Assembly: GCA_037447605.1 (NCBI GenBank)
Contig: CM074817.1
Location: forward strand, 1,550,001-1,614,000
Length of the DNA stretch: 64,000 nucleotides
Direction of reading: 5' to 3'
Origin: Zygnema circumcarinatum SAG 698-1b
Lineage: Eukaryota > Plantae > Zygnematophyceae
In this document: in pieces, positions 1 to 64,000 of the stretch
Layout of the letters: every line of letters starts with the position of its first letter
How positions within the stretch are numbered: position 1 is the first letter of the stretch
Position numbers and translations under genes: made by a program
The notes under the pieces: model-generated
Seen by the model: the letters and a program-made list of their open reading frames with translations, nothing else
Told to the model about the DNA's origin: nothing
Databases searched by the model: none

Positions 1-249
1 AGCGAGAGAGGGAGAGCACAATTGCTCTATTTTCTGCCCCTATTGCACCTTTTTGACCCCCCCTTGTTCTATCTTCGTCCCTTTTTCTATGTCATTTCCT
101 TGTGGAGTTTTCGGTTTATTCTCGACAGAAGTCTTCAAAATCGGTTGAAATCGAGCAATTAAGCTGAGCTTCAGAGGTCGAGTCTGATATTCAACGCCCT
201 GCAGCAGCCATGTTTTAACGATCTGAATTTGTTTGTGTTCTGGCTGCAG

Positions 250-619
250 ATGGTTGAGAATATGAGCATTGATCGTCAGAAAGACGGTCAAGTTTCTGTG
301 CTCGTTGATGTGAAAGAGAGAGAGGAGGTAGATGATGACGCTTTGGATGACTTAATTGAAAGGCTGAATTCGAGGGGCACCACATTGCTCGTGAAGGTGC
401 TCAAACCTCCCATGCTTTGTCTTCTGCACAACTATTAGCTTACGCTAATATCTTTTAAATCAACCTTCAGTAGCATGGAGTTAGACTTTCAGTTAAGCTT
501 TTCATAATTGATTTAGTTTATTCATTTCATTGTCAAACAACAAATTCATTATATAGCCCTCTCTCTCTGTTACTTTCCCTCTACCCCCCCTTCCCTCTCT
601 CCCTCTCCCTCCCTCCCTC

Positions 620-650
<31 letters not shown>

Positions 651-1142
651 CTCTCTCTCTTCCCCCCTCTATCTATTATTAAACCTCTGCCAATTCAATA
701 ATATTCGTGAAAAAAAATGTTTAGGACGTGACAGGTGAGAATTCATGTCCAACAACATTCATGTTCATGTTGAACAGTCTAACTGACAACATGAAGTTGG
801 TTTGACGGATTCGATTCTTCATGGAAAAGCTGAAATTAGTCGTATGTGATGCGTTCAAGAACATCACAATGAGCCAGGTCAAAAAATGCCAATTTTATTC
901 CATATTCATTTGTTTCTCATTAAATTTCTCATGTCCTTTGTCCTTGGTTCTACTTTGTAGTCCTTAAGGCCTCAAGCAGAATCCATTTTCAAGAGACAGT
1001 CTTGCAAGCTCTTATGTCAGCCATTGCTGTGACTGCAGCTGCCTTGGCATGGAGAAGAGGACGCGATTCCCCTCCCCCAAGGCTGCGGAAAAGTAGTGAG
1101 CGCCGCTCTCCTTGCAACTCTCCTGCTTTGAGCACCCTCTGA
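250..1142 (+). CDS. 5'-incomplete spliced gene of unknown function with a hydrophobic C-terminal helix. Exons 250-396, 725-734 (10-nt micro-exon), 797-841, 961-1142.
   Basis: All junctions are GT-AG and phase-compatible, giving the open frame MVENMSIDRQKDGQVSVLVD...TTLLVK|DVTV|GLTDSILHGKAEISL|LKASSRIHFQETVLQALMSAIAVTAAALAWRR...STL*. Family not recognised. Confidence 0.5.
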
Positions 1143-2832
1143 CCTACGGCAGTGAAATTTGTTCAATAGATGGATAACTGCACTTCCCCTTTGTCACTTT
1201 TACATTCTCCATTCCTTGCCAGCTTTCAGAAATGCTCTTTACCTGTTCTTCTCCATCTCTGGCAAATGGAATGCTTTCAACAGTACAGGCACATCTTAAT
1301 GGAACCATGGAACTTTGCAGGTATTGACTCTTGGAGAGGCTGGATACGGAGTTGGCAGCAACAATGCGAGCAGGGTGGATGTTGAAGCGAGCGCCATGTG
1401 GACGCCTATCTCTCAGAGAGTGGCAAATCTGCTCATCCATATTATTTTGGTGCTCGTATTTTGCGTTTTTATAACTTTATTTTGGCTGAACTACCAGAGG
1501 TTCAAGCTGGGACACGTCGACATAAGGAGCTTCCTGGATGTGCCGCCCGCAGAGCAGGACATGCCCTTGCTTTGAGAGTTCTGCAAGATGGTTTGGTGCC
1601 TTTAGGGGGGGGGGGAGACAGGGAGATTGTACATAACTAGCCTGAAAGTCTTGGGCTAACAGTGAAGTAGTTTGATTATTATTATTATTAGGGAGGTTGC
1701 CTTTTCGAATAAAGTGATAAGGAATGCATTGCTGTGCCTTGTTGCCTTCTTAAATATCTATTGGAGAGGCTGACTAGCATTGGTCCATGACGTGTCAACT
1801 CATGCCATGCCAGACATATACCCCTTAGGGTTGCGTGTTTTTGGTTCATTACCGAATTTGATTCTAGCTGTCCTTGACAGCGGGAATGCAGAAGTGAAGC
1901 AGCAAATTTGCGTTGGAGGAATCCCAAGCCCTTAGGGCGGATTGATGGGAACAAGGCTGCCCAGTCAGTGGCAATCTTTAGTAATGTCCGCTCTATTTAC
2001 CTCTCCGCCACAAGGCCTCCACCTGCTGTCAAATGGCCCAAGCCGTCACCCCAGCGAAGGAGGAAACGCTAAAGCAAAAGTAAAAGCAAAAGTTGTGGCG
2101 GTTGTGTAGTACGTTCATATGCTTAGGGAATTGAACTATAACGAGAAAAGACACTTTATTTTATTCACTCCCACGATATAGAAGGGTCTTCTTTAAAAGT
2201 TCTTCTCTGCCAAGTCCTTATACCAGTGAACGGGTACGAATCGAAACATTCGCCCTAAGTGAAGCAGTCGCCGCCTGCTGCAACCACTGACCGACCCCCC
2301 CTGCAGAACTTGAAATCCTAATGCGAAGGCTACTTGTGCTCGAGAAAGAGAGAGCGACGGTCAGCAGAGGAGGGCGGAAAGAGGAGGGAGGAGGGAGGGG
2401 GGGGAGGGCCTGGAACACAAGGAGAGAGAGAAAGAGAGAGAGAGAGAGAGACCGGTGCCTGTACTGCAGGCCGAAGTCCGCGAGCGAGAAACCACGAGTG
2501 GAAAGCTGCAAAGCGAGATAGTGACAGCACGGCGCCACGTGGCAACTTTTGTCTGTTTCTTGCCACGTCATTGCTGTGATACAAACGATCGTACGGCGCT
2601 AAGCGCACACCGCGCCTTCAAAACCCTAAAAGCCGTCTCATCTGACTGCTGGACTCGTTAGGGCGACGGTACCCCTGCCAGCCAGGATCCATTCACGACG
2701 TGCCACGTGACTTTGGATCCACGTGGTAATCTATGGTTGGTCCAGCTCAGACGCAGTACTGCTGACGGGGGCCCGCCCTTCCTAACCTCTGCACTTTGCC
2801 CACATCTCCCTCCCTCCCTCTCTCCGCCCGCC

Positions 2833-5800
2833 ATGGCGACGAGAGTGGCGAAGCTCTGCGCTGCCGCGCTGCGCCGGCAGCGGCCTCGCCCACAGGGGTC
2901 GAACGCTTCTTGCAGCTCCGGCTTCTTCTCTCTAATGCATAGAGAAATTTCAGATCCCTCTCGCTTGCCCTCTCCTCTCGCTCCCAAACTTTCTCCGATC
3001 CCTTCCTCTCAAGCCCTGCCACGTGTCAATCCTTCTCTCCACACCACCTCTGGTTTAGCTGCTTCACTTTGCCACGTCTCAGGACCTCGCAGGTCCAAGG
3101 GCTCTGTCGCAACAGAGGGTGCGAAGGGAAGCCACGAATCTGAAGCTTCTGATGGTAAAGGGGAGGCAATGGCGGGAAGTAAGGAGGCAGAGGAGCTTCC
3201 TGCAAAGGTTCTTGAAGAGTTGGCGAAGTCAACTGAGGAGTCTTTCGGCGAACATCAGTTCACTGCAAGCACACATTTGAATCTCGCGCATGCTTACTTC
3301 AGGGAGGGAGATGGTGGTGCTAAGGTTTTCGCAGCAGCTCAGAAAGCTTGGAAGGTACATATAACGTTGCAGATAGAGACTTTTTTCCTACGTATGTTTT
3401 GTTTATATTATCGTTTCTCAACTTCTTCCCATGGAAATGCTATCAGGGCACTCGGCGTTATATATTGATCGAGGTTAAAGTACTGAGGATGCAGTCGGTA
3501 TTTTCCATTTAGATCAAACTTCTTCTTTTTTGGTCTAGCAATTCACTTAAGCTAGCTGAATTTCTTTACTAAAACATGGTCAAGAATTCTATTTTTTTGT
3601 TGAGCGTAAGGTTTCGAAGTCAATTTGATGATTCAGAATTTCATGACAGCTGTTTTAATCACTGATTCCTTCAAGTATTTCCTGTTAATCTTGAAGTCAG
3701 CCAGGCCAGAGGTAGCATTACTGGGAGCGAATCGTTGAAATTGAAAAACATTCAGATTTGGTACCTCTCCTCAACTCTCTTCTTTCTCTCTCTCTTTCTC
3801 TCTTTCTCTCTAACCTTTTCCTCTCGTCCTTAGAGAAAGAACTTGCCCATTGTGAATCTATTCCCACCCTGGCCGAAAGCGCTTGTAGAGACCCCATTTC
3901 ACTCCTTTTTTTCGTTATACGTTATGGAAATTCGAAGTACTAACTAACAGCTCCATAATCTGGGCTAGGCAGTGACTGACCCTTCCATGTGTTGTGAGAG
4001 TGAGAACGACCGAAACTCTCTGGCGTTTCACAGATACCACATCCCTTTAGTTGTCCAAGCAGAACACATTCCGCTATGCTTATCAGAGTAGTCGTTGTAG
4101 TCAAAGACGGCTGCTAACATCCAGGTGAGAAGCCCCCGTCGCGGACGACGGGAGCTTCGCACCTCCTGTGTTGAATAGTCACTGAGAAAGTGTTTCACCA
4201 AAATTGGTTACTTACTATAATTTATGTTCGGTCTGCACTAAACTCGAATCTTTCTGAACACAATCCTCTATGCGAGCTGATGTAACCATAGTGGTGCCAC
4301 CATGAGATGCAGAGAAACTCACTTGATGATGAGGATTGAGGATGGGGAGATGATGATGGATGGGGTTGAGCATGGGGAGACAGTGGTTCGACGTTCACTC
4401 AAACTCAGATAGTCTGGAACGTATCATGTGCCTTCATATAATGGCTGCTGCAAAGATCAGGTACCACCATCTTTTGTTTTTCATTTTTCCATCGAAGCAC
4501 ACATATAGGGGTTCAAATTTTGCTCGGGAGTTGAGATTGATGGTTTCAAACTCGGAGTCACAACACCTGCACTCACTTCAAACCAGCCTCGAACTTGAGA
4601 CGCATTCTCATATCAAGATTATGGAGGCTATGCATGCAGGATGGGCCAATTCCCTGAAGCTCTGCCCCTGCTGGAGATGGCAAGCGGCCTCGCAGATGAA
4701 ACGAAAGGCGAAAAGTATGCCATGATGCTATTCGCGTCACATATGCTGACAGGGGACGCGTGGCAACTGTTGGGAGCACAACTTGATGCTCGGGAAGCTT
4801 TCGTGTAAGTGCAGATTTAAGAAGAAGGATCTGTTCTTTTCTCTTTGAAGGGGCGTAAACTCGCTGCAGGCTTTGTTGGTAAATTTAGAAACGTCAGTCC
4901 GTTGAAGTTTTGTGGTTTACCCTAGGCTTATTGATGTCTTAGACGTGTGAGGGCTTCAACCTCAACAAAAGTAGAGAAGTAAAGAGGACACGAACTGCCC
5001 CATTCAGCAATCTGGAATGGATTTGGTTGCGAGAAAGAATGCTGGCGATAGCTTGAAACACATCTTTGTTTCAAGGCAATGATGACATGTTGCCAGACGA
5101 GTAGGGTTTCAAGGTTGTTGTATTGTACCCGTTTTGGTCAGGAAGGCTCTCGCTGTCCAAGAGCGGCAGCTCGCCGCAGATGACCCGCGAATAGCGAACA
5201 CGTGTCGCCGTTTAGCAGATGCACATGCGCAGCTGATGGAGTTTGAGCAGGCGGAGCCGTTGGCAGTTCGGGCTCTCAACATTCACATGCAGATGGGGGA
5301 AGTGTCAATAGAGGAGGCTGTTGATAGGAGGTGAGCTTCATTCCTTTACCGTGCGTATTGTTGGAGCTTCAGAAATACATATGGTTTATTTGAAGAGACA
5401 TGCTCACAGTTGCATCTTTGCAGTATACTTCTATATTATGAATTTTAGAAGAACGATGCCCTCACTTCATCCACTCCTACATGTTATGTATCCCATTGAC
5501 ATGATAAGCCATCTTTTTCCACTAGTAATTTGTGCTACCTTGCCAGACTCCTTGCTGCCATCTATGCAGGTCTGGATGAACCCGAGCGAGCCTTGATGCA
5601 CTTAGAAGCTGCGAAGGGTGTTTTAGCAGAGAGAGGAGGGAGGCTGGATACTGCTCTCACAGAGGCAGCTATAGGAGACATGCTGGTCACCATGGAGAAA
5701 CCGGAGGAAGCCATGGCTGCTTTTGAGACAGCATTGCATGTCATGGTGGAGCTGCTGGGAGAGGAGCATCCCTCCGTGGCAGCTGTCTACGCATCTTCTG

Positions 5801-6832
5801 CAGATGCAAGTTTGAAGGCTGGCAAAGTCAAGGAGGCAGAGGTGAGAAATGTACATTTTTTTCTTTTGTCTTTGTTGTGATGTATCGATTCCACTTGATG
5901 AAGCACTGTTCCAGAAGCTGAAATCGAAATCGTATTCGAATGTGACAGGAGTTTTGCGAAAAATCCCTTCGCATCTACGAGAAGGGAGAAGGGGATGACC
6001 TCGTTGAGACTGCCAATGGCTTGACTGAGATTTCAGGAATTTATTCATCGCTAGGAAACTTAGGGAGGGCAATAGAGTTGCTCCGTCGGGCTTTGCTGCT
6101 TCGCCTTAGAGTTCCTGGCCAGCTATTTGCAGCTGCAGGTATTTGCCCTTACTATCGAACTTGCATGCACTACTGTGAAATATCCGCAAATGGAATATTT
6201 TCAATAAGAACCGCTGCTTAATGCGTTTGCTGTACTTTACAGGCACGGAGGCAAGCATGGCTGTACTGCTACTCTCAGCCGGCTTTAATAAGTTAGCTCT
6301 TGATGCTTTGCGGAGCTGCAAAGACAAGATGAAGGCGGCATGCGGTGAAGACCATCCCTTGATAGTTAGAGTCCTTTACTATGAGGCCTTGGCCCTGACA
6401 AGTGGTGGACTCGAACTCGGGTCAGAAGAGGAAGCACTTGAGCTTCTGAAGCAGGCAAGGGCGGTGTTGGAAAAGTCGAAACTTCAGGATGTTCCAGAGG
6501 CGGTGGATGTCTATTCGAGCCTCGCAGATCTACACGAGAAAGGCGGCAGGTGCGTATTTGGATCAGTGAAAATGATGTGTTTTTTGTAGACTACGATGTA
6601 TTGCACATTTGCATGTTTGTCCAATTGGTCGTTTTTCTCTTGGTGCAAAAGAAGGTAGTTCGTGTGCCGTGTGATAGGCGTGCAGGGAGGGGGGGGGAGG
6701 GGGGGCAGGTTGAGGGAGGCCGTGGAATGTCTGGGACGAGTTGTGGAGGGTAAAGAAGCGCTTTTGGGACGGCAGCATCCGGAGGTGGCAGCGTGCAAAA
6801 AGAGGCTCGCGGATGTTAGCAGTCGAATGTGA
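2833..6832 (+). CDS. Multi-exon TPR protein, kinesin-light-chain-related (KLCR-like), with an Arg/Ser/Ala-rich organellar presequence
   Basis: Exons encode MGQFPEALPLLE, ALAVQERQLAADDPRIANTCRRLADAHAQLMEFEQAEPL, ELLGEEHPSVAAVY and EALLGRQHPEVAACKKRLAD. These are KLC-type TPR repeats like plant KLCR proteins. Start MATRVAKLCAAALRRQR; stop TGA 6830-6832. Internal exons at 3.4-4.6 kb are not fully resolved. Confidence 0.8.
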
Positions 6833-7064
6833 TTGAGGCTTGTCTGGAACACCGGACTGCCAAGTCATTGTGATGTTCCGACACATAATGCAGGTGTTTG
6901 CAGTCGGGCATGGTTGGTCGACTGTGGTTTCAAATTCTTGTTTTGTGTTGTCCTATGTTGTGTTACGTTTTAAGTGGTGTCTGCTCTCTATCTTAGGCGT
7001 GAAGTGGATGCTTTGGGGGATGATCATGCGAATATATGTAGATGGTGGACCAGAGGCACGAATT

Positions 7065-7144
7065 GCATTCGAACTTAAGAAACTTCATAGTATTGAGCGA
7101 TGATTGACGAAGGTTTAAGGCCAGCAGGTATGCGCATAGGCATG
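7065..7144. repeat. Left arm of an 80-bp inverted repeat
   Basis: Reverse complement of 8009-8088 with 1 mismatch (79/80). Confidence 0.95.
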
Positions 7145-7430
7145 CATTGCAGGCCTGGTCCAAGCATTTTCGAAAAAACTTCAAGAATAATCCTAGAGGC
7201 TTGGGGTGGAATAACCCAAACAAGAAAAATAGTCAATCTTGTGCTTCAATATATGCTTCTGAACATAATTATGGCCATACTGGCTTTACGGAGACAACGG
7301 TTTAGGTAGATCCTTAGTACGACTTGGTCTACTCCTACATGCCCAGACGCCAATGATAATAGACTTGATAAAAAATGTACGCAACAGGATCCAAAATGGA
7401 GTGATCCAAAATCGCATTAAAAAATGGCCA
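7145..7430 (+). pseudogene. Decayed 3' end of a bacterial serine hydrolase/beta-lactamase-fold gene (Bacteroidota GH3-beta-lactamase fusion type)
   Basis: Reads RGLGWNNP...YGHTGFTETTV*VDP*YDLVY...PDANDNRL..IKNVRNRIQ, matching the recalled pattern RGLGWD...FGHTGFTGTxxWxDPxxxL...YPxxxNNxLxxxNxRxxIQ. In-frame TAG at 7303-7305 and 7315-7317, plus frameshifts. Confidence 0.7.
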
Positions 7431-7463
7431 ATGAACTTATGCACAATTCAATAACTACTCACT

Positions 7464-8010
7464 TTGTCGTTCACTAAACAGCAGCAGGCTTTGAATTTCA
7501 AAAAGACCCTTTCTAGTTGGCTAACTAATCGTTACCAACTCGTTATTCGCAATGAAGGAAATTTGGAGTTGAAATCAAGTTTCAGTTTCAGTTACGCTAA
7601 GCTCATTTCCTTAGGCGCTATGCTATTTATCATTTTAGTAGCGTGCAGTCTGACATTGGCTACAACTATCATGGCTAGGTGGCTAAATCCTACTTACATA
7701 GAGCAAGAAAATAAAAAATAAAATTATGCAACTTTCTTTTGCAGTAGATACACTCGAGGAACAAACCATCCAACAGAAATTTTTTATTACGCTCCTGCAG
7801 AACATTATTGCAGGCAATAATACACCTAGTAATGAGCTTCTCACAACTAATGACGAGCAAGCTGAGAAAATTCCTGCGCCTTTCTCATCAGAGCAACTTG
7901 CTAGCGCTGATGCGCTGCTTCGGGGTGAATTTGAGACTGACAAATTATCTCCTCTGTTGGCTAGCTATAACAAGCCTGTTAATGACTTGCAAGAGCTCTT
8001 TTTCTTTCCA
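7464..8010 (+). pseudogene. 5' half of a bacterial (Cytophagales-like) M23 family metallopeptidase gene, frameshifted and truncated
   Basis: KKTLSSWLTNRYQLVIRNEGNLELKSSFSFSYAKLI-TM-RWLNPTYIEQENKK, then stop/+1 shift at 7719-7722, then IMQLSFAVDTLEEQTIQQKFFITLLQNIIAG...LQELFFFP. This is the N-terminal TM/coiled-coil typical of Cytophagales M23 proteins. Intronless, AT-rich, and cut off before the catalytic domain. Confidence 0.75.
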
Positions 8011-8088
8011 TGCCTATGCGCATACCTGCTGGCCTTAAACCTTCGTCAATCATCGCTCAATACTATGGAGTTTCTTAAGTTCGAATGC
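8009..8088. repeat. Right arm of the 80-bp inverted repeat
   Basis: Reverse complement of 7065-7144 with 1 mismatch. Confidence 0.95.
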
Positions 8089-9218
8089 GAACATGCCGAG
8101 TGCCACCCCGACCCATGCATGCATGCCAATTTCCCATCGCTAGGTTCGCGGCATCCCATGCCAACAGCCCATGTTCACGTTCTATGTTGAACTCAAACAG
8201 TTCCCGTTTGCTTGACCGTTAGATCTATGATAAATCTATTTGCCGTTTGCGCATAGAACCGTCGCCATAAATGCCGACACGTGCGGCGTGCGCGGAGCGC
8301 CTACCGCGGCGCTGATTGGGCCGTGGCCACAGAGCCTGTGTAAACAGTGCCAGCTCGGACTCGCCTGCCAACGTGGCACATCTCCACGTGGCAGCTTCTC
8401 GATCACAAGCTTCACCGGGCGGTGCGGAGCGGTCGACCTCTCTCGGTCGACCTCTCTATAGGTCGGTGCCGTACGATGCCAGGCATAGCGCGGGCGGGGG
8501 CGGCCGTGCAGCCCTCTGATTGGTCCGTTATCGTGACGGCGGCGGCCGCTATTGGGCGACGACAAGCGTTTTATTTGTCGTTATGTGCTGTTTCTTTCGG
8601 CTGCAGAATCTCTAGGAGAAAGCCCTGTACGGCCGCCGGCCCCTACTGGGCCACGTCATGATCGTGGCCGGATTTTTTTCACGGGCAGTCTGGGCATGGC
8701 AATAAAAAAAATCTTTTTTCGGCTCTGGGCTTTTTGTGCAACTGTTCCACCGCCGGTTTCCAAGAAATAGTTTTTTTCTGGCTGACCGGCACGGGTGCGT
8801 TGAGTTTTTTTCGCAGGCTTTATTCAAACGTTTTTTGTCATTTTTCTGTACGGCTGCCAGCAGAAACAAAAAAATTACAGCCCGTTGGCGGCAGATTTCG
8901 TCATTTAGCCAAACGACATGCAGGCAATCGTGCGCCGCCCTGTCCCATCCGAACGGCTCCTCCCGCCTAACCCTCATTGTGAGAATCCATACTTTCCACG
9001 TGGCACCGTACAACGTCCTCTCTCCGTACTGCGTACGTGTCGCTCAGGGATTCGTGGAGGTCGTCGCAAGGCACCAATGTGGTCGCGCCACGTGGTGCAG
9101 GGCACGAGGGCGGCCTGCAGGGGAGGGGGGGGGGTAAGGGGGGGGAGTTGCAGAAGAGCTCTTCTGCTTTGCGCTGCAGGCCGGCTGTGAGGGCAAATTA
9201 GGGTTTGCTCTGCAGGGG

Positions 9219-11258
9219 ATGGGGCTATGGGGGCGCATTCTGGAGGACGTGCCGTGGGCAGACATAGAGGAGACTTTCTCCTTCGGTCCGGAGATAGGGA
9301 GCGGCTCCCTTGGCGTTGTCAGGCTCTGCTATGAGAGGAGTTCAGGGGAAGTGTTCGCTTGCAAGAGCATTCAAAAATGCATACTGAGGGAGGATGAAAA
9401 CAGAGAGGACGTGCGGAGAGAGGTGCAGATAATGCGGCTGCTCTCGAGGGAGGCACACCCGCAGGTGGTGCAGCTGAAAACGGTGTTTGAAGACTCTGCA
9501 AGCCTACATTTGGTGATGGAGTATTGCCGCGGAGGTGAGCTATTTGCGGTTCTCGCAGAGAGAGGGAGCTTCACGGAGCCGGAGGCGGCGGACATATTCA
9601 GGCAGATAGTGAAGGGAGTGCAGTTCTGCCATTCTCAAGGGATTTTGCATCGTGATTTGAAGCCGGAAAACGTGCTGGTGACGGAATATATTTCTGGAGA
9701 GCTCGAGGATTTGAGTAGCCATGGCGCCTTCTTGCGAAATTTCAGCACGGGAAGCGCCAGTAGCTCAGGCACCTCAATCGCTGATTCAGAAGGCAGTCAC
9801 CGCGAAGCACGGAGCGTTTTATCGGAGCCTAACTCGTGGGAGAGGCTTGATAGTGACAACTGGCAGGGAGGGGGTCTTAGAGGGGAGGGTAGCATGGGAT
9901 GGGAGGTGAGAGGAGAGGTAGCGGGAGCAGCAGAGTTGGAAGAGGTGGGAGACCTTTCAACCTTGAATGTGGAAAACTGGGAGAGGGAGAGTGGCGGTGA
10001 AACTGATGAAGATATTAGCAATGCAAGCAAAAGCTGCCGAGACGAAATTAAGATACGAGTTAAGCTCGGAGATTTCGGCCTTGCGGTGTTCATGGATTTG
10101 GATGGAAAGTATCGCTCTTTAAGCAGCAAGGCCAGCGAGCTTCAGTGCCCTACTCCCCTTTACAGTGCCCCAGAGCTCGCGCTTGCTAGGGCGTATGGCA
10201 GGGAGGCGGATATGTGGAGTCTGGGAGTGATTCTCTACGCCCTTATTGGAGGGGAGCTGCCATTCAGAGGCTCAACGCAGAAGGAGTTGGACCGCTGCAT
10301 TCGAAGGAGGAGACTTAAGTTTTCAAGTGGTCCGTGGCTTTCAGTCTCTGACTCTGTAAAATCCTTAATCCGGAGGTTGCTTGATACAAACCCGCAGCGG
10401 CGGCCGCTTACTGCAGAAGTTCTCATACATCCATGGCTGCAGCAGGGGCAGCATTGGCATTCACGTAGCGACCGGAAACTCCTCGAGCGATCTAAATCTC
10501 TTGGAGCGAAAGTGCTGCCGAGACGAACAAACTTGGAGAGACTCTTTGCGTGGACTCCCGGGTCTTCTTCTACACCTAACAGCTGTGCAGGAACTCCAAA
10601 CCCTACGACGGCAAGGGCACAGGGGAACAATGCACCGCTGTTCTCACTTTTTTTGAAAACCTCAGGGAAGGAGACGAGAGCTATCTCTTCCGGTGAATTC
10701 TCTGCATCTCCAGTGATCGTTCCCGTTGTGTCCTCCAACTCAACTTCCCCCTCGCATACTCCTTCACCACAGTCTCCTCTCTCCCCCTTGTCTGCCCATT
10801 TTTCAGCGAGGGAGGCCCATCCACTACTGTTAGACCCTAGATGTAACCTTTCGGAGTACGAAGAATGCAAGAAATGCCCTGGTGGAGGGCCTAATTTTGG
10901 AACTACTAGCGTCTTAGTTAGCTCAGGCAAATGTCCATGTGCAGTGAGGACGGAGATTGCTCCCATTTGTGGAATGGTTGTTGAAGAGGGTGTGAGAGAG
11001 TTGAAATCGACGTGGACAGTGGAGGCAGCCACTCTGCTTTTCTGCGAGCCAAGTTTGACTTCGTGTGAGAGAGAAACGGAAAGTGGAGGAGTGTTTCTTG
11101 GCAAAAAGACCCTCAAGACTCTAAAGACCTTTAAATCATTTAAGTCTTTGAAGCCGGATCAAGTAGTCATGCAGGGATGGGTGCAGCAGGCTCGCCTTCT
11201 GAAGGAACGCCTGAGGTCATATTCTCTTCGCTCACTACCAACCGTTGAGGGAGGTTAA
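9219..11258 (+). CDS. Intronless CDPK/PEPRK-related Ser/Thr kinase (679 aa), no EF-hands, large insert between subdomains VIb and VII
   Basis: GSGSLG, FACKSI, REVQIM, LVMEYCRGGELF, HRDLKPEN, KLGDFG, YSAPE, DMWSLGVILY and GPWLSVSDSVKSLIRRLL in one uninterrupted ORF. Confidence 0.9.
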   Translation: MGLWGRILEDVPWADIEETFSFGPEIGSGSLGVVRLCYERSSGEVFACKSIQKCILREDENREDVRREVQIMRLLSREAHPQVVQLKTVFEDSASLHLVMEYCRGGELFAVLAERGSFTEPEAADIFRQIVKGVQFCHSQGILHRDLKPENVLVTEYISGELEDLSSHGAFLRNFSTGSASSSGTSIADSEGSHREARSVLSEPNSWERLDSDNWQGGGLRGEGSMGWEVRGEVAGAAELEEVGDLSTLNVENWERESGGETDEDISNASKSCRDEIKIRVKLGDFGLAVFMDLDGKYRSLSSKASELQCPTPLYSAPELALARAYGREADMWSLGVILYALIGGELPFRGSTQKELDRCIRRRRLKFSSGPWLSVSDSVKSLIRRLLDTNPQRRPLTAEVLIHPWLQQGQHWHSRSDRKLLERSKSLGAKVLPRRTNLERLFAWTPGSSSTPNSCAGTPNPTTARAQGNNAPLFSLFLKTSGKETRAISSGEFSASPVIVPVVSSNSTSPSHTPSPQSPLSPLSAHFSAREAHPLLLDPRCNLSEYEECKKCPGGGPNFGTTSVLVSSGKCPCAVRTEIAPICGMVVEEGVRELKSTWTVEAATLLFCEPSLTSCERETESGGVFLGKKTLKTLKTFKSFKSLKPDQVVMQGWVQQARLLKERLRSYSLRSLPTVEGG

Positions 11259-12056
11259 TTTCTGTTCTGGTTGGAGTATATGGAGGTAGGATAGAGGTAG
11301 AGATCACTCACTGAACGGTCAAGTTTGCAGTTGACTGCGCGAGTGGCATAGCACAGTCGTTTTGTCGAGTCGAAATAGGTCAGAAAAAGTGAAGTGCAGT
11401 CAATATTGCGACATGGAGACAAGGCAGAAGACTCAGAGAAGGAATAGTTGGCAGTAGAGAGGGGCGACCTGAACATCAGCTACGTCGATGGAGGAATAAA
11501 CGCTGCGGGATAGTTGAACTTTTGCTCAACCCCCATGGCATTTGCAAACACATCTTTTGGAAGTTGCACCCTGCAGAGAGGCAGGGTGAATAATGTTTGC
11601 AGGATGAAGGGCAGCTTCAAGCTTTCTGTGATTCGACCTATTGCAAGTAGAGCTCTTCGGTGAAGGTCAGTAGTGAATAGGTGTTTTAAGGTCAGTGGTG
11701 ACTAGGTTCTTTAGGGTTCAAGCGAAGGTCAGTTCAAGGAAAAGTGTTAGTTTCCAAGTAGGGAGGCTGGCAACCATTTCTCCTTGCTGCTTTAAGAGGC
11801 CACTCGCCAACTGAAGCAAGGATTTCTGGTGATAGCAAGAGCAGGTTCAGCTTTGTAAAGGATTCATTAGACAGAGTGAAGTATAGCTCAGATTGCGATT
11901 TTTTCTTATTCTCACACACTCATTATTAGACCTGCACCAACGCAGCAGCGATGCTCTGTTCCGTTGGGGAGCAATTTGTAAAATAGACATGAAGTGGGCG
12001 TCAAGAGCTAAAGCAGGACGTAAGGGATGATGAAAGGCCGGTGCAGTATGTGGCAA

Positions 12057-12088
12057 TTGATGGCATCGCCATCGTGAGATCAATGCCA
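12057..12088 (-). repeat. Partial copy A of the dispersed ~80-bp repeat
   Basis: ttgatggcatcgccatcgtgagatcaatgcca is near-identical to part of copy G (56457-56537). Confidence 0.75.
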
Positions 12089-12612
12089 ATTCTATTCTTC
12101 TGGTTAATGTCTTTTACAATGACGAATGAATACGCTTGGAGTCAATCACTGTTCCATCACCCCTCCAACCACAATCAACTTAGCTAAAAAAATAAAAAAA
12201 ACGTTGAAGTTAAGAACGTCCTGTTTGCGAGACACCGCAGTGCAGTGCAGTGCCTGCATTCACCCCCAGGGCCGCGAATGCAGCCTTTTTTTTTTCTTTT
12301 CCTTTTTCTAAGAAGTGAAAAAGCCCTAAACGGAGGGCATGGCGCCACTTCTGGAGCCGCGTGCTGGCGCCTGCTGGCTCCCATTCACCACGTGGCACAT
12401 CCAGTTGGACGCCACGTGGCATGTCCAGCTGGACGCAATGTGGCGACATTTCGGCAGCCTACTTCCGCCCCTCCGAGACCTTCCCCTCAGAGCCAATCAC
12501 GGTGTGCCACGTATGCATACGGCATGACGTGACAAGCTATGATTGATCGAGACTGAACACAGTACGCTCATGATGGAAGGTCCCTCCGCCCTTATTTGAG
12601 GGTAGAAGTGAC

Positions 12613-12616
<4 letters not shown>

Positions 12617-12658
<42 letters not shown>
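12617..12658. repeat. (CT)21 microsatellite
   Basis: Read directly from the sequence. Confidence 0.95.
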
Positions 12659-12661
<3 letters not shown>

Positions 12662-13571
12662 CTTCAGCTCGGACGCTGCGCTTCTGCAGAGCTGGCGCTC
12701 AGATTGGCTCCAATGTCAGTGACGGCTGGCTTTTTCTTTCAGGCGAATGTCTACTTTTGCTGATGCGTGCATGCATGCCTTGTTCTGTGAACTCTTGTGC
12801 TTGCAAGATTGCAGAATTCTGCAAGCACCGAGCTTGCTTCTTCCTCCTGTACAGGAGTAGCTTGTTGCGCCCGATAGTTTCACTGCTCTTTTTCTTCTGA
12901 ACTTTTAGGAAGCTCAAGTCAAATCCTTCACGAAATAGTGAAGCAGTGAAAGTCATCCGTTTGTCAAACAAGTGAATAAAAAGGAATTTTTTGGCATTCA
13001 AATTTCCCTTGTCTTCTGTAGTGACTCGATATGGAGAGCCGCTGAGGATGCGAAACATATTCATTGAAACCCATTCATTCATTCGCATCCAACTGAAGAT
13101 ATCTTTTGTTAGTGCTTAACCAAGGATGTGTATATCAAAGAAGTGTCGGAGCGGCAACTCTATAAGATTTCATGTTGAAAGCAAGGCACTCAACAGCGTG
13201 CTATGACGCAAAAACTCTGTAATATCGTCACTTTCACGTCGGATTATTTTCTTTGAAGCCCACTTTCGTCGTTCGTGTCATTTGCTTTTTTAGGTATCCA
13301 ATCAACGCATTGTGAAGAGGTCACATCTCCCGTCTCAACATTTTCCAACTCTGGTTTGGGTTTGGTTAACGTCATTGTATCAGAAAGGAAATGATTAACG
13401 ATATTAACCAAGTTTATGCGGCACATTCGGTTGCTTGAACATGCGAAATCTTCCACTGGCTCATCTGTTTGCAGATTTTGCTCGCTTCCTAAGAGGCTCC
13501 GCTGGACTGAACCATACCCTCCAAGAATCCTCGTCTCGCTTGAGTTTCATAAAGGACCGTCACGTTACACA

Positions 13572-16082
13572 ATGGCATCTGGAGGCAGCAACGTTCAGAA
13601 TCTCGGCCCTTCCACAGATGTTCTGGAGATTTTCAATTCCCCAAATCCGGAGGGGGTGAAAATTCCTCGCATCGGATTGGGAGTATTCCAGGTGATTACT
13701 CCCTCAGATATACAGCAAGTGTTTCACAGTATTGAATGTGCAGGTGAGGGAAATCATGCAATTAGAGCTAGCATATGGCAGCTTGGATTGGAAACGCAGT
13801 AGGATGTTGCCTCTTGAAGAACTAGTTTAGTAGAGCTGATTTATAGTCACAACTGTGCAGCTAGAATTTTGGTAGTTTTGCGGTGTTTCCGTTTTGGGAC
13901 GATGTCGAGGTATAGGTTTCCCTCTTGTTGATTTCCAGCAGCTTGACATTGCCCAGACTATTGCGCATGACAGGCATCATCAAACGAGACTGAGCAGGCA
14001 GTGAAGGTTGCCCTAGAGGAGGGCTATCGCCATATCGACACTGCGGCCCTGTACAGAAATGAAGGAGCTGTCGGTGGGCATTTTTCTCACTATTTGAACA
14101 GATCCATTGATGTCTTGTTCTGTAAAATCTTTCTATACCTTCATATAAGTGTCAGCAATAAAGGCGAGAGTCATGGAAAGCTTATCCTTTTGTTCACAGC
14201 CTTGTCGTAATTATAGGAATGTCCACCTGTTAAGTCATCTACTTCTGCAGTTGGTGGAAGGCATGTATGAGAAGGGGACGGTTCTGGGAGGGTTGGCAGG
14301 GCAGGCAGGGCAGTGAGAGCATCCGGCATTCCCCGAGAGGAAATATTCGTGACAACAAAGCTTTGGAACTCCGATCACGGCTTTCAGAAGACATTGCAGG
14401 CCTTCGATCGAAGTCTTTCACAGTTGGGGCTGGAATATGGTGAGTTGCCGATGCTGCTGCTCTCTCTTCACTTCTCTTCCATTTCCATCAGACTTTCTTT
14501 TAGTGTTTTTCCTGTTCGGGCATTGTACTGCAAGTGTGAGCATACTCAAAGAATCAAGTTTTTGACAAGGTTTTCCCTTCTTGTAATATGTTCTCTCCAT
14601 CTAAAAGTCAGTCCTTGTATTTCCCCTTTTCCAGACCATTTTCAGCAGATATGTGAGCTTAAGGTAGGCTGGTGACTTTTGAGGGGCTGTTTTTTGCAGT
14701 CGATCTGTACTTGATCCACTCCCCCATGCCTGCTCAGCAACGGCTTGAATCCTGGCGAGCCATGGAAGCTATTTTGGCTTCTGGAAAGGCGCGTTCAATT
14801 GGTGTCAGCAATTACGGCATTGCTCACCTGGAGGAGCTTTTTGCCAACTGTTCCATTCGGCCATCCGTCAATCAGGTTGATCTCTTTATCTCTAAGGAGC
14901 TTTTGGATTGCAGTTGCTGGGAGTCGATTTCTGCAGCGGCACAGTCAATATGTACTTAGATTAGAGTTTCATGATGTAACGTTTGCGCGCATTTTGTTGG
15001 CATAGTTAGCAGGTTTTAGTTCCCTAAGCTTCCCGAAAGAGTTGATTGCGATGATGTGAAATAGGAGACCAGGTCAGCAGAAATAGCAGAGTTACTGCGG
15101 TTTAAGTCTTTCACAGGAGGGGGAGGGGAATGGGCTCTTCCCAGATTGAACTTCATCCATTCTGCACGCGTGTGAAACTTGTCCAATATTGCCAAAATGC
15201 CGGCATTGTTCTTGAGGCATATTCTCCACTCACAAAAGGCTATCGTCTGAATGACCCCCTCTTGGTCCAGGTAAGCTCCACTGATCATGAACGCACTGTG
15301 ACGGAAAACATCACATCTGAACTTCTGATATGAAACCACTTTGAAGGTCACTCCACCCAGTGTCATAGTGAACAAAATTAGGGTTAAGTAGACTGAGCTC
15401 ATTCTGCATGAAAGTTTCTTTGTGAATGAGGGAGCTAGCTTTTGCAAGGTATGTGGGAATCGGAGGGATTTTCTGTTTACGGCTTTTTTGCTCAGAAGTT
15501 GGAGTATTTGGCTCTCAGGGTTGCTGTTGGGTGCTGCAACTTTACTGCAACTTTACAACTTTACTTTGCAACTTTACAACTTTACTTTGCAACTTTACAA
15601 CTTTACTTTGCAACTTTACTGTGACAGCTTGGGAAGAAGTATCAGACGACGCCAGCACAGGTCCTGATTCGTTGGGGATTGCAAAAATATTTTGTTGTGC
15701 TGCCCAAGTCAGTAACTCCGGCGCGAATTGCTTCTAATGCTCGGGTGAGGAAATCTGCACACCCTGGCTGCTGCTCTGCACTCATATGGACTGCCTCATG
15801 GTGGATAGTTTCTGCATTCCCGTTTTGCGAGACAAAAGATTAGAAACCAACGAACAACTCTAAGCAGTGCTGGAGTACAAGTGGGGTTTACACTTTTGTA
15901 ATGTCCTTCATTTTTACTCTAGATGATTGAGCACCTTTCTGCCACCGACTGAAAAATTAACATTTGTTGTCTCCCTTCAATGCCAGGTGTACGATTTTGA
16001 GATTTCTGGAGAGGACATGAGCCGCTTGGATGCCCTCAATGAGAACTTCGTGACTGGGTGGGATCCCACCACCTGTCCATAG
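13572..16082 (+). CDS. Aldo-keto reductase (AKR5 / 2,5-DKG-reductase-like), multi-exon
   Basis: [55 protein letters not shown]|[28 protein letters not shown] and ENFVTGWDP*, joined at GT-AG junctions. Confidence 0.92.
15547..15620. repeat. Intronic minisatellite, 3.5 copies of GCAACTTTACAACTTTACTTT (21 bp)
   Basis: Three perfect copies plus a partial copy, ending just before the 3' splice site of an AKR intron. Confidence 0.95.
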
Positions 16083-17116
16083 TGCAACCAGAACAAGCAG
16101 ACTTAAAAGCAGTCTTGTCATGCGACTTTCATTTTAGGTACTCCATATCGGATCGTATCCCCTCGTCACTTTGCTGATTTTGGAAAGCAATTGCTCTGTG
16201 CTCAGTTCAACAAGTTGTGTCTTTTTGCAAACGAGCTTCACCAATTCTGTGACTGTTCCTCTTCACGTCCTTCGAAAGGGTTCCAGGGACTGCTTCGCTC
16301 TCTTGTATATAGAAATAGAGGCGTTTCGGAGGTGTCCATGTTTTTCAATTGGCTTGAAGGGCCATCAAGTACTAAGAAAGAAACCGGTCCAAACCTGATG
16401 CTGAAGAGAATGTGTAACAATGGCACTGGACGAAAACTTCCCTGGGTAATCAAATGGGTCTATGGCTATGCGGCGATGCGGTTCGACGATGTCCGCCTTT
16501 GAGCAACCAAAAGCTGTTGTTGAGGCAGAGTTTAAAGGCATTGCCGTTAAACGATGTGTGGTCGGATGGTCATCATTGGTTGGTTGCTTGTTGGTGGTTG
16601 GTAGTTCGGTTGCTACGCTGCTAGTTGGCTGGTTTTTATTGTTTGGTTGGCTGCTTGGTCCCTTGATAGGTTGGTTGAACAAGTATGGTGTAGTATTGGT
16701 TCTAAAGGACAACATTGGTGAGCTCGGCAAGTGAGAGAACGCAAGATCAATATTTCAATAACGGGAAAAAACAATGGACATGTAGACCCATTATCAAACT
16801 TGCTGACCTCGACAACTTACTGTTCTCATAAGATTAGAATGCCACCTGTCATATTGTCCTCAAATTGGCGATGTCTCTTGCCTGCCAAAATCATGACAAA
16901 AGAGTTCTCGTTTTCCAGCTGTACACGGCAGACCGCATCTGAGGGAAGCCGTCTACTTGATACCACTCAATAACAATAATACTTTGTGCGCCCACATGTT
17001 CCTACTCGATTGCTTGTTCAGAGCCGTCAGTCAGAAACTTCGGCGGCTGTAAGCAAAATGGAATGCAGACCTCCCCCTACTCCTCCTTGAGGCTTCCCTT
17101 CCCGTCACCTTCCTTT

Positions 17117-20100
17117 TCACAAAACCACGCAATGCCTGTTTCCAGACTTGAGGTGAGCCGACGGGACCCCTCTCACCCAGAGGCTTCTGAAGAGCGCCCA
17201 CACCTTCCGCCGCCTTCCACAGGCCGCAACTCCATACAAACACGCGCAGGAAAGGCCCGCCCAAACTACTGCATGGAAGCGCCCATGGATAAAGGAGAAT
17301 CCATCTTCTTCTGCGGTGACAAGACATGCATATCATAAGCAGTGCACATCTATGCGGCTACATGCATAAGCAGTAAAGAAAGAACCCATCTGTACTTGCT
17401 ATCCTTAAGGAGCTAAATGCCTCGGCCCAGACATTCCTAAGAAGGCGTTTTTTGAACTTTTGCGATAAGTACCTGCTTCTTTAGAAGAGCGCACTCTCAC
17501 CGAGGGTGAGGAAACAATTGGTTCTACAGGAAGGGGTGAACCGGGTGAAGGCGGAAGGAAATCGCTATCCAAAGTTGAGCCCTTTGGCTGATAATCTGAT
17601 CCCTCTTCTCCCCACAGCCAAGGAACAAATCAACAAGCACACATCTATCTCTCTGGAGATGACCCGATTCTGAAAAGAACCAACTCCTATAGATGGGGCT
17701 GGAAGTGTAATCAAATTTTCTACTGTTGCCGCGGAACCTACATTCAAGTTTAGCTTTGAAACTTATGCTTCCTTGAAACTGCTGTTATGACAAAGCCAGA
17801 ATTCTCCCAGAGGATTAAGCACCACCTTCAGGCTATAATTGAAAATCAAGAGCTCTGAGTTCTGAGACCTTTACCCTGCAAGTGAACATTGACAGGTTTT
17901 CCTTCAAGAGAGTGCCTTCTTGAATTGGGCATGGGCTGCCCTCTCACGCATTAAAATAGTGATTTCCTAACAGAGCGCAGAGCAAAGTGCTTTACCAGCC
18001 TCCACCAGGTCCGCTGGAAAGACCGTCAGCTGTTCTCCACTGGTAAGATCTTTCCCTGTCGTGCCTGCACCACCAATGACCCCTATAAGTCAAATAGATA
18101 AAAGCAAGCCCTCACCTTTCTCCCGTTCCAAGGCTGAAGATTCATATACACAGGACTGACAGTTGCCCTTAGAGTAATAAACGGCGAGCATGCCCGTCTG
18201 ACCTCTACATGGCTGCATGGACTCTTATTAAGGACCTACTGAGATTGTGCTCACAGTTGATAGCTCGCCAGCCGATTCTGTTGTTGGCTCGATCAAACAG
18301 CAGGTCAAAGTTCTGTAACCAGGTGTCTGCCCCCCCATCCACTTCGTCTTCAATGCAAACAAAGAGAAATTGTGTTCAAGTGTATGCTGCAAGTGCAACA
18401 TTGACAGAATCACAAAAGTGAATCGCTGTCTACAAAGAGACATGTCTTTTACATACGTCGAGGATGTAAAAAATTGACGATGGCAGAGTGTAGCTCACCA
18501 CCCAAAACGATATCGGAACGGGCAGAAGGAGCTGCTGCAAGGCATACAGTAGACTCATAGTCGAGAGCCTGTGCCAAATCCAACGTGTTTATTGGTAGTT
18601 ACATATCTTGCCGTTGAATCAGAATCGCGCTTCCGTGCAATCAGACTATAGTGACACATTTGGATTTTTTCTCCAAACCAATTTTTCAAACCATTCTGTT
18701 TGCAATTAAGTGGACGCGAGACTCAAACTAACCTCTGACACGAGGTAATTGAATGGCGGAACTATCCACGCAAAATTGTCCACAGTAATAAGAGTCAGAG
18801 AAGGAAAGAGGCGCAGAAGACGTGCATTTGTCCTGCAAGGAAGGCAGCAAGGAGGAAAGGAGTTGCTCCTTATGACCCACCGCTTCTCCTTCTCACTATC
18901 TCTAACATACACACTCTCTCTCTCGCGCTCTCTCTGTCAATCTGTTTCCTCGCTCCACCTAAGTCCCAAAGAGATCAAGGGGAGCTTAAGAGTTGTTGCT
19001 GACCATATCACACTTAAAAGCAAATTTATCTATCTGATGTAGAGCTTGGATAGGAGCTCACAGTGGACCAAAGGATAGGTTGAAGCAGGTCAGGTTTAGG
19101 GGTCCTGAAAAAACTTCTTGCACTCCAACTGCTGTAAGGACCTGTCATATATAGAGAAGCCAACGAGTCACAAAAGAAAATGAAAAAAAAAAGCATATAT
19201 TTGAAACTTCCTGTCATATGCAAGGAAAGGAACATGAACTCAAAAGCATCCCAAAAGCTGCAGGACACCAAAGCTCGTACCATGGACTGCAGAGAAGCAT
19301 AGAGCTCTGCTGGGAGTGATGTGACAGTTGATCCAGTGTCCAGGATGGCGGCCAATGGAAAAATGCCACCTGCTTGCAAGTTTGTGGTGCCCCATGCAAT
19401 GCCTTTAACATGGATCACATAATACGAGCTGCGCCCCCCTGCAGTACTTTCTGCTTCAGCTTCCGCCATCATATCCCACCACATCAACTCAAAAAGCAAA
19501 CACCTCTTATCCAGCCGAGTTATACGGAAAGAGAAGAAGAGAAAGAAGAAGACGAAGAAGAAAGGAACGAACTCCAAGAAGAGAAGAGTTCCAAGGCAGA
19601 GGATGAATTTTTCAGCAGCGTCTTCCTCTTGCTAATCACTCCTACAGTAATTGCTAAACTTGTGGAAGGAATCGTATCCATACTCAGCTGCAGAACCGTG
19701 CAGAGCAGTATAAGTGGCTCCCCTTGAGAGCTCCGATCGTCCCAGAACAAGGTGGCCTCCTGTCCCGTCTCCCTCCAAGCAGAGAGAGAACGAGTCCGCT
19801 ATAAAACTTGCAGCAGCCAGTTGGCTCACCACTGAGTAACCCTGCCTCCCGAGGCCCATCAGCCCATCAAAGGATGCTCGATGCAGAGTGTTCCCATCCT
19901 GAACCTGCCCACAACTGCCATGTGGCTCCTCCATGCCAACATGTAATGAGTATTAGGGGCTCATGTAGCTCATGTTTCTCCTTCCTCTCTCGTAAGTTCA
20001 GTTTCCTATCTCACCCTCCGACTACTATTTTCCATATTGACCGTTGAGTGTGAGCGCTTCCAATTGCAGGGTCACAGGGTACGAATGCTTACCCAAATGC

Positions 20101-22205
20101 AACAGGTGCAGAAGCAGACCCAATCATGAAATTGTCCTTAAGAATGCGTCCTGCCGTCGTACTCCTGTCGCCATAGACATAGTAGTATTGGCAAAGCTCG
20201 TCACTCTCTGCAAAGGGCACTAAAGCTTCAGCTGATGCGTTCCGCTGCAGAACCTCCATGGATGCCTTTGCCAGCACGTGGCATCCCACCTGAGAAACTA
20301 AGTCTGCGGAAAACTTCTTGCAAAGTTCGCTCCCACAAGGGATCACTTCAAGGGTTTTTGAGGCACGGGAATCGAATGGTCTACTAGCTGTCTGCAGACA
20401 TAACAAAGTAAAACAGAATCTGACTTAATCTGCGAGATCAAAATCAGATTCCGCTGAGTGCTGAGAGTATGTGTGAAGGAATGGAGATAAATCTGAGGAA
20501 CGAGGTCGGTGAAGTGAAGGCAATGGTAAGCATATATGATGAAAAGATCTGAGCAACTACATACCCCGTGCAGCAAAGTTGTCGCACAGACAATGCAGTC
20601 ACAAGGCACCCAAAGAAGGTCGCTTCCCGTGTCAATCTGCAAGTTGAAGAGCTGCCGTTGAGCCCCTATAGCGACTGTCGCATAATAACCTCTGCATACC
20701 GAGCCATCAAAACCTTAGAAACAAACTCTTCATCAGGGGGAGTTTAACCCCATAGCAAACCATCAAGCAGGAGAGCAGAACTGTCGCATTTGACAGAAAT
20801 GTCGACGGTGGAAGTTGCACGTGAAACCAATGAATCACTTTTTGACAGAGTTGCTGAGATGTCCTAATCCTCTGAAAATAAAGGAATGTTTCGTAATTTT
20901 ACGAATCTCAAGTACGACAACAACATGAGATATGCTATCACCACCTCTCCTGATGTGCATTGGATACATACCTATGCATTCACGGAAACTGCACTCCAGT
21001 TCTTACTAGACACATTAGCTCCTCCATGTTCAGAAATTAGCTAAACACAAACATTACAACAAGAAAACGAAATGCACCTTCTGAAAGAAGGCCAGAAAAT
21101 CTCAGCGAAGTTTGACGACACTGCATATTGTCTTTTAAAGAGTTGCACAGCCAGGCACATGCTTACCCACTGACGTAGACTCCTCCCCCAAGATGAAACC
21201 CCATCTGTGACGCTGCACTTGCATCTTGCAAAGCTCGGCGTCGGACCCCCTGCCGCGTCATGATTTGATTTAAACCCTGAGGACAAAACAATGGTGATGC
21301 TCACTCTTAAAGCAGATGTACGATAGGAGGCCGTGTAAGTTACAGCTGGAGAAGGCAAGGATGGAACGAACGAGTATGCCCTTGCCAAACTGATTCTGTA
21401 TGCTCCGAGGTCTCAACGACCATGTGTGTGCAGCTAGCACGGCTCACTCAGAAAAATTGGCAGCATAACAATGGTGTGTGATGAATGTGCACTATATCTC
21501 ATCAGCCATCTTGTGATACTCCTAAATCTTCAGTTTCTGAACCAGAGCATCAATACATGGTCAGAATATACCTCGTCTTGGGATGTAGTCAGCACTGCCT
21601 GCTTCACAACAGGAAAATATGCGGCAGGGCCTGATATCTGAAGCCATGGCGGAGCTAAATGAAGGTTTCCGACCAGAAGGCTGTTTTCAGCATGTGCTTG
21701 AACTCGATCCCGCAGGGCAGCAACTTTCTGCTGGACCTGTTCATCGCCACTGCCATGTTACTGAACGGATGCAAGCCATTTTCTTAGTAAGGCGATTACG
21801 GCTTAGAATGCGAACAGTTACCTCGATGATTCGTCAGAGTTTGAATAGTTCAACATTTTCCAAGGAAGAGAGAGAGGAAATAGACAAGTCTAAAGAAGAA
21901 CGGAAAGTAGAAAAATGAGCAAAGCAGCGGAAAGGAAGACGAAAGGAAGAGACGTGGTTTGCAGAGGGGAGGATGGAGAAGCAAGCTTATGAGGAGAAGG
22001 CGACAAGGGTGAGAGCTTGAAGCTTAGGGGGGAGAAAGAGCTGCAAGGTACAGGAGGTGTGCAAGGAGAAGAATGAGTGATGGCAAAAAGGGACAGCAAA
22101 ATTTGAGTGACGTACCTGTCCTGCTGGAATCTGCAGTGCCACAATGCACCACGCATGCAATGTTGCCAAAAAAACCTCTGTGGAGAAAAAGGAAGTGAAC
22201 CCCAT
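17117..22205 (-). CDS. A1-family (pepsin-like) aspartic protease with signal peptide and C-terminal transmembrane anchor, multi-exon
   Basis: Signal peptide MGFTSFFSTEVFLATLHAWCIVALQ (exon 22116-22205). Catalytic motifs QIDTGSDLLWVPC and ILDTGSTVT; also YGDRSTTAG, DGLMGLG, SFSLCL and FDLLFDRANNRIGW. Last exon has a TM (AVVWAGLSCACLYGVAAC) followed by RRRK. Some exons at 17.5-18.1 kb and 21-21.8 kb are unresolved. Confidence 0.85.
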
Positions 22206-23637
22206 AGTCTCAATTCCTGTGTCAAAAAAACATCCAATGTACTCCCCTATCTCATAAAATAGCCACGTGCTGCATTGACTCAATCAAATCAAAGCTGACT
22301 TTTTCTTCAGGAACATTGAAGCCTAACGTTACGTTAACTGCAGGCAAGACTGTGAACACCAGCAACGACTACATTCAGGCCATTTCCACTCTTTGTCCAC
22401 TCTGAATCTCAATAAACCTTACGACTATGCAGTGTTCAATTGAAATTTTCCGCACGGTTTCAGTGCTCATCTTGCCACATTTTCAAAACAGATTTGGAGA
22501 TAGTCTCCAAGTCATGAATACAAGAATGCCACAAAGTGCAATTAACCTAAGCATGCATGCGTCTTCACGATGATTGTAAATACTGGAGAATACTAGAAAA
22601 AAAAATCCAAAAACTTGCCTGCTTTTAGCCATGCTTACTCAAAAAATCTAAGTCGATTGTAGTTCCAACTACAGTCGAAGTGTAACTAAAAACACTTCTG
22701 TGTCTTCAATTTTCTTGACTATCACTTCTAAACGCTTTAGTATTACTTAAAGTATGCGACGTGAAGTTGTTGAGTAGTCAATGCGCAACAATTGCCTTCC
22801 AGAGTCGTCCTACAGAGCACCACATGTGTGCTTCCGAATCGGAAACAACAAGATGTAACAGCTGGCAGCACTTCTAGTGCAGCTTCAGTTTCAAGATTCC
22901 AGTGCAGTCATCTGCTTCATTATAGGTTTCCATTTGGTGGTCGACCAATGAGTTCTTCACTCTACGAAATGCTTGAGCACATGCCTCTTGCCACACCGCA
23001 CACTCAATGAAAAAGCCATTGAGCAATCCGAAAAAAACACTCTATTTGCAGCATTGCTGCAACTTGCATTGTATGCGCGACACGGCATTAGTGAACTACA
23101 GTATGTTAAGAATTTAAAGCCCACATACGCCACAAACTTGTTTAGAAATTTCAAACAAGTTCCAAAACGGCAGGGAATAATCTGGTAAAATGGCATGCAG
23201 ATGCAAGAGAAACAGAGGTCCATTCTGCTCAATCACAACCACTTACACTTCTTTCCTCTGCTGCCGCTCTCAAGGCAGCTGCGGGGCTGCCCTCCTCTCC
23301 ACCCTACCCGCGCCCGCCATATCCAAACATCTCGGCCCTGCCTGAAGCCCTGCCAAGACCAAAACCTTCACAGCCCGCCCTTCGCGCGTTGCAAGCAAGC
23401 GCTTTTCAAACCGTCCAGCTTCGTCCCCCTCTTGCACATGTAAGCTCCATCAACAAATGTTTTTTAGGGTGCCCGACTGACGTGGCATCTCATTATTGGG
23501 CTATTTTTAGTCCAAAGTTAAAGATGCGATGTAGGTCAACGGTCCTGAAATCCTGAAACAAGTGCTGCAGACTTGCAGTGCAGACGACTGCGCCACACTC
23601 TCCCTCGCAGGCGCGAGCGAGAGCGAGAGCGAGAGCC

Positions 23638-26600
23638 ATGGCTCCCTTCCTGGTGGCAGTGCACGCAGGCGCAGGCTTCCATGCTCGCTCCAACGAGCCT
23701 CGTTACAGGGCCGCCATGGCGCGCGCCTGCTACGCCGCTGCGGCTGTGCTCGAGCGTGCGGGCGGAACCGCCCTGCAGGCTGTTGTGGCAGCCGTGCGCA
23801 CTCTTGAGGTGCGCCATCAGGAGCCGCTAGGCTCGCGCAACTGTATATGGATTTCAGGGATAGATTGGGAGGAGGAGGAGCTGAGAGAGGGGTGGGCTGG
23901 CAGGAGGAGCCTCTCACGAATGCAGGCCGTGGCGCTAATTTGACCGAGGAGGGCCGGGTGGAGTGCGATGCGAGCGTGATGGCGGTGGAAAGACGCAGCT
24001 TTGGTGCAGTCGGAGCTGTTCCTGGTGCGACCTAATGCTGACCCTGCCCTGAAATTGAACTCTTTAAGACGTCTCGTATCATTTGTAGGAAAGGATGGAG
24101 TGGGCAAGGAAATCAAAGAGGTAGCGAGACTTCGCAGCTGAATCCATCTCTTTACCTTCACTGTCGCAGTTCTCCAAATTGACTTTTGCTTCAGGTCTCT
24201 GTTGAACACAATCACATGTATTTTTTTCTTGGCCAAAGGAGTAACTCCCATAACCCTCTCAGATAAAAAAGTTGAGGCAGAAATCGGTTTCTTCCTGGGA
24301 CATGCAGGGGTGAGATGGCCCGTGGAGGTCGCCTACAAACTGGCCTTGGAGGCGCAGAATGGGCCCCTTCCTCTTGGCAGAGTGCGGCCAATGTAAGGGC
24401 CGTATGGCTGATTCTTCCCTTCCTAGTAGTTTACAGAATAAAAACAATTTTAAGTGACGCGAGCGAAGCCTATGGCTGTGGTTGCTTCAAAAAATACTCT
24501 GCCTGTGCTGATGCTGCAGAACGTTTCCGGGAGTGCAGATTTTTGGTGGGCGAAGGAGCACGAGCGTGGGCTGTCAAGCACTGTCCAGAGGCTGTGATGT
24601 CATACTCCGACACATCTTCAGTGAGAGTCACACCAATGGGGGGGTTCCTAGATTTTCCAGCTAGTTGTGAATCTTTCCACCTTCGAAAACAATGGGTGTA
24701 GTTTTCTACTACTGCAGTGCGCATACAAAAGGAGCCTCATTTATGGGGAATGGACAGGAGCTGATGTCTGCAGGACCTTGTGACCAAAAGGGCTCACAAG
24801 CAGTGGGAGCGGTACACCTCCATGCTGCATGCAGTCTCACAGACCGAGATGTGCCCTCGTGAACCTCTGAAACGGAGTTCTCCGGACGGTGATTCCTCAC
24901 TTCAGGAAGCTTCCTCGAAGGTGAGTGGGGTTGAAGCCGAGCAGGAAAGCTGCTTGTGACAGCCTGTAGCATGTTTAGGACGAGAGGTTTGTGCTTATTT
25001 AGTGTTTCTTTAAGGTTCTAGATTTGCAGTGAGTCTTGGCTTTTGAACAGAACACTTTCTTTCCAAGTGCATCCGACGGTGTGTTTGGGATGCTGCAGCT
25101 GCTTTATCAGACTTCGCTGTGTAGAGCTACTTGCGCAGGGTGCAGCAGAATGTTGGCAGTTCCTTCATTGCTAATGGATGGGCATGTCATGCAGGGCAGC
25201 GACTCAACACTGGGAGCCATGAATTGGAGACGCATGAGAGGCCTGCAACACCTGTTATGGGACTGAAGGAGGAACTTGATAGGTGTGCTGCAGCAGGGGC
25301 AGACCAATCTGTAGTGGAAGTGGCGGCAATAAAGTATTCGGGTGAGGTGGATGAAAAGGAGGAGGAGGGGGAGGAGGCGACGTGTGATATTCTGAGTGAC
25401 ACAGTGGGGGCAGTCTGCATCGATGGAGCAGGAAATTCAGCTGCTGGGGTCTCCAGCGGGGGCATTGCTATGAAGGTGCATTCCTGCTTCACTTGCAGCC
25501 TCGTTATGCTGCAGAATCGTCCATCGCTTACTCCCTACTAGACGCCGCAGTTGCTCACCTCATAGGGCAAGATGATATTCCCTGTTGCGGCAAGTCAAAC
25601 TACTAGCAGAATAAGACGAGCCACCTTAAGCAAATATGAGGGTTTCTGCAGGTAAGTGGCCGTGTTGGCGAAGCCGCCGTTTATGGATGCGGCTGTTGGG
25701 CCCAAGAGGAGAGTGGAGGTTGCTACTCTGCTGCAAGCTGTACAGGCCTTGGAGAGGCTATCATGCATGCTGCATTGGCTCGAACATCCTGTGAAGCAGC
25801 TGCAAGGTGGAAAAAGTTGCTGTGCCACTGCATTGCCGCAGAACACCAAAAAAGTATTCCTGATAATATTAAGTTAGGTTAGGTTAGGTTAGGTTAGGTT
25901 AGGTTAGGTTAGGTTTGGTTAGGTTAGGTTTAGGTTTGAGTCACAGCCAGATGTGATTCAGACTGTAATAGACTTTTTGTTGAAGAGTGCAGGGACGAGA
26001 GGGGACCTGCTGCTGCATGTGAGTGTCTGCTGCAACAAGTGGTCGAACACATTGAGACGGCTGCAGGCAGTAGCCCATGGCGACCTGCCGCCCATGCGGG
26101 CATCCTGCTACTGCAAGCATCCACTTCTTGCCAGGTTAGGCCTTTTCTGAGGACTCCCTATGTGTAATTCTACTTTCAATGACTTGATTTTTAAGGCGTG
26201 AGATGAGAGCATGTGCGAGATGTCTGCTCAGATTCTCTCGTGACGTCAGCCGAGCCCGCACTTGAAAACGTCGGTTGCTTCTGATGTCTCCTCGTCTGAG
26301 ATAAATGCTGGACTGCCTTTCAGCAGATGTATACAAAGGTTTCGGCATATGTTTCATTTTCATGTGCATGTGTGCATATGTTCTTGCAGAAGCCCAGCCA
26401 AGAACGGAAGTTGGCAGCTGTAGAAATTGTTGCGTCTCACAGCGCCAAGTCCTTTGCTGTCGCGTACTTCTCTTCAAACATGAGGCAGCCCGAGGTCTGT
26501 GCTTCAGTGCCCTTGTTGTGATCAGCTCCATGTATGTTTCTTGCAGCTCCTTTAATAGTGTTAGCCTATGCATATGCGAGTATTCACGCACTGCTTGTTT

Positions 26601-26702
26601 GTCTGCTTGTGGCTGCAGGCAACAATGCTGCGAAGTCGCCCTCCTGACACAAGCGGTGATAGAAAAATGAGCACTCTCTGCGTGCGCGTCGTTTTCGGAT
26701 GA
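23638..26702 (+). CDS. TASP1: Threonine aspartase (taspase-1, Ntn-hydrolase of the asparaginase-2 family), multi-exon
   Basis: VAVHAGAG, LTNAGRGANLTEEGRVECDASVM, DTVGAV (nucleophile Thr), AAGVSSGGIAMK|VSGRVGEAAVYGCGCWA, AGILLLQ and SFAVAYF. Confidence 0.88.
25874..25934 (+). repeat. Interstitial (TTAGG)n telomere-like array, about 12 units, inside a taspase intron
   Basis: 8 perfect TTAGG, then TTTGG, 2 TTAGG and TTTAGG. Confidence 0.95.
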
Positions 26703-28296
26703 GTTGGGCCTCGAACGGAAAGGACTGTGAATCTCGAGCCGGCCGGTTCTACAGATAGGGACGGAACGTGCCGATAATGTCGTCCCTTTGTCACCTGTCC
26801 TAGATGTGACGCATAAGCATTGACGCTTCAGTTTCTATCTCCGGAGCTTCAACCAGTTGAAGAAAGTTGAACCATGAGAACGCAGCCTTACTTGAATTCA
26901 GTTTGGTAGTGAGAGACTGGTTTTGAAGGGTTGTTCGTCTGAACAGCCAAAATCTTTAATTTCGGTGTTCCTCTAGGTTCTTCGTATGACAAGACAGTAC
27001 GGTAATACTGAAAAAAAACTTCTGTTCGATTTTTCCAAGTCTGACATGCCCACTACTGAATCTAAAGAACCATGAGAGCCCGATGATGGCATCCTCACGG
27101 CCGACCTCAGCCTCCGCCTCTCCACCCTCCCGGGGCTCCTCGTGGTTCCCGCACTTCTCAAAAGCATGTGCTCCTCATTTCCGAGGTTGCACGTGTGGCC
27201 GCAAAACTCCAATAGCCTCAATGATGGCGTGCCGTACACTGGGGGCCCGCCGCCGTCGCCGCCGGCGCCGCAGAGGGGGAGGGAGACCGACGCTCCGGGC
27301 AGCGGTAGACCAATAGGAGCCCAGGATCTTCGCCAGGGCAGGTGTGCGGAGTTTACCTGTCTGCCCGTGTCAACCGTTCGGACTCGAATCGCCACGTGTC
27401 TTGGCGGCATATAACAGAAATACCGGTCGCCACATCTCTCTCGTCGAAATACCGGTCGTCGTCGAGCCGTCCGGGGCCGAAATTCGTTCCGGCCGCTTCA
27501 ACGGCCCGCCCCCCGCAAGGTCGATGTACGAATCCCGTACGAACTCAGAGTCGGACGGAGGAAGCTCTTTTTGGCGTCTTATAACGGTAGTACCGGTCAA
27601 CCTCCGTCGTTTAGTGCCGAAATGAAGTTGCGGCTCTAGACGGGGCCGCCCATCGTAGGGCTGATGTGTACGGACGTGTTGTACTCGTTGAAGGACTTGA
27701 CCGCTGCCCGAAAACGGGCGACTTTTTGCCGCCCAAAAAATTGGGCCGTCACGTCACGCTTGAGGCGCCCCTCCAAATCGTTTTCAAACCGCGGCGGCGC
27801 GCGATCCTGCTGCCGGCCGGCGCCTCGAGGTCGCCGGCCACCCTGCCAGCCGGCGCCGGCCGGCGCGTCGCCTTCGGGGGCCGCGACTGATAGCCGGCCT
27901 CGGCGGGGCCGTCCCCTCGGGAAAAGCTGACGGCGAGAAAGTTTGTAGGGCGGCCCGAGGTATTCGGGCAGACCGCAAATAAATTTGGCGGCTCGGGCTT
28001 TTAGGTCTGCAGGTCAATGCAGGGTCCAAGCCCTGTGAGGAGCAGGGGGGGGGCTCAGGGCTGGCTCAGGCTCAGACTGACACTGACAGGAGGGCATATA
28101 TGTGGAAGGTGGGTCAGAAGTAGTAGGAGCAGCAGCGGCAGCCAGCAGCGGCGGCGGCGGCTGCATTCAAATTCTAAAATTAGTTCAGGGACAGGAGGAC
28201 AGGAGGTGCAAGCTGTTGGAGGGAAGGGACTGCGCCGGAAGGTTGATTTGGTGTGGATGTGAGCAGGAATTTGGGGGACTAACTTGCATTGCAGTC

Positions 28297-29979
28297 ATGC
28301 CGGGAGAGGCTGCAAGCGGGCTGAATTTCCAGGGCATGCCTGGCTGCTGCTCGATCCTGTCGCAGCCGACAGGTATCATTGGAGAGAAATACCGGCTGGA
28401 GAATGTGATTGGAAAGGGAACGTTTGGAGTGGTTCGGCGTGCAGTGCATCGAAAGAGCGGGCAGGTCTCTGCCGTAAAGGTCGTAGCCAAGAGCAAACTC
28501 GCATCCATAGACGATGTGGAGGACTTGCGGCAGGAAGTGGAGATTATGCAGGCGCTTCCACGCTCCGACTCAATTGTTGAGCTCCGAGATGTGTATGAAG
28601 ATGACGAGGCTCTCTACCTTGTCATGGAGCTCTGCAAAGGGGGAGATTTGCTGGATGTCCTGAACTCTCCGGCCATTGCTGCCGCCGACGGGTTCTCCGA
28701 GTCGGAGGCGGCAGAGATTTTTTATCAGGTGGCGGAGGCAGTGGCACACTGCGCTGAAAATGGTGTAATGCATCGTGATGTGAAGCCGGAGAATGTGCTC
28801 TTCGTGGAGCCATTTGCGGCTTCTCGCCTTGGTGAACAGCCTCAGCTTGGGAGCTGCGGCCATAAATTGACTCTGAGGGCGAGTGGGAGGGTGGCGAGGA
28901 AATTCGATTCGAATATAGGAAATGCAGAGAAAGAGCGGAAAGCTAGTAAAATTCAGGAGATTTTGGATTTTTTGGAGGAAGAAGGGGGTTTGAAGTTAGC
29001 AAAGCGGAAGCCAGCAAGAGTGAAATTAGGAGATTGGGGTTTGGCGGTTAGAGTCAGGCCGGGTGAGCTTATTGATGGAATGGCAGGCTCAGACCCTTAT
29101 TTATGTCCAGAGATGATTCTGGAGGAGCTTTATGGTTCGGAAGCGGATGTCTGGAGCTTAGGGGTTCTTTTGTACACTTTGCTGTCAAGAAGACTACCAT
29201 TTAGTGGGAAGCGTGATTGCGAAGAGAAAGTAGGATGCAATTCGATAGAAACTGATGGGAAAGGTGACAGAAGTGGCATTGCAAGTAGTGGGACTGCCAG
29301 AAAAGATCTTTTTGAGGCTATTTGTAGGGGACAGCTTGACTTGGAGTCGGAGCCGTGGCCGTCAATTTCGAGGGAGGCGAAGGATTTGGTCTCACAGATG
29401 CTGGCGGTCGATAAGCAGACTCGTCCAAAAGCACAGGACATATTGAAGCATTATTGGGTAAAGGAAGCTCGAGCAATCCTGCGGCCAGAGCTCTTGTCCA
29501 CTCTCATAGGGCAGCCTGGAATTGTTCCACTCGCAGAGATGAGGAGGCTCAGTTGTGAAGGGTTGACAGGTCTTGCAAGTCTGCCACCTACCCAGCCATG
29601 GCTGTCAAAGGCTACAACCATGGCAGTAGGGGCAGCTGCGACTATTCGTCTCCCCTTGAATGCAGTTGAAAGTATTTCCCCTGGAGGCTCCCCACAAGTA
29701 TCAGGCAAGGATTCTTTTCGCGTAGACTGCCTTGTAGAGTCAATTTCTCAAGCTGGAAAATCTCTTTCACGCGAAAACCCTAGGTCGATAACTACTCACA
29801 GCCAGCAATCGTCAGCGGCGGCTGATGATGCAGTTGCAGCTTGCTCGTCTTTGGTCTGTCCGAGTACCTGCAGATCACAATCTCCATCGGGGTTAAGAGA
29901 CACGTCTGCTTCTCGGCTTGGATCTGCATTGCGGTTGAATGACTTCTCTCTCAATTACCGATCGCCACTGCGATTGTAA
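28297..29979 (+). CDS. Second intronless CDPK-related Ser/Thr kinase (~560 aa from the first ATG), no EF-hands
   Basis: GKGTFG, SAVKVV, QEVEIM, LVMELCKGGDL, HRDVKPEN, KLGDWG, YLCPE, DVWSLGVLLY and EPWPSISREAKDLV. The ORF-track start at 28102 is a GTG; the first ATG is 28297. Confidence 0.88.
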   Translation: MPGEAASGLNFQGMPGCCSILSQPTGIIGEKYRLENVIGKGTFGVVRRAVHRKSGQVSAVKVVAKSKLASIDDVEDLRQEVEIMQALPRSDSIVELRDVYEDDEALYLVMELCKGGDLLDVLNSPAIAAADGFSESEAAEIFYQVAEAVAHCAENGVMHRDVKPENVLFVEPFAASRLGEQPQLGSCGHKLTLRASGRVARKFDSNIGNAEKERKASKIQEILDFLEEEGGLKLAKRKPARVKLGDWGLAVRVRPGELIDGMAGSDPYLCPEMILEELYGSEADVWSLGVLLYTLLSRRLPFSGKRDCEEKVGCNSIETDGKGDRSGIASSGTARKDLFEAICRGQLDLESEPWPSISREAKDLVSQMLAVDKQTRPKAQDILKHYWVKEARAILRPELLSTLIGQPGIVPLAEMRRLSCEGLTGLASLPPTQPWLSKATTMAVGAAATIRLPLNAVESISPGGSPQVSGKDSFRVDCLVESISQAGKSLSRENPRSITTHSQQSSAAADDAVAACSSLVCPSTCRSQSPSGLRDTSASRLGSALRLNDFSLNYRSPLRL

Positions 29980-31361
29980 GAGTGGGACATTTTCCGGAGA
30001 ATATAAGTCTTGGGCGTTATTCCTTCTAGGAGGAGCAAACCTGGATGTATCTCAGCATTGAGATGAATAAGTTTTTGGGGAGAAATTTACCGTCGGCCTA
30101 AGTTCGGTCTCAAGGGGAAGCGATCTGCACATGACTCTATTTCTTGAAGGGTCTTGGTTGGAGAGCTGGAGGCAAGAATATCTTCCACTTGCTTATGGTA
30201 AGTGCAAACTTCCCTTTAGCAGCTTGAGATAGATACTTTGGATGCGCAGTTTTCTGATGCTAGCAGTGTGTAATTCACTGAAATGCTTGTTGCAGGCTTT
30301 GAGGCTGGCACATACTTCTTCCTGGAAATTCTGGGTGTTGCTGCAAGATGTCAGGTCAATGTTTCTGTTGAGGTTTAGTCGTCTTGTGTTCTCATCATCT
30401 TCTCTTCTGGTTTGTAGTTGATATCTATGAAGCAAACGGCTCTGACTCTTCTGAATCGTTGTGCAGGTTTTTGTTTCTCAGCCGGTGGGCGCCCTCGGAA
30501 AATTGCTGTGCCCGTTGTTTTGAAGTAACAAGCTTTACTTCGGGAACCTGATTTACAATTTTGGAAAGAGATGACTTGTCTTAACATTAGAATTCCTTGG
30601 TCAAAAAGAAATTCTCGTCACTCAATTTAGCAGCAGGTCCTATTGCTCGTTCATTCATGAGCATAGACTTTGCCAAAAAACCCGCTCTTAGGTTTTTGTG
30701 TCCATAGGACACAAATCTTTCGTTTTGGTTCCAGTCCTGTTTCCGCCCAATTGTACAAAACGAGTAAAAGAGAATTCGGCGATTGCTTTTTCCATTCAGC
30801 TTGTTCTCTCCCTCCCCCCTACCTTCTTCCTTCTTTCTTCCTTCGCCTTTCTTCTTTTTCCCTTTTTTTTTTTTTTTTTTTCCCTACTTTCTTCCTTCTT
30901 TTCTGTAGAAAGAGCGTGCTTCGCCACTCTGAGCAACATGCCATAGTGAATACTTAGCAAGAAAAGATGGTTGGCAAGTCTCGCACAAACACACTGCAGA
31001 GCATTGGAAGGATAAGAAAAAAATCACATATGTCGCCGTCCATTGCTTTCCCAACGACATGTCCAGTAAGGCAATCAAATGCAAGCTAGAAAACGTATTG
31101 AAGACTGGAGACAACATGGCTAAAAAGACGCACTCTAATGAATATCTAGCTCATTTACAAACTTGAACCACTTCAAAATGAAGAAAAGCATAAAGTGGAT
31201 TATTGGATCAAAGTTGCAATTACAGTAGCGCAAACGGTCCAAAAATATAGAAATGGGAAGCGAAAGGAAGAAATGAAAAATACGCCATGATAGACAAAAG
31301 TATCAAAATAAGTATCGCAACAAAGCATGAAAGTAGCATTGGCCGGAACAAAAGTGAAAGT

Positions 31362-31480
31362 GGGTGCGACACCGGGACTTCCCGGGAGGTCACCCATCCC
31401 AGTACTGTTTCGGCCCACAGGCGCTTAGCTGCGGAGTTCTGATGGGATCCGGCGTAGTAGCCTAGGTATGATCGCACCAC
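31362..31480 (-). rRNA. 5S rRNA: 5S rRNA gene, single copy
   Basis: Minus strand reads GTGGTGCGATCATACCTAGGCTACTACGCCGGATCCCATCAGAACTCCGCAGCTAAGCGCCTGTGGGCCGAAACAGTACTGGGATGGGTGACCTCCCGGGAAGTCCCGGTGTCGCACCC. It has plant-type box A/C and base-paired helix II (TAGGC/GCCTG), with a T4 run just downstream. Confidence 0.95.
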
Positions 31481-31785
31481 GTAAATACGATGCTAAAGTT
31501 ACAATATAGAGTCAAATTTATATATCTGTTTCCTACAAAATCAACCACAAACCATTGAACAGAGACATTCCAAACGCGAACGGAAAGACTTTACAAAGTT
31601 CCAATTTCAGTTTTGTTATTGCGACAGGCCATGCCAGAAGGCGCCACTCCGTCACACAGAAAGGCAAGTGACACAGAGTGGCGTTGGTGAGAAATGGCAC
31701 ATTCCAACTTCTCCTCTCGTGGCTCATTTCCTCCATTTTGTTTTTGTTTTCCACTTTGGCTGCCAAATCTATGATGGGTCTCTGC

Positions 31786-34500
31786 CTATCCCGCAACATT
31801 TTGTACCAAATCCTTCACTCCCAAAAAGCAAGCGAAGCTCTCGTATTGGGGCTGCCATCCAAGCCTCGCTCTCGTCCTGTCATTGTTCATCCTCTTACCG
31901 AGGGGACCCCCCGTCCCTGCAAGCATCCCAGATGCGGAGGAAACAAGCCATCATAAGGAAATTGAAACAAGCAAAAAGTAAAACAGTGGTAAAAACTGGG
32001 TCCCTTTCTTACTTCAGTGCATTTTTTTTTTCTTTCTTTCTTCTTCTCAAAAACCCTAAAAACCCTAAAAGTGTCTGCACCACTGTCCATGCAACTATCA
32101 GAAGTGGCGAAGGTGTGGCGCAGTGGTTGGTTGACTTTACCAGTGAATCCACTGAAGGCGCCTTCAAACTTGCCGCTCTTTAAAGTCACATCCATCACCT
32201 CCTGCCTGCAAAGTGGTTTCGACCAATAGCACATCGTCAGGGCAGCCGAAAATAAACAACGGAAAGTACGCCAGAAGGGGGAAAAAAAAAAAATCACTTT
32301 GCGGTTCTTTTCAAATCTTAGGCACTTTCGGCCATCCTTCCTGAGCGAGGTCAGTATGACTTTCTCACAAGCCATAAAAAAAGAAAAAAACGAAAAAAGA
32401 AGCACGGAATCAATAGAACACTCCTGTTTACATCAATCAGAGAATGACTGAACATGAAATCGATTCTCAAAGACAGTTTTTTGTCTTCTGACATGCTCCC
32501 CCTTTGTGCATGTAACCTTGTCAGCATCATTGCGTGGACATGGGGTGAAGGAGAGAGGGAGAGATAGGGGACCTTGTGAGAGGGTGATTGTCACATCCCA
32601 TGTAGATCTCTCCTCCCTCCTTCGCCTCTAAAGCAGCCACACAGAGTGTTGCTGCATCCTGTGGGAGACTCACATAGAACAGCCCTCAGTTTAGCAGCTC
32701 ATCTAAGACACCATAGTGTCCATTACAATCTTGAAAAGACCAAACAATGAGGTTAAAGAAACAAAGACGAAAAGTGTTCGCGGATGTGAAGCTTCACCTC
32801 ATAGTGAATGAGATTGAGAAAGTGGTCCGGGCGAGAGTCAACGGAGCCTTTCTTTAGCCAAAAAGTGTGAGCTCCCCGGTCAAGAAGGTGAGCCAAATGT
32901 TGGTCAAGGGAGCCAAATATCTGACTAAAAAGAAAGCACATGCAGTCAATAGGACCATCCCAACGCATGTCAAACAAACATGCCTATAAATTTCGCTCGC
33001 CCTTGGGAATATAGGCGATGTTTTTACCCTATATTGTGAAAGAATTCAGCAGATCTTCAGAAGCGAAAGAATTCTGGTATGTAGAACACATTAGACAGTG
33101 TATCTCTTATTATTACTTTTCGTATTATTATCATTTATTTCTTTTTCTGTTTCTTATTCTTATTATTTCTTCTTCTTATTTCTTATTATTATTTATTTAG
33201 AAAGATATATATAGTCCGGCGAAGCGAACTACGGAGCCGCCGGCTGTCAGCACTGCCTCTTCTGCTTCAAGCAGACGGTCCGTCCTTGCATTCTGCCCGA
33301 AAGGAACAGAAGGAGAGTCCTGTGAGAGAGGGCAGGGAGAACCACGAGGAAGTCAGACAAGCAAACCAAGTTTTTAGTCAGTTTTTAGTCAGTTTTTTAG
33401 CACCTGTCAGCGCTTCAATCGAAGCTGATCATAGTCAAGGTTTCGACTGCGACCAACTCGAACTTGGTAGTGACAGAAAGGCAGAATAATAGTCTTTGAA
33501 AAGGATTTTTAGGGTTACTGACCTCGGTGCAGGGGCCGTTATCATCCACACTGTACAATCCGCTGCTTGAAGTGAATAGCAGTCCACCTTCTCCACTCCA
33601 CTGCTCTACTGCAAGCCTGTACAGAACTCCCCCCAATTAGTTCTCACCTAAAAGTGCACATGAAAGGTTGTTATCCTATAAAGAGGATTAAGAAAAGTAC
33701 AAAGGCAACCACCTGCAGATTCTGTAGTTTCTTTAGAGCCGCTTGCATGGGGTTGTTTCCTCTTGATATAACTCAATACATCCTCATTCAATGCCTATTA
33801 CATGCCCTGGTTCAGATGTGCAATGTCAGACTATCCATTGCAGAGAAAAACAAAGATGAAGCAACGGAATGAATACACAAAACGGCTTCAAATGCTCTGC
33901 ATAGAGATGAGTTTAACAAAAAGGGGTCCTCTCACCTGACTTCTGCAGCATAATCGTCGTTCCCGGAAGGAGGGGCGCAGAAGATGACAAAGGGAAAGGG
34001 AGTCTTCCTTGAACCCTGAGCCTCTCTCACAACGGGAGAGATTCCAAGAGCTCGAAGGTGTTCATGGCGGTCACTTGTGCGTGTCTGCCCTACAACTGAA
34101 CAGCCAGGATGAGCCTGCACATGGAACACATGAACAGAATTTTCACGAACAGAAACAAAGAATGACACCTGTACAACATACCACAAAGCTCATCGCCAAG
34201 TTCAAACAACAACATGAACATTGCCAAATTGGCTTCCTTCCCCACCATATGTCGTGTCATCATCACTCACTGCTTTTGCTGCTGTTTTGGCGATATTGTC
34301 AACCAGGTTTTGAACGAAAAACTTAAAATTTTGCATATGTGAATGTTGGTTTCTCGGGTGGTTTGATTAATGAAATCGAACCTGAAGCCAATTTGCAGCC
34401 ACTAGGGTTCCCAAAACTCCCGGACCGACTACCAGAAGGTCCGATGGCCCATAGGAAGAAGCTTCGTCCGTACACATGGCTCGCAAAGTTGGGCAGCTGT
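31786..34500 (-). CDS. NAD(P)-binding Rossmann-fold protein (At2g39080-like, by recall), multi-exon; 5' exons uncertain
   Basis: DLLVVGPGVLG, FPFVIFCAPPS, WSGEGGLLFTSSSG, RTDRLLEAEEAVL, VVRFAGLY|LLDRGAHTFWLKKGSVDSRPDHFLNLIHYE, GCDNHPLTR|QEVMD and PLGKRMNNDRTRARLGWQPQY. Confidence 0.85.
32888..33208 (-). other. U12-type (minor spliceosome) AT-AC intron, 321 nt
   Basis: 5' site ATATCTTTC at 33208, branch point TCCCTTGAC at 32911-32903, and AC acceptor 16 nt after the branch A. Removal joins AGLY|LLDRGAH in frame. Confidence 0.9.
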
Positions 34501-36080
34501 CTGACCCATGCCATGCATGCACATGTTATAGACCAGAGAGAGGCTAATTTAGGCAGCATAATCAAGTATCAAGAGTTTTTTGAAGATTCGGAAGAATTTA
34601 GAGACCTCTTGTAGAAACTTGTCAGTTGCCTATCCAGCTGTTCACAGCCAAAATCTAAAGGAGCCACTTGAAAAGTTTTATTATGCATTTTGCCTTGCGA
34701 TTTCGTGGAGTCAGCAAACTATTCTAGTCTGCATCTTGAAATGTCAGATTTGTGGCCCTTCTCTTCGTCTAAATTTGGCCAACTAAAGGGTGTTCTCCTC
34801 TCTCTGCCTCCTCTCCCCCGACAGCTATCCTGAGCTATCTGCCCACTTCCGCTCTCCTCTTGCTTCCGTCTCCAACTCTCATACCCCCCTACCTTCTCTC
34901 TTCGACCTTTCCGAGCGACTTGTAGCCCGCCCGCCTTATCTCCCTTCCCCCTCCCCCCTCGCCCGTCTCCCCCACCTCCCCCCTCCCTCCCTCGCTCCCC
35001 CGCTCCCTCCCTCCTTCCCCTCCCCTCCCCTCCCCTCTCTCCTTCCCAACCCTCCCTCCCCCTCTCTCTCTCTCGACCTGTTGCATATGGCCAGAGTCTA
35101 GAAGCGGCCCTCACTTGCTCATAGGAGAATGGTGTCTCTTCGCCACTCCTTCATGCACTGCCTCAACCCATTCCACCAAGGAGAAGCCTCAAGATAACTA
35201 GCCAAGGGGGTTCGAATAAAGACTTTTAAATAGAGAGTGTTTGCTATATGGTCTATATCCTACCTTGAAATTTGTGAACTGAAGAGTCGCCAATAATAGA
35301 TTCCTTTTCTAAACCTACGGTGGCTCTCAGTCAACGCAACTTTCTCGTACACTCCTTTTTTGAAGTAGAGGGTGTCAGCACGTGCCTTGTTCCAAAATAG
35401 GAATGAGTCAAAATGGCCTCCATGTTCAATTTCTTTTGCTTGAATTAATGAAAAAGAAAACGAGGTATTTCAGGTAGCAATTTTTTTTACGCCAAATAAC
35501 TTTGTGAAGCTATTCGATGTAAAGGTTCAAATTATGTATGAGAAATAATGTCAACTTGGTGGCTTTTTTAATGATAAGAAGTGGCAATTGAGCGTGAGCT
35601 TCGACGAAAGCCTTACTTCCTCGATGTCGTGTATCGCTTGCTCTTTTGTCGATTCTCAAAATTTGGCACAAATTCTGCAATATAATCAAAACAAACGAGC
35701 AGCTTGTGGGTTTGCTGACTGGAGGAACATGCAACGAATTCTTTCAATGAATTCTGAGGGAGAAAAATAGAAAAGTATAAAATAACAAAAATGTAGCCCA
35801 TAAAGTACTTCGTGTGCTGCCATAACAATGCTTGTCCATTCGCGACAGGAAAGAAAAATAAAAAACAACAATTAAATAATAATAATAACAATTATCAAAC
35901 AAATAACTCTCGCAGAGAACAACGTCCTTCTTCAAGTATGTCTCTTCCATGACCATACCGAAAAAGCTTCTCTTTTCAAGTTGAGGCTAAGGCTCCTCTT
36001 CTGCTTAGCGGATTGTGGCGCGCAACGTTCTGAGCGCACAGAGGGCTGCAAGAGTCCGCTGAAGCATTCGTGCTTACTGT

Positions 36081-36096
36081 AGAGAGAGAGAGAGAG

Positions 36097-36158
<62 letters not shown>
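36081..36158. repeat. (GA)n microsatellite with one GGGG interruption
   Basis: Read directly from the sequence. Confidence 0.95.
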
Positions 36159-36159
<1 letters not shown>

Positions 36160-36523
36160 GTCGCCATCAGATACACAGATACATTCTCGCCAAAAAACAT
36201 TTGAAGCGACTAGAAAAAACATTAAAAATTACGAATTCCAGAGCCAGTTAGTGCACATTCTCCGCGTCTTTTGCCGCCCACGCTCACCTCCTGCAGAGAG
36301 GCGCGTGGCAGGAGGCAGCTGCCGCCATGGCCGGAAGTCGCACGCCGAGGAGAGAGAAGCGGCGAGCGGAGGCGCTCTCTGCTTTCAGAATTCGCAGACA
36401 GTTCGCAATGTGTTGCGCGTCGCAGCGTTTTGGCGCAGCACGAGGGCGAAAAATGCAGATACAGTTCTGAAATTCGTTACGGCAAATCTGACCGCTGCCT
36501 CGTACGCTGTAGGAGGAGGATAT

Positions 36524-36575
36524 GTGACATTGAACTCACGATGGCGAGCCTATCAAATGTACATGGGCAAATCAT
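36524..36575 (+). repeat. Partial copy B of the dispersed ~80-bp repeat
   Basis: gtgacattgaactcacgatggcgagcctatcaaatgtacatgggcaaa. Confidence 0.8.
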
Positions 36576-36596
36576 CATCATATAGTCTTTCTTTTG

Positions 36597-37501
36597 GGGT
36601 AACTCTACTGCACCCCCGCGTTTTGTCTTTCGCACCCCCGTTTTGAAAATTTTGCCTGCCCGTTTTGGTTACCCCCCAGTTTTGAATATTTCGGGAAAAA
36701 ATCTTTTTCCCGCCCCTTTCGTCCCGTCCTCTGGCTCCTGTTGCGAAACGCTATATAATTAAATGTATGGTCGACCATTTACATCCGCGGTTGCCTTTTA
36801 ACGGTAAAGTTTATGGGTTGGTACCGGGAGAGTACCGACTTCGGACCTTATAGGAAGCTTGTTGGTTTCATTCCCACTCCCTTCATTGTTTTTTGGACAT
36901 TCCATCCCCTCGTTTTCTCCTTTTCACTATTGACTTCCAACAATGTGCGACAAAAGAAAAGGGGATTTGCATTGGTCTCAAGATGGAGAGGCCATCAAAT
37001 ATACATGGACAAAGTCAACATGGGAACCACAAGAAATTAGTCGCAAATGAAACAAGAACAAAAAAAAAAAACTAGGAACAAAAAACTAAACTAAACTAAG
37101 CTTAAGTACAAAAACGCAACCTTAAACGCAACTGCAAAGGTCACCAATGTTGGGCAACTGTTGCTCTCTGTTTTCAGGTTACCCCTAATTAAGGCAAGAT
37201 CTTAAATTGTGGCCTGCTTGCTTGCAATTGCAACATTTTTTCCCTTGAACGTACTCGAAATAGCTCTTGTCCCGGCTGATTGCCAAACTGCGCGCGCCAG
37301 AAGGTCGACCTCGTTCCTTCATAACCGGGTGAGGGTTTTGCAACCGCAATGGTTCGAGGGGGGGCAGCGGAGGGGACGAAAGGGGCGGGAAAAAGATTTT
37401 TTCCCGAAATATTCAAAACTGGGGGGTAACCAAAACGGGCAGGCAAAATTTTCAAAACGGGGGTGCGAAAGACAAAACGCGGGGGTGCAGTAAAGTTACC
37501 C
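36597..37501. mobile_element. Non-autonomous MULE-like element 1 (905 bp) with 129-bp TIRs
   Basis: 36597-36725 matches the reverse complement of 37373-37501 at 128/129. Flanked by duplicated TTCTTTTG(G), an 8-9 bp TSD at 36589-36596 and 37502-37509. No transposase ORF. Contains copy C of the dispersed repeat (36969-37045). Confidence 0.88.
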
Positions 37502-37508
37502 TTCTTTT

Positions 37509-38209
37509 GGGGGCGACTATTTACAGTGTACGTTTTCTGAATGTAGTGTACGTTTTCTGGGGGCAGCAAAAAAATCCTTTTTTTGGCTGCCCGGCGCTGT
37601 TTCATACTTTTCAGAATAGATACAGACCTTTTTTCGTCGGATGTACGGATAGTGATTTGAAATGTACGAAGCGCGCGCGTCTACAAGGTATAAGGGCGCA
37701 ACACGTGGAGCGACATGATTGGTCGCGGCAACATATGACGTGACAAGTATGTTTGGGACCGTGACGTGACGAAACGAGACGCGACAAAAGTGGAGTCCGC
37801 GGACGGCAGTCGGAAATGGCGGGAATTAAAACTGACAGATTTTTCCTGAAACACGCTACGTTATGTGCCCTATCTTTTTCTGTCAGTTTTAATTCCCGCC
37901 ATTTCCGACTGCCGTCCGCGGACTCCACTTTTGTCGCGTCTCGTTTCGTCACGTCACGGTCCCAAACATACTTGTCACGTCATATGTTGCCGCGACCAAT
38001 CATGTCGCTCCACGTGTTGCGCCCTTATACCTTGTAGACGCGCGCGCTTCGTACATTTCAAATCACTATCCGTACATCCGACGAAAAAAGGTCTGTATCT
38101 ATTCTGAAAAGTATGAAACAGCGCCGGGCAGCCAAAAAAAGGATTTTTTTGCTGCCCCCCGAAAACGTACACTACATTCAGAAAACGTACACTGTAAATA
38201 GTCGCCCCC
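37509..38209. mobile_element. Foldback MULE-like MITE, element 2 (701 bp), 331-bp arms with a 39-bp spacer
   Basis: 37509-37839 matches the reverse complement of 37879-38209 at 330/331, with G5...C5 termini. The 9-bp TSD CTTTCTTTT lies at 38210-38218 and, displaced by element 1, at 36587-36595. Confidence 0.92.
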
Positions 38210-38260
38210 CTTTCTTTTTCTTTACTTTCCAAATAACTCTGTAAAATGGAATGGGGATAT

Positions 38261-38294
38261 GTGGCATTGATCTCACTATGGCGATGCTATCAAA
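38261..38294 (+). repeat. Partial copy D of the dispersed ~80-bp repeat
   Basis: gtggcattgatctcactatggcgatgctatcaaa. Confidence 0.7.
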
Positions 38295-38856
38295 GATGGT
38301 AAAATGGTCGGCAAGTATTGTGCACAACCAAAAACGGGTACCTACTCGAACATTTTCCTATCTGACCTGCCTTTGTCTTGTAAAAACATTGACATTCCAA
38401 GGAGGTTTTACACTAGGGTTCAGTGTCAATTCCCATCGCTCAACTGTTTGCAGTTTAGTGTGGGCTACTGGGCTTATTCCCTTGTCATTCCTTTAGGAGA
38501 TTTGTTCTGAGCACACGCAACGGCCAGACAGAATTGACATGGATTGAAATTTGTCTCCGTCCCTAAAGGGAATTCTCGAAATCATGACTTGCTTTACACC
38601 ACAAATTCTCTTCACACTTGGTGTGCGATTATCACTTTGCAGAAACAACTCCGAAGAAGAGCAAGAGCCCTCCCCTCCCATGCTTTCCTGCTACGCCACC
38701 CTTTTGTAAAGTAAAGTACACATTCAGGGAGCGTAACTGAATGGGATACATAATCTCTTGCGGTGAAGTAATTACTGGTATATACAAAAACAAAGCCTTT
38801 GTCACAATATTAACATATTGAAACCACTCCACTTCGGAGATAGCTTCGTTTGGAAA

Positions 38857-41501
38857 CTAAACCCACTCCACTTCCAATGAGACCTCGTTGCGCCGAGCAA
38901 AGGGCGGTGTGAATGGGGGATTGTACTGCAGCCCAGCCAAAACGCACCAATAAAGAAATCAAACACAAGAAGCAAACACAAGAAGCAAACACAAGATCAA
39001 TAGCTCGTATGCTTGTAAAAGAACAACGAGCAAACTAAACATTAATGAGAACGAACCTTTGGTCCTACTCCACCTCAGTCAGCATGCAGCTGAAGCAACA
39101 CTCACCTGAGCAACCTCCGCCTTCGCCCCCGCCTTCACAGCCACACGTGTGTCCCTTTCAAGAGCCTTCCTCAAAGCTTCCTCTCTACGAGAAACCTCCG
39201 CATCACTCACAACGCCTGGCCCACAGCACACAAATGGAGGCATCATCAAACTCTTGTTCCAACCCCCCAGTGTATCCCAATCACATACATACATCTTTCA
39301 AAGTGCAGAAAAAATAATTCAAAGTTATATGGGGGAAGAGTTGAGTCGGTAGTGACTCTGAAGTACTGCAATGGGTTATTCGCATTAGAAAGTACCTGGG
39401 AATGCTACTACGGCTATTGTTCTTGCAGGGACTTTTCGGATGTTGACTTCCTTATTGTTCGGAATTGGCAGGCCCTCTTTTGCGTACTTTGATGGCATTA
39501 CAAATGACATACGCCATTTTCCCTCATCCTGACAACATCCCTCTCAATAAGAGCCGAGGTTTCAGACAAGGTCTATACTCACTTACTCTATACTTTCTTT
39601 GGCAATGGTCAACATTACCAGCTGCAACCTCATTCTTTACAATCGCTTCAGTGCTTTGAAATCCACAACATTAGCATTACCTTGCAGGAACCTCAAACCC
39701 TTAAAACTCAAAAGAAAAAGTGCACCTGCGATGAAAGAACAGGGGTGGTCATCTCCATCTCCACACCCCTCTCTCTCCCCGGCCGCGTAATGACAGGAGT
39801 CGTCATCTCCATCTCTTCGCGTCGCGTATTCTGTTTTCCATGTTAGACCGACGCAGTACCAGTGCCCGCCATTAGAATTTACACGCCTTGATTTATTAAA
39901 TTGCATCTTCACCACATCATACTTCATCTACACTGCTGTTGCCCTCTTGCTGGAGAATATAACGAAAGGGAACCTGTCTTGAAAATGACGTAGACAAGAG
40001 TTGGATAAAGCTAGATATGGTTGGAGCTACTGACATCCCCAAAAAGATAGCCTGCCAGTGTGTTGAAGGCCCGTGAGGATCCCATAAAGTCAAAAGCCTG
40101 TCGCGTCTGCATGTCAGTTTCAGCCACCGTGTACTCCTGCAGCATAAACCATTGTTGCACGCAGTTATTTTTATTGATCCGTGCACGAAAATATATGGAC
40201 AATCAATGCTCTAGAGGCAGGCTCAATCAATCATTGGCAGGAAGGACAGCGATCTCACCTCCACTTCCCTAATTTCAAACTCCGCTGTTCGGAACACCGT
40301 TGTGCTGGGAATAGTCTCCAAGTCCGGAACTGCAAAAAAATGGACAATTAGCTCAGACAGAATTCAACATCCCAGCATCAGAACTGCTAAAGTCCCACCG
40401 AACATCTCTATTAGATACCGGGTTAAGAGTCTTTTCACATACCGGTCATAAGCGCATCTTCGAAATTCTGAGCATCTCCTCTGCGCGGATTGACATACTT
40501 AACAGCTTCTAAAGCCACATTTCTAACGCCTGCACAGGGGGAAAGGAACAGACGGAAAAACGACAGAATGCTTATGTCACAAGTCGCGCAACAAGGCGCC
40601 TAACTAAATTACTTCTCCATCCAGCTAGAGTTTTAAGTTCATATGTTCTGCTCACTGTCCTCGAGGAACCTATCCTTATCGCAACTTTACTCGCAAATTG
40701 CTCTGAAGGCGTAAATAGATTGAAAGCAAGCCTCTGTTGACTTTAACATGCTTAACTCTACTTCAACCTTTGCCTCCTTTTCTTGTTGGTTCAGAAACAA
40801 CAAGGCCATACCAACTAAAGGCAAAGCAGCGCTGCGTAATATAGAATACAAACTTTATATCCAATGCTGTCAGTCTCTGCCTCTGAAAACTTTTTTGGTT
40901 CACCTACATAAGCCTGGAAAACAACATTCTTTTAAATAGCTATTGTGTATTACAGTAAGGAAGGATAAAGCGACATAAAATAACAATGAGTAAAACTTGT
41001 TCAAAAGTCTCTGTTTGCAGAAAAATAAAAGAAGCTCGTCGCACTCTTATTACAGAAGCGATTAATATGCTCACCAGCGCCCTTGTCATATTTAATTCAT
41101 TAGGCCTCTGATCAAACGATCATGAGCGTTTGATCATTATGTTTGCATGCTCATATGAAACATCCTTCGATTTGAAAATCAGCGCAACACCATACATAGC
41201 CTTCAACCTTAAGGCTAGCCCTAGTCCATGCTTTACCATTCTCAGTTGTGCGAGCTGCCTGGGTTGCAACAGCAAACAGCAGTGAGAGGCGAGCATCATT
41301 CGTATCGACTCCGACAAATCGCAGAGCTTGATCCACGCTCATGGACGCTCTGTCTGATAAAGAAGCCACCGTCCTGCAGCCATGGCGTGACGCCGAAAGT
41401 CGACTCTTTCCTTCACTTTTCAAGCGAAAACAGCCATGATCAAGCTTGCTAATCAAGCCCGTGATCTTGAAGAGGCACTGCAGCTTCACTATCGAAGCCA
41501 T
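38857..41501 (-). CDS. Chloroplast SOUL haem-binding protein (At3g10130-like, by recall), multi-exon
   Basis: Transit-peptide-like start, then [58 protein letters not shown]|[20 protein letters not shown]. Confidence 0.88.
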
Positions 41502-41779
41502 AAGGGAAGCTGAACAAGCTCAAAAGACTCTCTATCGCTTTTTATTTTTTCTTGTTTAACTCCTTACTAAAGCCTCCCTCCTGCTCCTTCCTGCAGAGGC
41601 GGTCCCTGCTGCGGAGAGGACGCGAGCTTCAGACTCCGAGGTATGTGGGCGATATATCGATACGGAAGTATCCGATACAGTCTTGCCTCAACAAGCTCGA
41701 TATTATCTCGATTCGGTTTTTTGTCGATATTATCTCGATCGAACTAAGTTCGGCGTGCGCGCTGTGTCGAAGGGCGGCT

Positions 41780-42270
41780 TGACGGCTCGTTGACGCGGAC
41801 GTGGTCTCACACTGCTCCCTTGCTCCCTTGTGTTGTTGGCCGATCCGACACGTCGCGATGCATTGTCGCCTGCAGCGCTGCACCATGAAGGCGGGGCTGC
41901 TCGTGATGCGGCCCTTCGCAAGGAGCGCGCATATGCCCACCGTGTCGCGGTGGACGAGTTTGTTCCTATGGCTATTGAGATTTTTGGTTGCCTCGACGTC
42001 CGTTTGGATGCCTTCCTTCCTTCGCCAGTGCGTGCGTCCATCGCTCCTTCGAGATGCACGGCCTCGGAAGTCCTCCTCCGGCGATCTTGGCTACTTTTTA
42101 TCGATAGCGCATTTCTTTCGCCCTTCAGATTTGCTTCGCTTCTCCGCTCCTTCAGCGTGCGGCGGTTGTTGGTGGCCGTGTCGGTGGCCTTCCGCCGCTC
42201 CCTCCTCGCGATGTGCCTCACATCGGTGACCTTCGCGGCTGCTCCGAGGGAGGGCTGCGTTGTTGCGCTT
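41780..42270 (+). mobile_element. Degenerate 3' fragment of an RLE-type (CRE/R2-superclade) non-LTR retrotransposon
   Basis: LADPT...AALHHEGGAARDAALRKERAY...DEFVPMAIEIFGCLDVRLDAFL fits the restriction-like endonuclease tail (DPT...GxAA...K...Y...FxPxAxExFG). Frameshifted continuation LRQC...LQRAAVVGG...LP. No RT domain. Confidence 0.7.
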
Positions 42271-42318
42271 AGGCGCATTTTTCCGCTACTAGCTTTTTTC
42301 TTTCGTTCTTATGTCCTT

Positions 42319-42398
42319 TGCGACCAGTTCCTCGTGTTTCCCCATGCTGCTTTTGCCCATGTACATTTGATAGCCTCGCCATCGCGAGCTCAATGCCA
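42319..42398 (-). repeat. Full copy E of the dispersed ~80-bp repeat
   Basis: Reverse complement is about 88% identical to copy F by manual alignment. Confidence 0.85.
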
Positions 42399-42942
42399 TT
42401 TTCTCTTCTTTCATTGCAAAACTGGGGACGGCAAATTGAGTTCACGCACATGAAGAAAAGGAAGGTGTGGGAAAGAGAAAGAGAGAAGGAGAGAGACGAG
42501 AAAGAAAAGTCAACAAAGGTGAAAGGGAAAGGGGGTCGAGAAAACGTGGCCACTATGCACATACCGCGATCCAGGGATGTACTTTATCCGTACACAAACC
42601 AAGCATAGGCAGCCTAGCTATACACGCACACGAACGAATTTTTCGTATCCAATTTTTTTTATTTCAGACAGTACCATCGACATGACTAACAAGCATTCCT
42701 TGTGCCACAACCCGCAAGGTCAAGCCATATGAACAGGGGGTGCCTTTTGCAAGAGCTCGCCCAGCATTCTCAAGCTGTCTTGGTCAATATACAAAGCTTC
42801 TGCATGCTCCTCTGGCAAGAACCAACGCCCCAACAGCCTAATTCCAGAAGTGAATGTAGCCTTCACTTCCAACTTCTTCCCAAAAAAAGACCCTTAACTT
42901 AAGACTCATCAAGCGTGTGCCCGAACCCTAATAATCCGAGGG

Positions 42943-43499
42943 CTACTCCGCCTCCGCGTGCTGCGAGGTGGGCAGCGAGACGACCTCGATGTTGTTGTCG
43001 TCGAGGTCAATGACAAAGCACCCCACCGCGCCCTCCCCCAGATGCCCCCGCGGCCCCGGCCCGCCGTTATCGCGCCCTCCCGCCGCTAGCGCCACGCGGT
43101 AGAATTCGCGCACAGCTTCTGCCGAGGGTGCGGTTATCGCAAAATGCAGACGCAAGGGCTGCTCTTCTGAACCAGAGAGAACGAAGGGGAGGTACCCAAT
43201 TGGTTAGTATGAGAACATTGAGAAGATATTGGAAGACAGAAAGCATGATATGACCGAGAAATCGAGAAGAATGAGAGGGAGGAGGACGGTTGCAGTTCTT
43301 TTCCTTGACGAGAGAGAGGGAGCGGCGTCCGACCTTGCTTCACATAGACGCGGTGGTTGACGTGCTCTTTGCGCCCAAAGCCCCCGCCCGTGCCCCAGTC
43401 CGCCACGAGCTCCATGCCCAGCGGCGCGAAGACGGTCGTATAGAACGCCTTGGCGCTCTCCCAGTCCTTCACCTTCAGCATCACGTGGTGCAGCGCCAT
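42943..43499 (-). CDS. Glyoxalase/bleomycin-resistance (VOC) protein, 129 aa, 2 exons (43334-43499, 42943-43166)
   Basis: LHHVMLKVKDWESAKAFY..FAPLG...GFG...LHFAITAPSAEAVREFYRVALAAGGRDNGGPGPR...FVIDLDDNNIEVV, with one phase-1 GT-AG intron. Confidence 0.92.
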
Positions 43500-44123
43500 G
43501 GCGGCTTGCTCAGCACTCCCCTCCTCCTGCCGCTGCAGATGCGAGAATGGGCACGAAAGCAGATTCTTAACCCTAAAATATATATACTTGAGCTCTCAAA
43601 GAGAAGGAAGGCTCTTGAGATTTGGGAGCTGCGGAAGCCGAAAGGGAAGCGCCTTCTCCTTCAAGTGACGGCGGGGCGCTCCTTTTGAATGCCTGCGAGC
43701 TCCCCGCGAAGCTTCGCGAGCAGCTTCGCTCCCGCGGTCGACGCTTCCTGGAAAGCTTCTGGGCAGCGGGCGGCAATCTGTCCCCACGCAGGGATTGGTG
43801 AAAAATCTCTGAGACGGTCGCTGATTGGTCGACCGTCCACGTGGCGGGCAGGGCGGGACGGGACTGCCAGACCGTACAGCGACGGCGAGGCGCAGTGTGT
43901 GAACACCACTGAAGAATATTCCGTTTGGCTGTTGTCGTGTGAACGGGCACGGCGAGTTTGGGCACAATGTTGGTGACTGAGCCCCAAAGGTTTGGGGCGA
44001 GAGCCCGATCAATGGCCCGCTTTAGCTTTCTGGCAAACAACTTTTCGTTCGCTCTACATTTCCTCCCCTCGGGAGCTATGATTGATGGGCATTGGTCTCG
44101 AGAGAAGAGCAAAAGAAGGAAAA

Positions 44124-44196
44124 TGACATTGAATTCACGATGGCGAGGCCATCAAATGTACATGGACAACATCAGCATGGGGAACCACGAGGAACT
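44124..44196 (+). repeat. Near-full copy F of the dispersed ~80-bp repeat
   Basis: tgacattgaattcacgatggcgaggccatcaaatgtacatggacaacatcagcatggggaaccacgaggaact. Confidence 0.85.
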
Positions 44197-44851
44197 AAAA
44201 TAAATATACATGGAAAGAGGCAGCAGTACGACCCATCTCTCTAACAAGACAAGGGAAGGCTACGAGTGGAGCACCTGCTCCTAGTGACGCCTCACAACAC
44301 GGCTTCAAAGGAGCTGTGAATGTCGCCAATTCGGGCCACATCACGCTGAGGGGGGGGGGGGAAGGCCGCAGGACATTCGGCAACAAATGCAGCACAATAT
44401 AGGAGGGGCATTTTCTTATATTATTTGTGACAATTTTATATTGGTTTATACATATTGAATTTTACCATAAACGTTTAAAGGCGACACCTGTGTGAGATCG
44501 ATGCAGTCCTTCTCATTACTGTACACCAGGGGTTCCAGACCTCCCACAGCTTCTATTTCCAAATCAATGGCTTCCTTTTTTGGGTGCCTGATTTTCCATT
44601 TCCCTTCTTGTTTTCGTCCCCTTTCACATAATATTGTTAACCCTCACAGTTTCGTGGTTTACTGAGCACTTCACTTCTGACCTTGTGGTTTCATTTCATT
44701 GATTTGTAGTCATGGTCGTCAAGAGTGGCAATTACAATGACTTCTCTCTCGGGTTACAAACGAATGTACACTCGAATATTCGGTTTCTCACACTCCTCCC
44801 AATCGCTAGAAGAATGGAACCATTTCAATCATCTCAAAACCGTCGACTCCT

Positions 44852-44885
<34 letters not shown>

Positions 44886-45193
44886 CTCTCTCTCCTCTCT
44901 CTCTCTCTCTCGCAGCTCCATGGATCAGCTCACTGTTGCTTATTCTACTGCCGAACCGCACATGGAGTTCCACTGTCCTAGTCTGCTGTGGACTGTCTCA
45001 ACCTTTCTCTCAACTCTAGGTGAGTTGAATTCTATCTCTGACCTACATCCATGCGTGCGACTAAAATGATATAAATGAGGTATCCCCACGCTCCTCCTTC
45101 AGAAAGGCGATGACAGACATCGTCATCTCTACAGTGCAGAAACATGATGTCTCCATGAGGCCATAATTGGGCTGATCGTAATTCCTGGACTTC

Positions 45194-46219
<1,026 letters not shown>

Positions 46220-46738
46220 GGCGGCAGGCCTCCCTCCCTCCCTCCCTCCCTCCCTCCCTCCCTCTCCCCTCTCCTCGCCCACTTGCAGGTGCCTCTCCCT
46301 CCCTCACTTCCTCGAGGGCCAAAGGACTGCAGCCTACTTGTCCCCCACCTCTTTCCCAAATCTGTCTATGCATGTTCGCAGTTTGGAGTCGGAACTGGAA
46401 CTCTAACAACGACCAAAGATCGTTCAAGTTATACGGTTTCTATGTTACCCCTGCACAGTCCCGTGCACTGCTCCGCGATATTGAACAGCTCAAAATCCAG
46501 TTCCGTTAGACGTTGCGAGTTACCAAAAACATTACATGGAAACTGTTCACAGGGTACAGTTACGCCACGTGACGTAGTTTAATTGGATCATTTTCCGCCT
46601 GCTGGAGGGAGGAACTCGAGCAGGCCCCCTCCACTGCGAGCTCCGGGCTCGAGGCCATGGCTGAATGGCGCCCTCCAGCGCGTGCAGGGAGCCATTGCGT
46701 GCAGTAGCTCCGCGGAGTGAGAGCGGTAGGAGAGGAAG

Positions 46739-49700
46739 ATGGAGGGGGAGGAAGCTGCAGCGGATAGAGATGGTGGGGGAAAGGAGGCGGAGGACGTGGG
46801 GGCTCGGCCAGCTGGAAGCGCTGAGGAGCAGGCAGGTGGCGCCACGGAGAAGCATGGGCAGGCGGCCTTATCGCGAGCCGCACGGAGGAAAGCTGCGAAG
46901 AAGGACAGGAGGCGGCAGCAGCGACGGCAGACGGCGGAGCAGAGGGAGGCGGAGGAGATGGCGGCCATGGCTGACCCGGAAGAGAGAGCGAGGAGAGAGA
47001 GAGAGGAAAAAGAGGAGTTGGAGGCGGAGGAGAGAGAGAGGAAGCAGCGGGAGGAACAAGAAGAGAGGTGGCTTCAGCGGGAGAAGGAGCTGGAGCTTGA
47101 AGCGCAGCGAAAGCATGAGCAGATGCTGCGGCAGAAGCTTGTGAGAAGTGGCACTTTTAAGGTTCAGTTTGCTCTTGCAGGACTACATATGCAACGGATT
47201 CCCCATTTTCTTTTCTTTCGTGAGCCAATTGGCAACTTCTGAGCCTTTTTGGGAACGCAGGCGGATGCACAAAAGGCGGATGGGGAGGAGAGAAGCGACG
47301 AAGACGAGGAGGAGGGCGAGGAGGACGGACCGCCAAAGATCATATGGCGGGGGAATGAAATCATTGTGGTGAAGAAAAAGGGGTCAAAGAAGGGTTCTAA
47401 AGCGGTCAAGGTTGAGGAGCAGACTGTTTCTCAGACTGCGGTAAGGATCCGGTTCTGCTTCTGTCAGCAGCTCCTGTACCACATATTGATTTGATAATCT
47501 ACATAACGTTTTTTTGGAAAAGTTGGAAAAGTTCGCGTGTTCTAACCTCGAAGCACACTTGAAATATGAAATTTTGCAATAGCCGCCTAGAAAATACGAG
47601 GTCTGCCAATATAGAAAAAGCACATTTAGGTTCATTCATGAAACCATGGGAGGGTGAGAGTAGAAGGGCTGAAGGAAGGGAAAGCGGTGTGGAGGAAAAA
47701 ATCCGACACCTCTAGGAGCCCTATACCTTCTTCACTTCACCCTGCGCCCTCACTTCTCAATAGCTCTACTGCAAAATTGCAGGCCCAAAACTATACTGCA
47801 TACTATACTATACTGTATACTGCATTGTAGCTCGTTTCTTTAGGTGTTATTTGTGTCGTATGGGAAGTCACTTGTGGACAAATAGATGGAAGATCAAAGG
47901 TTTTACGACTTCTTTTCAAAATTTACTATTTTTGCCCTTGTTGTTGACCTGTTGTATTACCACAGGAGCCCTCTGAGCCGCCATGGAACCCACCGCCACC
48001 TCAAGCTTCTGTACCACTGCTTTATTCCATGGCTGCATTGCAAGCTGAAAAATCTGCACAGCAATTAAATCCCGTGGGGAGCGAGGCCCCTGATCAGAAG
48101 TTTGGAACAGAGCAGGTACCCACTGAGCTGTGGCGAATCCATTGATTCTCACTAAATCTGCTGTAACTAAGTTAAAGTACTCGTGGTTTCAGCTTTCCAG
48201 GGATTTTGTGTCATTGGGTAAGGGAGTTGGATGCAGGATCGCGTGCACTGCCCCTTCTTCCTGAAGACGGGCGCATGCCAGTTTGCCAGCGCCTGCAGCC
48301 GAGCACATGTGTATCCGACCACCTCTCCCACCATCCTCATCCGCCACATGTTCTCTGTTCCGGGCAGCTCTGCCCTTCCTCAAGACCCTGAAGACGAGGG
48401 CTTGGAGGTCTGTAAAGAGACGGAAGGCTCGAGCAGGGCCGCCTCTCTCATGTTCCTTAGAATCTGCTGGAAACTGCACAGCATTGCATCTCAGGGTTGC
48501 AGCAAATAGTAGTTTTAGAGTGCACCTGTTGCATGCCCTTAGCCTGCAGATGCGCATGCATAGTCCGGATGATTCTCCCCTCCTCCTCCTCGCCGTCGTG
48601 GTTTGCATCGTTATCAACTTTTGTGGACTGCATTACCCGTGCTTCCCTCGAAAGTATGGTATATAGATGTCTTTGCTTGTTCTGCATCTGCTACTAGTTC
48701 ACGGTCTCAAAAGTCAACGCAGTAATCCCTTGACCCTGTGGCAGCAGCGCTGATGGGGAGTGGGGCCTAGTTGGCAGCACGACGAGGCATATGTGGCTGA
48801 GCACTTGGCCGAGTTCTATGCGGATGTGCACACGGAGTTTCAGAAGTATGGGGAAATTGTGAACTTTAAGGTATGCTTGCAAGGAAAGAAAAGATGTTGC
48901 GGGTTGGAGTGCTCAGAGGATTGCTGCGTCAGGTATGGCAGCAGAAGAAATAGGGAGAGGAGCGTAGATAGGAGGAGGAGTAGACTCGTCAGAGCAACTC
49001 ACAGGTGTTGTCTGGCATCAGGTTTGCCGCAATTTGTCACCTCACCTTTGCGGAAATGTCTATGTTCAATTTCGGCGTGAGAGCTCAGCTGTGGCAGCCT
49101 TCATGGCTGTGCATGGCCGTTTTTTTGCTTCAAGGCAGGTGAGCTTACCTGCACATTGCAGCTTCCCCCCCCTCCTCTTCCTTTGTCGACGGGAAATTTC
49201 AAAGGCTGTAGATATTCTGAAATTTATTGAATCCCGGATGCTTCGCTCTTACGAGTGTTAGTTTCATGGGCCGTCCTTCATTTTATTCGTTCTGACGGGA
49301 AGGAAAGCTAGGCTGTGAAGATCGTAATGTGCAAAGCAACTTTTGTTTTCTCATGGAGCACGAGGTTTGCTCTCATGCCTACGGATGCAGTTGTTTTGCG
49401 AATTTGTTCCTGTGAGGAGTTGGAGGAAGGCCATCTGTGGGCAGTATCTTCGAAGTGCCGTGCAGGTGCAGCTATACATGACCTCCTTACTTTTGTTTGT
49501 CAAATAAGGGAAGAAAGAAATTTTCAGCCCTCTGTGACTCCTTGAGTGCGGAAAAAGACGGAGGAGTAAGTAAACTGAAATGATCTAATGGATGCAGAGG
49601 GGATACGACCGCGCCACCTGCAATAGAGGGAGCACGTGCAATTTTCTACACCCGTATGAAAATCCCGAGGGAGACTATGAGTGGGCGGATAGAGACGAAC

Positions 49701-50626
49701 CCCCACCATTGTACTGGCGGACCAACATGCACCTGTTGTATGGGGAATCACCTGAGGAGGAAGCTCCTACTCCACGTGAAGGAGAAGGAAGGGTACAGGA
49801 GGAAGAACAGAGGCGACGACTGGGGTTGGCCAGGAAGAGGAGGAGATCCCATGAAAGGCAGGAGGATGAAGAATCACGAAGGAGCAGGAGGAAAGAGGTG
49901 GGTCAAAGGGAAAGAGAGCAGGATGATAATCGAAGAGGCAAAGAGGAAGTGGAGTGGCGCAGCAGAAGAGTGGAAGGAAGGCGTAATGGCAGACTGCATG
50001 AGAGCGACCCCCCTTTGAAGCACAGACAGAGCACGGCTGGAAGGTCTACTGAGGCAGGAAGCGGCGCTTCTGATGAAGAGAGTGATGATTCACAAAGAGG
50101 CGTACGTCGTAAAGGTGGGCAGTGGGTAAATGGCAAGAATAGAGGCAGGTCACAGGAAGGTAACTTGCACAGCGATACATTCCAGGAATCACATGGGAGA
50201 AGAAAAGTCAGTGAGGAGCATGTGGAGAGGAGGACAAAGGGAAGGGAAGGAAGGAGAGAGCGTGACGATTATTTGAGTAGGATACATCGAAAAGACTCCG
50301 AGCCAAAGGAGAGGAAGGATTCTTGGAGCAGAAGAATGGGTCAACACATGACTGGGGAGGTGAGAGGCGAAATGGATAGTGCGGAAGAGGATGAGCAGGA
50401 GAGGATGAGGGAGACATCGCCTAACAAAAAACATAGTAAGCAGCAGTATGCGGGAGATGGGTTGAAGCAAAGAAGTAGAGCAGAAAATAACCGGCGAGAG
50501 CTTAATGACGGAAGTCGCTTGCCGCAAGGAAACGTAGATTGCAGAAGTAGTGAGGTGGCCGGAATTGCTAATCTACGGAAGGAGGAGGAAGAGGATATGG
50601 ATCCCTTTGACCGATGGGGTTCCTGA
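46739..50626 (+). CDS. ZRSR2: U2AF35-related CCCH-UHM-CCCH splicing factor (ZRSR2/URP/RGH3-like), multi-exon
   Basis: N-terminal charged coiled coil, GTEQ|[44 protein letters not shown]|[43 protein letters not shown], and an R/S/E-rich tail. Confidence 0.92.
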
Positions 50627-50996
50627 AGGCTCATTTTGGAAATAAATCCCTTTGCAGTGCTGTTGATGAATCTGCTTTGGATCAAATGCAGGAGACTGAA
50701 TGTTTGCACAGAGTGCAGAAGTGACACGTGCAACAAGTGACAATAAAGCAGTATAGTCTAAACCTGCTTGAAAGTGTTGTGACTCATTGCGGGAAAAAAC
50801 GTGTCATACACGACTTCTTTTCAAAATCTTGAATCTCGAGTCGTCCATAAAAGTTAACTATGTACAAAGCTGCACAACAGGCAGTTTATTCACAGCAAAC
50901 GAACCCTAAATCTGCAAAACTGATCCTTGCTTAAACCGTCTCTCAGAAAGACGGCAACGCCCACAACCAAGAACAGGAAGGCTACACGGCATACGG

Positions 50997-53900
50997 TTAT
51001 TTACAGGTCCACGACAGACCTAACTTTTCCAACTTCAATAGCATGGAAAGGGCAGCCGAGTCCTTTGCCTTAGCATGAGATGGCATGGGCGTACCTGCTG
51101 CCGAAATTTCCTCATCCTGAATTGCCACGTGAGAGCAGAAAACAAACAGTGGGCAGTGCTGAGTTCCTTCCTCCTTGAGCAGCTTGTATGTGGGTAGCTT
51201 CCAGCCATTCTTGGTACAAAGGTGAACCAAAATTTGTCTGCTTAAGCCCTTCGTCTTCAAAACATAGCTGCAATCATCACTGAACTTTCCGGTATCACTG
51301 CCTTCAGAAGGTGCTTTGTCACCATTATCTGCACGAACAGTAGCATTATTCACAAGAGAACTCCCGATATCTGTGCTCACATTCTCGTGAGATATTCCAC
51401 GAGTGTGCTCCCATTCCTTCCAAGAAACACCTGAATCTTGACCTGTTCTGGCAGCAGGCTCTGTATCTTCTTCCTCTATCAAATCCTCTCCAGGCAGCAG
51501 TGGCGCTTTACTTTCCTCGGTTTTCTGAGCTGGATGTTTATTGATACTTGTCTCAGAACACACAAAGATTGCATTCCGAGTCTCGGGCTTTCCAAACAAA
51601 ACACGACTTTGGCTCCACCATTTGCTCTTGCCATCACGTCCTTCATCGTAGGCCCTTTCTTTGGATGGCAGTTCATCATGAAACATCTCTCTACTGACTC
51701 TGCACGAGTCCTCGAAAAGTTGACTTCCCAGAGCGCCTCCTTGCAGGACATTCCTATTCCTGTCTAGTTTTCCTTCCTCCCCTTCTCTAGAAGGTAGGTC
51801 AGTCTCTGTAAACTGTTTGTTGACTGCAGATTTACAACAAAAGTCTACCACTTCGTCCTTTGGCTTTCCTTCTTCAGAGAGATTTTTCAGAGCTTCATTT
51901 GAAGCTAGCCGTCGTGCGGTTTGGTAGCTTGAATTTTCAGCCCAAGCAGCAACACGACCATTGATCCAAAGCTCCACAATATGATCTCCGCAATCTGAGC
52001 AATCATTAGTCCGTGCCTGCATCATGAAGTAGCCCGCAAGCGCGTTTCTATCACTTAAAGTAGAAACCACTTTCCAATGGTGACGAACACACCTACTCCT
52101 TTGCATTATGAACTGCTATGTCGCCATGACAGGTGCATGTCTTCATGCAATGATAATAGTTTGAAGTTTATTCGATGAAATCTACGATGAAACTTGGCTG
52201 CCCTGAGTTGTTGCTATTTTCAACAAGGTAAGTTTCAGCAGTACGCACCTCAATACTCCATGCGTTCTTCTGGCAAAGCAACACAAGTTCTGCAGTGGGA
52301 TGTATGGCAGTTCTGCCTGCTTCTGGTAAGGGAGAAGCCAAGGGCTTGTACACCTGGAATCCGAATATGAGGTCAGTTGATCAGCGATAACCATTTTTTA
52401 GAAAACTTTTCCCTATTTGCTTGAATTTTCGCCAAAAGAGTCCCTATTCATGCGAACATTCCAAGCTAGGCATCACTGAAAATGGCAGAACTCCTTTACC
52501 TGCCACAGCGTGTTTGCATCAAAATCACAGTCCAGAATTATCGCCCCGGCAAGTGCTCCACACAGATCTGAAAGGGCCTTTGGAGCACTTGCTGTCACAT
52601 GTCCGAATGCGTGTTTTGGAAAGTCTGCTCCTTCACTCTCTCTTCCCGACTCTTCTTCCTCCACAGCTCTGACAAAAGCTGCTATTCGCTGCTTTAGCCC
52701 GCCATGCGCTACACGAAAGTGCTTTTGGAGACCACAGCGAATGATCATGCGGGCATAACGCTCGTTATTCACAGCAGCCTGCATAGAGAGTATTGAGGAG
52801 ACGAAGAAAAGTGTGACTTAGAAAAACTAGAGCGCTGAAGTACGTTCAACTTCAATGGCAGAGTTTCAAGAATCCAAATACCTGTCTCAAGATATTGAGC
52901 GTGCCGGGATCCCGATCCGGATTGTTGATGAGAAGTTGCCAAGTCAAAACATAGTCAATCGCAGCGTTACCCAAGTGAGCTAGTTTCTCAAAGTAGCTTC
53001 CATCCACACTTTCTTCTTCGCAAGAAGCATGCCGCAGAACTTTACTCAACAAGTAGCGTCTTCTGAATGTGTAGCCGATCAAACTCTCTACTTTATTCAT
53101 TTCTTCGTCCCCTATCTCGCTCGCCATATTGTTATTCCGCTCTTTAAGTTTCAGGAAGGAAGCTCCCAATTCTCGAAACCCTTGAGGTGGAGCAGCCATG
53201 GAGCACTCATTGAGGGAAGCAGGTGGGTTGGCTATTAGCGGCCGTTTCAGGTCTTCAAGTGAGTCTTTAGGGCTTTTAGGTTTGATATCTGTAGTCAACC
53301 ATGGACTGTTCTTCATTGTTGCACCCGCTCCAAGGTCGGACCTATTCCCTTCATGTATTCCAAGAACACATGTATCGCCCACTGGAAGTTCCCCAGGATT
53401 CAATCTAAGCGATTGAACCACGTATCCTGCCTCAATGCCAATTGAAGTCATAAATTTAACAGCGTAGTCCTCATCATCTCGTTCTAGAATCAATAGTCCA
53501 ATAATTGCTTCCACCACGTCTGCAATGATCTTATCAGATATTGCTTGCTCAGAGCGACAAAACGACGAATGGCATGACAATAAGTCAAACCCTTCATTTC
53601 GTACGTCACAACACTGTCTGTCAGGGCAAACATTTGCTTGCTCACGAATCGGCTTGTCTTCTCTCATAGGAATGGCTGAAAGGCCCGGTGCTTCCCATGC
53701 CCTGACGTCAAAGTGCTCACTTACAATGTAGTAAGGCAGGCCTGCCTCGACAGCTAGTTTTTTAAGTTCTTTGTTGCTCACTTGGTTCTGCAGGACGAAT
53801 GAGGATTATAAACATCAAATGTGGGGTTTGCACTCCTTCAAAAAACACTAGCTATCACACTATCCATTGGTCAGGAATGAGGAACGGAGGAGGGCTGTTT

Positions 53901-55969
53901 ACGCACCGTCAGTAGTTCGGCTAGTCGAAGCTCACTCGCATCGAAGTGGTTGAAGAAAAGTGAGCGAGCCACAGCATATCTCAAATATGCGTCACCCAAA
54001 AACTCATGGCGTTCGTACGAGTAGCCCTCCTGACTGCCTCGAGCAGTAAGAGCCTGCCGGAAAGACATGACTCACGGGAACACGGAGTTGCATTTGATCA
54101 AAATCTGCTGATGTTTGATGTCAGGGAAAAAATTTGCCCTTCCGCCCTGATAAAGACGAGCCACTGCACACAATGCATCTGCTACATGTTCGGAGAATAG
54201 TAACACAGTTCTCTGGCTACTACAGATGCGTGATGTTTTTATTTCTGATGCAATCAAAATGCATGCCAATGGTGAGCAGACAAACCTCCAACAGTTTCCT
54301 TGGAGAAACTCCAGAAAGTCCGAAATGCGCCTTGAGCTCAGATGCGAGCAGCAGGCAGTGAAGTCGATGCATGACAGATGGCAGCCGCACGGCTCCTCTC
54401 ACAGTCTGGCCTGTAAATCTATCAGATAGTACGCACAGTTCAGGTGGCATGTATATTTTCGAATGGCGATTGGACTCAGTCTGCACTGCTCTCGGCTTTT
54501 GAATGAGCATATTGCTGGCCTGCCGCACAGCCGAAGACATGCTGTTAACTTTCAGCTAGCAGCACATCCTGCCTGATGCTTTGACAAAACAAAAAGATTT
54601 CTGGAAATTCTCAGACAACTGTGAGAGGCCATGAAGTCGTTGTTCATGGCCACTGAATGAGAATTGCGGCACCACCACAATGGGAATGCTCGCTAAAAAT
54701 TTACCAATGCTGACATTTTGTTTTCGTTTGCGGGCATGAAAGTTTCACCTTCAGACGTCGCAAAAGAAGGAGAGGCTGCTGAGTGTGCTTTATCTCCAAC
54801 CCATGCTTACTCTTGAAATACTCTGCATAGCTTATAGACCCTAGTTTCCCCTTTCCAGGGACCGGGCTTTCAGCCGTTAGATCGGACGAGACGGTAAGCA
54901 CAATACAAGGTTCATGGTTTTGAACTCCTGTAACCAGGGAATCTATAACATCAGCTATACGGAAAGTGCCATTTCTTAGAATTAAGTGTTTCTTGAAATT
55001 TGTTGCAAGAATTTCCGGTGGATCCTGCATCGACGTACTTTGGAGTTTTTCCTCACAACACGAAACATCTCGCGAGGAGCAGCACTCTGCAGTATTGAAG
55101 ACGTCACTTGAACTCATCATCTTTTTTGCCTCCTCCATTTGGAATTCTTGATGGTTATCAAACTGCTTGACCACATTCTCTATTTCCAAGTCTTGTGCTG
55201 TGCCGTTTGTGGTTTTTGAGGGAAAGAAATCTGTATGGCAGACAGACAAGCTTCGACAGAAGTCTGCATGCCTTTCAGCGTTTGAAGTTGCATCCTTCTG
55301 CCAGAAATACTTCACGATCTCGTGTTTCAGCTTCAGTGAGGACGTCAGTTGCTCTTCCATTTCCGGTCTATGAGTAAGCCTAGCAAATTTATTCAGGTTG
55401 AGGAGAATGTAAGCTCTGTGATAGCACCAGAAGTTCGCCCACTCCATGTTCGACTTTGAATTGAAGCTTTTCGCTACATTCTCTCTCAGTGGTTCCGGCA
55501 CAGCTCTCGCGAAGCCATTCTCGCTCAAACCGAGAGCTATCCTGAGAGTTTCGACATGAGATATCTTTGCTTCTTCTAGTTGCACGTGGTTAAAAGAAAA
55601 AGGTCCTAAAGGATGTAAGCGCGCTGCAACAGAAGAATGCGGGAGAAAAAGTTCCATGTCGCCAGATACAACATCGTTATCAAGACATTCCGCCACAAGC
55701 AAAACAAAATCTTCCGCCGCTGCCTGTGGCGGATCTGACAAGCAGTCGATTGGCTTAAAATGGATCACATAGGCATAAAGTAAAGTTTCCAAAGACGGCG
55801 CAGAAGAAGTAATTGTGTTTCTGGCAGTGCCGTCCCCCTTCTGCTTCGCTTCCTCGTCTTGCAAGGCTGCTTGTACTATCCAGATTCCGGTAAACTTCTT
55901 CGGCCAAAGCCGAGGATATGCTGCAATAGAATGAGGATACCTTTCAACTCTTGCTAGCAGAGTCGCCAT
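50997..55969 (-). CDS. DCL: Dicer-like protein (DCL1-like): platform-PAZ-RNaseIIIa-RNaseIIIb(degenerate)-dsRBD-dsRBD, 1347 aa. Exons 54749-55969, 54286-54555, 53907-54053, 52882-53787, 52500-52778, 52249-52353, 50997-52112.
   Basis: Six phase-0 GT-AG introns give an open frame. PAZ SYAEYFKSKHG..QQPLL; connector MPPELC...RGAVRLPSVM; RIIIa ERHEFLGDAYL/KIIADVVEAIIG; RIIIb EKLAHLGNAAID/PKALSDLCGALAG; dsRBD2 EEGTQHCPLF...GTPMPSHAKAKDSAA. Confidence 0.93.
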
Positions 55970-55977
55970 TACGTAGA

Positions 55978-55986
55978 AACCCTAAC
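55978..55986 (-). promoter_or_regulatory. Telo-box (TTAGGGTTT / AAACCCTAA) just upstream of the DCL start codon
   Basis: AAACCCTAA sits ~10 nt before the ATG. A TTAGGGTTT also precedes the kinase ATG at 9219, and AAACCCTAA occurs at ~2621. The telo-box is a known plant 5'-UTR/promoter motif. Confidence 0.55.
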
Positions 55987-56456
55987 TCGCAACTGCAGGA
56001 TGCAATACCAGATACTGCCACTCTGTCTGAATGTCTAAAAACCAGACCGACCGTCTGTTAATCCATCGCCACAAGCCATGGCATGGCATGGCATGGCATG
56101 GCATGGCATGGGGCACGGGCAGTACGCGTACGCCTCGAAGTCATCCAAGGGCAGAGGGTGAATTGGAGCTGAGCTGGCACAGTACGTGGCATTTCGAAGT
56201 CCGTTGTGTGCCTTGCTGGCACTGTTTAGGGTACTCGTGGCAGATAGGTTTGGAACAACCAATGAGATACGTACACGTGACATCACGACGCTGACATGTT
56301 CAGAAAATGCCGACTTGGCACGCCACGCTGGCACGCCTGGTGGTTCGGTCACAGCAACCGTCGCTGTACGCTGCGCTTCAAGCACGGTCCGTGGGTGGAC
56401 GGGTCTCCGACTCTGGTAATTTTCCAATCCAAGCTTCTTTTTTTGTGCTTATCCTC

Positions 56457-56537
56457 TGCGACCAGTTCCTCGTGGTTCCCATTGCTGATGTTGTCCATGT
56501 ACATTGGATGGCATCGCCATCGTGAGATCAATGCCAC
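56457..56537 (-). repeat. Full copy G of the dispersed ~80-bp repeat; partial copy H follows on + at 56641-56670
   Basis: tgcgaccagttcctcgtggttcccattgctgatgttgtccatgtacattggatggcatcgccatcgtgagatcaatgccac. Confidence 0.85.
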
Positions 56538-57377
56538 TTTCATTTCCTTTTTCTGTTTTCTTTTCTGGTCATTGCGCGCAATATGAAAAACAACAGGCGG
56601 ATGACGGTCCGCGTGCGTTGCCTAGCGGTAAGGGGAGGAAGTGGCATTGATCTAACGATGGCGGGGCCATGGTAAGTGGTCAGGCATGAAATATTGCTTT
56701 GCACGGTAAATTGCACGGTCCATGAGAACGTCGCTTTACGAATCAGCGATTTGACACCCTGTTGTTTCACGTTGTCCTTACGTGGAGTGTCGCCGAGAGG
56801 GAGACGGTCAATGGGAGGTGGGAAGAGCAAGAGAGTGTGAAAGAGGCAGGAGGGGAAGGGAGGGGGAGGAAAATAATGGCGACCTAACCCTAATATAGCT
56901 ATAACTCTGACTCTGACCTTTACCTTTAAAAAACACTTCGGAAAAAAATGCCTGGTGATGTGCAGCGTGGCCTTTCTCTCGACGTATGTTCTTCACATGC
57001 GGGGCTCAAGCTCAGAGCACACTGCAGCAAGGGCTTGAAAAGCGACTGTTTTCTACTCCATATGTGTAAGGAAAAGAAGCGAAGGAAGAGACAAGCAGCC
57101 ACGGCATGGAGGGAAACCTTTAGGTTCAATATCCTTTTGATAATTTTGAAGTTGCTGGAGGGAGCCTGCTTTCATCAACAATAATTGGATTCCCATTGCA
57201 GGCAAGGAACCTGATTCCACTACTTGCCTGTTGGGAGCTCCGCCGTCTAACCTGCTGCTGTGGAACTGAACACCAACCATGGAAACTCAATGTCTCTACA
57301 AGAGAAAAGGAGGGGAGACTCGAGACTGTGAAAGAAACTATAGAGATTACGCATCTGCCGATGTGGTCAGCGAGGTG

Positions 57378-57935
57378 TCACAAGGGGCATGCCTTCTCAA
57401 ACTCGCTCTGTTGCTTCCGACACATTTCAAACTCATTCGTGTAGTAGTTCATACACTTGGCATAGGTATCCATCGCTTTAGGGCACGTAGTATGGAGCTC
57501 CTTCAATCTGCAGCACCCTCAGTCACCAATGACTCTCAAGTACTCCAAAACTGTAATTGCACTCGAGTACGTCCGAGTCTCCAAGATTACAGCAAAGCTA
57601 CAATCTTCAACACAACAAAGACCATAGATATGAAACAAGTGCTAGCGTGGCTAGAGGGCATAAAAGCAGAAAAAAATATCTCCTACATACTCATAATGCA
57701 TGGCAGAGTGCCACAGGAGAATTAAGGATGGAACGACGTACAATGAAAGCACGCATTTCGTGACATTTTCCCCCTGCTGAAGGCACTTCTCGGGGTTTTC
57801 GTCGGCCTTCTTACACTCCAAAAAAGCTTGATTCTGTTCTCTGCACTTCAAAGAAATGTGCTTCGCGGCCGTCATCAGAACTGCAGAGGTGGTGAGGGGT
57901 GTGTCCGCATCGCTCACGGCTGCGTCCCCGGCCAT
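57378..57935 (-). CDS. NDUFA8: Mitochondrial complex I subunit NDUFA8 (twin CX9C), 107 aa. Exons 57742-57935, 57378-57507.
   Basis: TSAVLMTAAKHISLKCREQNQAFLECKKADENPEKCLQQGENVTKCVLSL|LKELHTTCPKAMDTYAKCMNYYTNEFEMCRKQQSEFEKACPL*. Confidence 0.95.
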
Positions 57936-59714
57936 TGGGGCACCCTTCACTTTGCGCTGAATTCTTTCACCTGGCAAGCACAAGGGCAAGAGATTAGCCC
58001 CACACCAGTATTGGAAGACGAGGAATGGTAGACAAGGTATCTTTCAACGGTATCTACCCTATCACTAACTGCTGTCACTTTCCGGTTCTTGAGAATCTGA
58101 CCAACAAATGGCTGCGAGCGCGCCATAGAACAGTAAGCAACGCGACCTCCGCAAATGCAGGTGGAGTTAACAATATTATTGGGTAGACGTTACAACGGGA
58201 TGCTGTCATAAAAATAATTGAGAGCAGTAAGAACCCCCGTCAACAACTGCCAGATTTGACGTGATTAGGCATGGATATAACATGATGAGCAGAAACTGCT
58301 ATAAGATGCACTTTGGATCATACATAAAAAGAAACTACGCTTCAGGTATTCATCTCCAAAACGGTTCTTTTCTCGAAGGGCATATAATACGTCTTAGAGA
58401 GAATAGAGACTAGTGGCTATGTACCAGCCCGTATATACTTACTACGTAGCCTGAAAAAAGAAAAGGAGGGAGCGGAATGCAGATTTCAGGAACGCTCTAA
58501 TCTGACCACATACAGTCCGAATTCCTATTGCAAACGGAAGTTCAAACAGAGTGGACAGGCTTGCCCTCAGCGGTGCAAACACATGAACACAGCCACACTT
58601 CAAGCCCCAGTCCATGCCCATCATGAGCTCCATAACAACTCGTGTCTTGTAGCAAGCCTGAAAAACAAAATTGCAACAAATGAATACTAAACTTTCCTCC
58701 CAAAAATAGCCTCTGCCTTCACGTAAAGAAACAATAGCCGATGAAAGCTCCCTCAATGATTTTAAGGTGAAAATGGAAAAAATGGGTTACCTTAATAAAA
58801 TAATTATGGCGCCCCTGCAACTAAGGCTGCTTTTAAAAAGCGACTGAGAGAAGAGGGGCCACATTATATGAACATAACGAATGTGAAAAAGTTTTCAGCT
58901 CCATCTCATTCTTTCCGTCTATCTCCCCATTCTCGCTAGCAGTTGGCATCATCCTTTCCCCTGTCTCTCTCTCTCGCGCGGTCTCTCGCTTTATTTCTCT
59001 CTCCCACCTCCCCAACCAGTGCCTTCATGTAGATGTTGAACTCTAATCTTGCATTGTATGTTTTGAAATCCATTATTCTAGTTTTCTCGCTCTATATACT
59101 CGCATATCCCCTATTCACTCCACCTATCTATCTCTATTCTTCTGAAGTCTGGATCCCTTCATACCCTGTGAAACAGTTCACTCCTACCAGCTGTCTCTTC
59201 TGCTTCTATATAATGTGTCTCTAGCACTATTTTTCAGCATCCTCTCCTTTAAATTATTTACTCTCGCTTTCTCTCCCCCACCCTCCCTCGCCCCTCGGCT
59301 CCTCCGCCTCTGCTAAAGCCACCATTTGATGGTCCACATCCACCTCAGCGCATTGCATTTCCTTTCTCATTTTCCATACTATAGATCCATCCACCTACCT
59401 CAAGTGCAGGAGCAATACGACAGCCGCACTCCCTCCCAGCGCTCCACTCCTCGCTCCGTCTCCCTCCGCCTCTCACCCTCCCTGCTCCCTCCCCCCACCG
59501 CGGAGGAGGCAATGCTTTTTAGGGCACCAAGTTTCCAGAGTGCGTATCGCGATATCATACGACTACGATACTTACGATACGCTATAAGCAATACGGTGTT
59601 TTTGTGATAGACACGATACGATATGGAAAGGTGCGATACGATATGGGCCCTTAAGACGAGGTGTGAAGCTCGAAGGCTGCGAGTTAACGGAGGCAGGGAG
59701 AGCAGAGTGCAGCC

Positions 59715-62700
59715 ATGGCTGCCATGGCATGGAACGTCTCTGGTTCTGTCGGCAGCAGCTTGAAGCTGCAGGAGACGAGCGCACCTGCCTCTATTTCAAG
59801 GGTGGAATGCTGCTGCAGGTCCACCTTTTGGGGAGGCGGCGTTCTTGAAGAACGCAGTAAAGTGGAATGGTTGCGCTACAAGCTTCGCACTGCTAAGGTA
59901 AAGTAGGGTCTGTTCTGTGTCAGTAAGATTTGTCTTATGCGTGGTATTTCTTTGTTTTTTTATCTTAGAAAGGGTTTAGGTTCCAGTAGGATGATGCAGA
60001 GGGGACTGAAACCGGAGTGGTTGTTTCAACGAGACGTACTGGCAGTCAGCTCCTTTCTCTGCTGGATACCCTTGCATTTAAAAATGAGAAGAATTTCTTG
60101 TATGTTTACAGGATAATCCTCAATTGCCCATGCCAATGGCGAAAATCAAGCGCCGTAAAGACCCTCAATTGGATGAAGTTATTGAGCGTGACAAGAAAGT
60201 GCGCCTTGTGACTAAAATGAAGGAACTCCTCGTCAAGCAGGTCTGCTCTGGGGCTCATCTCGTTTAGTTACAAGATTAACGAAAAGCCTTCTTTGTTGTA
60301 TATCCCTTTTTTTGTGCGAACTGCGTTCTTGCTAGGCAGCGCTGGAGTAGTATCTTATATAGTGATTCATGCATATGTATTGCCAATTTCTTACGATTCT
60401 GCTTTTGTATGGTTTTTAGGAGGGACGGGTCATGTCGTTGAAACAGCTGGGATTGCATCGGCGCACGCTTGGATTGCGAGGAAGGCGGCGGTGCATTGTG
60501 TTGCTGAGGAGGTGAGACTGGACATCCATTTGTTGTTGGAGTTCGTTTTGAAGAATCTGACAAGGCAAAGCAGGAGATGCCGCATGTGAGGTTAATTGTT
60601 GCATACTAGTTTATAGCGAGTCATCAACACCTAGCTAAAATAGTAGAGTAAAGAGCAGAAAACAGCTTTACTTAATCCCGACTCAGTAATCAGAAAGTTT
60701 ACACTTTCGTCCAAACTCCTTCATTGGAAAGGCAATGAACTTGATCGGAAAGGCAATTCAGAAATAAAATTAAAAGGCATCTACAAGATCAATCTGAACT
60801 ACCCTTTGATAGTCAGGCTATAAACTTTTATTGCCCTGTAGTTGGTGTAATTTTTACTTGTATCTAACCTGGCATGTGTTAGTTCAATGGTCAATGGAAA
60901 AGAAAGTCGGTTACTTCATGGAGGTGGTCTCTGATTGCAGGTTCCCCGCAGTGTTTGAGGTGCACGATGAGGGGGCCGGACAGGTGTGGTTTCGATTCAC
61001 AAGGGCTGCAGAAGAGCAATATCTGAAAGAGACTCTTCTGAGGGAGAGAATGGAAAGCATTCTGGTTGACAAGGTAAGAATATTTGTTGCTCAAATCAGA
61101 AAGCAGTAGGGACTGTGATGTTCTTTGATCTTTCAACCATCCGCCGGGCATGCACAGAATACTTCATAAACTGTATCCACCAACTATTAAGTGCATATTA
61201 GATACCTTCTTGCATCAAACCCCTGCACTGCTAAGGTATATGTCCGTCCATTGAAGACTTGGAGGTTTTCTGTACCTTTACCTTACCTTTTTGTATAGAA
61301 CATCAATCATGTCCTGCAGAAGTCGTCTGCACTTAAGCTTAATCTGTCGGCCGTTTCTCGCGTATTGCGTAGGTTCGAAAGCTGCTAATGATGGCAACAG
61401 AGAAGCAGCTACTTGTTCAGAAACTCACACACCTCCGGAGAGACTTGGGCTTGCCGCAAGACTTCGCAACAGTAAGTACAATCTCGCCATCACGCCATAT
61501 AGAGGACAAGAGGATATCAGTGTTCGTACTTTATCCATTATGGATACCCTTTGTTTTGTTGAGTGGGACCTCTTTACTATTGCAACTAGTAGGCGGAGAG
61601 CCTCTTATGGACCTCAGACAAGTGGGTGTTGAACTTCTTTGACGAATTAGAGAGCGTGTGCTGGAATAAGGCATGCATTCCTAACGACTCAGACTATGCA
61701 TATCAAGGTCGACTAAAAGAGTCCTCGGATCCCATGTATGAAATCTAGAAAACATAAAGAAGAGGGAGACAAAAAGCTAGTCCTTATGCCTTCCCCTGTG
61801 TGTGTGTGTACAGAACATGTTGCGCAATTACCCGCAATACTTTCGTCTCAAGTCCACAGTGGAGGGACCCATGTTGGAGCTAACCTCCTGGGATCCCTGC
61901 CTTGCAGTGTCAGCCCTAGAACATCAAGCAGCAAAAGAAGCAGCAAAGTTAAAGGAACAGAGTGAAGCTACCTTTGTGGGACAAGGTCTAGGGAAACAAA
62001 GCGATTTTGGGCCTGCAGTCGATGGGTTACAATTGGTAGAGGATGACGAAGAGTATACGAGTGAGGATGAAAGCGAATGGCTAGAACAACGAATCAGTGA
62101 TGCAGAAGCGATAGAAAGACTGGGCTTCCGCAGCCCCTTTCGTAGTCCAATCGATGTGACTGATGGTGAACATCGTTTGTTGGCAAATGGTGATGCTGAA
62201 GGGAATTCTAGGCTTGTAGAAGATGGAGCTCAGGGAAGTGTAGAACTTAATGGTGAGGAGGCTGCTATGGCTGCAATAGCAAGAGGGAAGGCAGCAGTTG
62301 GAGCAGGAACATTTGGAACTTCAACTGATCCTGATCGGCATGCCCGTAAGAAACGGGTGAATCTTAACTTTCCACCTGGCTATAGTGTTTCACGGAAGGA
62401 CCTGAAACGACTGCAGGCCTTCTTGGACCTTCCATTTGTCTCACCTTATTCTGACGCTTCTGAAGTTCATCCGGCGTCCAAGGAAGCAGAGAAGCGTAGC
62501 GTAGCCGTTCTGCATGAGATGCTGTCACTGACATTGGAAAAACGGCTGCTATGTGATCATTTCACACATTTTCGAAGAGATTACAGGTGAGTTTAGAAGG
62601 AAGGGTTGGGAGAGTGTAATCGAAAACGGGTACGACATTGTAGTGTTTTCCTAAGCTATATAGATGGTGCATGATGCCGTATCATATCTCTCCCATGTGG

Positions 62701-63456
62701 GCTTTGTCTGAAGAAGAGAGATGGTTCAAGTCTGTTCCCTTCGGAAGATGTTACAGCAGTTGGGGCAGCGTAGAAACTGACCACTGAATGATAGTGGATT
62801 TGGCAGTGACAGTGATCATATTGAGCATCGTTTGTTTTCGAAGTCGATGTTGGTGTTTAACCATCGTTTGGCATTGTAAGCAGAGATTGGTGTATCGATC
62901 TACAGTCAGTTCTAATGAGCATGTGGACATGTGCAGGTTGAGTCAGCGTCTTCGTGGGATGATCATTCGCCACCCTGAGCTCTTCTATGTCTCAGAAAAA
63001 GGCATGCGTGATTCAGTCTTTCTTCGAGAGGCTTACAATGGCCTGACTCTTGTCAAAAAGGACCCGCTTGTGCAAGTAACCGACGAACTGCGACAACTTG
63101 TGTGGTTGGGAAAGAAAACACAGAAAATAAGGTCACGTGGTGAAGGCGATGAAGATGAAGATGATGACAATGAGGACTATAGTGAGGATGATGAGGATGA
63201 TGATGACGATGATGATGATGATGATTATGAGGATGATGATGACGATGATGGGTGGGGGGAGAGTGATGATGAAGAAGAGATTTCCCGCGATGAAGATCGG
63301 CCCCCACGAGGGTATGCAAGAGGAGCACGCACCTATCCTCCTGTGCAAGGTCGGGTTTTACAAGTAGGGAGGCAGAAGGTGCCGGCATCAACCTGGAGAA
63401 GGCCGCAGCCTGAAAAGCAAGAGGCGGTTGGTGCACCGCCGAAAGAGAGATGGTGA
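59715..63456 (+). CDS. WTF1: WTF1-like PORR-domain chloroplast group II intron splicing factor, multi-exon
   Basis: KRRKDPQLDEVIERDKKVRLV, KLTHLRRDLGLP, YPQYFR...GPMLELTSWDP, EKRSVAVLHEMLSLTLEKRLLCDHFTHFR, RLRGMIIRHPELFYVSEKGMRDSVFLREAY, and an acidic tail. Confidence 0.9.
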
Positions 63457-64000
63457 TTCTGTGTATACATTCTTTGTGGCCCTTGAAAGGGTCCAATTAT
63501 TCAAAAATAGATCCACGTGCTTATCAGTTGGTGGGAGGAGCCATTTGCGACGTGCCGGGCAGTGGGTGCGGTATGGGATGAGCCACTGGCGGATGGAAAA
63601 GAATTTGAAGTCATTTTGCTGTCTTGACATTCTCAGACATTCACCGGCCGTCTTTAAGTGTACAGTTGCAACTTATTTTTAGGGTTGGCATGGTTCCATA
63701 CATACCATGTTGATAAGGATGTGTCTTAGGTCAGCGAGGTCCGTGCGTTTGCTATCATGAAGTCAAGCCAATCATGACTCGCTTGGTACCTTTGTGGCCT
63801 CAAATGGCAACAAAATCACCTTCATTCCTACGACAAGACCAGCACTTTCTGGCCGCCCGACAATGTGGACGATAGCCCAAATAAAAAAATGGAACGTGTG
63901 GCAGCCCCCGCCATTGCCCCAAGTTGCCTGCACAGCATGAGCAATAACTTCTAATCTCAAATTCCGAACAATGATCACCGAGGAGACCGATATGCGGCGC

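What the first reader, a model, noticed from the sequence alone, without database searches (positions are those of the whole stretch)
7145..8008. 864-bp decayed two-gene Bacteroidota (Cytophagales/endosymbiont-like) fragment in plant nuclear DNA
Seen in sequence: 230 bp after the TPR gene stop comes an AT-rich, intronless block (sampled lines ~25-40% GC). It holds the 3' end of a serine hydrolase gene followed, operon-style, by the 5' half of an M23 peptidase gene. Both carry lesions: stops at 7303, 7315 and 7719, plus frameshifts. From recall, these N-terminal and C-terminal motifs are typical of Cytophagales, and the tight gene spacing suggests a reduced genome such as an Amoebophilaceae/Cardinium-like symbiont. 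Inference: the decay argues for a genuine, aged bacterium-to-plant DNA transfer, possibly a trace of an undescribed intracellular symbiont, rather than contamination from a live gene.
Basis: partly seen in the sequence, partly recalled or inferred. Interest (0 to 1): 0.75.

Follow-up and report, generated by a model that had tools for sequence, protein, structure and literature searches.

The report
Dead symbiont-like bacterial DNA in algal chromosome
An 864-letter dead piece of two neighbouring genes from a bacterium of the Amoebophilaceae, a family of cell-dwelling symbionts, sits between two ordinary genes of a green alga; it is bracketed by an 80-letter inverted copy of the alga's own DNA, and adds to other signs that such a bacterium lived in or with this alga.

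Summary
Window 7145-8008 lines up, in the same gene order and at about 75% DNA identity, with two Amoebophilaceae genome bins (L008, L009). It holds the last ~210 bases of a large GH3 + beta-lactamase-like hydrolase gene, a spacer, and the first two thirds of a ~290-aa M23 peptidase gene, ending just before the catalytic domain. The stops at 7303, 7315 and 7719 and several frameshifts are real.

A tree places the fragment inside the Amoebophilaceae clade. The hydrolase-M23 adjacency occurs only in that clade among 167 fetched loci.

This note missed that the block is bracketed exactly by an 80-nt inverted repeat of non-bacterial DNA (7065-7144 / 8009-8088, 79/80), with no target-site duplication. 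I read this as foreign DNA captured at a repaired chromosome break with a templated inverted duplication, not a transposon.

The inference "decay proves an old transfer" is weak. The same two genes are decaying in living relatives, and the near-identical arms suggest that much of the decay predates insertion.

I could not verify the junctions with reads or a second assembly.

The scan has already noted at least six other dead Bacteroidota-like scraps elsewhere in this genome. This one is the longest noted and the only two-gene one, so it resolves the donor by gene order as well as sequence.

The parts
6662..6832 (+). last TPR-matching exon/ORF of the upstream host gene (stop at 6830-6832)
   Evidence: ORF list; Pfam TPR_10/TPR_12 on this and three upstream exons
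7065..7144 (.). left arm of the 80-nt inverted repeat; non-bacterial, host-like DNA
   Evidence: the repeat finder I1, 99% complementary. blastn shows it is unique in the window apart from its partner. No match to any bacterial locus.
7145..8008 (+). bacterial (Amoebophilaceae-like) block: the whole insert between the arms
   Evidence: GC 0.39. Collinear blastn matches to L008 and L009. Alignment A2.
7157..7367 (+). 3' remnant of a GH3 + beta-lactamase-like serine hydrolase gene. Lesions: 2-nt deletion after 7177, TAG at 7303-7305, TAG at 7315-7317, 14-nt deletion after 7332, and a 72-nt deletion after 7367 that removes the end of the gene.
7368..7490 (+). intergenic spacer of the donor, with a 7-nt insertion (7396-7402) and a 1-nt deletion after 7462 relative to L008
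7491..8008 (+). 5' two thirds of an M23 peptidase gene: N-terminal membrane anchor and linker, ending ~15-20 codons before the M23 domain. A 1-nt insertion at 7719 gives TAA (7719-7721) and a frameshift. There is an in-frame 3-nt insertion at 7954-7956.
8009..8088 (.). right arm of the inverted repeat; single mismatch at 8068 (G) opposite 7085 (T)
9219..11258 (+). downstream host Ser/Thr kinase ORF (679 aa)
   Evidence: Pfam Pkinase E 3.5e-66; best database relatives are plant CDPK-type kinases at 40-57% identity

Best explanation
This is a non-functional fossil of bacterial DNA built into the alga's nuclear chromosome.

Origin. A roughly 0.86-kb piece of the genome of an Amoebophilaceae-type bacterium (Bacteroidota, Cytophagales; a family of intracellular symbionts) was captured when a chromosome break was repaired. 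The break lay in the spacer between a TPR gene and a kinase gene. The piece spans the end of a hydrolase gene and the start of the neighbouring M23 peptidase gene.

Repair signature (inferred). The same repair event copied 80 nt of adjacent host DNA in inverted orientation on the far side of the insert. This is a templated, template-switch type of end joining, as seen with filler DNA at break-repair and T-DNA junctions. It produced the exact inverted-repeat bracket without a target-site duplication.

Timing (inferred). Much of the gene decay probably happened in the donor. Relatives of the donor are losing these same genes, and the arms are still 79/80 identical. The transfer would then be comparatively recent rather than ancient.

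Function. The fragment encodes nothing usable.

Shown: bacterial origin, donor clade, gene order, lesions and the bracket.
Inferred: the repair mechanism, the timing, and that the donor lived inside the alga.
For: Origin:
- phmmer best hit E 6e-26.
- Full-length relatives carry Peptidase_M23.
- Best genome hits are Amoebophilaceae bins at 72-75% identity, against ~50% for other Cytophagales.
- DNA is collinear with L008 and L009 at 75%.
- The ML tree puts the window inside the Amoebophilaceae clade (98/93*, 96/84*).
- Among 167 loci, hydrolase-M23 adjacency is intact only in L008, L009, L088 and L089, with remnants in L001 and L011.

Integration:
- The block lies in one gap-free stretch (no N) between intron-bearing TPR exons and a eukaryotic kinase ORF.
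- It is bracketed base-for-base by an 80-nt inverted repeat of non-bacterial DNA.
- The arms differ at one position, so they are not a simple k-mer overlap copy.
- Under the model 'ancestral 7144 joined to 8089', the insert's last bases TTCC are complementary to GGAA across that join. This is a 4-nt microhomology that could have primed the inverted copy (read; suggestive only).

Not a transposon: the 2-, 3-, 8- and 9-nt flanks do not match, and there is no other copy of the arms in 64 kb.

Timing: two substitution-born stops imply roughly 6% unconstrained divergence, while 79/80 arms have P<=0.003 if each arm had diverged 5%. Living relatives carry independent lesions in both genes.

Pattern: scan notes report six or more other dead Bacteroidota-like scraps in this genome, one of them assigned to Amoebophilaceae. 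I did not re-test these.
Against: - No independent check of either junction was possible. There were no reads. No second assembly or related species was found.
- No empty site is available, so which arm is the original, and the whole repair scenario, remain inference.
- Gene conversion between the arms could keep them alike and hide an old insertion.
- The timing arithmetic rests on two stops and one mismatch. A post-insertion divergence near 2% is only mildly disfavoured.
- The nearest known relatives are only ~75% identical, so the true donor is unsampled and its state (alive, intracellular, already decayed) is unknown.
- The codon-position and CpG tests did not discriminate.
Confidence: 0.68

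Rival explanations
1. Ancient transfer with in-place decay. A live two-gene piece entered the nucleus long ago, and all stops and frameshifts arose afterwards in the alga.
For: Seven or more lesions are specific to the window copy and are not shared with L008, L009 or L088. Window-specific changes are biased GC>AT, 54 against 25. The block's GC is lower than that of its relatives.
Against: The arms are 79/80. With the ~6% unconstrained divergence implied by two stops, 10 or more mismatches are expected (P about 0.001), unless gene conversion acted. Relatives show that both genes decay inside the bacteria. The sister lineage L006 has similarly low GC (0.41), so low GC may come from the donor.
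Confidence: 0.2
2. Assembly or library chimera. DNA of a co-cultured or intracellular Amoebophilaceae bacterium, possibly a pseudogene region, was wrongly joined into an algal contig.
For: Algal cultures are rarely bacteria-free. Decay does not exclude a bacterial source, since relatives carry such pseudogenes. No read-level check was possible.
Against: The piece is only 864 nt and has algal DNA on both sides in a gap-free sequence. The structure needs three precise switches that end exactly back at the neighbouring host base. That is natural for break repair but odd for a chimeric read, and it would also have to win the consensus. The arms differ at one base. Several similar scraps sit inside spliced introns elsewhere in the genome according to scan notes (untested here).
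Confidence: 0.1
3. Cargo of a Pack-type DNA transposon with terminal inverted repeats. The 80-nt arms are the ends of an algal transposon that picked up bacterial DNA and moved here.
For: A perfect-length 80-nt terminal inverted repeat brackets a foreign cargo exactly. This was suggested by sister note s1-390440.
Against: There is no target-site duplication of 2, 3, 8 or 9 nt, although the arms are 99% alike and a duplication should therefore still be intact. No second copy of the arms lies in 64 kb. No transposon-internal sequence lies between the arms and the cargo. The ends carry no motif of a known superfamily (from my own knowledge).
Confidence: 0.06

Closest known systems
Nuclear integrants of endosymbiont DNA: Wolbachia 'nuwts' in arthropods and nematodes, and the ~9-kb rickettsial four-gene block in the nuclear genome of Volvox carteri strain EVE (PMC4324946)
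   Same: A stretch of an intracellular-type bacterium's genome, keeping the donor's gene order, lies in host nuclear DNA. It is non-functional and serves as a trace of a past or present association.
   Different: The donor here is Bacteroidota (Amoebophilaceae), not Rickettsiales. The host is a streptophyte alga. The piece is small (0.86 kb). No symbiont has been seen in this host. I found no paper linking Amoebophilaceae to streptophyte or zygnematophyte algae in the searchable library.
NUMT/NUPT and T-DNA insertion junctions with filler DNA (end joining with templated insertions; from my own knowledge)
   Same: Extrachromosomal DNA is captured at a double-strand break. There is no target-site duplication. 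A short copy of flanking host DNA, sometimes inverted, sits at the junction, with possible microhomology.
   Different: An 80-nt inverted copy placed on the far side of the insert is long for such filler. The mechanism is inferred here, not shown.
Pack-MULE / Pack-type TIR transposons carrying captured gene fragments
   Same: Terminal inverted repeats bracket a captured, non-functional gene fragment.
   Different: There is no target-site duplication, no other copies in the window, no transposon-internal sequence, and the cargo is bacterial rather than host.
Amoebophilaceae genome bins L008 (JANPMB010000033.1, VAR_48_metabat_363) and L009 (DCSL01000020.1, UBA1467)
   Same: The same two genes lie in the same order and orientation, at ~75% DNA identity across nearly the whole block.
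   Different: L008 has both genes intact. The window copy is truncated at both ends and carries its own stops and frameshifts. At 25% divergence the actual donor is an unsampled lineage. In the tree its sister is metagenome contig L006.

Membership tests
Peptidase M23 (Pfam PF01551) gene | M23 catalytic domain with the HxxxD and HxH zinc ligands | tested here: not met
   The block ends ~15-20 codons before the domain, and Pfam finds no M23 domain in the pieces. It is a fragment of the N-terminal part of such a gene, not a peptidase.
Peptidase M23 (Pfam PF01551) gene | Homology of the N-terminal anchor/linker to proteins that carry the M23 domain | tested here: met
   phmmer E 6e-26 to 1e-12. 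Full-length hits P0004, P0011, P0018 and others have PF01551 at E 1e-27. The ESM Atlas names the nearest clusters 'Lipoprotein NlpD family'.
Beta-lactamase-like serine hydrolase (class C / PBP4B type) | C-terminal K/H-T/S-G box region | tested here: met
   GHTGFT at 7279-7296 aligns with GHSGFTGT of the L008 hydrolase. NCBIfam PBP4B E 1.5e-4. blastn 75% over 180 nt.
Beta-lactamase-like serine hydrolase (class C / PBP4B type) | Catalytic SxxK motif and an intact reading frame | tested here: not met
   Only the last ~70 codons are present, with two stops and frameshifting deletions of 2 and 14 nt.
Amoebophilaceae-derived DNA | Nearest sequences and clade membership | tested here: met
   The top three named genome hits are Amoebophilaceae or closely allied bins. 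The clade is starred 98/93 and 96/84.
Amoebophilaceae-derived DNA | Donor-specific gene order (hydrolase immediately upstream of M23) | tested here: met
   Found only in L008, L009, L088 and L089, with remnants in L001 and L011, among 167 loci.
Nuclear integrant of bacterial/symbiont DNA | Contiguous with host nuclear genes on both sides | tested here: met
   TPR exons lie upstream and a kinase ORF downstream in one N-free sequence. This holds as assembled only.
Nuclear integrant of bacterial/symbiont DNA | Junctions confirmed by independent reads, PCR or a second assembly | not testable with these tools
   Exact look-ups of four window ORFs found nothing. The nearest protein to the kinase is 40% identical.
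Nuclear integrant of bacterial/symbiont DNA | Donor is or was an intracellular resident of this host | not testable with these tools
   This rests only on the lifestyle of named Amoebophilaceae (my own knowledge) and on the genome decay seen in relatives.
TIR DNA transposon with cargo (Pack-type) | Terminal inverted repeats | tested here: met
   80 nt, 79/80.
TIR DNA transposon with cargo (Pack-type) | Target-site duplication flanking the TIRs | tested here: not met
   The left flank ...gcacgaatt and the right flank gaacatgcc... do not match at 2, 3, 8 or 9 nt.
TIR DNA transposon with cargo (Pack-type) | Other copies of the same ends in the genome | tested here: inconclusive
   None in the 64-kb window. 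The rest of the genome was not searchable. The look-up in the scan's notes was blank.

The most novel reading that the evidence does not exclude
This streptophyte alga carries, or recently carried, an undescribed intracellular bacterium of the Amoebophilaceae whose genome was itself decaying. The algal nucleus has repeatedly captured pieces of it at repaired breaks. The many Bacteroidota-like scraps in this genome would then be a scattered archive of one symbiont. That would be the first Bacteroidota endosymbiosis traced in the algal lineage closest to land plants.
Probability: 0.35. Interest if true: 0.8.

Novelty: new member of a known kind. Interest (0 to 1): 0.55.

Why it matters
Dead symbiont DNA in a host nucleus is a durable record of an association that microscopy or culturing may miss. 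No Amoebophilaceae association with streptophyte or zygnematophyte algae turned up in the searchable literature.

This is the longest of the scraps noted in this genome and the only one spanning two genes. It pins the donor to a sub-clade by gene order as well as by sequence.

It also gives concrete targets for testing:
- junction PCR primers;
- a probe target for looking for the bacterium in cultures;
- a junction signature (inverted duplication, no target-site duplication) to look for at the other inserts.

It also carries a caution. Stops and frameshifts in a bacterial insert do not date the transfer when the donor lineage is itself shedding those genes.

Tried and rejected
- Pfam on the three translated pieces gave nothing useful. 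A join with X at the break was used only inside the tree script.
- Exact-protein look-ups of four window ORFs all came back blank. One ORF spanned the right junction, one lay inside the block, one was a TPR exon and one was the kinase. The aim was to find an independent assembly.
- One large word-index protein search with the kinase ORF aimed to find an orthologous locus or empty site. The best hit was 40% identical, so no close relative of the host is in the collection. With hindsight this search was not worth its cost.
- Scans of genome contigs and metagenome contigs for a closer donor found nothing above 75% aa identity.
- Codon-position spectrum of window-specific changes was 13:10:13. L008 and L011 are just as flat in this weakly constrained region, so the test does not discriminate.
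- CpG depletion: the block's o/e of 0.64 equals that of both its bacterial relatives and the host, so it is uninformative.
- A search for further Amoebophilaceae or Cytophagales fragments in the window found none. It used blastn and tblastx against 167 bacterial loci, which cover only genes near the M23 locus.
- The sigma-70 promoter and terminator scan found nothing above chance.
- Transposon reading: rejected for lack of a target-site duplication and of other copies.
- A look-up of the arm sequence in the scan's notes was blank, which is not informative.

Full report
**What is there**

Window 7145-8008 is an 864-nt block of GC 0.39 lying in DNA of GC 0.48-0.56. Upstream are four ORF pieces that match TPR_12/TPR_10 repeats. 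They are separated by intron-like stretches, and the last ends at 6832. Downstream, at 9219-11258, is a 679-aa Ser/Thr kinase ORF. Its nearest database relatives are plant CDPK-type kinases at only 40-57% identity. The scan's earlier notes call the genome a streptophyte green alga; I did not identify the species. The window has no N.

**The bacterial genes**

The three readable pieces were searched separately.

- Piece 7147-7302 ends ...YGHTGFTETTV. It hits the NCBIfam PBP4B model, a beta-lactamase-like serine hydrolase, at profile positions 334-377 of 432 with E 1.5e-4.
- Piece 7464-7718 was run with phmmer against 1.84 billion representatives. It gave 82 hits, the best at E 6e-26 and 68% identity, all starting at the relatives' N-terminus.
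- Full-length relatives are about 290 aa and carry Pfam Peptidase_M23 at the C-terminus.
- Piece 7726-8007 continues the same protein in another frame. It ends at ...LQELFFF, which aligns with ...LQDLYLF / ...LQETYFF about 15-20 residues before the M23 domain.
- The ESM Atlas independently names the nearest clusters 'Lipoprotein NlpD family', Bacteroidota.

**The donor**

- A scan of one genome per bacterial species returned Amoebophilaceae bins first: L008 at 72%, L009 (UBA1467) at 75%, L010 at 71% and L011 at 51%. Free-living Cytophagales followed at about 50-55%.
- The metagenome scan found nothing closer than 75%.
- At DNA level the block is collinear with L008 (7156-7331 with 5584-5761; 7422-8007 with 5931-6513) and with L009, at 74.5-75% identity, E 1e-104 to 1e-107 (alignment A2).
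- In L008 the upstream gene is an intact 1009-aa fusion of a glycoside-hydrolase-3-like N-terminal part (my reading of the sequence; no domain scan was run) and a beta-lactamase-like part. It is followed after about 110 nt by the M23 gene.
- A maximum-likelihood tree of 29 M23 proteins puts the window copy inside the Amoebophilaceae clade (98/93* and 96/84*). Its sister is metagenome contig L006 (95/86*). Its end branch is 0.16, no longer than its neighbours'.
- Among all 167 fetched loci, the hydrolase lies directly upstream of M23 only in L008, L009, L088 and L089. Recognisable remnants lie in the same place in L001 and L011.

Sequence, tree and gene order therefore agree on an Amoebophilaceae-type donor, from a lineage not yet sampled.

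**The lesions**

Relative to the intact genes of L008, the window copy has the following:

| Position | Change |
|---|---|
| after 7177 | 2-nt deletion |
| 7303-7305 | TGG>TAG |
| 7315-7317 | CAG>TAG |
| after 7332 | 14-nt deletion |
| after 7367 | 72-nt deletion, removing the hydrolase's last codons |
| 7396-7402 | 7-nt insertion in the spacer |
| after 7462 | 1-nt deletion in the spacer |
| 7719 | 1-nt insertion, giving TAA plus a frameshift in M23 |
| 7954-7956 | in-frame 3-nt insertion |

Both genes are also cut off by the ends of the block. Nothing functional can be made from it.

**The bracket**

The block is flanked exactly by an inverted repeat of 80 nt, 7065-7144 and 8009-8088, with 79 of 80 positions complementary. 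The one mismatch is T at 7085 opposite G at 8068.

- The arms have no counterpart elsewhere in the 64-kb window.
- They match no bacterial locus. In L008 the homologous region simply continues into the two genes on either side.
- The outer flanks (...gcacgaatt | arm ... arm | gaacatgcc...) show no target-site duplication of 2, 3, 8 or 9 nt, although arms this alike should still have one.
- No transposon-internal sequence lies between the arms and the bacterial DNA. Bacterial homology starts within about 12 nt of 7145 and runs to 8008.

I therefore reject the Pack-type transposon reading raised by sister note s1-390440. It remains open only to a whole-genome search for the arms.

**How it probably arose (inference)**

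The simplest history is a double-strand break between today's 7144 and 8089. It was repaired by end joining that captured a stray piece of bacterial DNA. A template switch then copied 80 nt of the neighbouring host sequence in reverse before rejoining the other end.

Under that model the insert's last four bases, TTCC, are complementary to GGAA across the ancestral 7144|8089 join. That pairing could have primed the inverted copy. A 4-nt match is only suggestive, and I tried more than one model.

A library or assembly chimera would need the same three switches to end exactly at the adjacent host base, and would also have to dominate the consensus. I rate it unlikely but cannot exclude it without reads.

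**Timing**

Two results weaken this.

*The same two genes are decaying in living relatives.*
- The L009/L088 hydrolase has its own 112-nt 3' deletion and a frameshifted end.
- L001 and L011 keep only scraps of the hydrolase.
- L001-L005 have M23 cut at 128 aa.
- L007 has M23 frameshifted, and carries other split genes and an IS transposase.

*The arms look young.*
- About 4.2% of random substitutions in these codons create a stop. Two substitution-born stops therefore imply roughly 6% unconstrained divergence.
- Arms that formed at insertion and had each diverged 5% would show one mismatch or fewer with P about 0.003. At 3% the probability is about 0.05.

Unless gene conversion keeps the arms alike, a good part of the decay predates the insertion. 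The donor region was then probably already a pseudogene, and the transfer comparatively recent. The numbers are small and this is an inference, at about even odds.

Three other observations fit bacterial pseudogene decay, but they also fit decay in the nucleus:
- the GC>AT excess among window-specific changes, 54 against 25;
- the net loss of DNA, about 89 nt deleted against 11 inserted;
- the low GC shared with sister lineage L006.

**Context in this genome**

The scan's notebook lists other dead Bacteroidota-like fragments on other pieces of the same genome:
- an intron mosaic assigned to Amoebophilaceae (s1-406435);
- infB beside telomere-like repeats (s1-346598);
- sufB (s1-378339);
- EF-G (s1-400613);
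- gpmI at about 86% DNA identity to uncultured Bacteroidota (s1-378343);
- lpdA (s1-341360).

I could not re-test these. If they hold, this insert is one of a series, which favours real and repeated integration over a one-off artefact. The kind of finding is therefore not new to this scan. This instance adds the longest piece noted, the only two-gene piece, and the inverted-duplication junction.

**Comparison with what is known**

The closest parallels are Wolbachia-derived nuclear inserts in animals and the ~9-kb rickettsial gene block in the nuclear genome of symbiont-free Volvox carteri (PMC4324946). The differences here are the donor phylum, the host lineage and the small size.

Full-text searches turned up no paper linking Amoebophilaceae to streptophyte or zygnematophyte algae. 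The algal hits concern Ostreobium and coral holobionts.

I file it as a new member of a known kind.

**Verdict**

| Claim | Rating |
|---|---|
| Observation | confirmed |
| Donor assignment | strongly supported |
| Real nuclear integration | about 0.7-0.85, summing the recent and ancient versions |
| 'Ancient, decayed in place' | weakened |
| Transposon | unlikely |
| Artefact | unlikely, but untested at read level |
| Function | none |

Its value is as a marker of a possible undescribed alga-bacterium association.

Noticed in passing
L008:5878-6867 and L009:5992-6873: In the two closest named Amoebophilaceae bins the M23 domain has lost predicted zinc ligands. HLHFE is replaced by HLRFE, and HYGVDIV by NHGVGIV (L008) or QYDVGIV (L009). 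Even the 'intact' relatives probably encode a non-catalytic (NlpD/EnvC-like) or decaying protein.
   Followed up: partly
L007:8900-11900 (ENA ERZ28496113 ctg11228): A relative's contig shows heavy gene decay. A glmS-like gene is split into GATase and SIS pieces of 194, 64, 123, 59 and 170 aa. Bactofilin is cut to 86 aa, an LPG_synthase_TM gene is split in two, and a DDE_Tnp_1 transposase is present. This fits a host-restricted bacterium that is losing genes.
   Followed up: no
L001-L005 (JGI freshwater metagenomes): The same truncated 128-aa M23 remnant, followed by an uncalled ~400-nt gap and bactofilin, recurs on 15 contigs from several samples. This decayed lineage is therefore widespread in those samples.
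   Followed up: no
window 8430-8457: A perfect tandem duplication of a 14-nt unit (CGGTCGACCTCTCT x2) lies in the GC-rich spacer upstream of the kinase gene.
   Followed up: no
window 9219-11258: The 679-aa kinase ORF has its Pkinase domain matched in two stretches, with a long insert between them and a long serine/proline-rich tail. No protein closer than 40% identity exists among 5.8 billion clustered sequences. It looks like a lineage-specific CDPK-related kinase without EF hands.
   Followed up: partly
window 6685-6706: A long G-run (gggaggggggggggagggggggcagg) lies at the start of the last TPR-matching ORF (6662-6832), in or just after the preceding intron-like stretch.
   Followed up: no

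Follow-up and report, generated by a model that had tools for sequence, protein, structure and literature searches.

The 64-kb stretch of DNA analysed here (the window) carries a Dicer-like gene which, judged from its sequence, is a further member of the known helicase-less Dicer clade DCL-New / mDCL and has a half-dead catalytic centre. The MINIMAL DICER-LIKE (mDCL) type has been described from mosses and liverworts and has received little study. Dicers are defined by two staggered cuts, and to our knowledge one-site Dicers have been well studied only as human tumour mutants. We favour the reading, with a probability of about one half, that this is a real, selectively maintained DCL-New / mDCL gene whose product would act as a single-site cutter of the 3'-anchored strand beside a canonical DCL.

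The gene occupies 55969-50997 on the minus strand, and the rebuilt spliced model comprises 7 exons with 1347 codons and one terminal stop. All six introns are GT-AG and there are no internal stops. The earlier note had described a stop-free frame of 1347 amino acids, which is correct as regards stops, but the frame is spliced from seven exons and is not one continuous ORF. The other five frames contain 43-90 stops each over the same bases versus none in the coding frame. Moreover, the lineage-specific linkers of the gene (113-218 codons) stay open (shuffle P(no stop)<=0.001), with P=0.001 for the linker of about 110 aa in exon 4 and P<0.0005 for the linker of about 220 aa in exon 7. The least certain splice site of the model is the exon 2 acceptor at 54555; in exon 7 a more internal acceptor is possible, which would make dsRBD1 shorter. 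The features are as follows:

50997..55969, minus strand: helicase-less Dicer-like gene, entire coding region (spliced model from splice sites and open frame)
54749..55969, minus strand: exon 1, N-terminus, platform-like region and PAZ (Pfam PAZ E=1.6e-8; donor AAG/GTGAAA, the slash marking the exon end)
54286..54555, minus strand: exon 2, connector between PAZ and RNase III (PPELC...RLPSVMHRL...ASELKA; 46% identity to residues 152-240 of the Mesotaenium protein P0010)
53907..54053, minus strand: exon 3, start of RNase IIIa with YERHEFLGD at 54017-53991 (52-57% identity to Mesotaenium P0010)
52882..53787, minus strand: exon 4, remainder of RNase IIIa, linker and start of RNase IIIb (FEKLAHLGN)
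52966..52989, minus strand: RNase IIIb signature EKLAHLGN, with GCT (Ala, 52980-52978) at the position of human E1705 and AAC (Asn, 52968-52966) at that of D1709
52500..52778, minus strand: exon 5, continuation of RNase IIIb (AAVNNE ... PKALSDLCGALAGAIILD; aligned to AtDCL1 1630-1714 with E=1.2e-7 and also to RIIIb of human Dicer)
52557..52583, minus strand: second RNase IIIb motif PKALSDLCG, with Asp kept (52568-52566, D1810) and GGA (Gly, 52559-52557) at the position of E1813
52249..52353, minus strand: exon 6, last part of RNase IIIb followed by the first dsRBD1 helix (VYKPLASPL...HPTAELVLLCQKNAWSIE)
50997..52112, minus strand: exon 7, remainder of dsRBD1, linker of about 220 aa, C-terminal dsRBD2 and stop (Pfam dsrm/DND1_DSRM, ORF residues 289-360)

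The domain order is platform-PAZ, connector, RNase IIIa, RNase IIIb, dsRBD1 and dsRBD2. In the alignment of exon 1 to AtDCL1 the platform corresponds to 985-1070 and PAZ to 1196-1276, and the PAZ domain (Pfam PF02170, E=1.6e-8) lies upstream of the nuclease module. Two RNase III domains follow in tandem on one chain, with the canonical RIIIa profile on residues 493-659 and the RIIIb profile on residues 774-965. The earlier view that both dsRBDs are conserved holds for the C-terminal one, which was found by Pfam, whereas the first one is split by an intron and visible by alignment only. A tblastn search with four full-length DCLs detected neither a helicase (DExD/H) nor DUF283 in the 64-kb window; nothing DCL-like lies upstream of the platform region, where the next gene is unrelated. 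The RNase III segments matched by the full-length DCLs also form a single set in the window. A missed helicase exon and an alternative intact RIIIb exon were both ruled out, as tblastn found them absent from the window. The gene shares the helicase-less architecture of PAZ and two RNase III domains with the DCL-New / mDCL clade.

The catalytic losses are concentrated in RNase IIIb. In the phmmer alignment FEKLAHLGN stands opposite human YQRLEFLGD, which gives E1705>A and D1709>N when residues are counted along chain 5zak_A. Likewise, PKALSDLCGA stands opposite human PKAMGDIFES in the alignment to solved Dicers, so that D1810 is kept and E1813 is replaced by glycine. Three of the four metal ligands of RIIIb are therefore replaced (residues A, N, D, G), while the same four columns are invariant in all 20 canonical plant, animal and fungal Dicers of the alignment. 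Dicers have four carboxylates in each RNase III domain; here RIIIa has four of four and RIIIb one of four. Nevertheless, the canonical RIIIb profile matches residues 774-965 over its full length (146 bits, E=4e-47), and by this measure RIIIb keeps its fold without its metal ligands. The earlier note had reported the two motifs, the loss of three of four metal residues at human hotspot positions, an otherwise conserved RIIIb fold and four intact carboxylates in RIIIa. Reading of the minus strand confirmed EKLAHLGN at 52989-52966 and PKALSDLCG at 52583-52557, the alignment to solved Dicers bore out the hotspot positions, the profile score agrees with the conserved fold, and the RIIIa carboxylates were recovered in YERHEFLGD and IADVVE. 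In human DICER1 the 5p arm is no longer processed by the E1813G allele, which retains 3p activity, and D1709N counts among the hotspot alleles (PMC6695490). By analogy with these alleles and with mutagenesis of E. coli RNase III, RIIIb is very probably inactive.

In RNase IIIa all four metal ligands (E, D, D, E) are kept. The first two are encoded in exon 3 (E at 54005-54003, D at 53993-53991), and exon 4 retains D and E in IADVVE (53526-53509). Proteins of the RNC1 type, in which every RNase III domain is without catalytic residues, differ from the window protein in this respect. Residues 493-659 score 117 bits against the canonical RIIIa profile. RIIIa has otherwise drifted: a His replaces the conserved Leu of the signature, and the G, S/T and R of the EGxL[ST]xxR motif are gone. 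Because of these changes the activity of RIIIa is not assured, and from its ligands we regard it as plausibly active.

The gene has relatives. The reciprocal best match by BLAST of the window protein is ME000134S00722 (P0010) of Mesotaenium endlicherianum, with 37% identity over 576 common tree columns and 28-52% in individual aligned blocks. Wang et al. 2021 assigned this gene to DCL-New together with Pp3c24_9630 and Mapoly0016s0027 (PMC7994812, Suppl. Data S3), and the moss gene Pp3c24_9630 has been described as mDCL-type (PMC11799827). In our maximum-likelihood tree, in which the clade is represented, as in the residue comparison, by the window protein, Mesotaenium P0010 and two environmental sequences (P0002 and P0109), the window protein groups with Mesotaenium and P0002 (support 95/81), and P0109 joins them at 94/98, all inside plant DCLs. 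The next-best sequence matches were DCL3 of Riccia, Ginkgo and Ephedra and a DCL1-like protein of Cuscuta. The gene is not an isolated case, as it groups with ME000134S00722 in the DCL-New clade. A derivation from DCL1 was rejected, since in the tree the gene belongs neither to the DCL1-like group nor to that of DCL3.

The degeneration of RIIIb recurs in part of these relatives. Mesotaenium P0010 reads FERLSYLGN and ELANVVET (E>S, D>N, D>N) with the last Glu kept, and its RIIIa is intact. The environmental P0109 has FSRLSYLGD (E>S, D kept) and P0002 keeps both E and D. The two signature residues are accordingly A/N in the window protein, S/N in P0010, S/D in P0109 and E/D in P0002; P0109 and P0002 were compared at the RIIIb signature only, as their contigs end before the second RIIIb motif. 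None of the four members has lost an RIIIa ligand. The view in the earlier note that no plant DCL is known to show such a pattern is wrong for streptophytes, as the Mesotaenium and P0109 motifs demonstrate. Relatives with the very same RIIIb substitutions, which it had proposed to look for, exist as far as D>N in Mesotaenium is concerned, but the other replacements differ and P0002 keeps E/D. Because P0002 retains E and D, the loss in RIIIb is not universal and may represent lineage-specific decay.

Beyond these sequences little was found. The closest match to exon 4 had only 35% identity (phmmer, 1.84 billion representatives). Word-indexed searches with whole P0010, with P0010 60-345 and with exon 4 returned only P0010 itself and canonical Dicers, the search with whole P0010 being swamped by Ala/Pro-rich words, and exact look-ups of P0010 and of two large exon ORFs matched no record. 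No NCBI protein of K. nitens matched closely in the searches, and no DCL helicase gene adjoins the window gene, whereas accession numbers in K. nitens suggest DCL genes side by side; K. nitens was therefore rejected as the source of the window. Most hits of a metagenome scan with an RIIIa-signature alignment were bacterial RNase III proteins or distantly related Dicers of eukaryotes; the only relevant contigs were the already known ones of the P0109 type (L051, L062). Exact-sequence look-ups and homology searches yielded no transcript or protein of the window gene, neither its own protein nor a spliced fragment, and among the orthologues found none was close enough for dN/dS. In the literature covered we found no description of a half-dead catalytic centre in the DCL-New / mDCL clade, and the papers covered on moss mDCL and Marchantia MpMDCL do not mention their catalytic residues.

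How might such a protein work? RIIIa and RIIIb would pair as the usual intramolecular dimer with the catalytic metal bound by RIIIa only, and RIIIb would serve as a pseudo-nuclease providing the dimer interface and RNA contacts. Since only RIIIa could bind the catalytic metal, there would be one cutting site instead of two. PAZ would grip the 3' end, and of a dsRNA or hairpin only the 3'-anchored strand would be cleaved at a measured distance, so that a nicked duplex or one small RNA would result in place of a diced duplex. The enzyme would probably act alongside a canonical DCL and not as its replacement. On paper, the protein resembles a single-site RNase III in which one competent and one degenerate domain form the dimer, and cutting of a single strand is a reasonable expectation from the residues. 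Strand-specific nicking and cooperation with another DCL are proposed more tentatively. The conservation of the RIIIa ligands in all four members beside repeated loss in RIIIb is the pattern predicted by selection for one working site. Moss mDCL is required for 23-nt siRNAs only and is DCL3-dependent (PMC5144951), and Marchantia mutants of a clade member showed minimal changes in small RNAs under standard conditions (PMC11799827). A modulatory role would fit both phenotypes.

Other explanations have to be weighed against single-site cutting. Dead RNase III domains act in RNA binding in maize RNC1, and the window protein could likewise be a non-cutting factor that binds dsRNA and its ends, neither RNase III domain cleaving in vivo, and that alters the output of a canonical DCL as a decoy, ruler or partner. 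The drift in RIIIa (Leu replaced by His in the signature, EGxLxxR without its conserved G and R), the retained PAZ and dsRBDs and the few altered small RNAs in the Marchantia mutants (PMC11799827) are compatible with this. Against such a factor, all four RIIIa carboxylates were retained in every one of the four clade members while those of RIIIb were lost repeatedly, and we consider it unlikely, though worth keeping in mind. RNase III enzymes with a single domain act as homodimers. With this precedent and with every RIIIa ligand kept in the family, both strands could be cut by two active sites in trans, either through RIIIa-RIIIa pairing or with another RNase III protein, RIIIb being a spacer. 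This appears improbable to us, as the full fold and the 146 bits against the canonical RIIIb profile argue that RIIIb is still in the position of the intramolecular partner.

A decaying or unexpressed copy, with pseudogenisation first showing itself in the catalytic losses, would account for the failure of sequence look-ups to reveal expression and for the strong divergence (35% identity of exon 4 to its best database match), and the authors of the Marchantia study asked the same of MpDCL1b (PMC11799827). However, 1347 codons without stop or frameshift, six canonical introns, long non-conserved linkers that are open at P<=0.001 and the conserved fold positions of RIIIb are hard to reconcile with decay. 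In addition, the architecture and the D>N change are common to Mesotaenium at only 37% identity, which implies long retention, and a decaying copy is in our view likewise improbable. An artefact of assembly, base-calling or gene model is very improbable indeed: the result rests on a single assembly, but the three substitutions affect separate codons well inside exons, GAR>GCT requires two base changes, and the same kind of change occurs in the independent Mesotaenium genome and in independent metagenome contigs.

If true, a germ-line, evolutionarily retained one-site Dicer-like protein would be a natural strand-specific dsRNA nuclease. For the mDCL / DCL-New clade two genetic phenotypes have been described, but as yet no mechanism: moss loses its 23-nt siRNAs, and Marchantia shows a salt-dependent miRNA change. 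A clade-wide defect would supply a concrete biochemical hypothesis for both. It is conceivable, though rather doubtful, that natural single-site Dicers make up the whole clade, which extends from streptophyte algae through mosses and ferns to gymnosperms, and that in them RIIIa alone cuts the 3'-anchored strand at a distance measured by PAZ. On this reading it would be understandable that moss requires mDCL for the 23-nt class only and that mDCL depends on DCL3, and a strand-specific "nicking Dicer" step would enter the biogenesis of plant heterochromatic siRNAs. Should the defect be limited to algae, it would still show a Dicer paralogue turning into a pseudo-enzyme module.

Among known systems, canonical plant DCL3 and DCL1 agree with the window protein in the order of domains between platform and dsRBD; unlike the window gene, which lies outside their clades, they possess helicase, DUF283 and all eight catalytic carboxylates. 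In KREN/KREPB heterodimers of trypanosomes an active and a degenerate domain pair and only one strand of the duplex is cut. These RNA-editing endonucleases are dimeric RNase III enzymes, and their complexes also contain proteins whose RNase III motifs are catalytically inactive (PMC13036485). In contrast to the window protein they consist of two polypeptides without PAZ, belong to a mitochondrial editing complex and show no close kinship to it. The hotspot mutants of human DICER1 RIIIb are altered at homologous positions, with identical replacements at D1709N and E1813G; their 5p processing fails, but RIIIa goes on cutting the 3p arm (PMC6695490). However, these alleles arise somatically in disease and affect a full-length Dicer with its helicase, whereas the window gene combines three positions in the germ line and is apparently maintained. 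Moss Pp3c24_9630 mDCL and Marchantia MpMDCL / "MpDCL1b" (Mp6g09830) are likewise helicase-less proteins with PAZ and two RNase III domains; by their descriptions they consist of PAZ and RNase III only, whereas the window protein also has dsRBDs. The closest counterpart is DCL-New ME000134S00722, which also lacks helicase and DUF283, is collinear in PAZ, connector, RIIIa, RIIIb and dsRBD, and shares the GYSYERHE signature, LGN (D>N) in RIIIb and an intact RIIIa. It differs in having S where the window protein has A at the Glu position, in the D>N change of the second motif and in the last Glu, which it keeps; of the two, the window protein alone has a second dsRBD, and the linkers differ as well.

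The stretch from 52500 to 54053, where the earlier note had predicted a nicking Dicer, comprises exons 3 to 5 of a seven-exon, minus-strand Dicer-like gene. Strand reading and ORF translation gave the following exons:

Exon 1, 55969-54749, minus strand
Exon 2, 54555-54286, minus strand
Exon 3, 54053-53907, minus strand
Exon 4, 53787-52882, minus strand
Exon 5, 52778-52500, minus strand
Exon 6, 52353-52249, minus strand
Exon 7, 52112-50997, minus strand

All six introns start with GT and end with AG, and the frame contains a sole, terminal stop. Its reported length of 1347 codons was reproduced, but the frame is a spliced model, since it was built by joining seven exons across six introns. The other five frames of the same coding bases carry 43-90 stops each. 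Moreover, the linkers between the two RNase III domains, RIIIa and RIIIb (113 codons), and between the dsRBDs (218 codons) are open and without detectable similarity to any relative (shuffle P(no stop) <=0.001 for each).

By Pfam, exon 1 contains PAZ, exons 4 and 5 contain RNase III, and the C-terminus carries a dsRBD. Alignment with Arabidopsis DCL1 matched exon 1 to both the platform (residues 985-1070) and the PAZ domain (1196-1276). Using four full-length DCLs as tblastn queries, we detected one set of RNase III segments only and no match for a helicase or DUF283 in the whole 64 kb. The nearest upstream gene is also unrelated, and the protein therefore starts approximately at the platform domain. 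Other genes observed in the window were:

9219-11258 and 28102-29979, both plus strand: two protein-kinase genes
31361-31479, minus strand: single 5S rRNA gene (Rfam RF00001, 94.9 bits, full length), among protein-coding genes with no obvious array
48760-50626, plus strand: CCCH zinc-finger gene with an Arg/Ser/Glu-rich tail, U2AF35-like by eye, last exon without Pfam match
57378-57989, minus strand: small twin-Cx9C gene (CHCH/NDUFA8-like by eye), directly upstream of the Dicer-like gene
60800-63456, plus strand: gene with the plant-specific PORR (plant organelle RNA recognition) domain

The CCCH gene ends 370 bp from the Dicer-like stop codon; since the two genes are convergent, antisense transcripts overlapping at the 3' ends could arise.

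The catalytic motifs of the two RNase III domains were located as follows:

RIIIa signature YERHEFLGD, 54017-53991, minus strand: aligned to the canonical signature, E and D kept
RIIIa second motif IADVVE, 53526-53509, minus strand: aligned to the canonical motif, D and E kept
RIIIb signature FEKLAHLGN (EKLAHLGN at 52989-52966), minus strand: Ala at E1705 and Asn at D1709, against YQRLEFLGD in fly Dcr-1 and human Dicer
RIIIb second motif PKALSDLCGA (PKALSDLCG at 52583-52557), minus strand: Asp kept at D1810 and Gly at E1813, against PKVLGDIVES in AtDCL1 and PKAMGDIFES in human Dicer

Thus, as the earlier note had described, RIIIa keeps its four carboxylates and three of the four RIIIb ligands are replaced (E>A, D>N, E>G). 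The correspondence to the human hotspots also held, the positions being fixed by phmmer alignments with residues counted along chain 5zak_A. In human RIIIb these four residues bind metal, D1709N is a recurrent tumour allele, and with E1813G 5p miRNAs are not made while 3p activity is kept (PMC6695490). The four columns are invariant across 20 canonical Dicers from plants, animals and fungi (MAFFT alignment). In E. coli RNase III, loss of D45 or E117, the counterparts of the Asp and the last Glu, abolishes cleavage while binding stays. The invariance of the replaced columns, the human alleles and the E. coli residues together argue strongly that RIIIb of the window protein is catalytically dead.

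No close relative of the window protein was found in the protein collections searched, the closest match to exon 4 being 35% identical (phmmer, 1.84 billion representatives). From PAZ to dsRBD, Mesotaenium endlicherianum ME000134S00722 (P0010, 939 aa) runs collinear with the window protein; it has no helicase, carries the same unusual GYSYERHE signature and is the reciprocal best BLAST match within our set. It is the Mesotaenium entry of the DCL-New clade of Wang et al. 2021, in the same column as P. patens Pp3c24_9630, M. polymorpha Mapoly0016s0027 and K. nitens GAQ87875.1 (PMC7994812, Suppl. Data S3). The "minimal" Marchantia DCL has Pp3c24_9630 as its homologue in moss (PMC11799827), and Mp6g09830 was named MpMDCL, being "most similar to P. 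patens MINIMAL DICER" (PMC13738684). GAQ87875.1 and the "DCL1" entry GAQ87876.1 have consecutive accessions (PMC7994812, Suppl. Data S3); the two genes are probably neighbours, and they may represent a single Dicer that annotation has divided, in which case the DCL-New clade would have to be read differently.

A maximum-likelihood tree of 31 Dicers grouped the window protein with P0010 and the environmental fragment P0002 (95/81), with the environmental fragment P0109 added at 94/98, within plant DCLs (98/98) and outside both the DCL3-type group (94/95) and a DCL1-like Cuscuta protein. This position within plant DCLs, a zygnematophyte gene as the nearest relative and the PORR gene in the window are all consistent with the genome of a streptophyte alga. 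This clade is likely but not certain, because its branches are long and two of its rows are fragments. Its catalytic states are:

Window protein: RIIIa intact; RIIIb signature with A and N; second motif D kept, E>G
Mesotaenium P0010: RIIIa intact (YERHEIVGD, ADVAE); FERLSYLGN (E>S, D>N); ELANVVET (D>N, E kept)
P0109 (three ENA contigs): RIIIa intact (YSYERLEFLGD, LADVVEA); FSRLSYLGD (E>S); contig stops before second motif
P0002: RIIIa intact (YEREELLGD, VADVIEA); FEVLEFLGD (E and D kept); contig stops before second motif

The earlier note had proposed to look for orthologues with the same RIIIb substitutions; RIIIb ligands are lost in P0010 and P0109, but not in the signature of P0002. RIIIa ligands are lost in none of the four, whereas RIIIb ligands, invariant elsewhere, are lost repeatedly and differently, a pattern expected with selection on the RIIIa site only. 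P0109 also shares with the window gene the intron after the connector exon. ENA contigs L001-L003, L051 and L062, from an environmental eukaryote (GC 36-41%), carry a same-clade gene with E>S in the RIIIb signature and no intron between the RIIIa signature and the next exon. Annotated P0010 lacks, around residue 735, the RNase IIIb PGxLxxLRQ helix present in every other Dicer; the gene model is probably mis-spliced, since the gap sits exactly at an exon boundary of the window gene. Among the exon 4 search matches, P0043 (LGR), P0050 (LGG) and P0112 (FGL) have the signature Asp replaced in RNase IIIa, and the Mycena (fungus) protein P0089 reads IGN in RNase IIIb; tandem RNase III paralogues in which one half is dead may be commoner than assumed.

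In the spliced protein, residues 774-965 matched a profile of 20 canonical RIIIb domains along the entire profile (146 bits, E=4e-47), above the 117 bits of RIIIa against its own canonical profile. Six of 18 invariant RIIIb columns are altered, three of them catalytic and two further ones conservative (A>V, Y>F). Judged by this match, the RIIIb fold is not decayed, in line with the claim that the rest of it is conserved. The RIIIa motif EGxL[ST]xxR includes the position of human S1344, a residue that links RIIIa with the active site of RIIIb (PMC6695490). It reads ELRLAELL in the window protein (model residues 538-545, exon 3, about 53936-53913), and there, as in P0010 and P0109, G, S/T and R are lost. 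Its RIIIb counterpart, PGxLxxLR, retains P, G, L and L. Loss of the RIIIa motif and retention of its RIIIb counterpart thus point in the same direction as selection on the RIIIa site only.

Helicase-less DCLs are already known, namely mDCL in moss (2015), DCL-New (2021) and MpMDCL/MpDCL1b in Marchantia (2025-26), so the window gene is a further member of a known family. The literature found on the clade makes no mention of RNase III catalytic residues, although the founding paper, Coruh et al. 2015, may address them. Within these limits, the half-dead catalytic centre appears to be what is new here. If the protein behaves like every tandem RNase III enzyme, its two domains would form one intramolecular processing centre, in this case with a single active site. 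In Dicer, RIIIa cuts the strand that has its 3' end anchored in PAZ, and for this reason human Dicer with RIIIb mutations still yields 3p species (PMC6695490). Both points together predict that one strand alone is cut, at a measured distance. In moss, 23-nt siRNAs are the only class that requires mDCL, which itself depends on DCL3 (PMC5144951), though the size effect is put in other terms in a later review; in Marchantia mutants of a clade member, small RNAs hardly change unless salt is applied (PMC11799827). These genetics are more in keeping with a specialised helper than with a bulk Dicer.

A dsRNA-binding modulator that does not cut would be in keeping with an RIIIa that is itself unusual, but retention of the RIIIa ligands throughout the clade makes this improbable, if the most serious alternative. 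Cutting of both strands through dimers or a partner protein is less probable still. Marginally below it we place a decaying gene: our protein-collection searches yielded no evidence of expression, but the open frame, canonical introns, kept fold positions and an old, shared architecture speak against decay. That an artefact produced the substitutions is very unlikely: it would have had to alter three codons, and the same kind of change occurs in independent genomes.

We favour nicking by the window protein, at about even odds, as a prediction by analogy. In trypanosome editing endonucleases, the pairing of an active with a degenerate domain cuts one strand only. These enzymes, for which dimers and inactive RNase III motifs are documented (PMC13036485), offer a precedent for the active/degenerate pairing proposed here.
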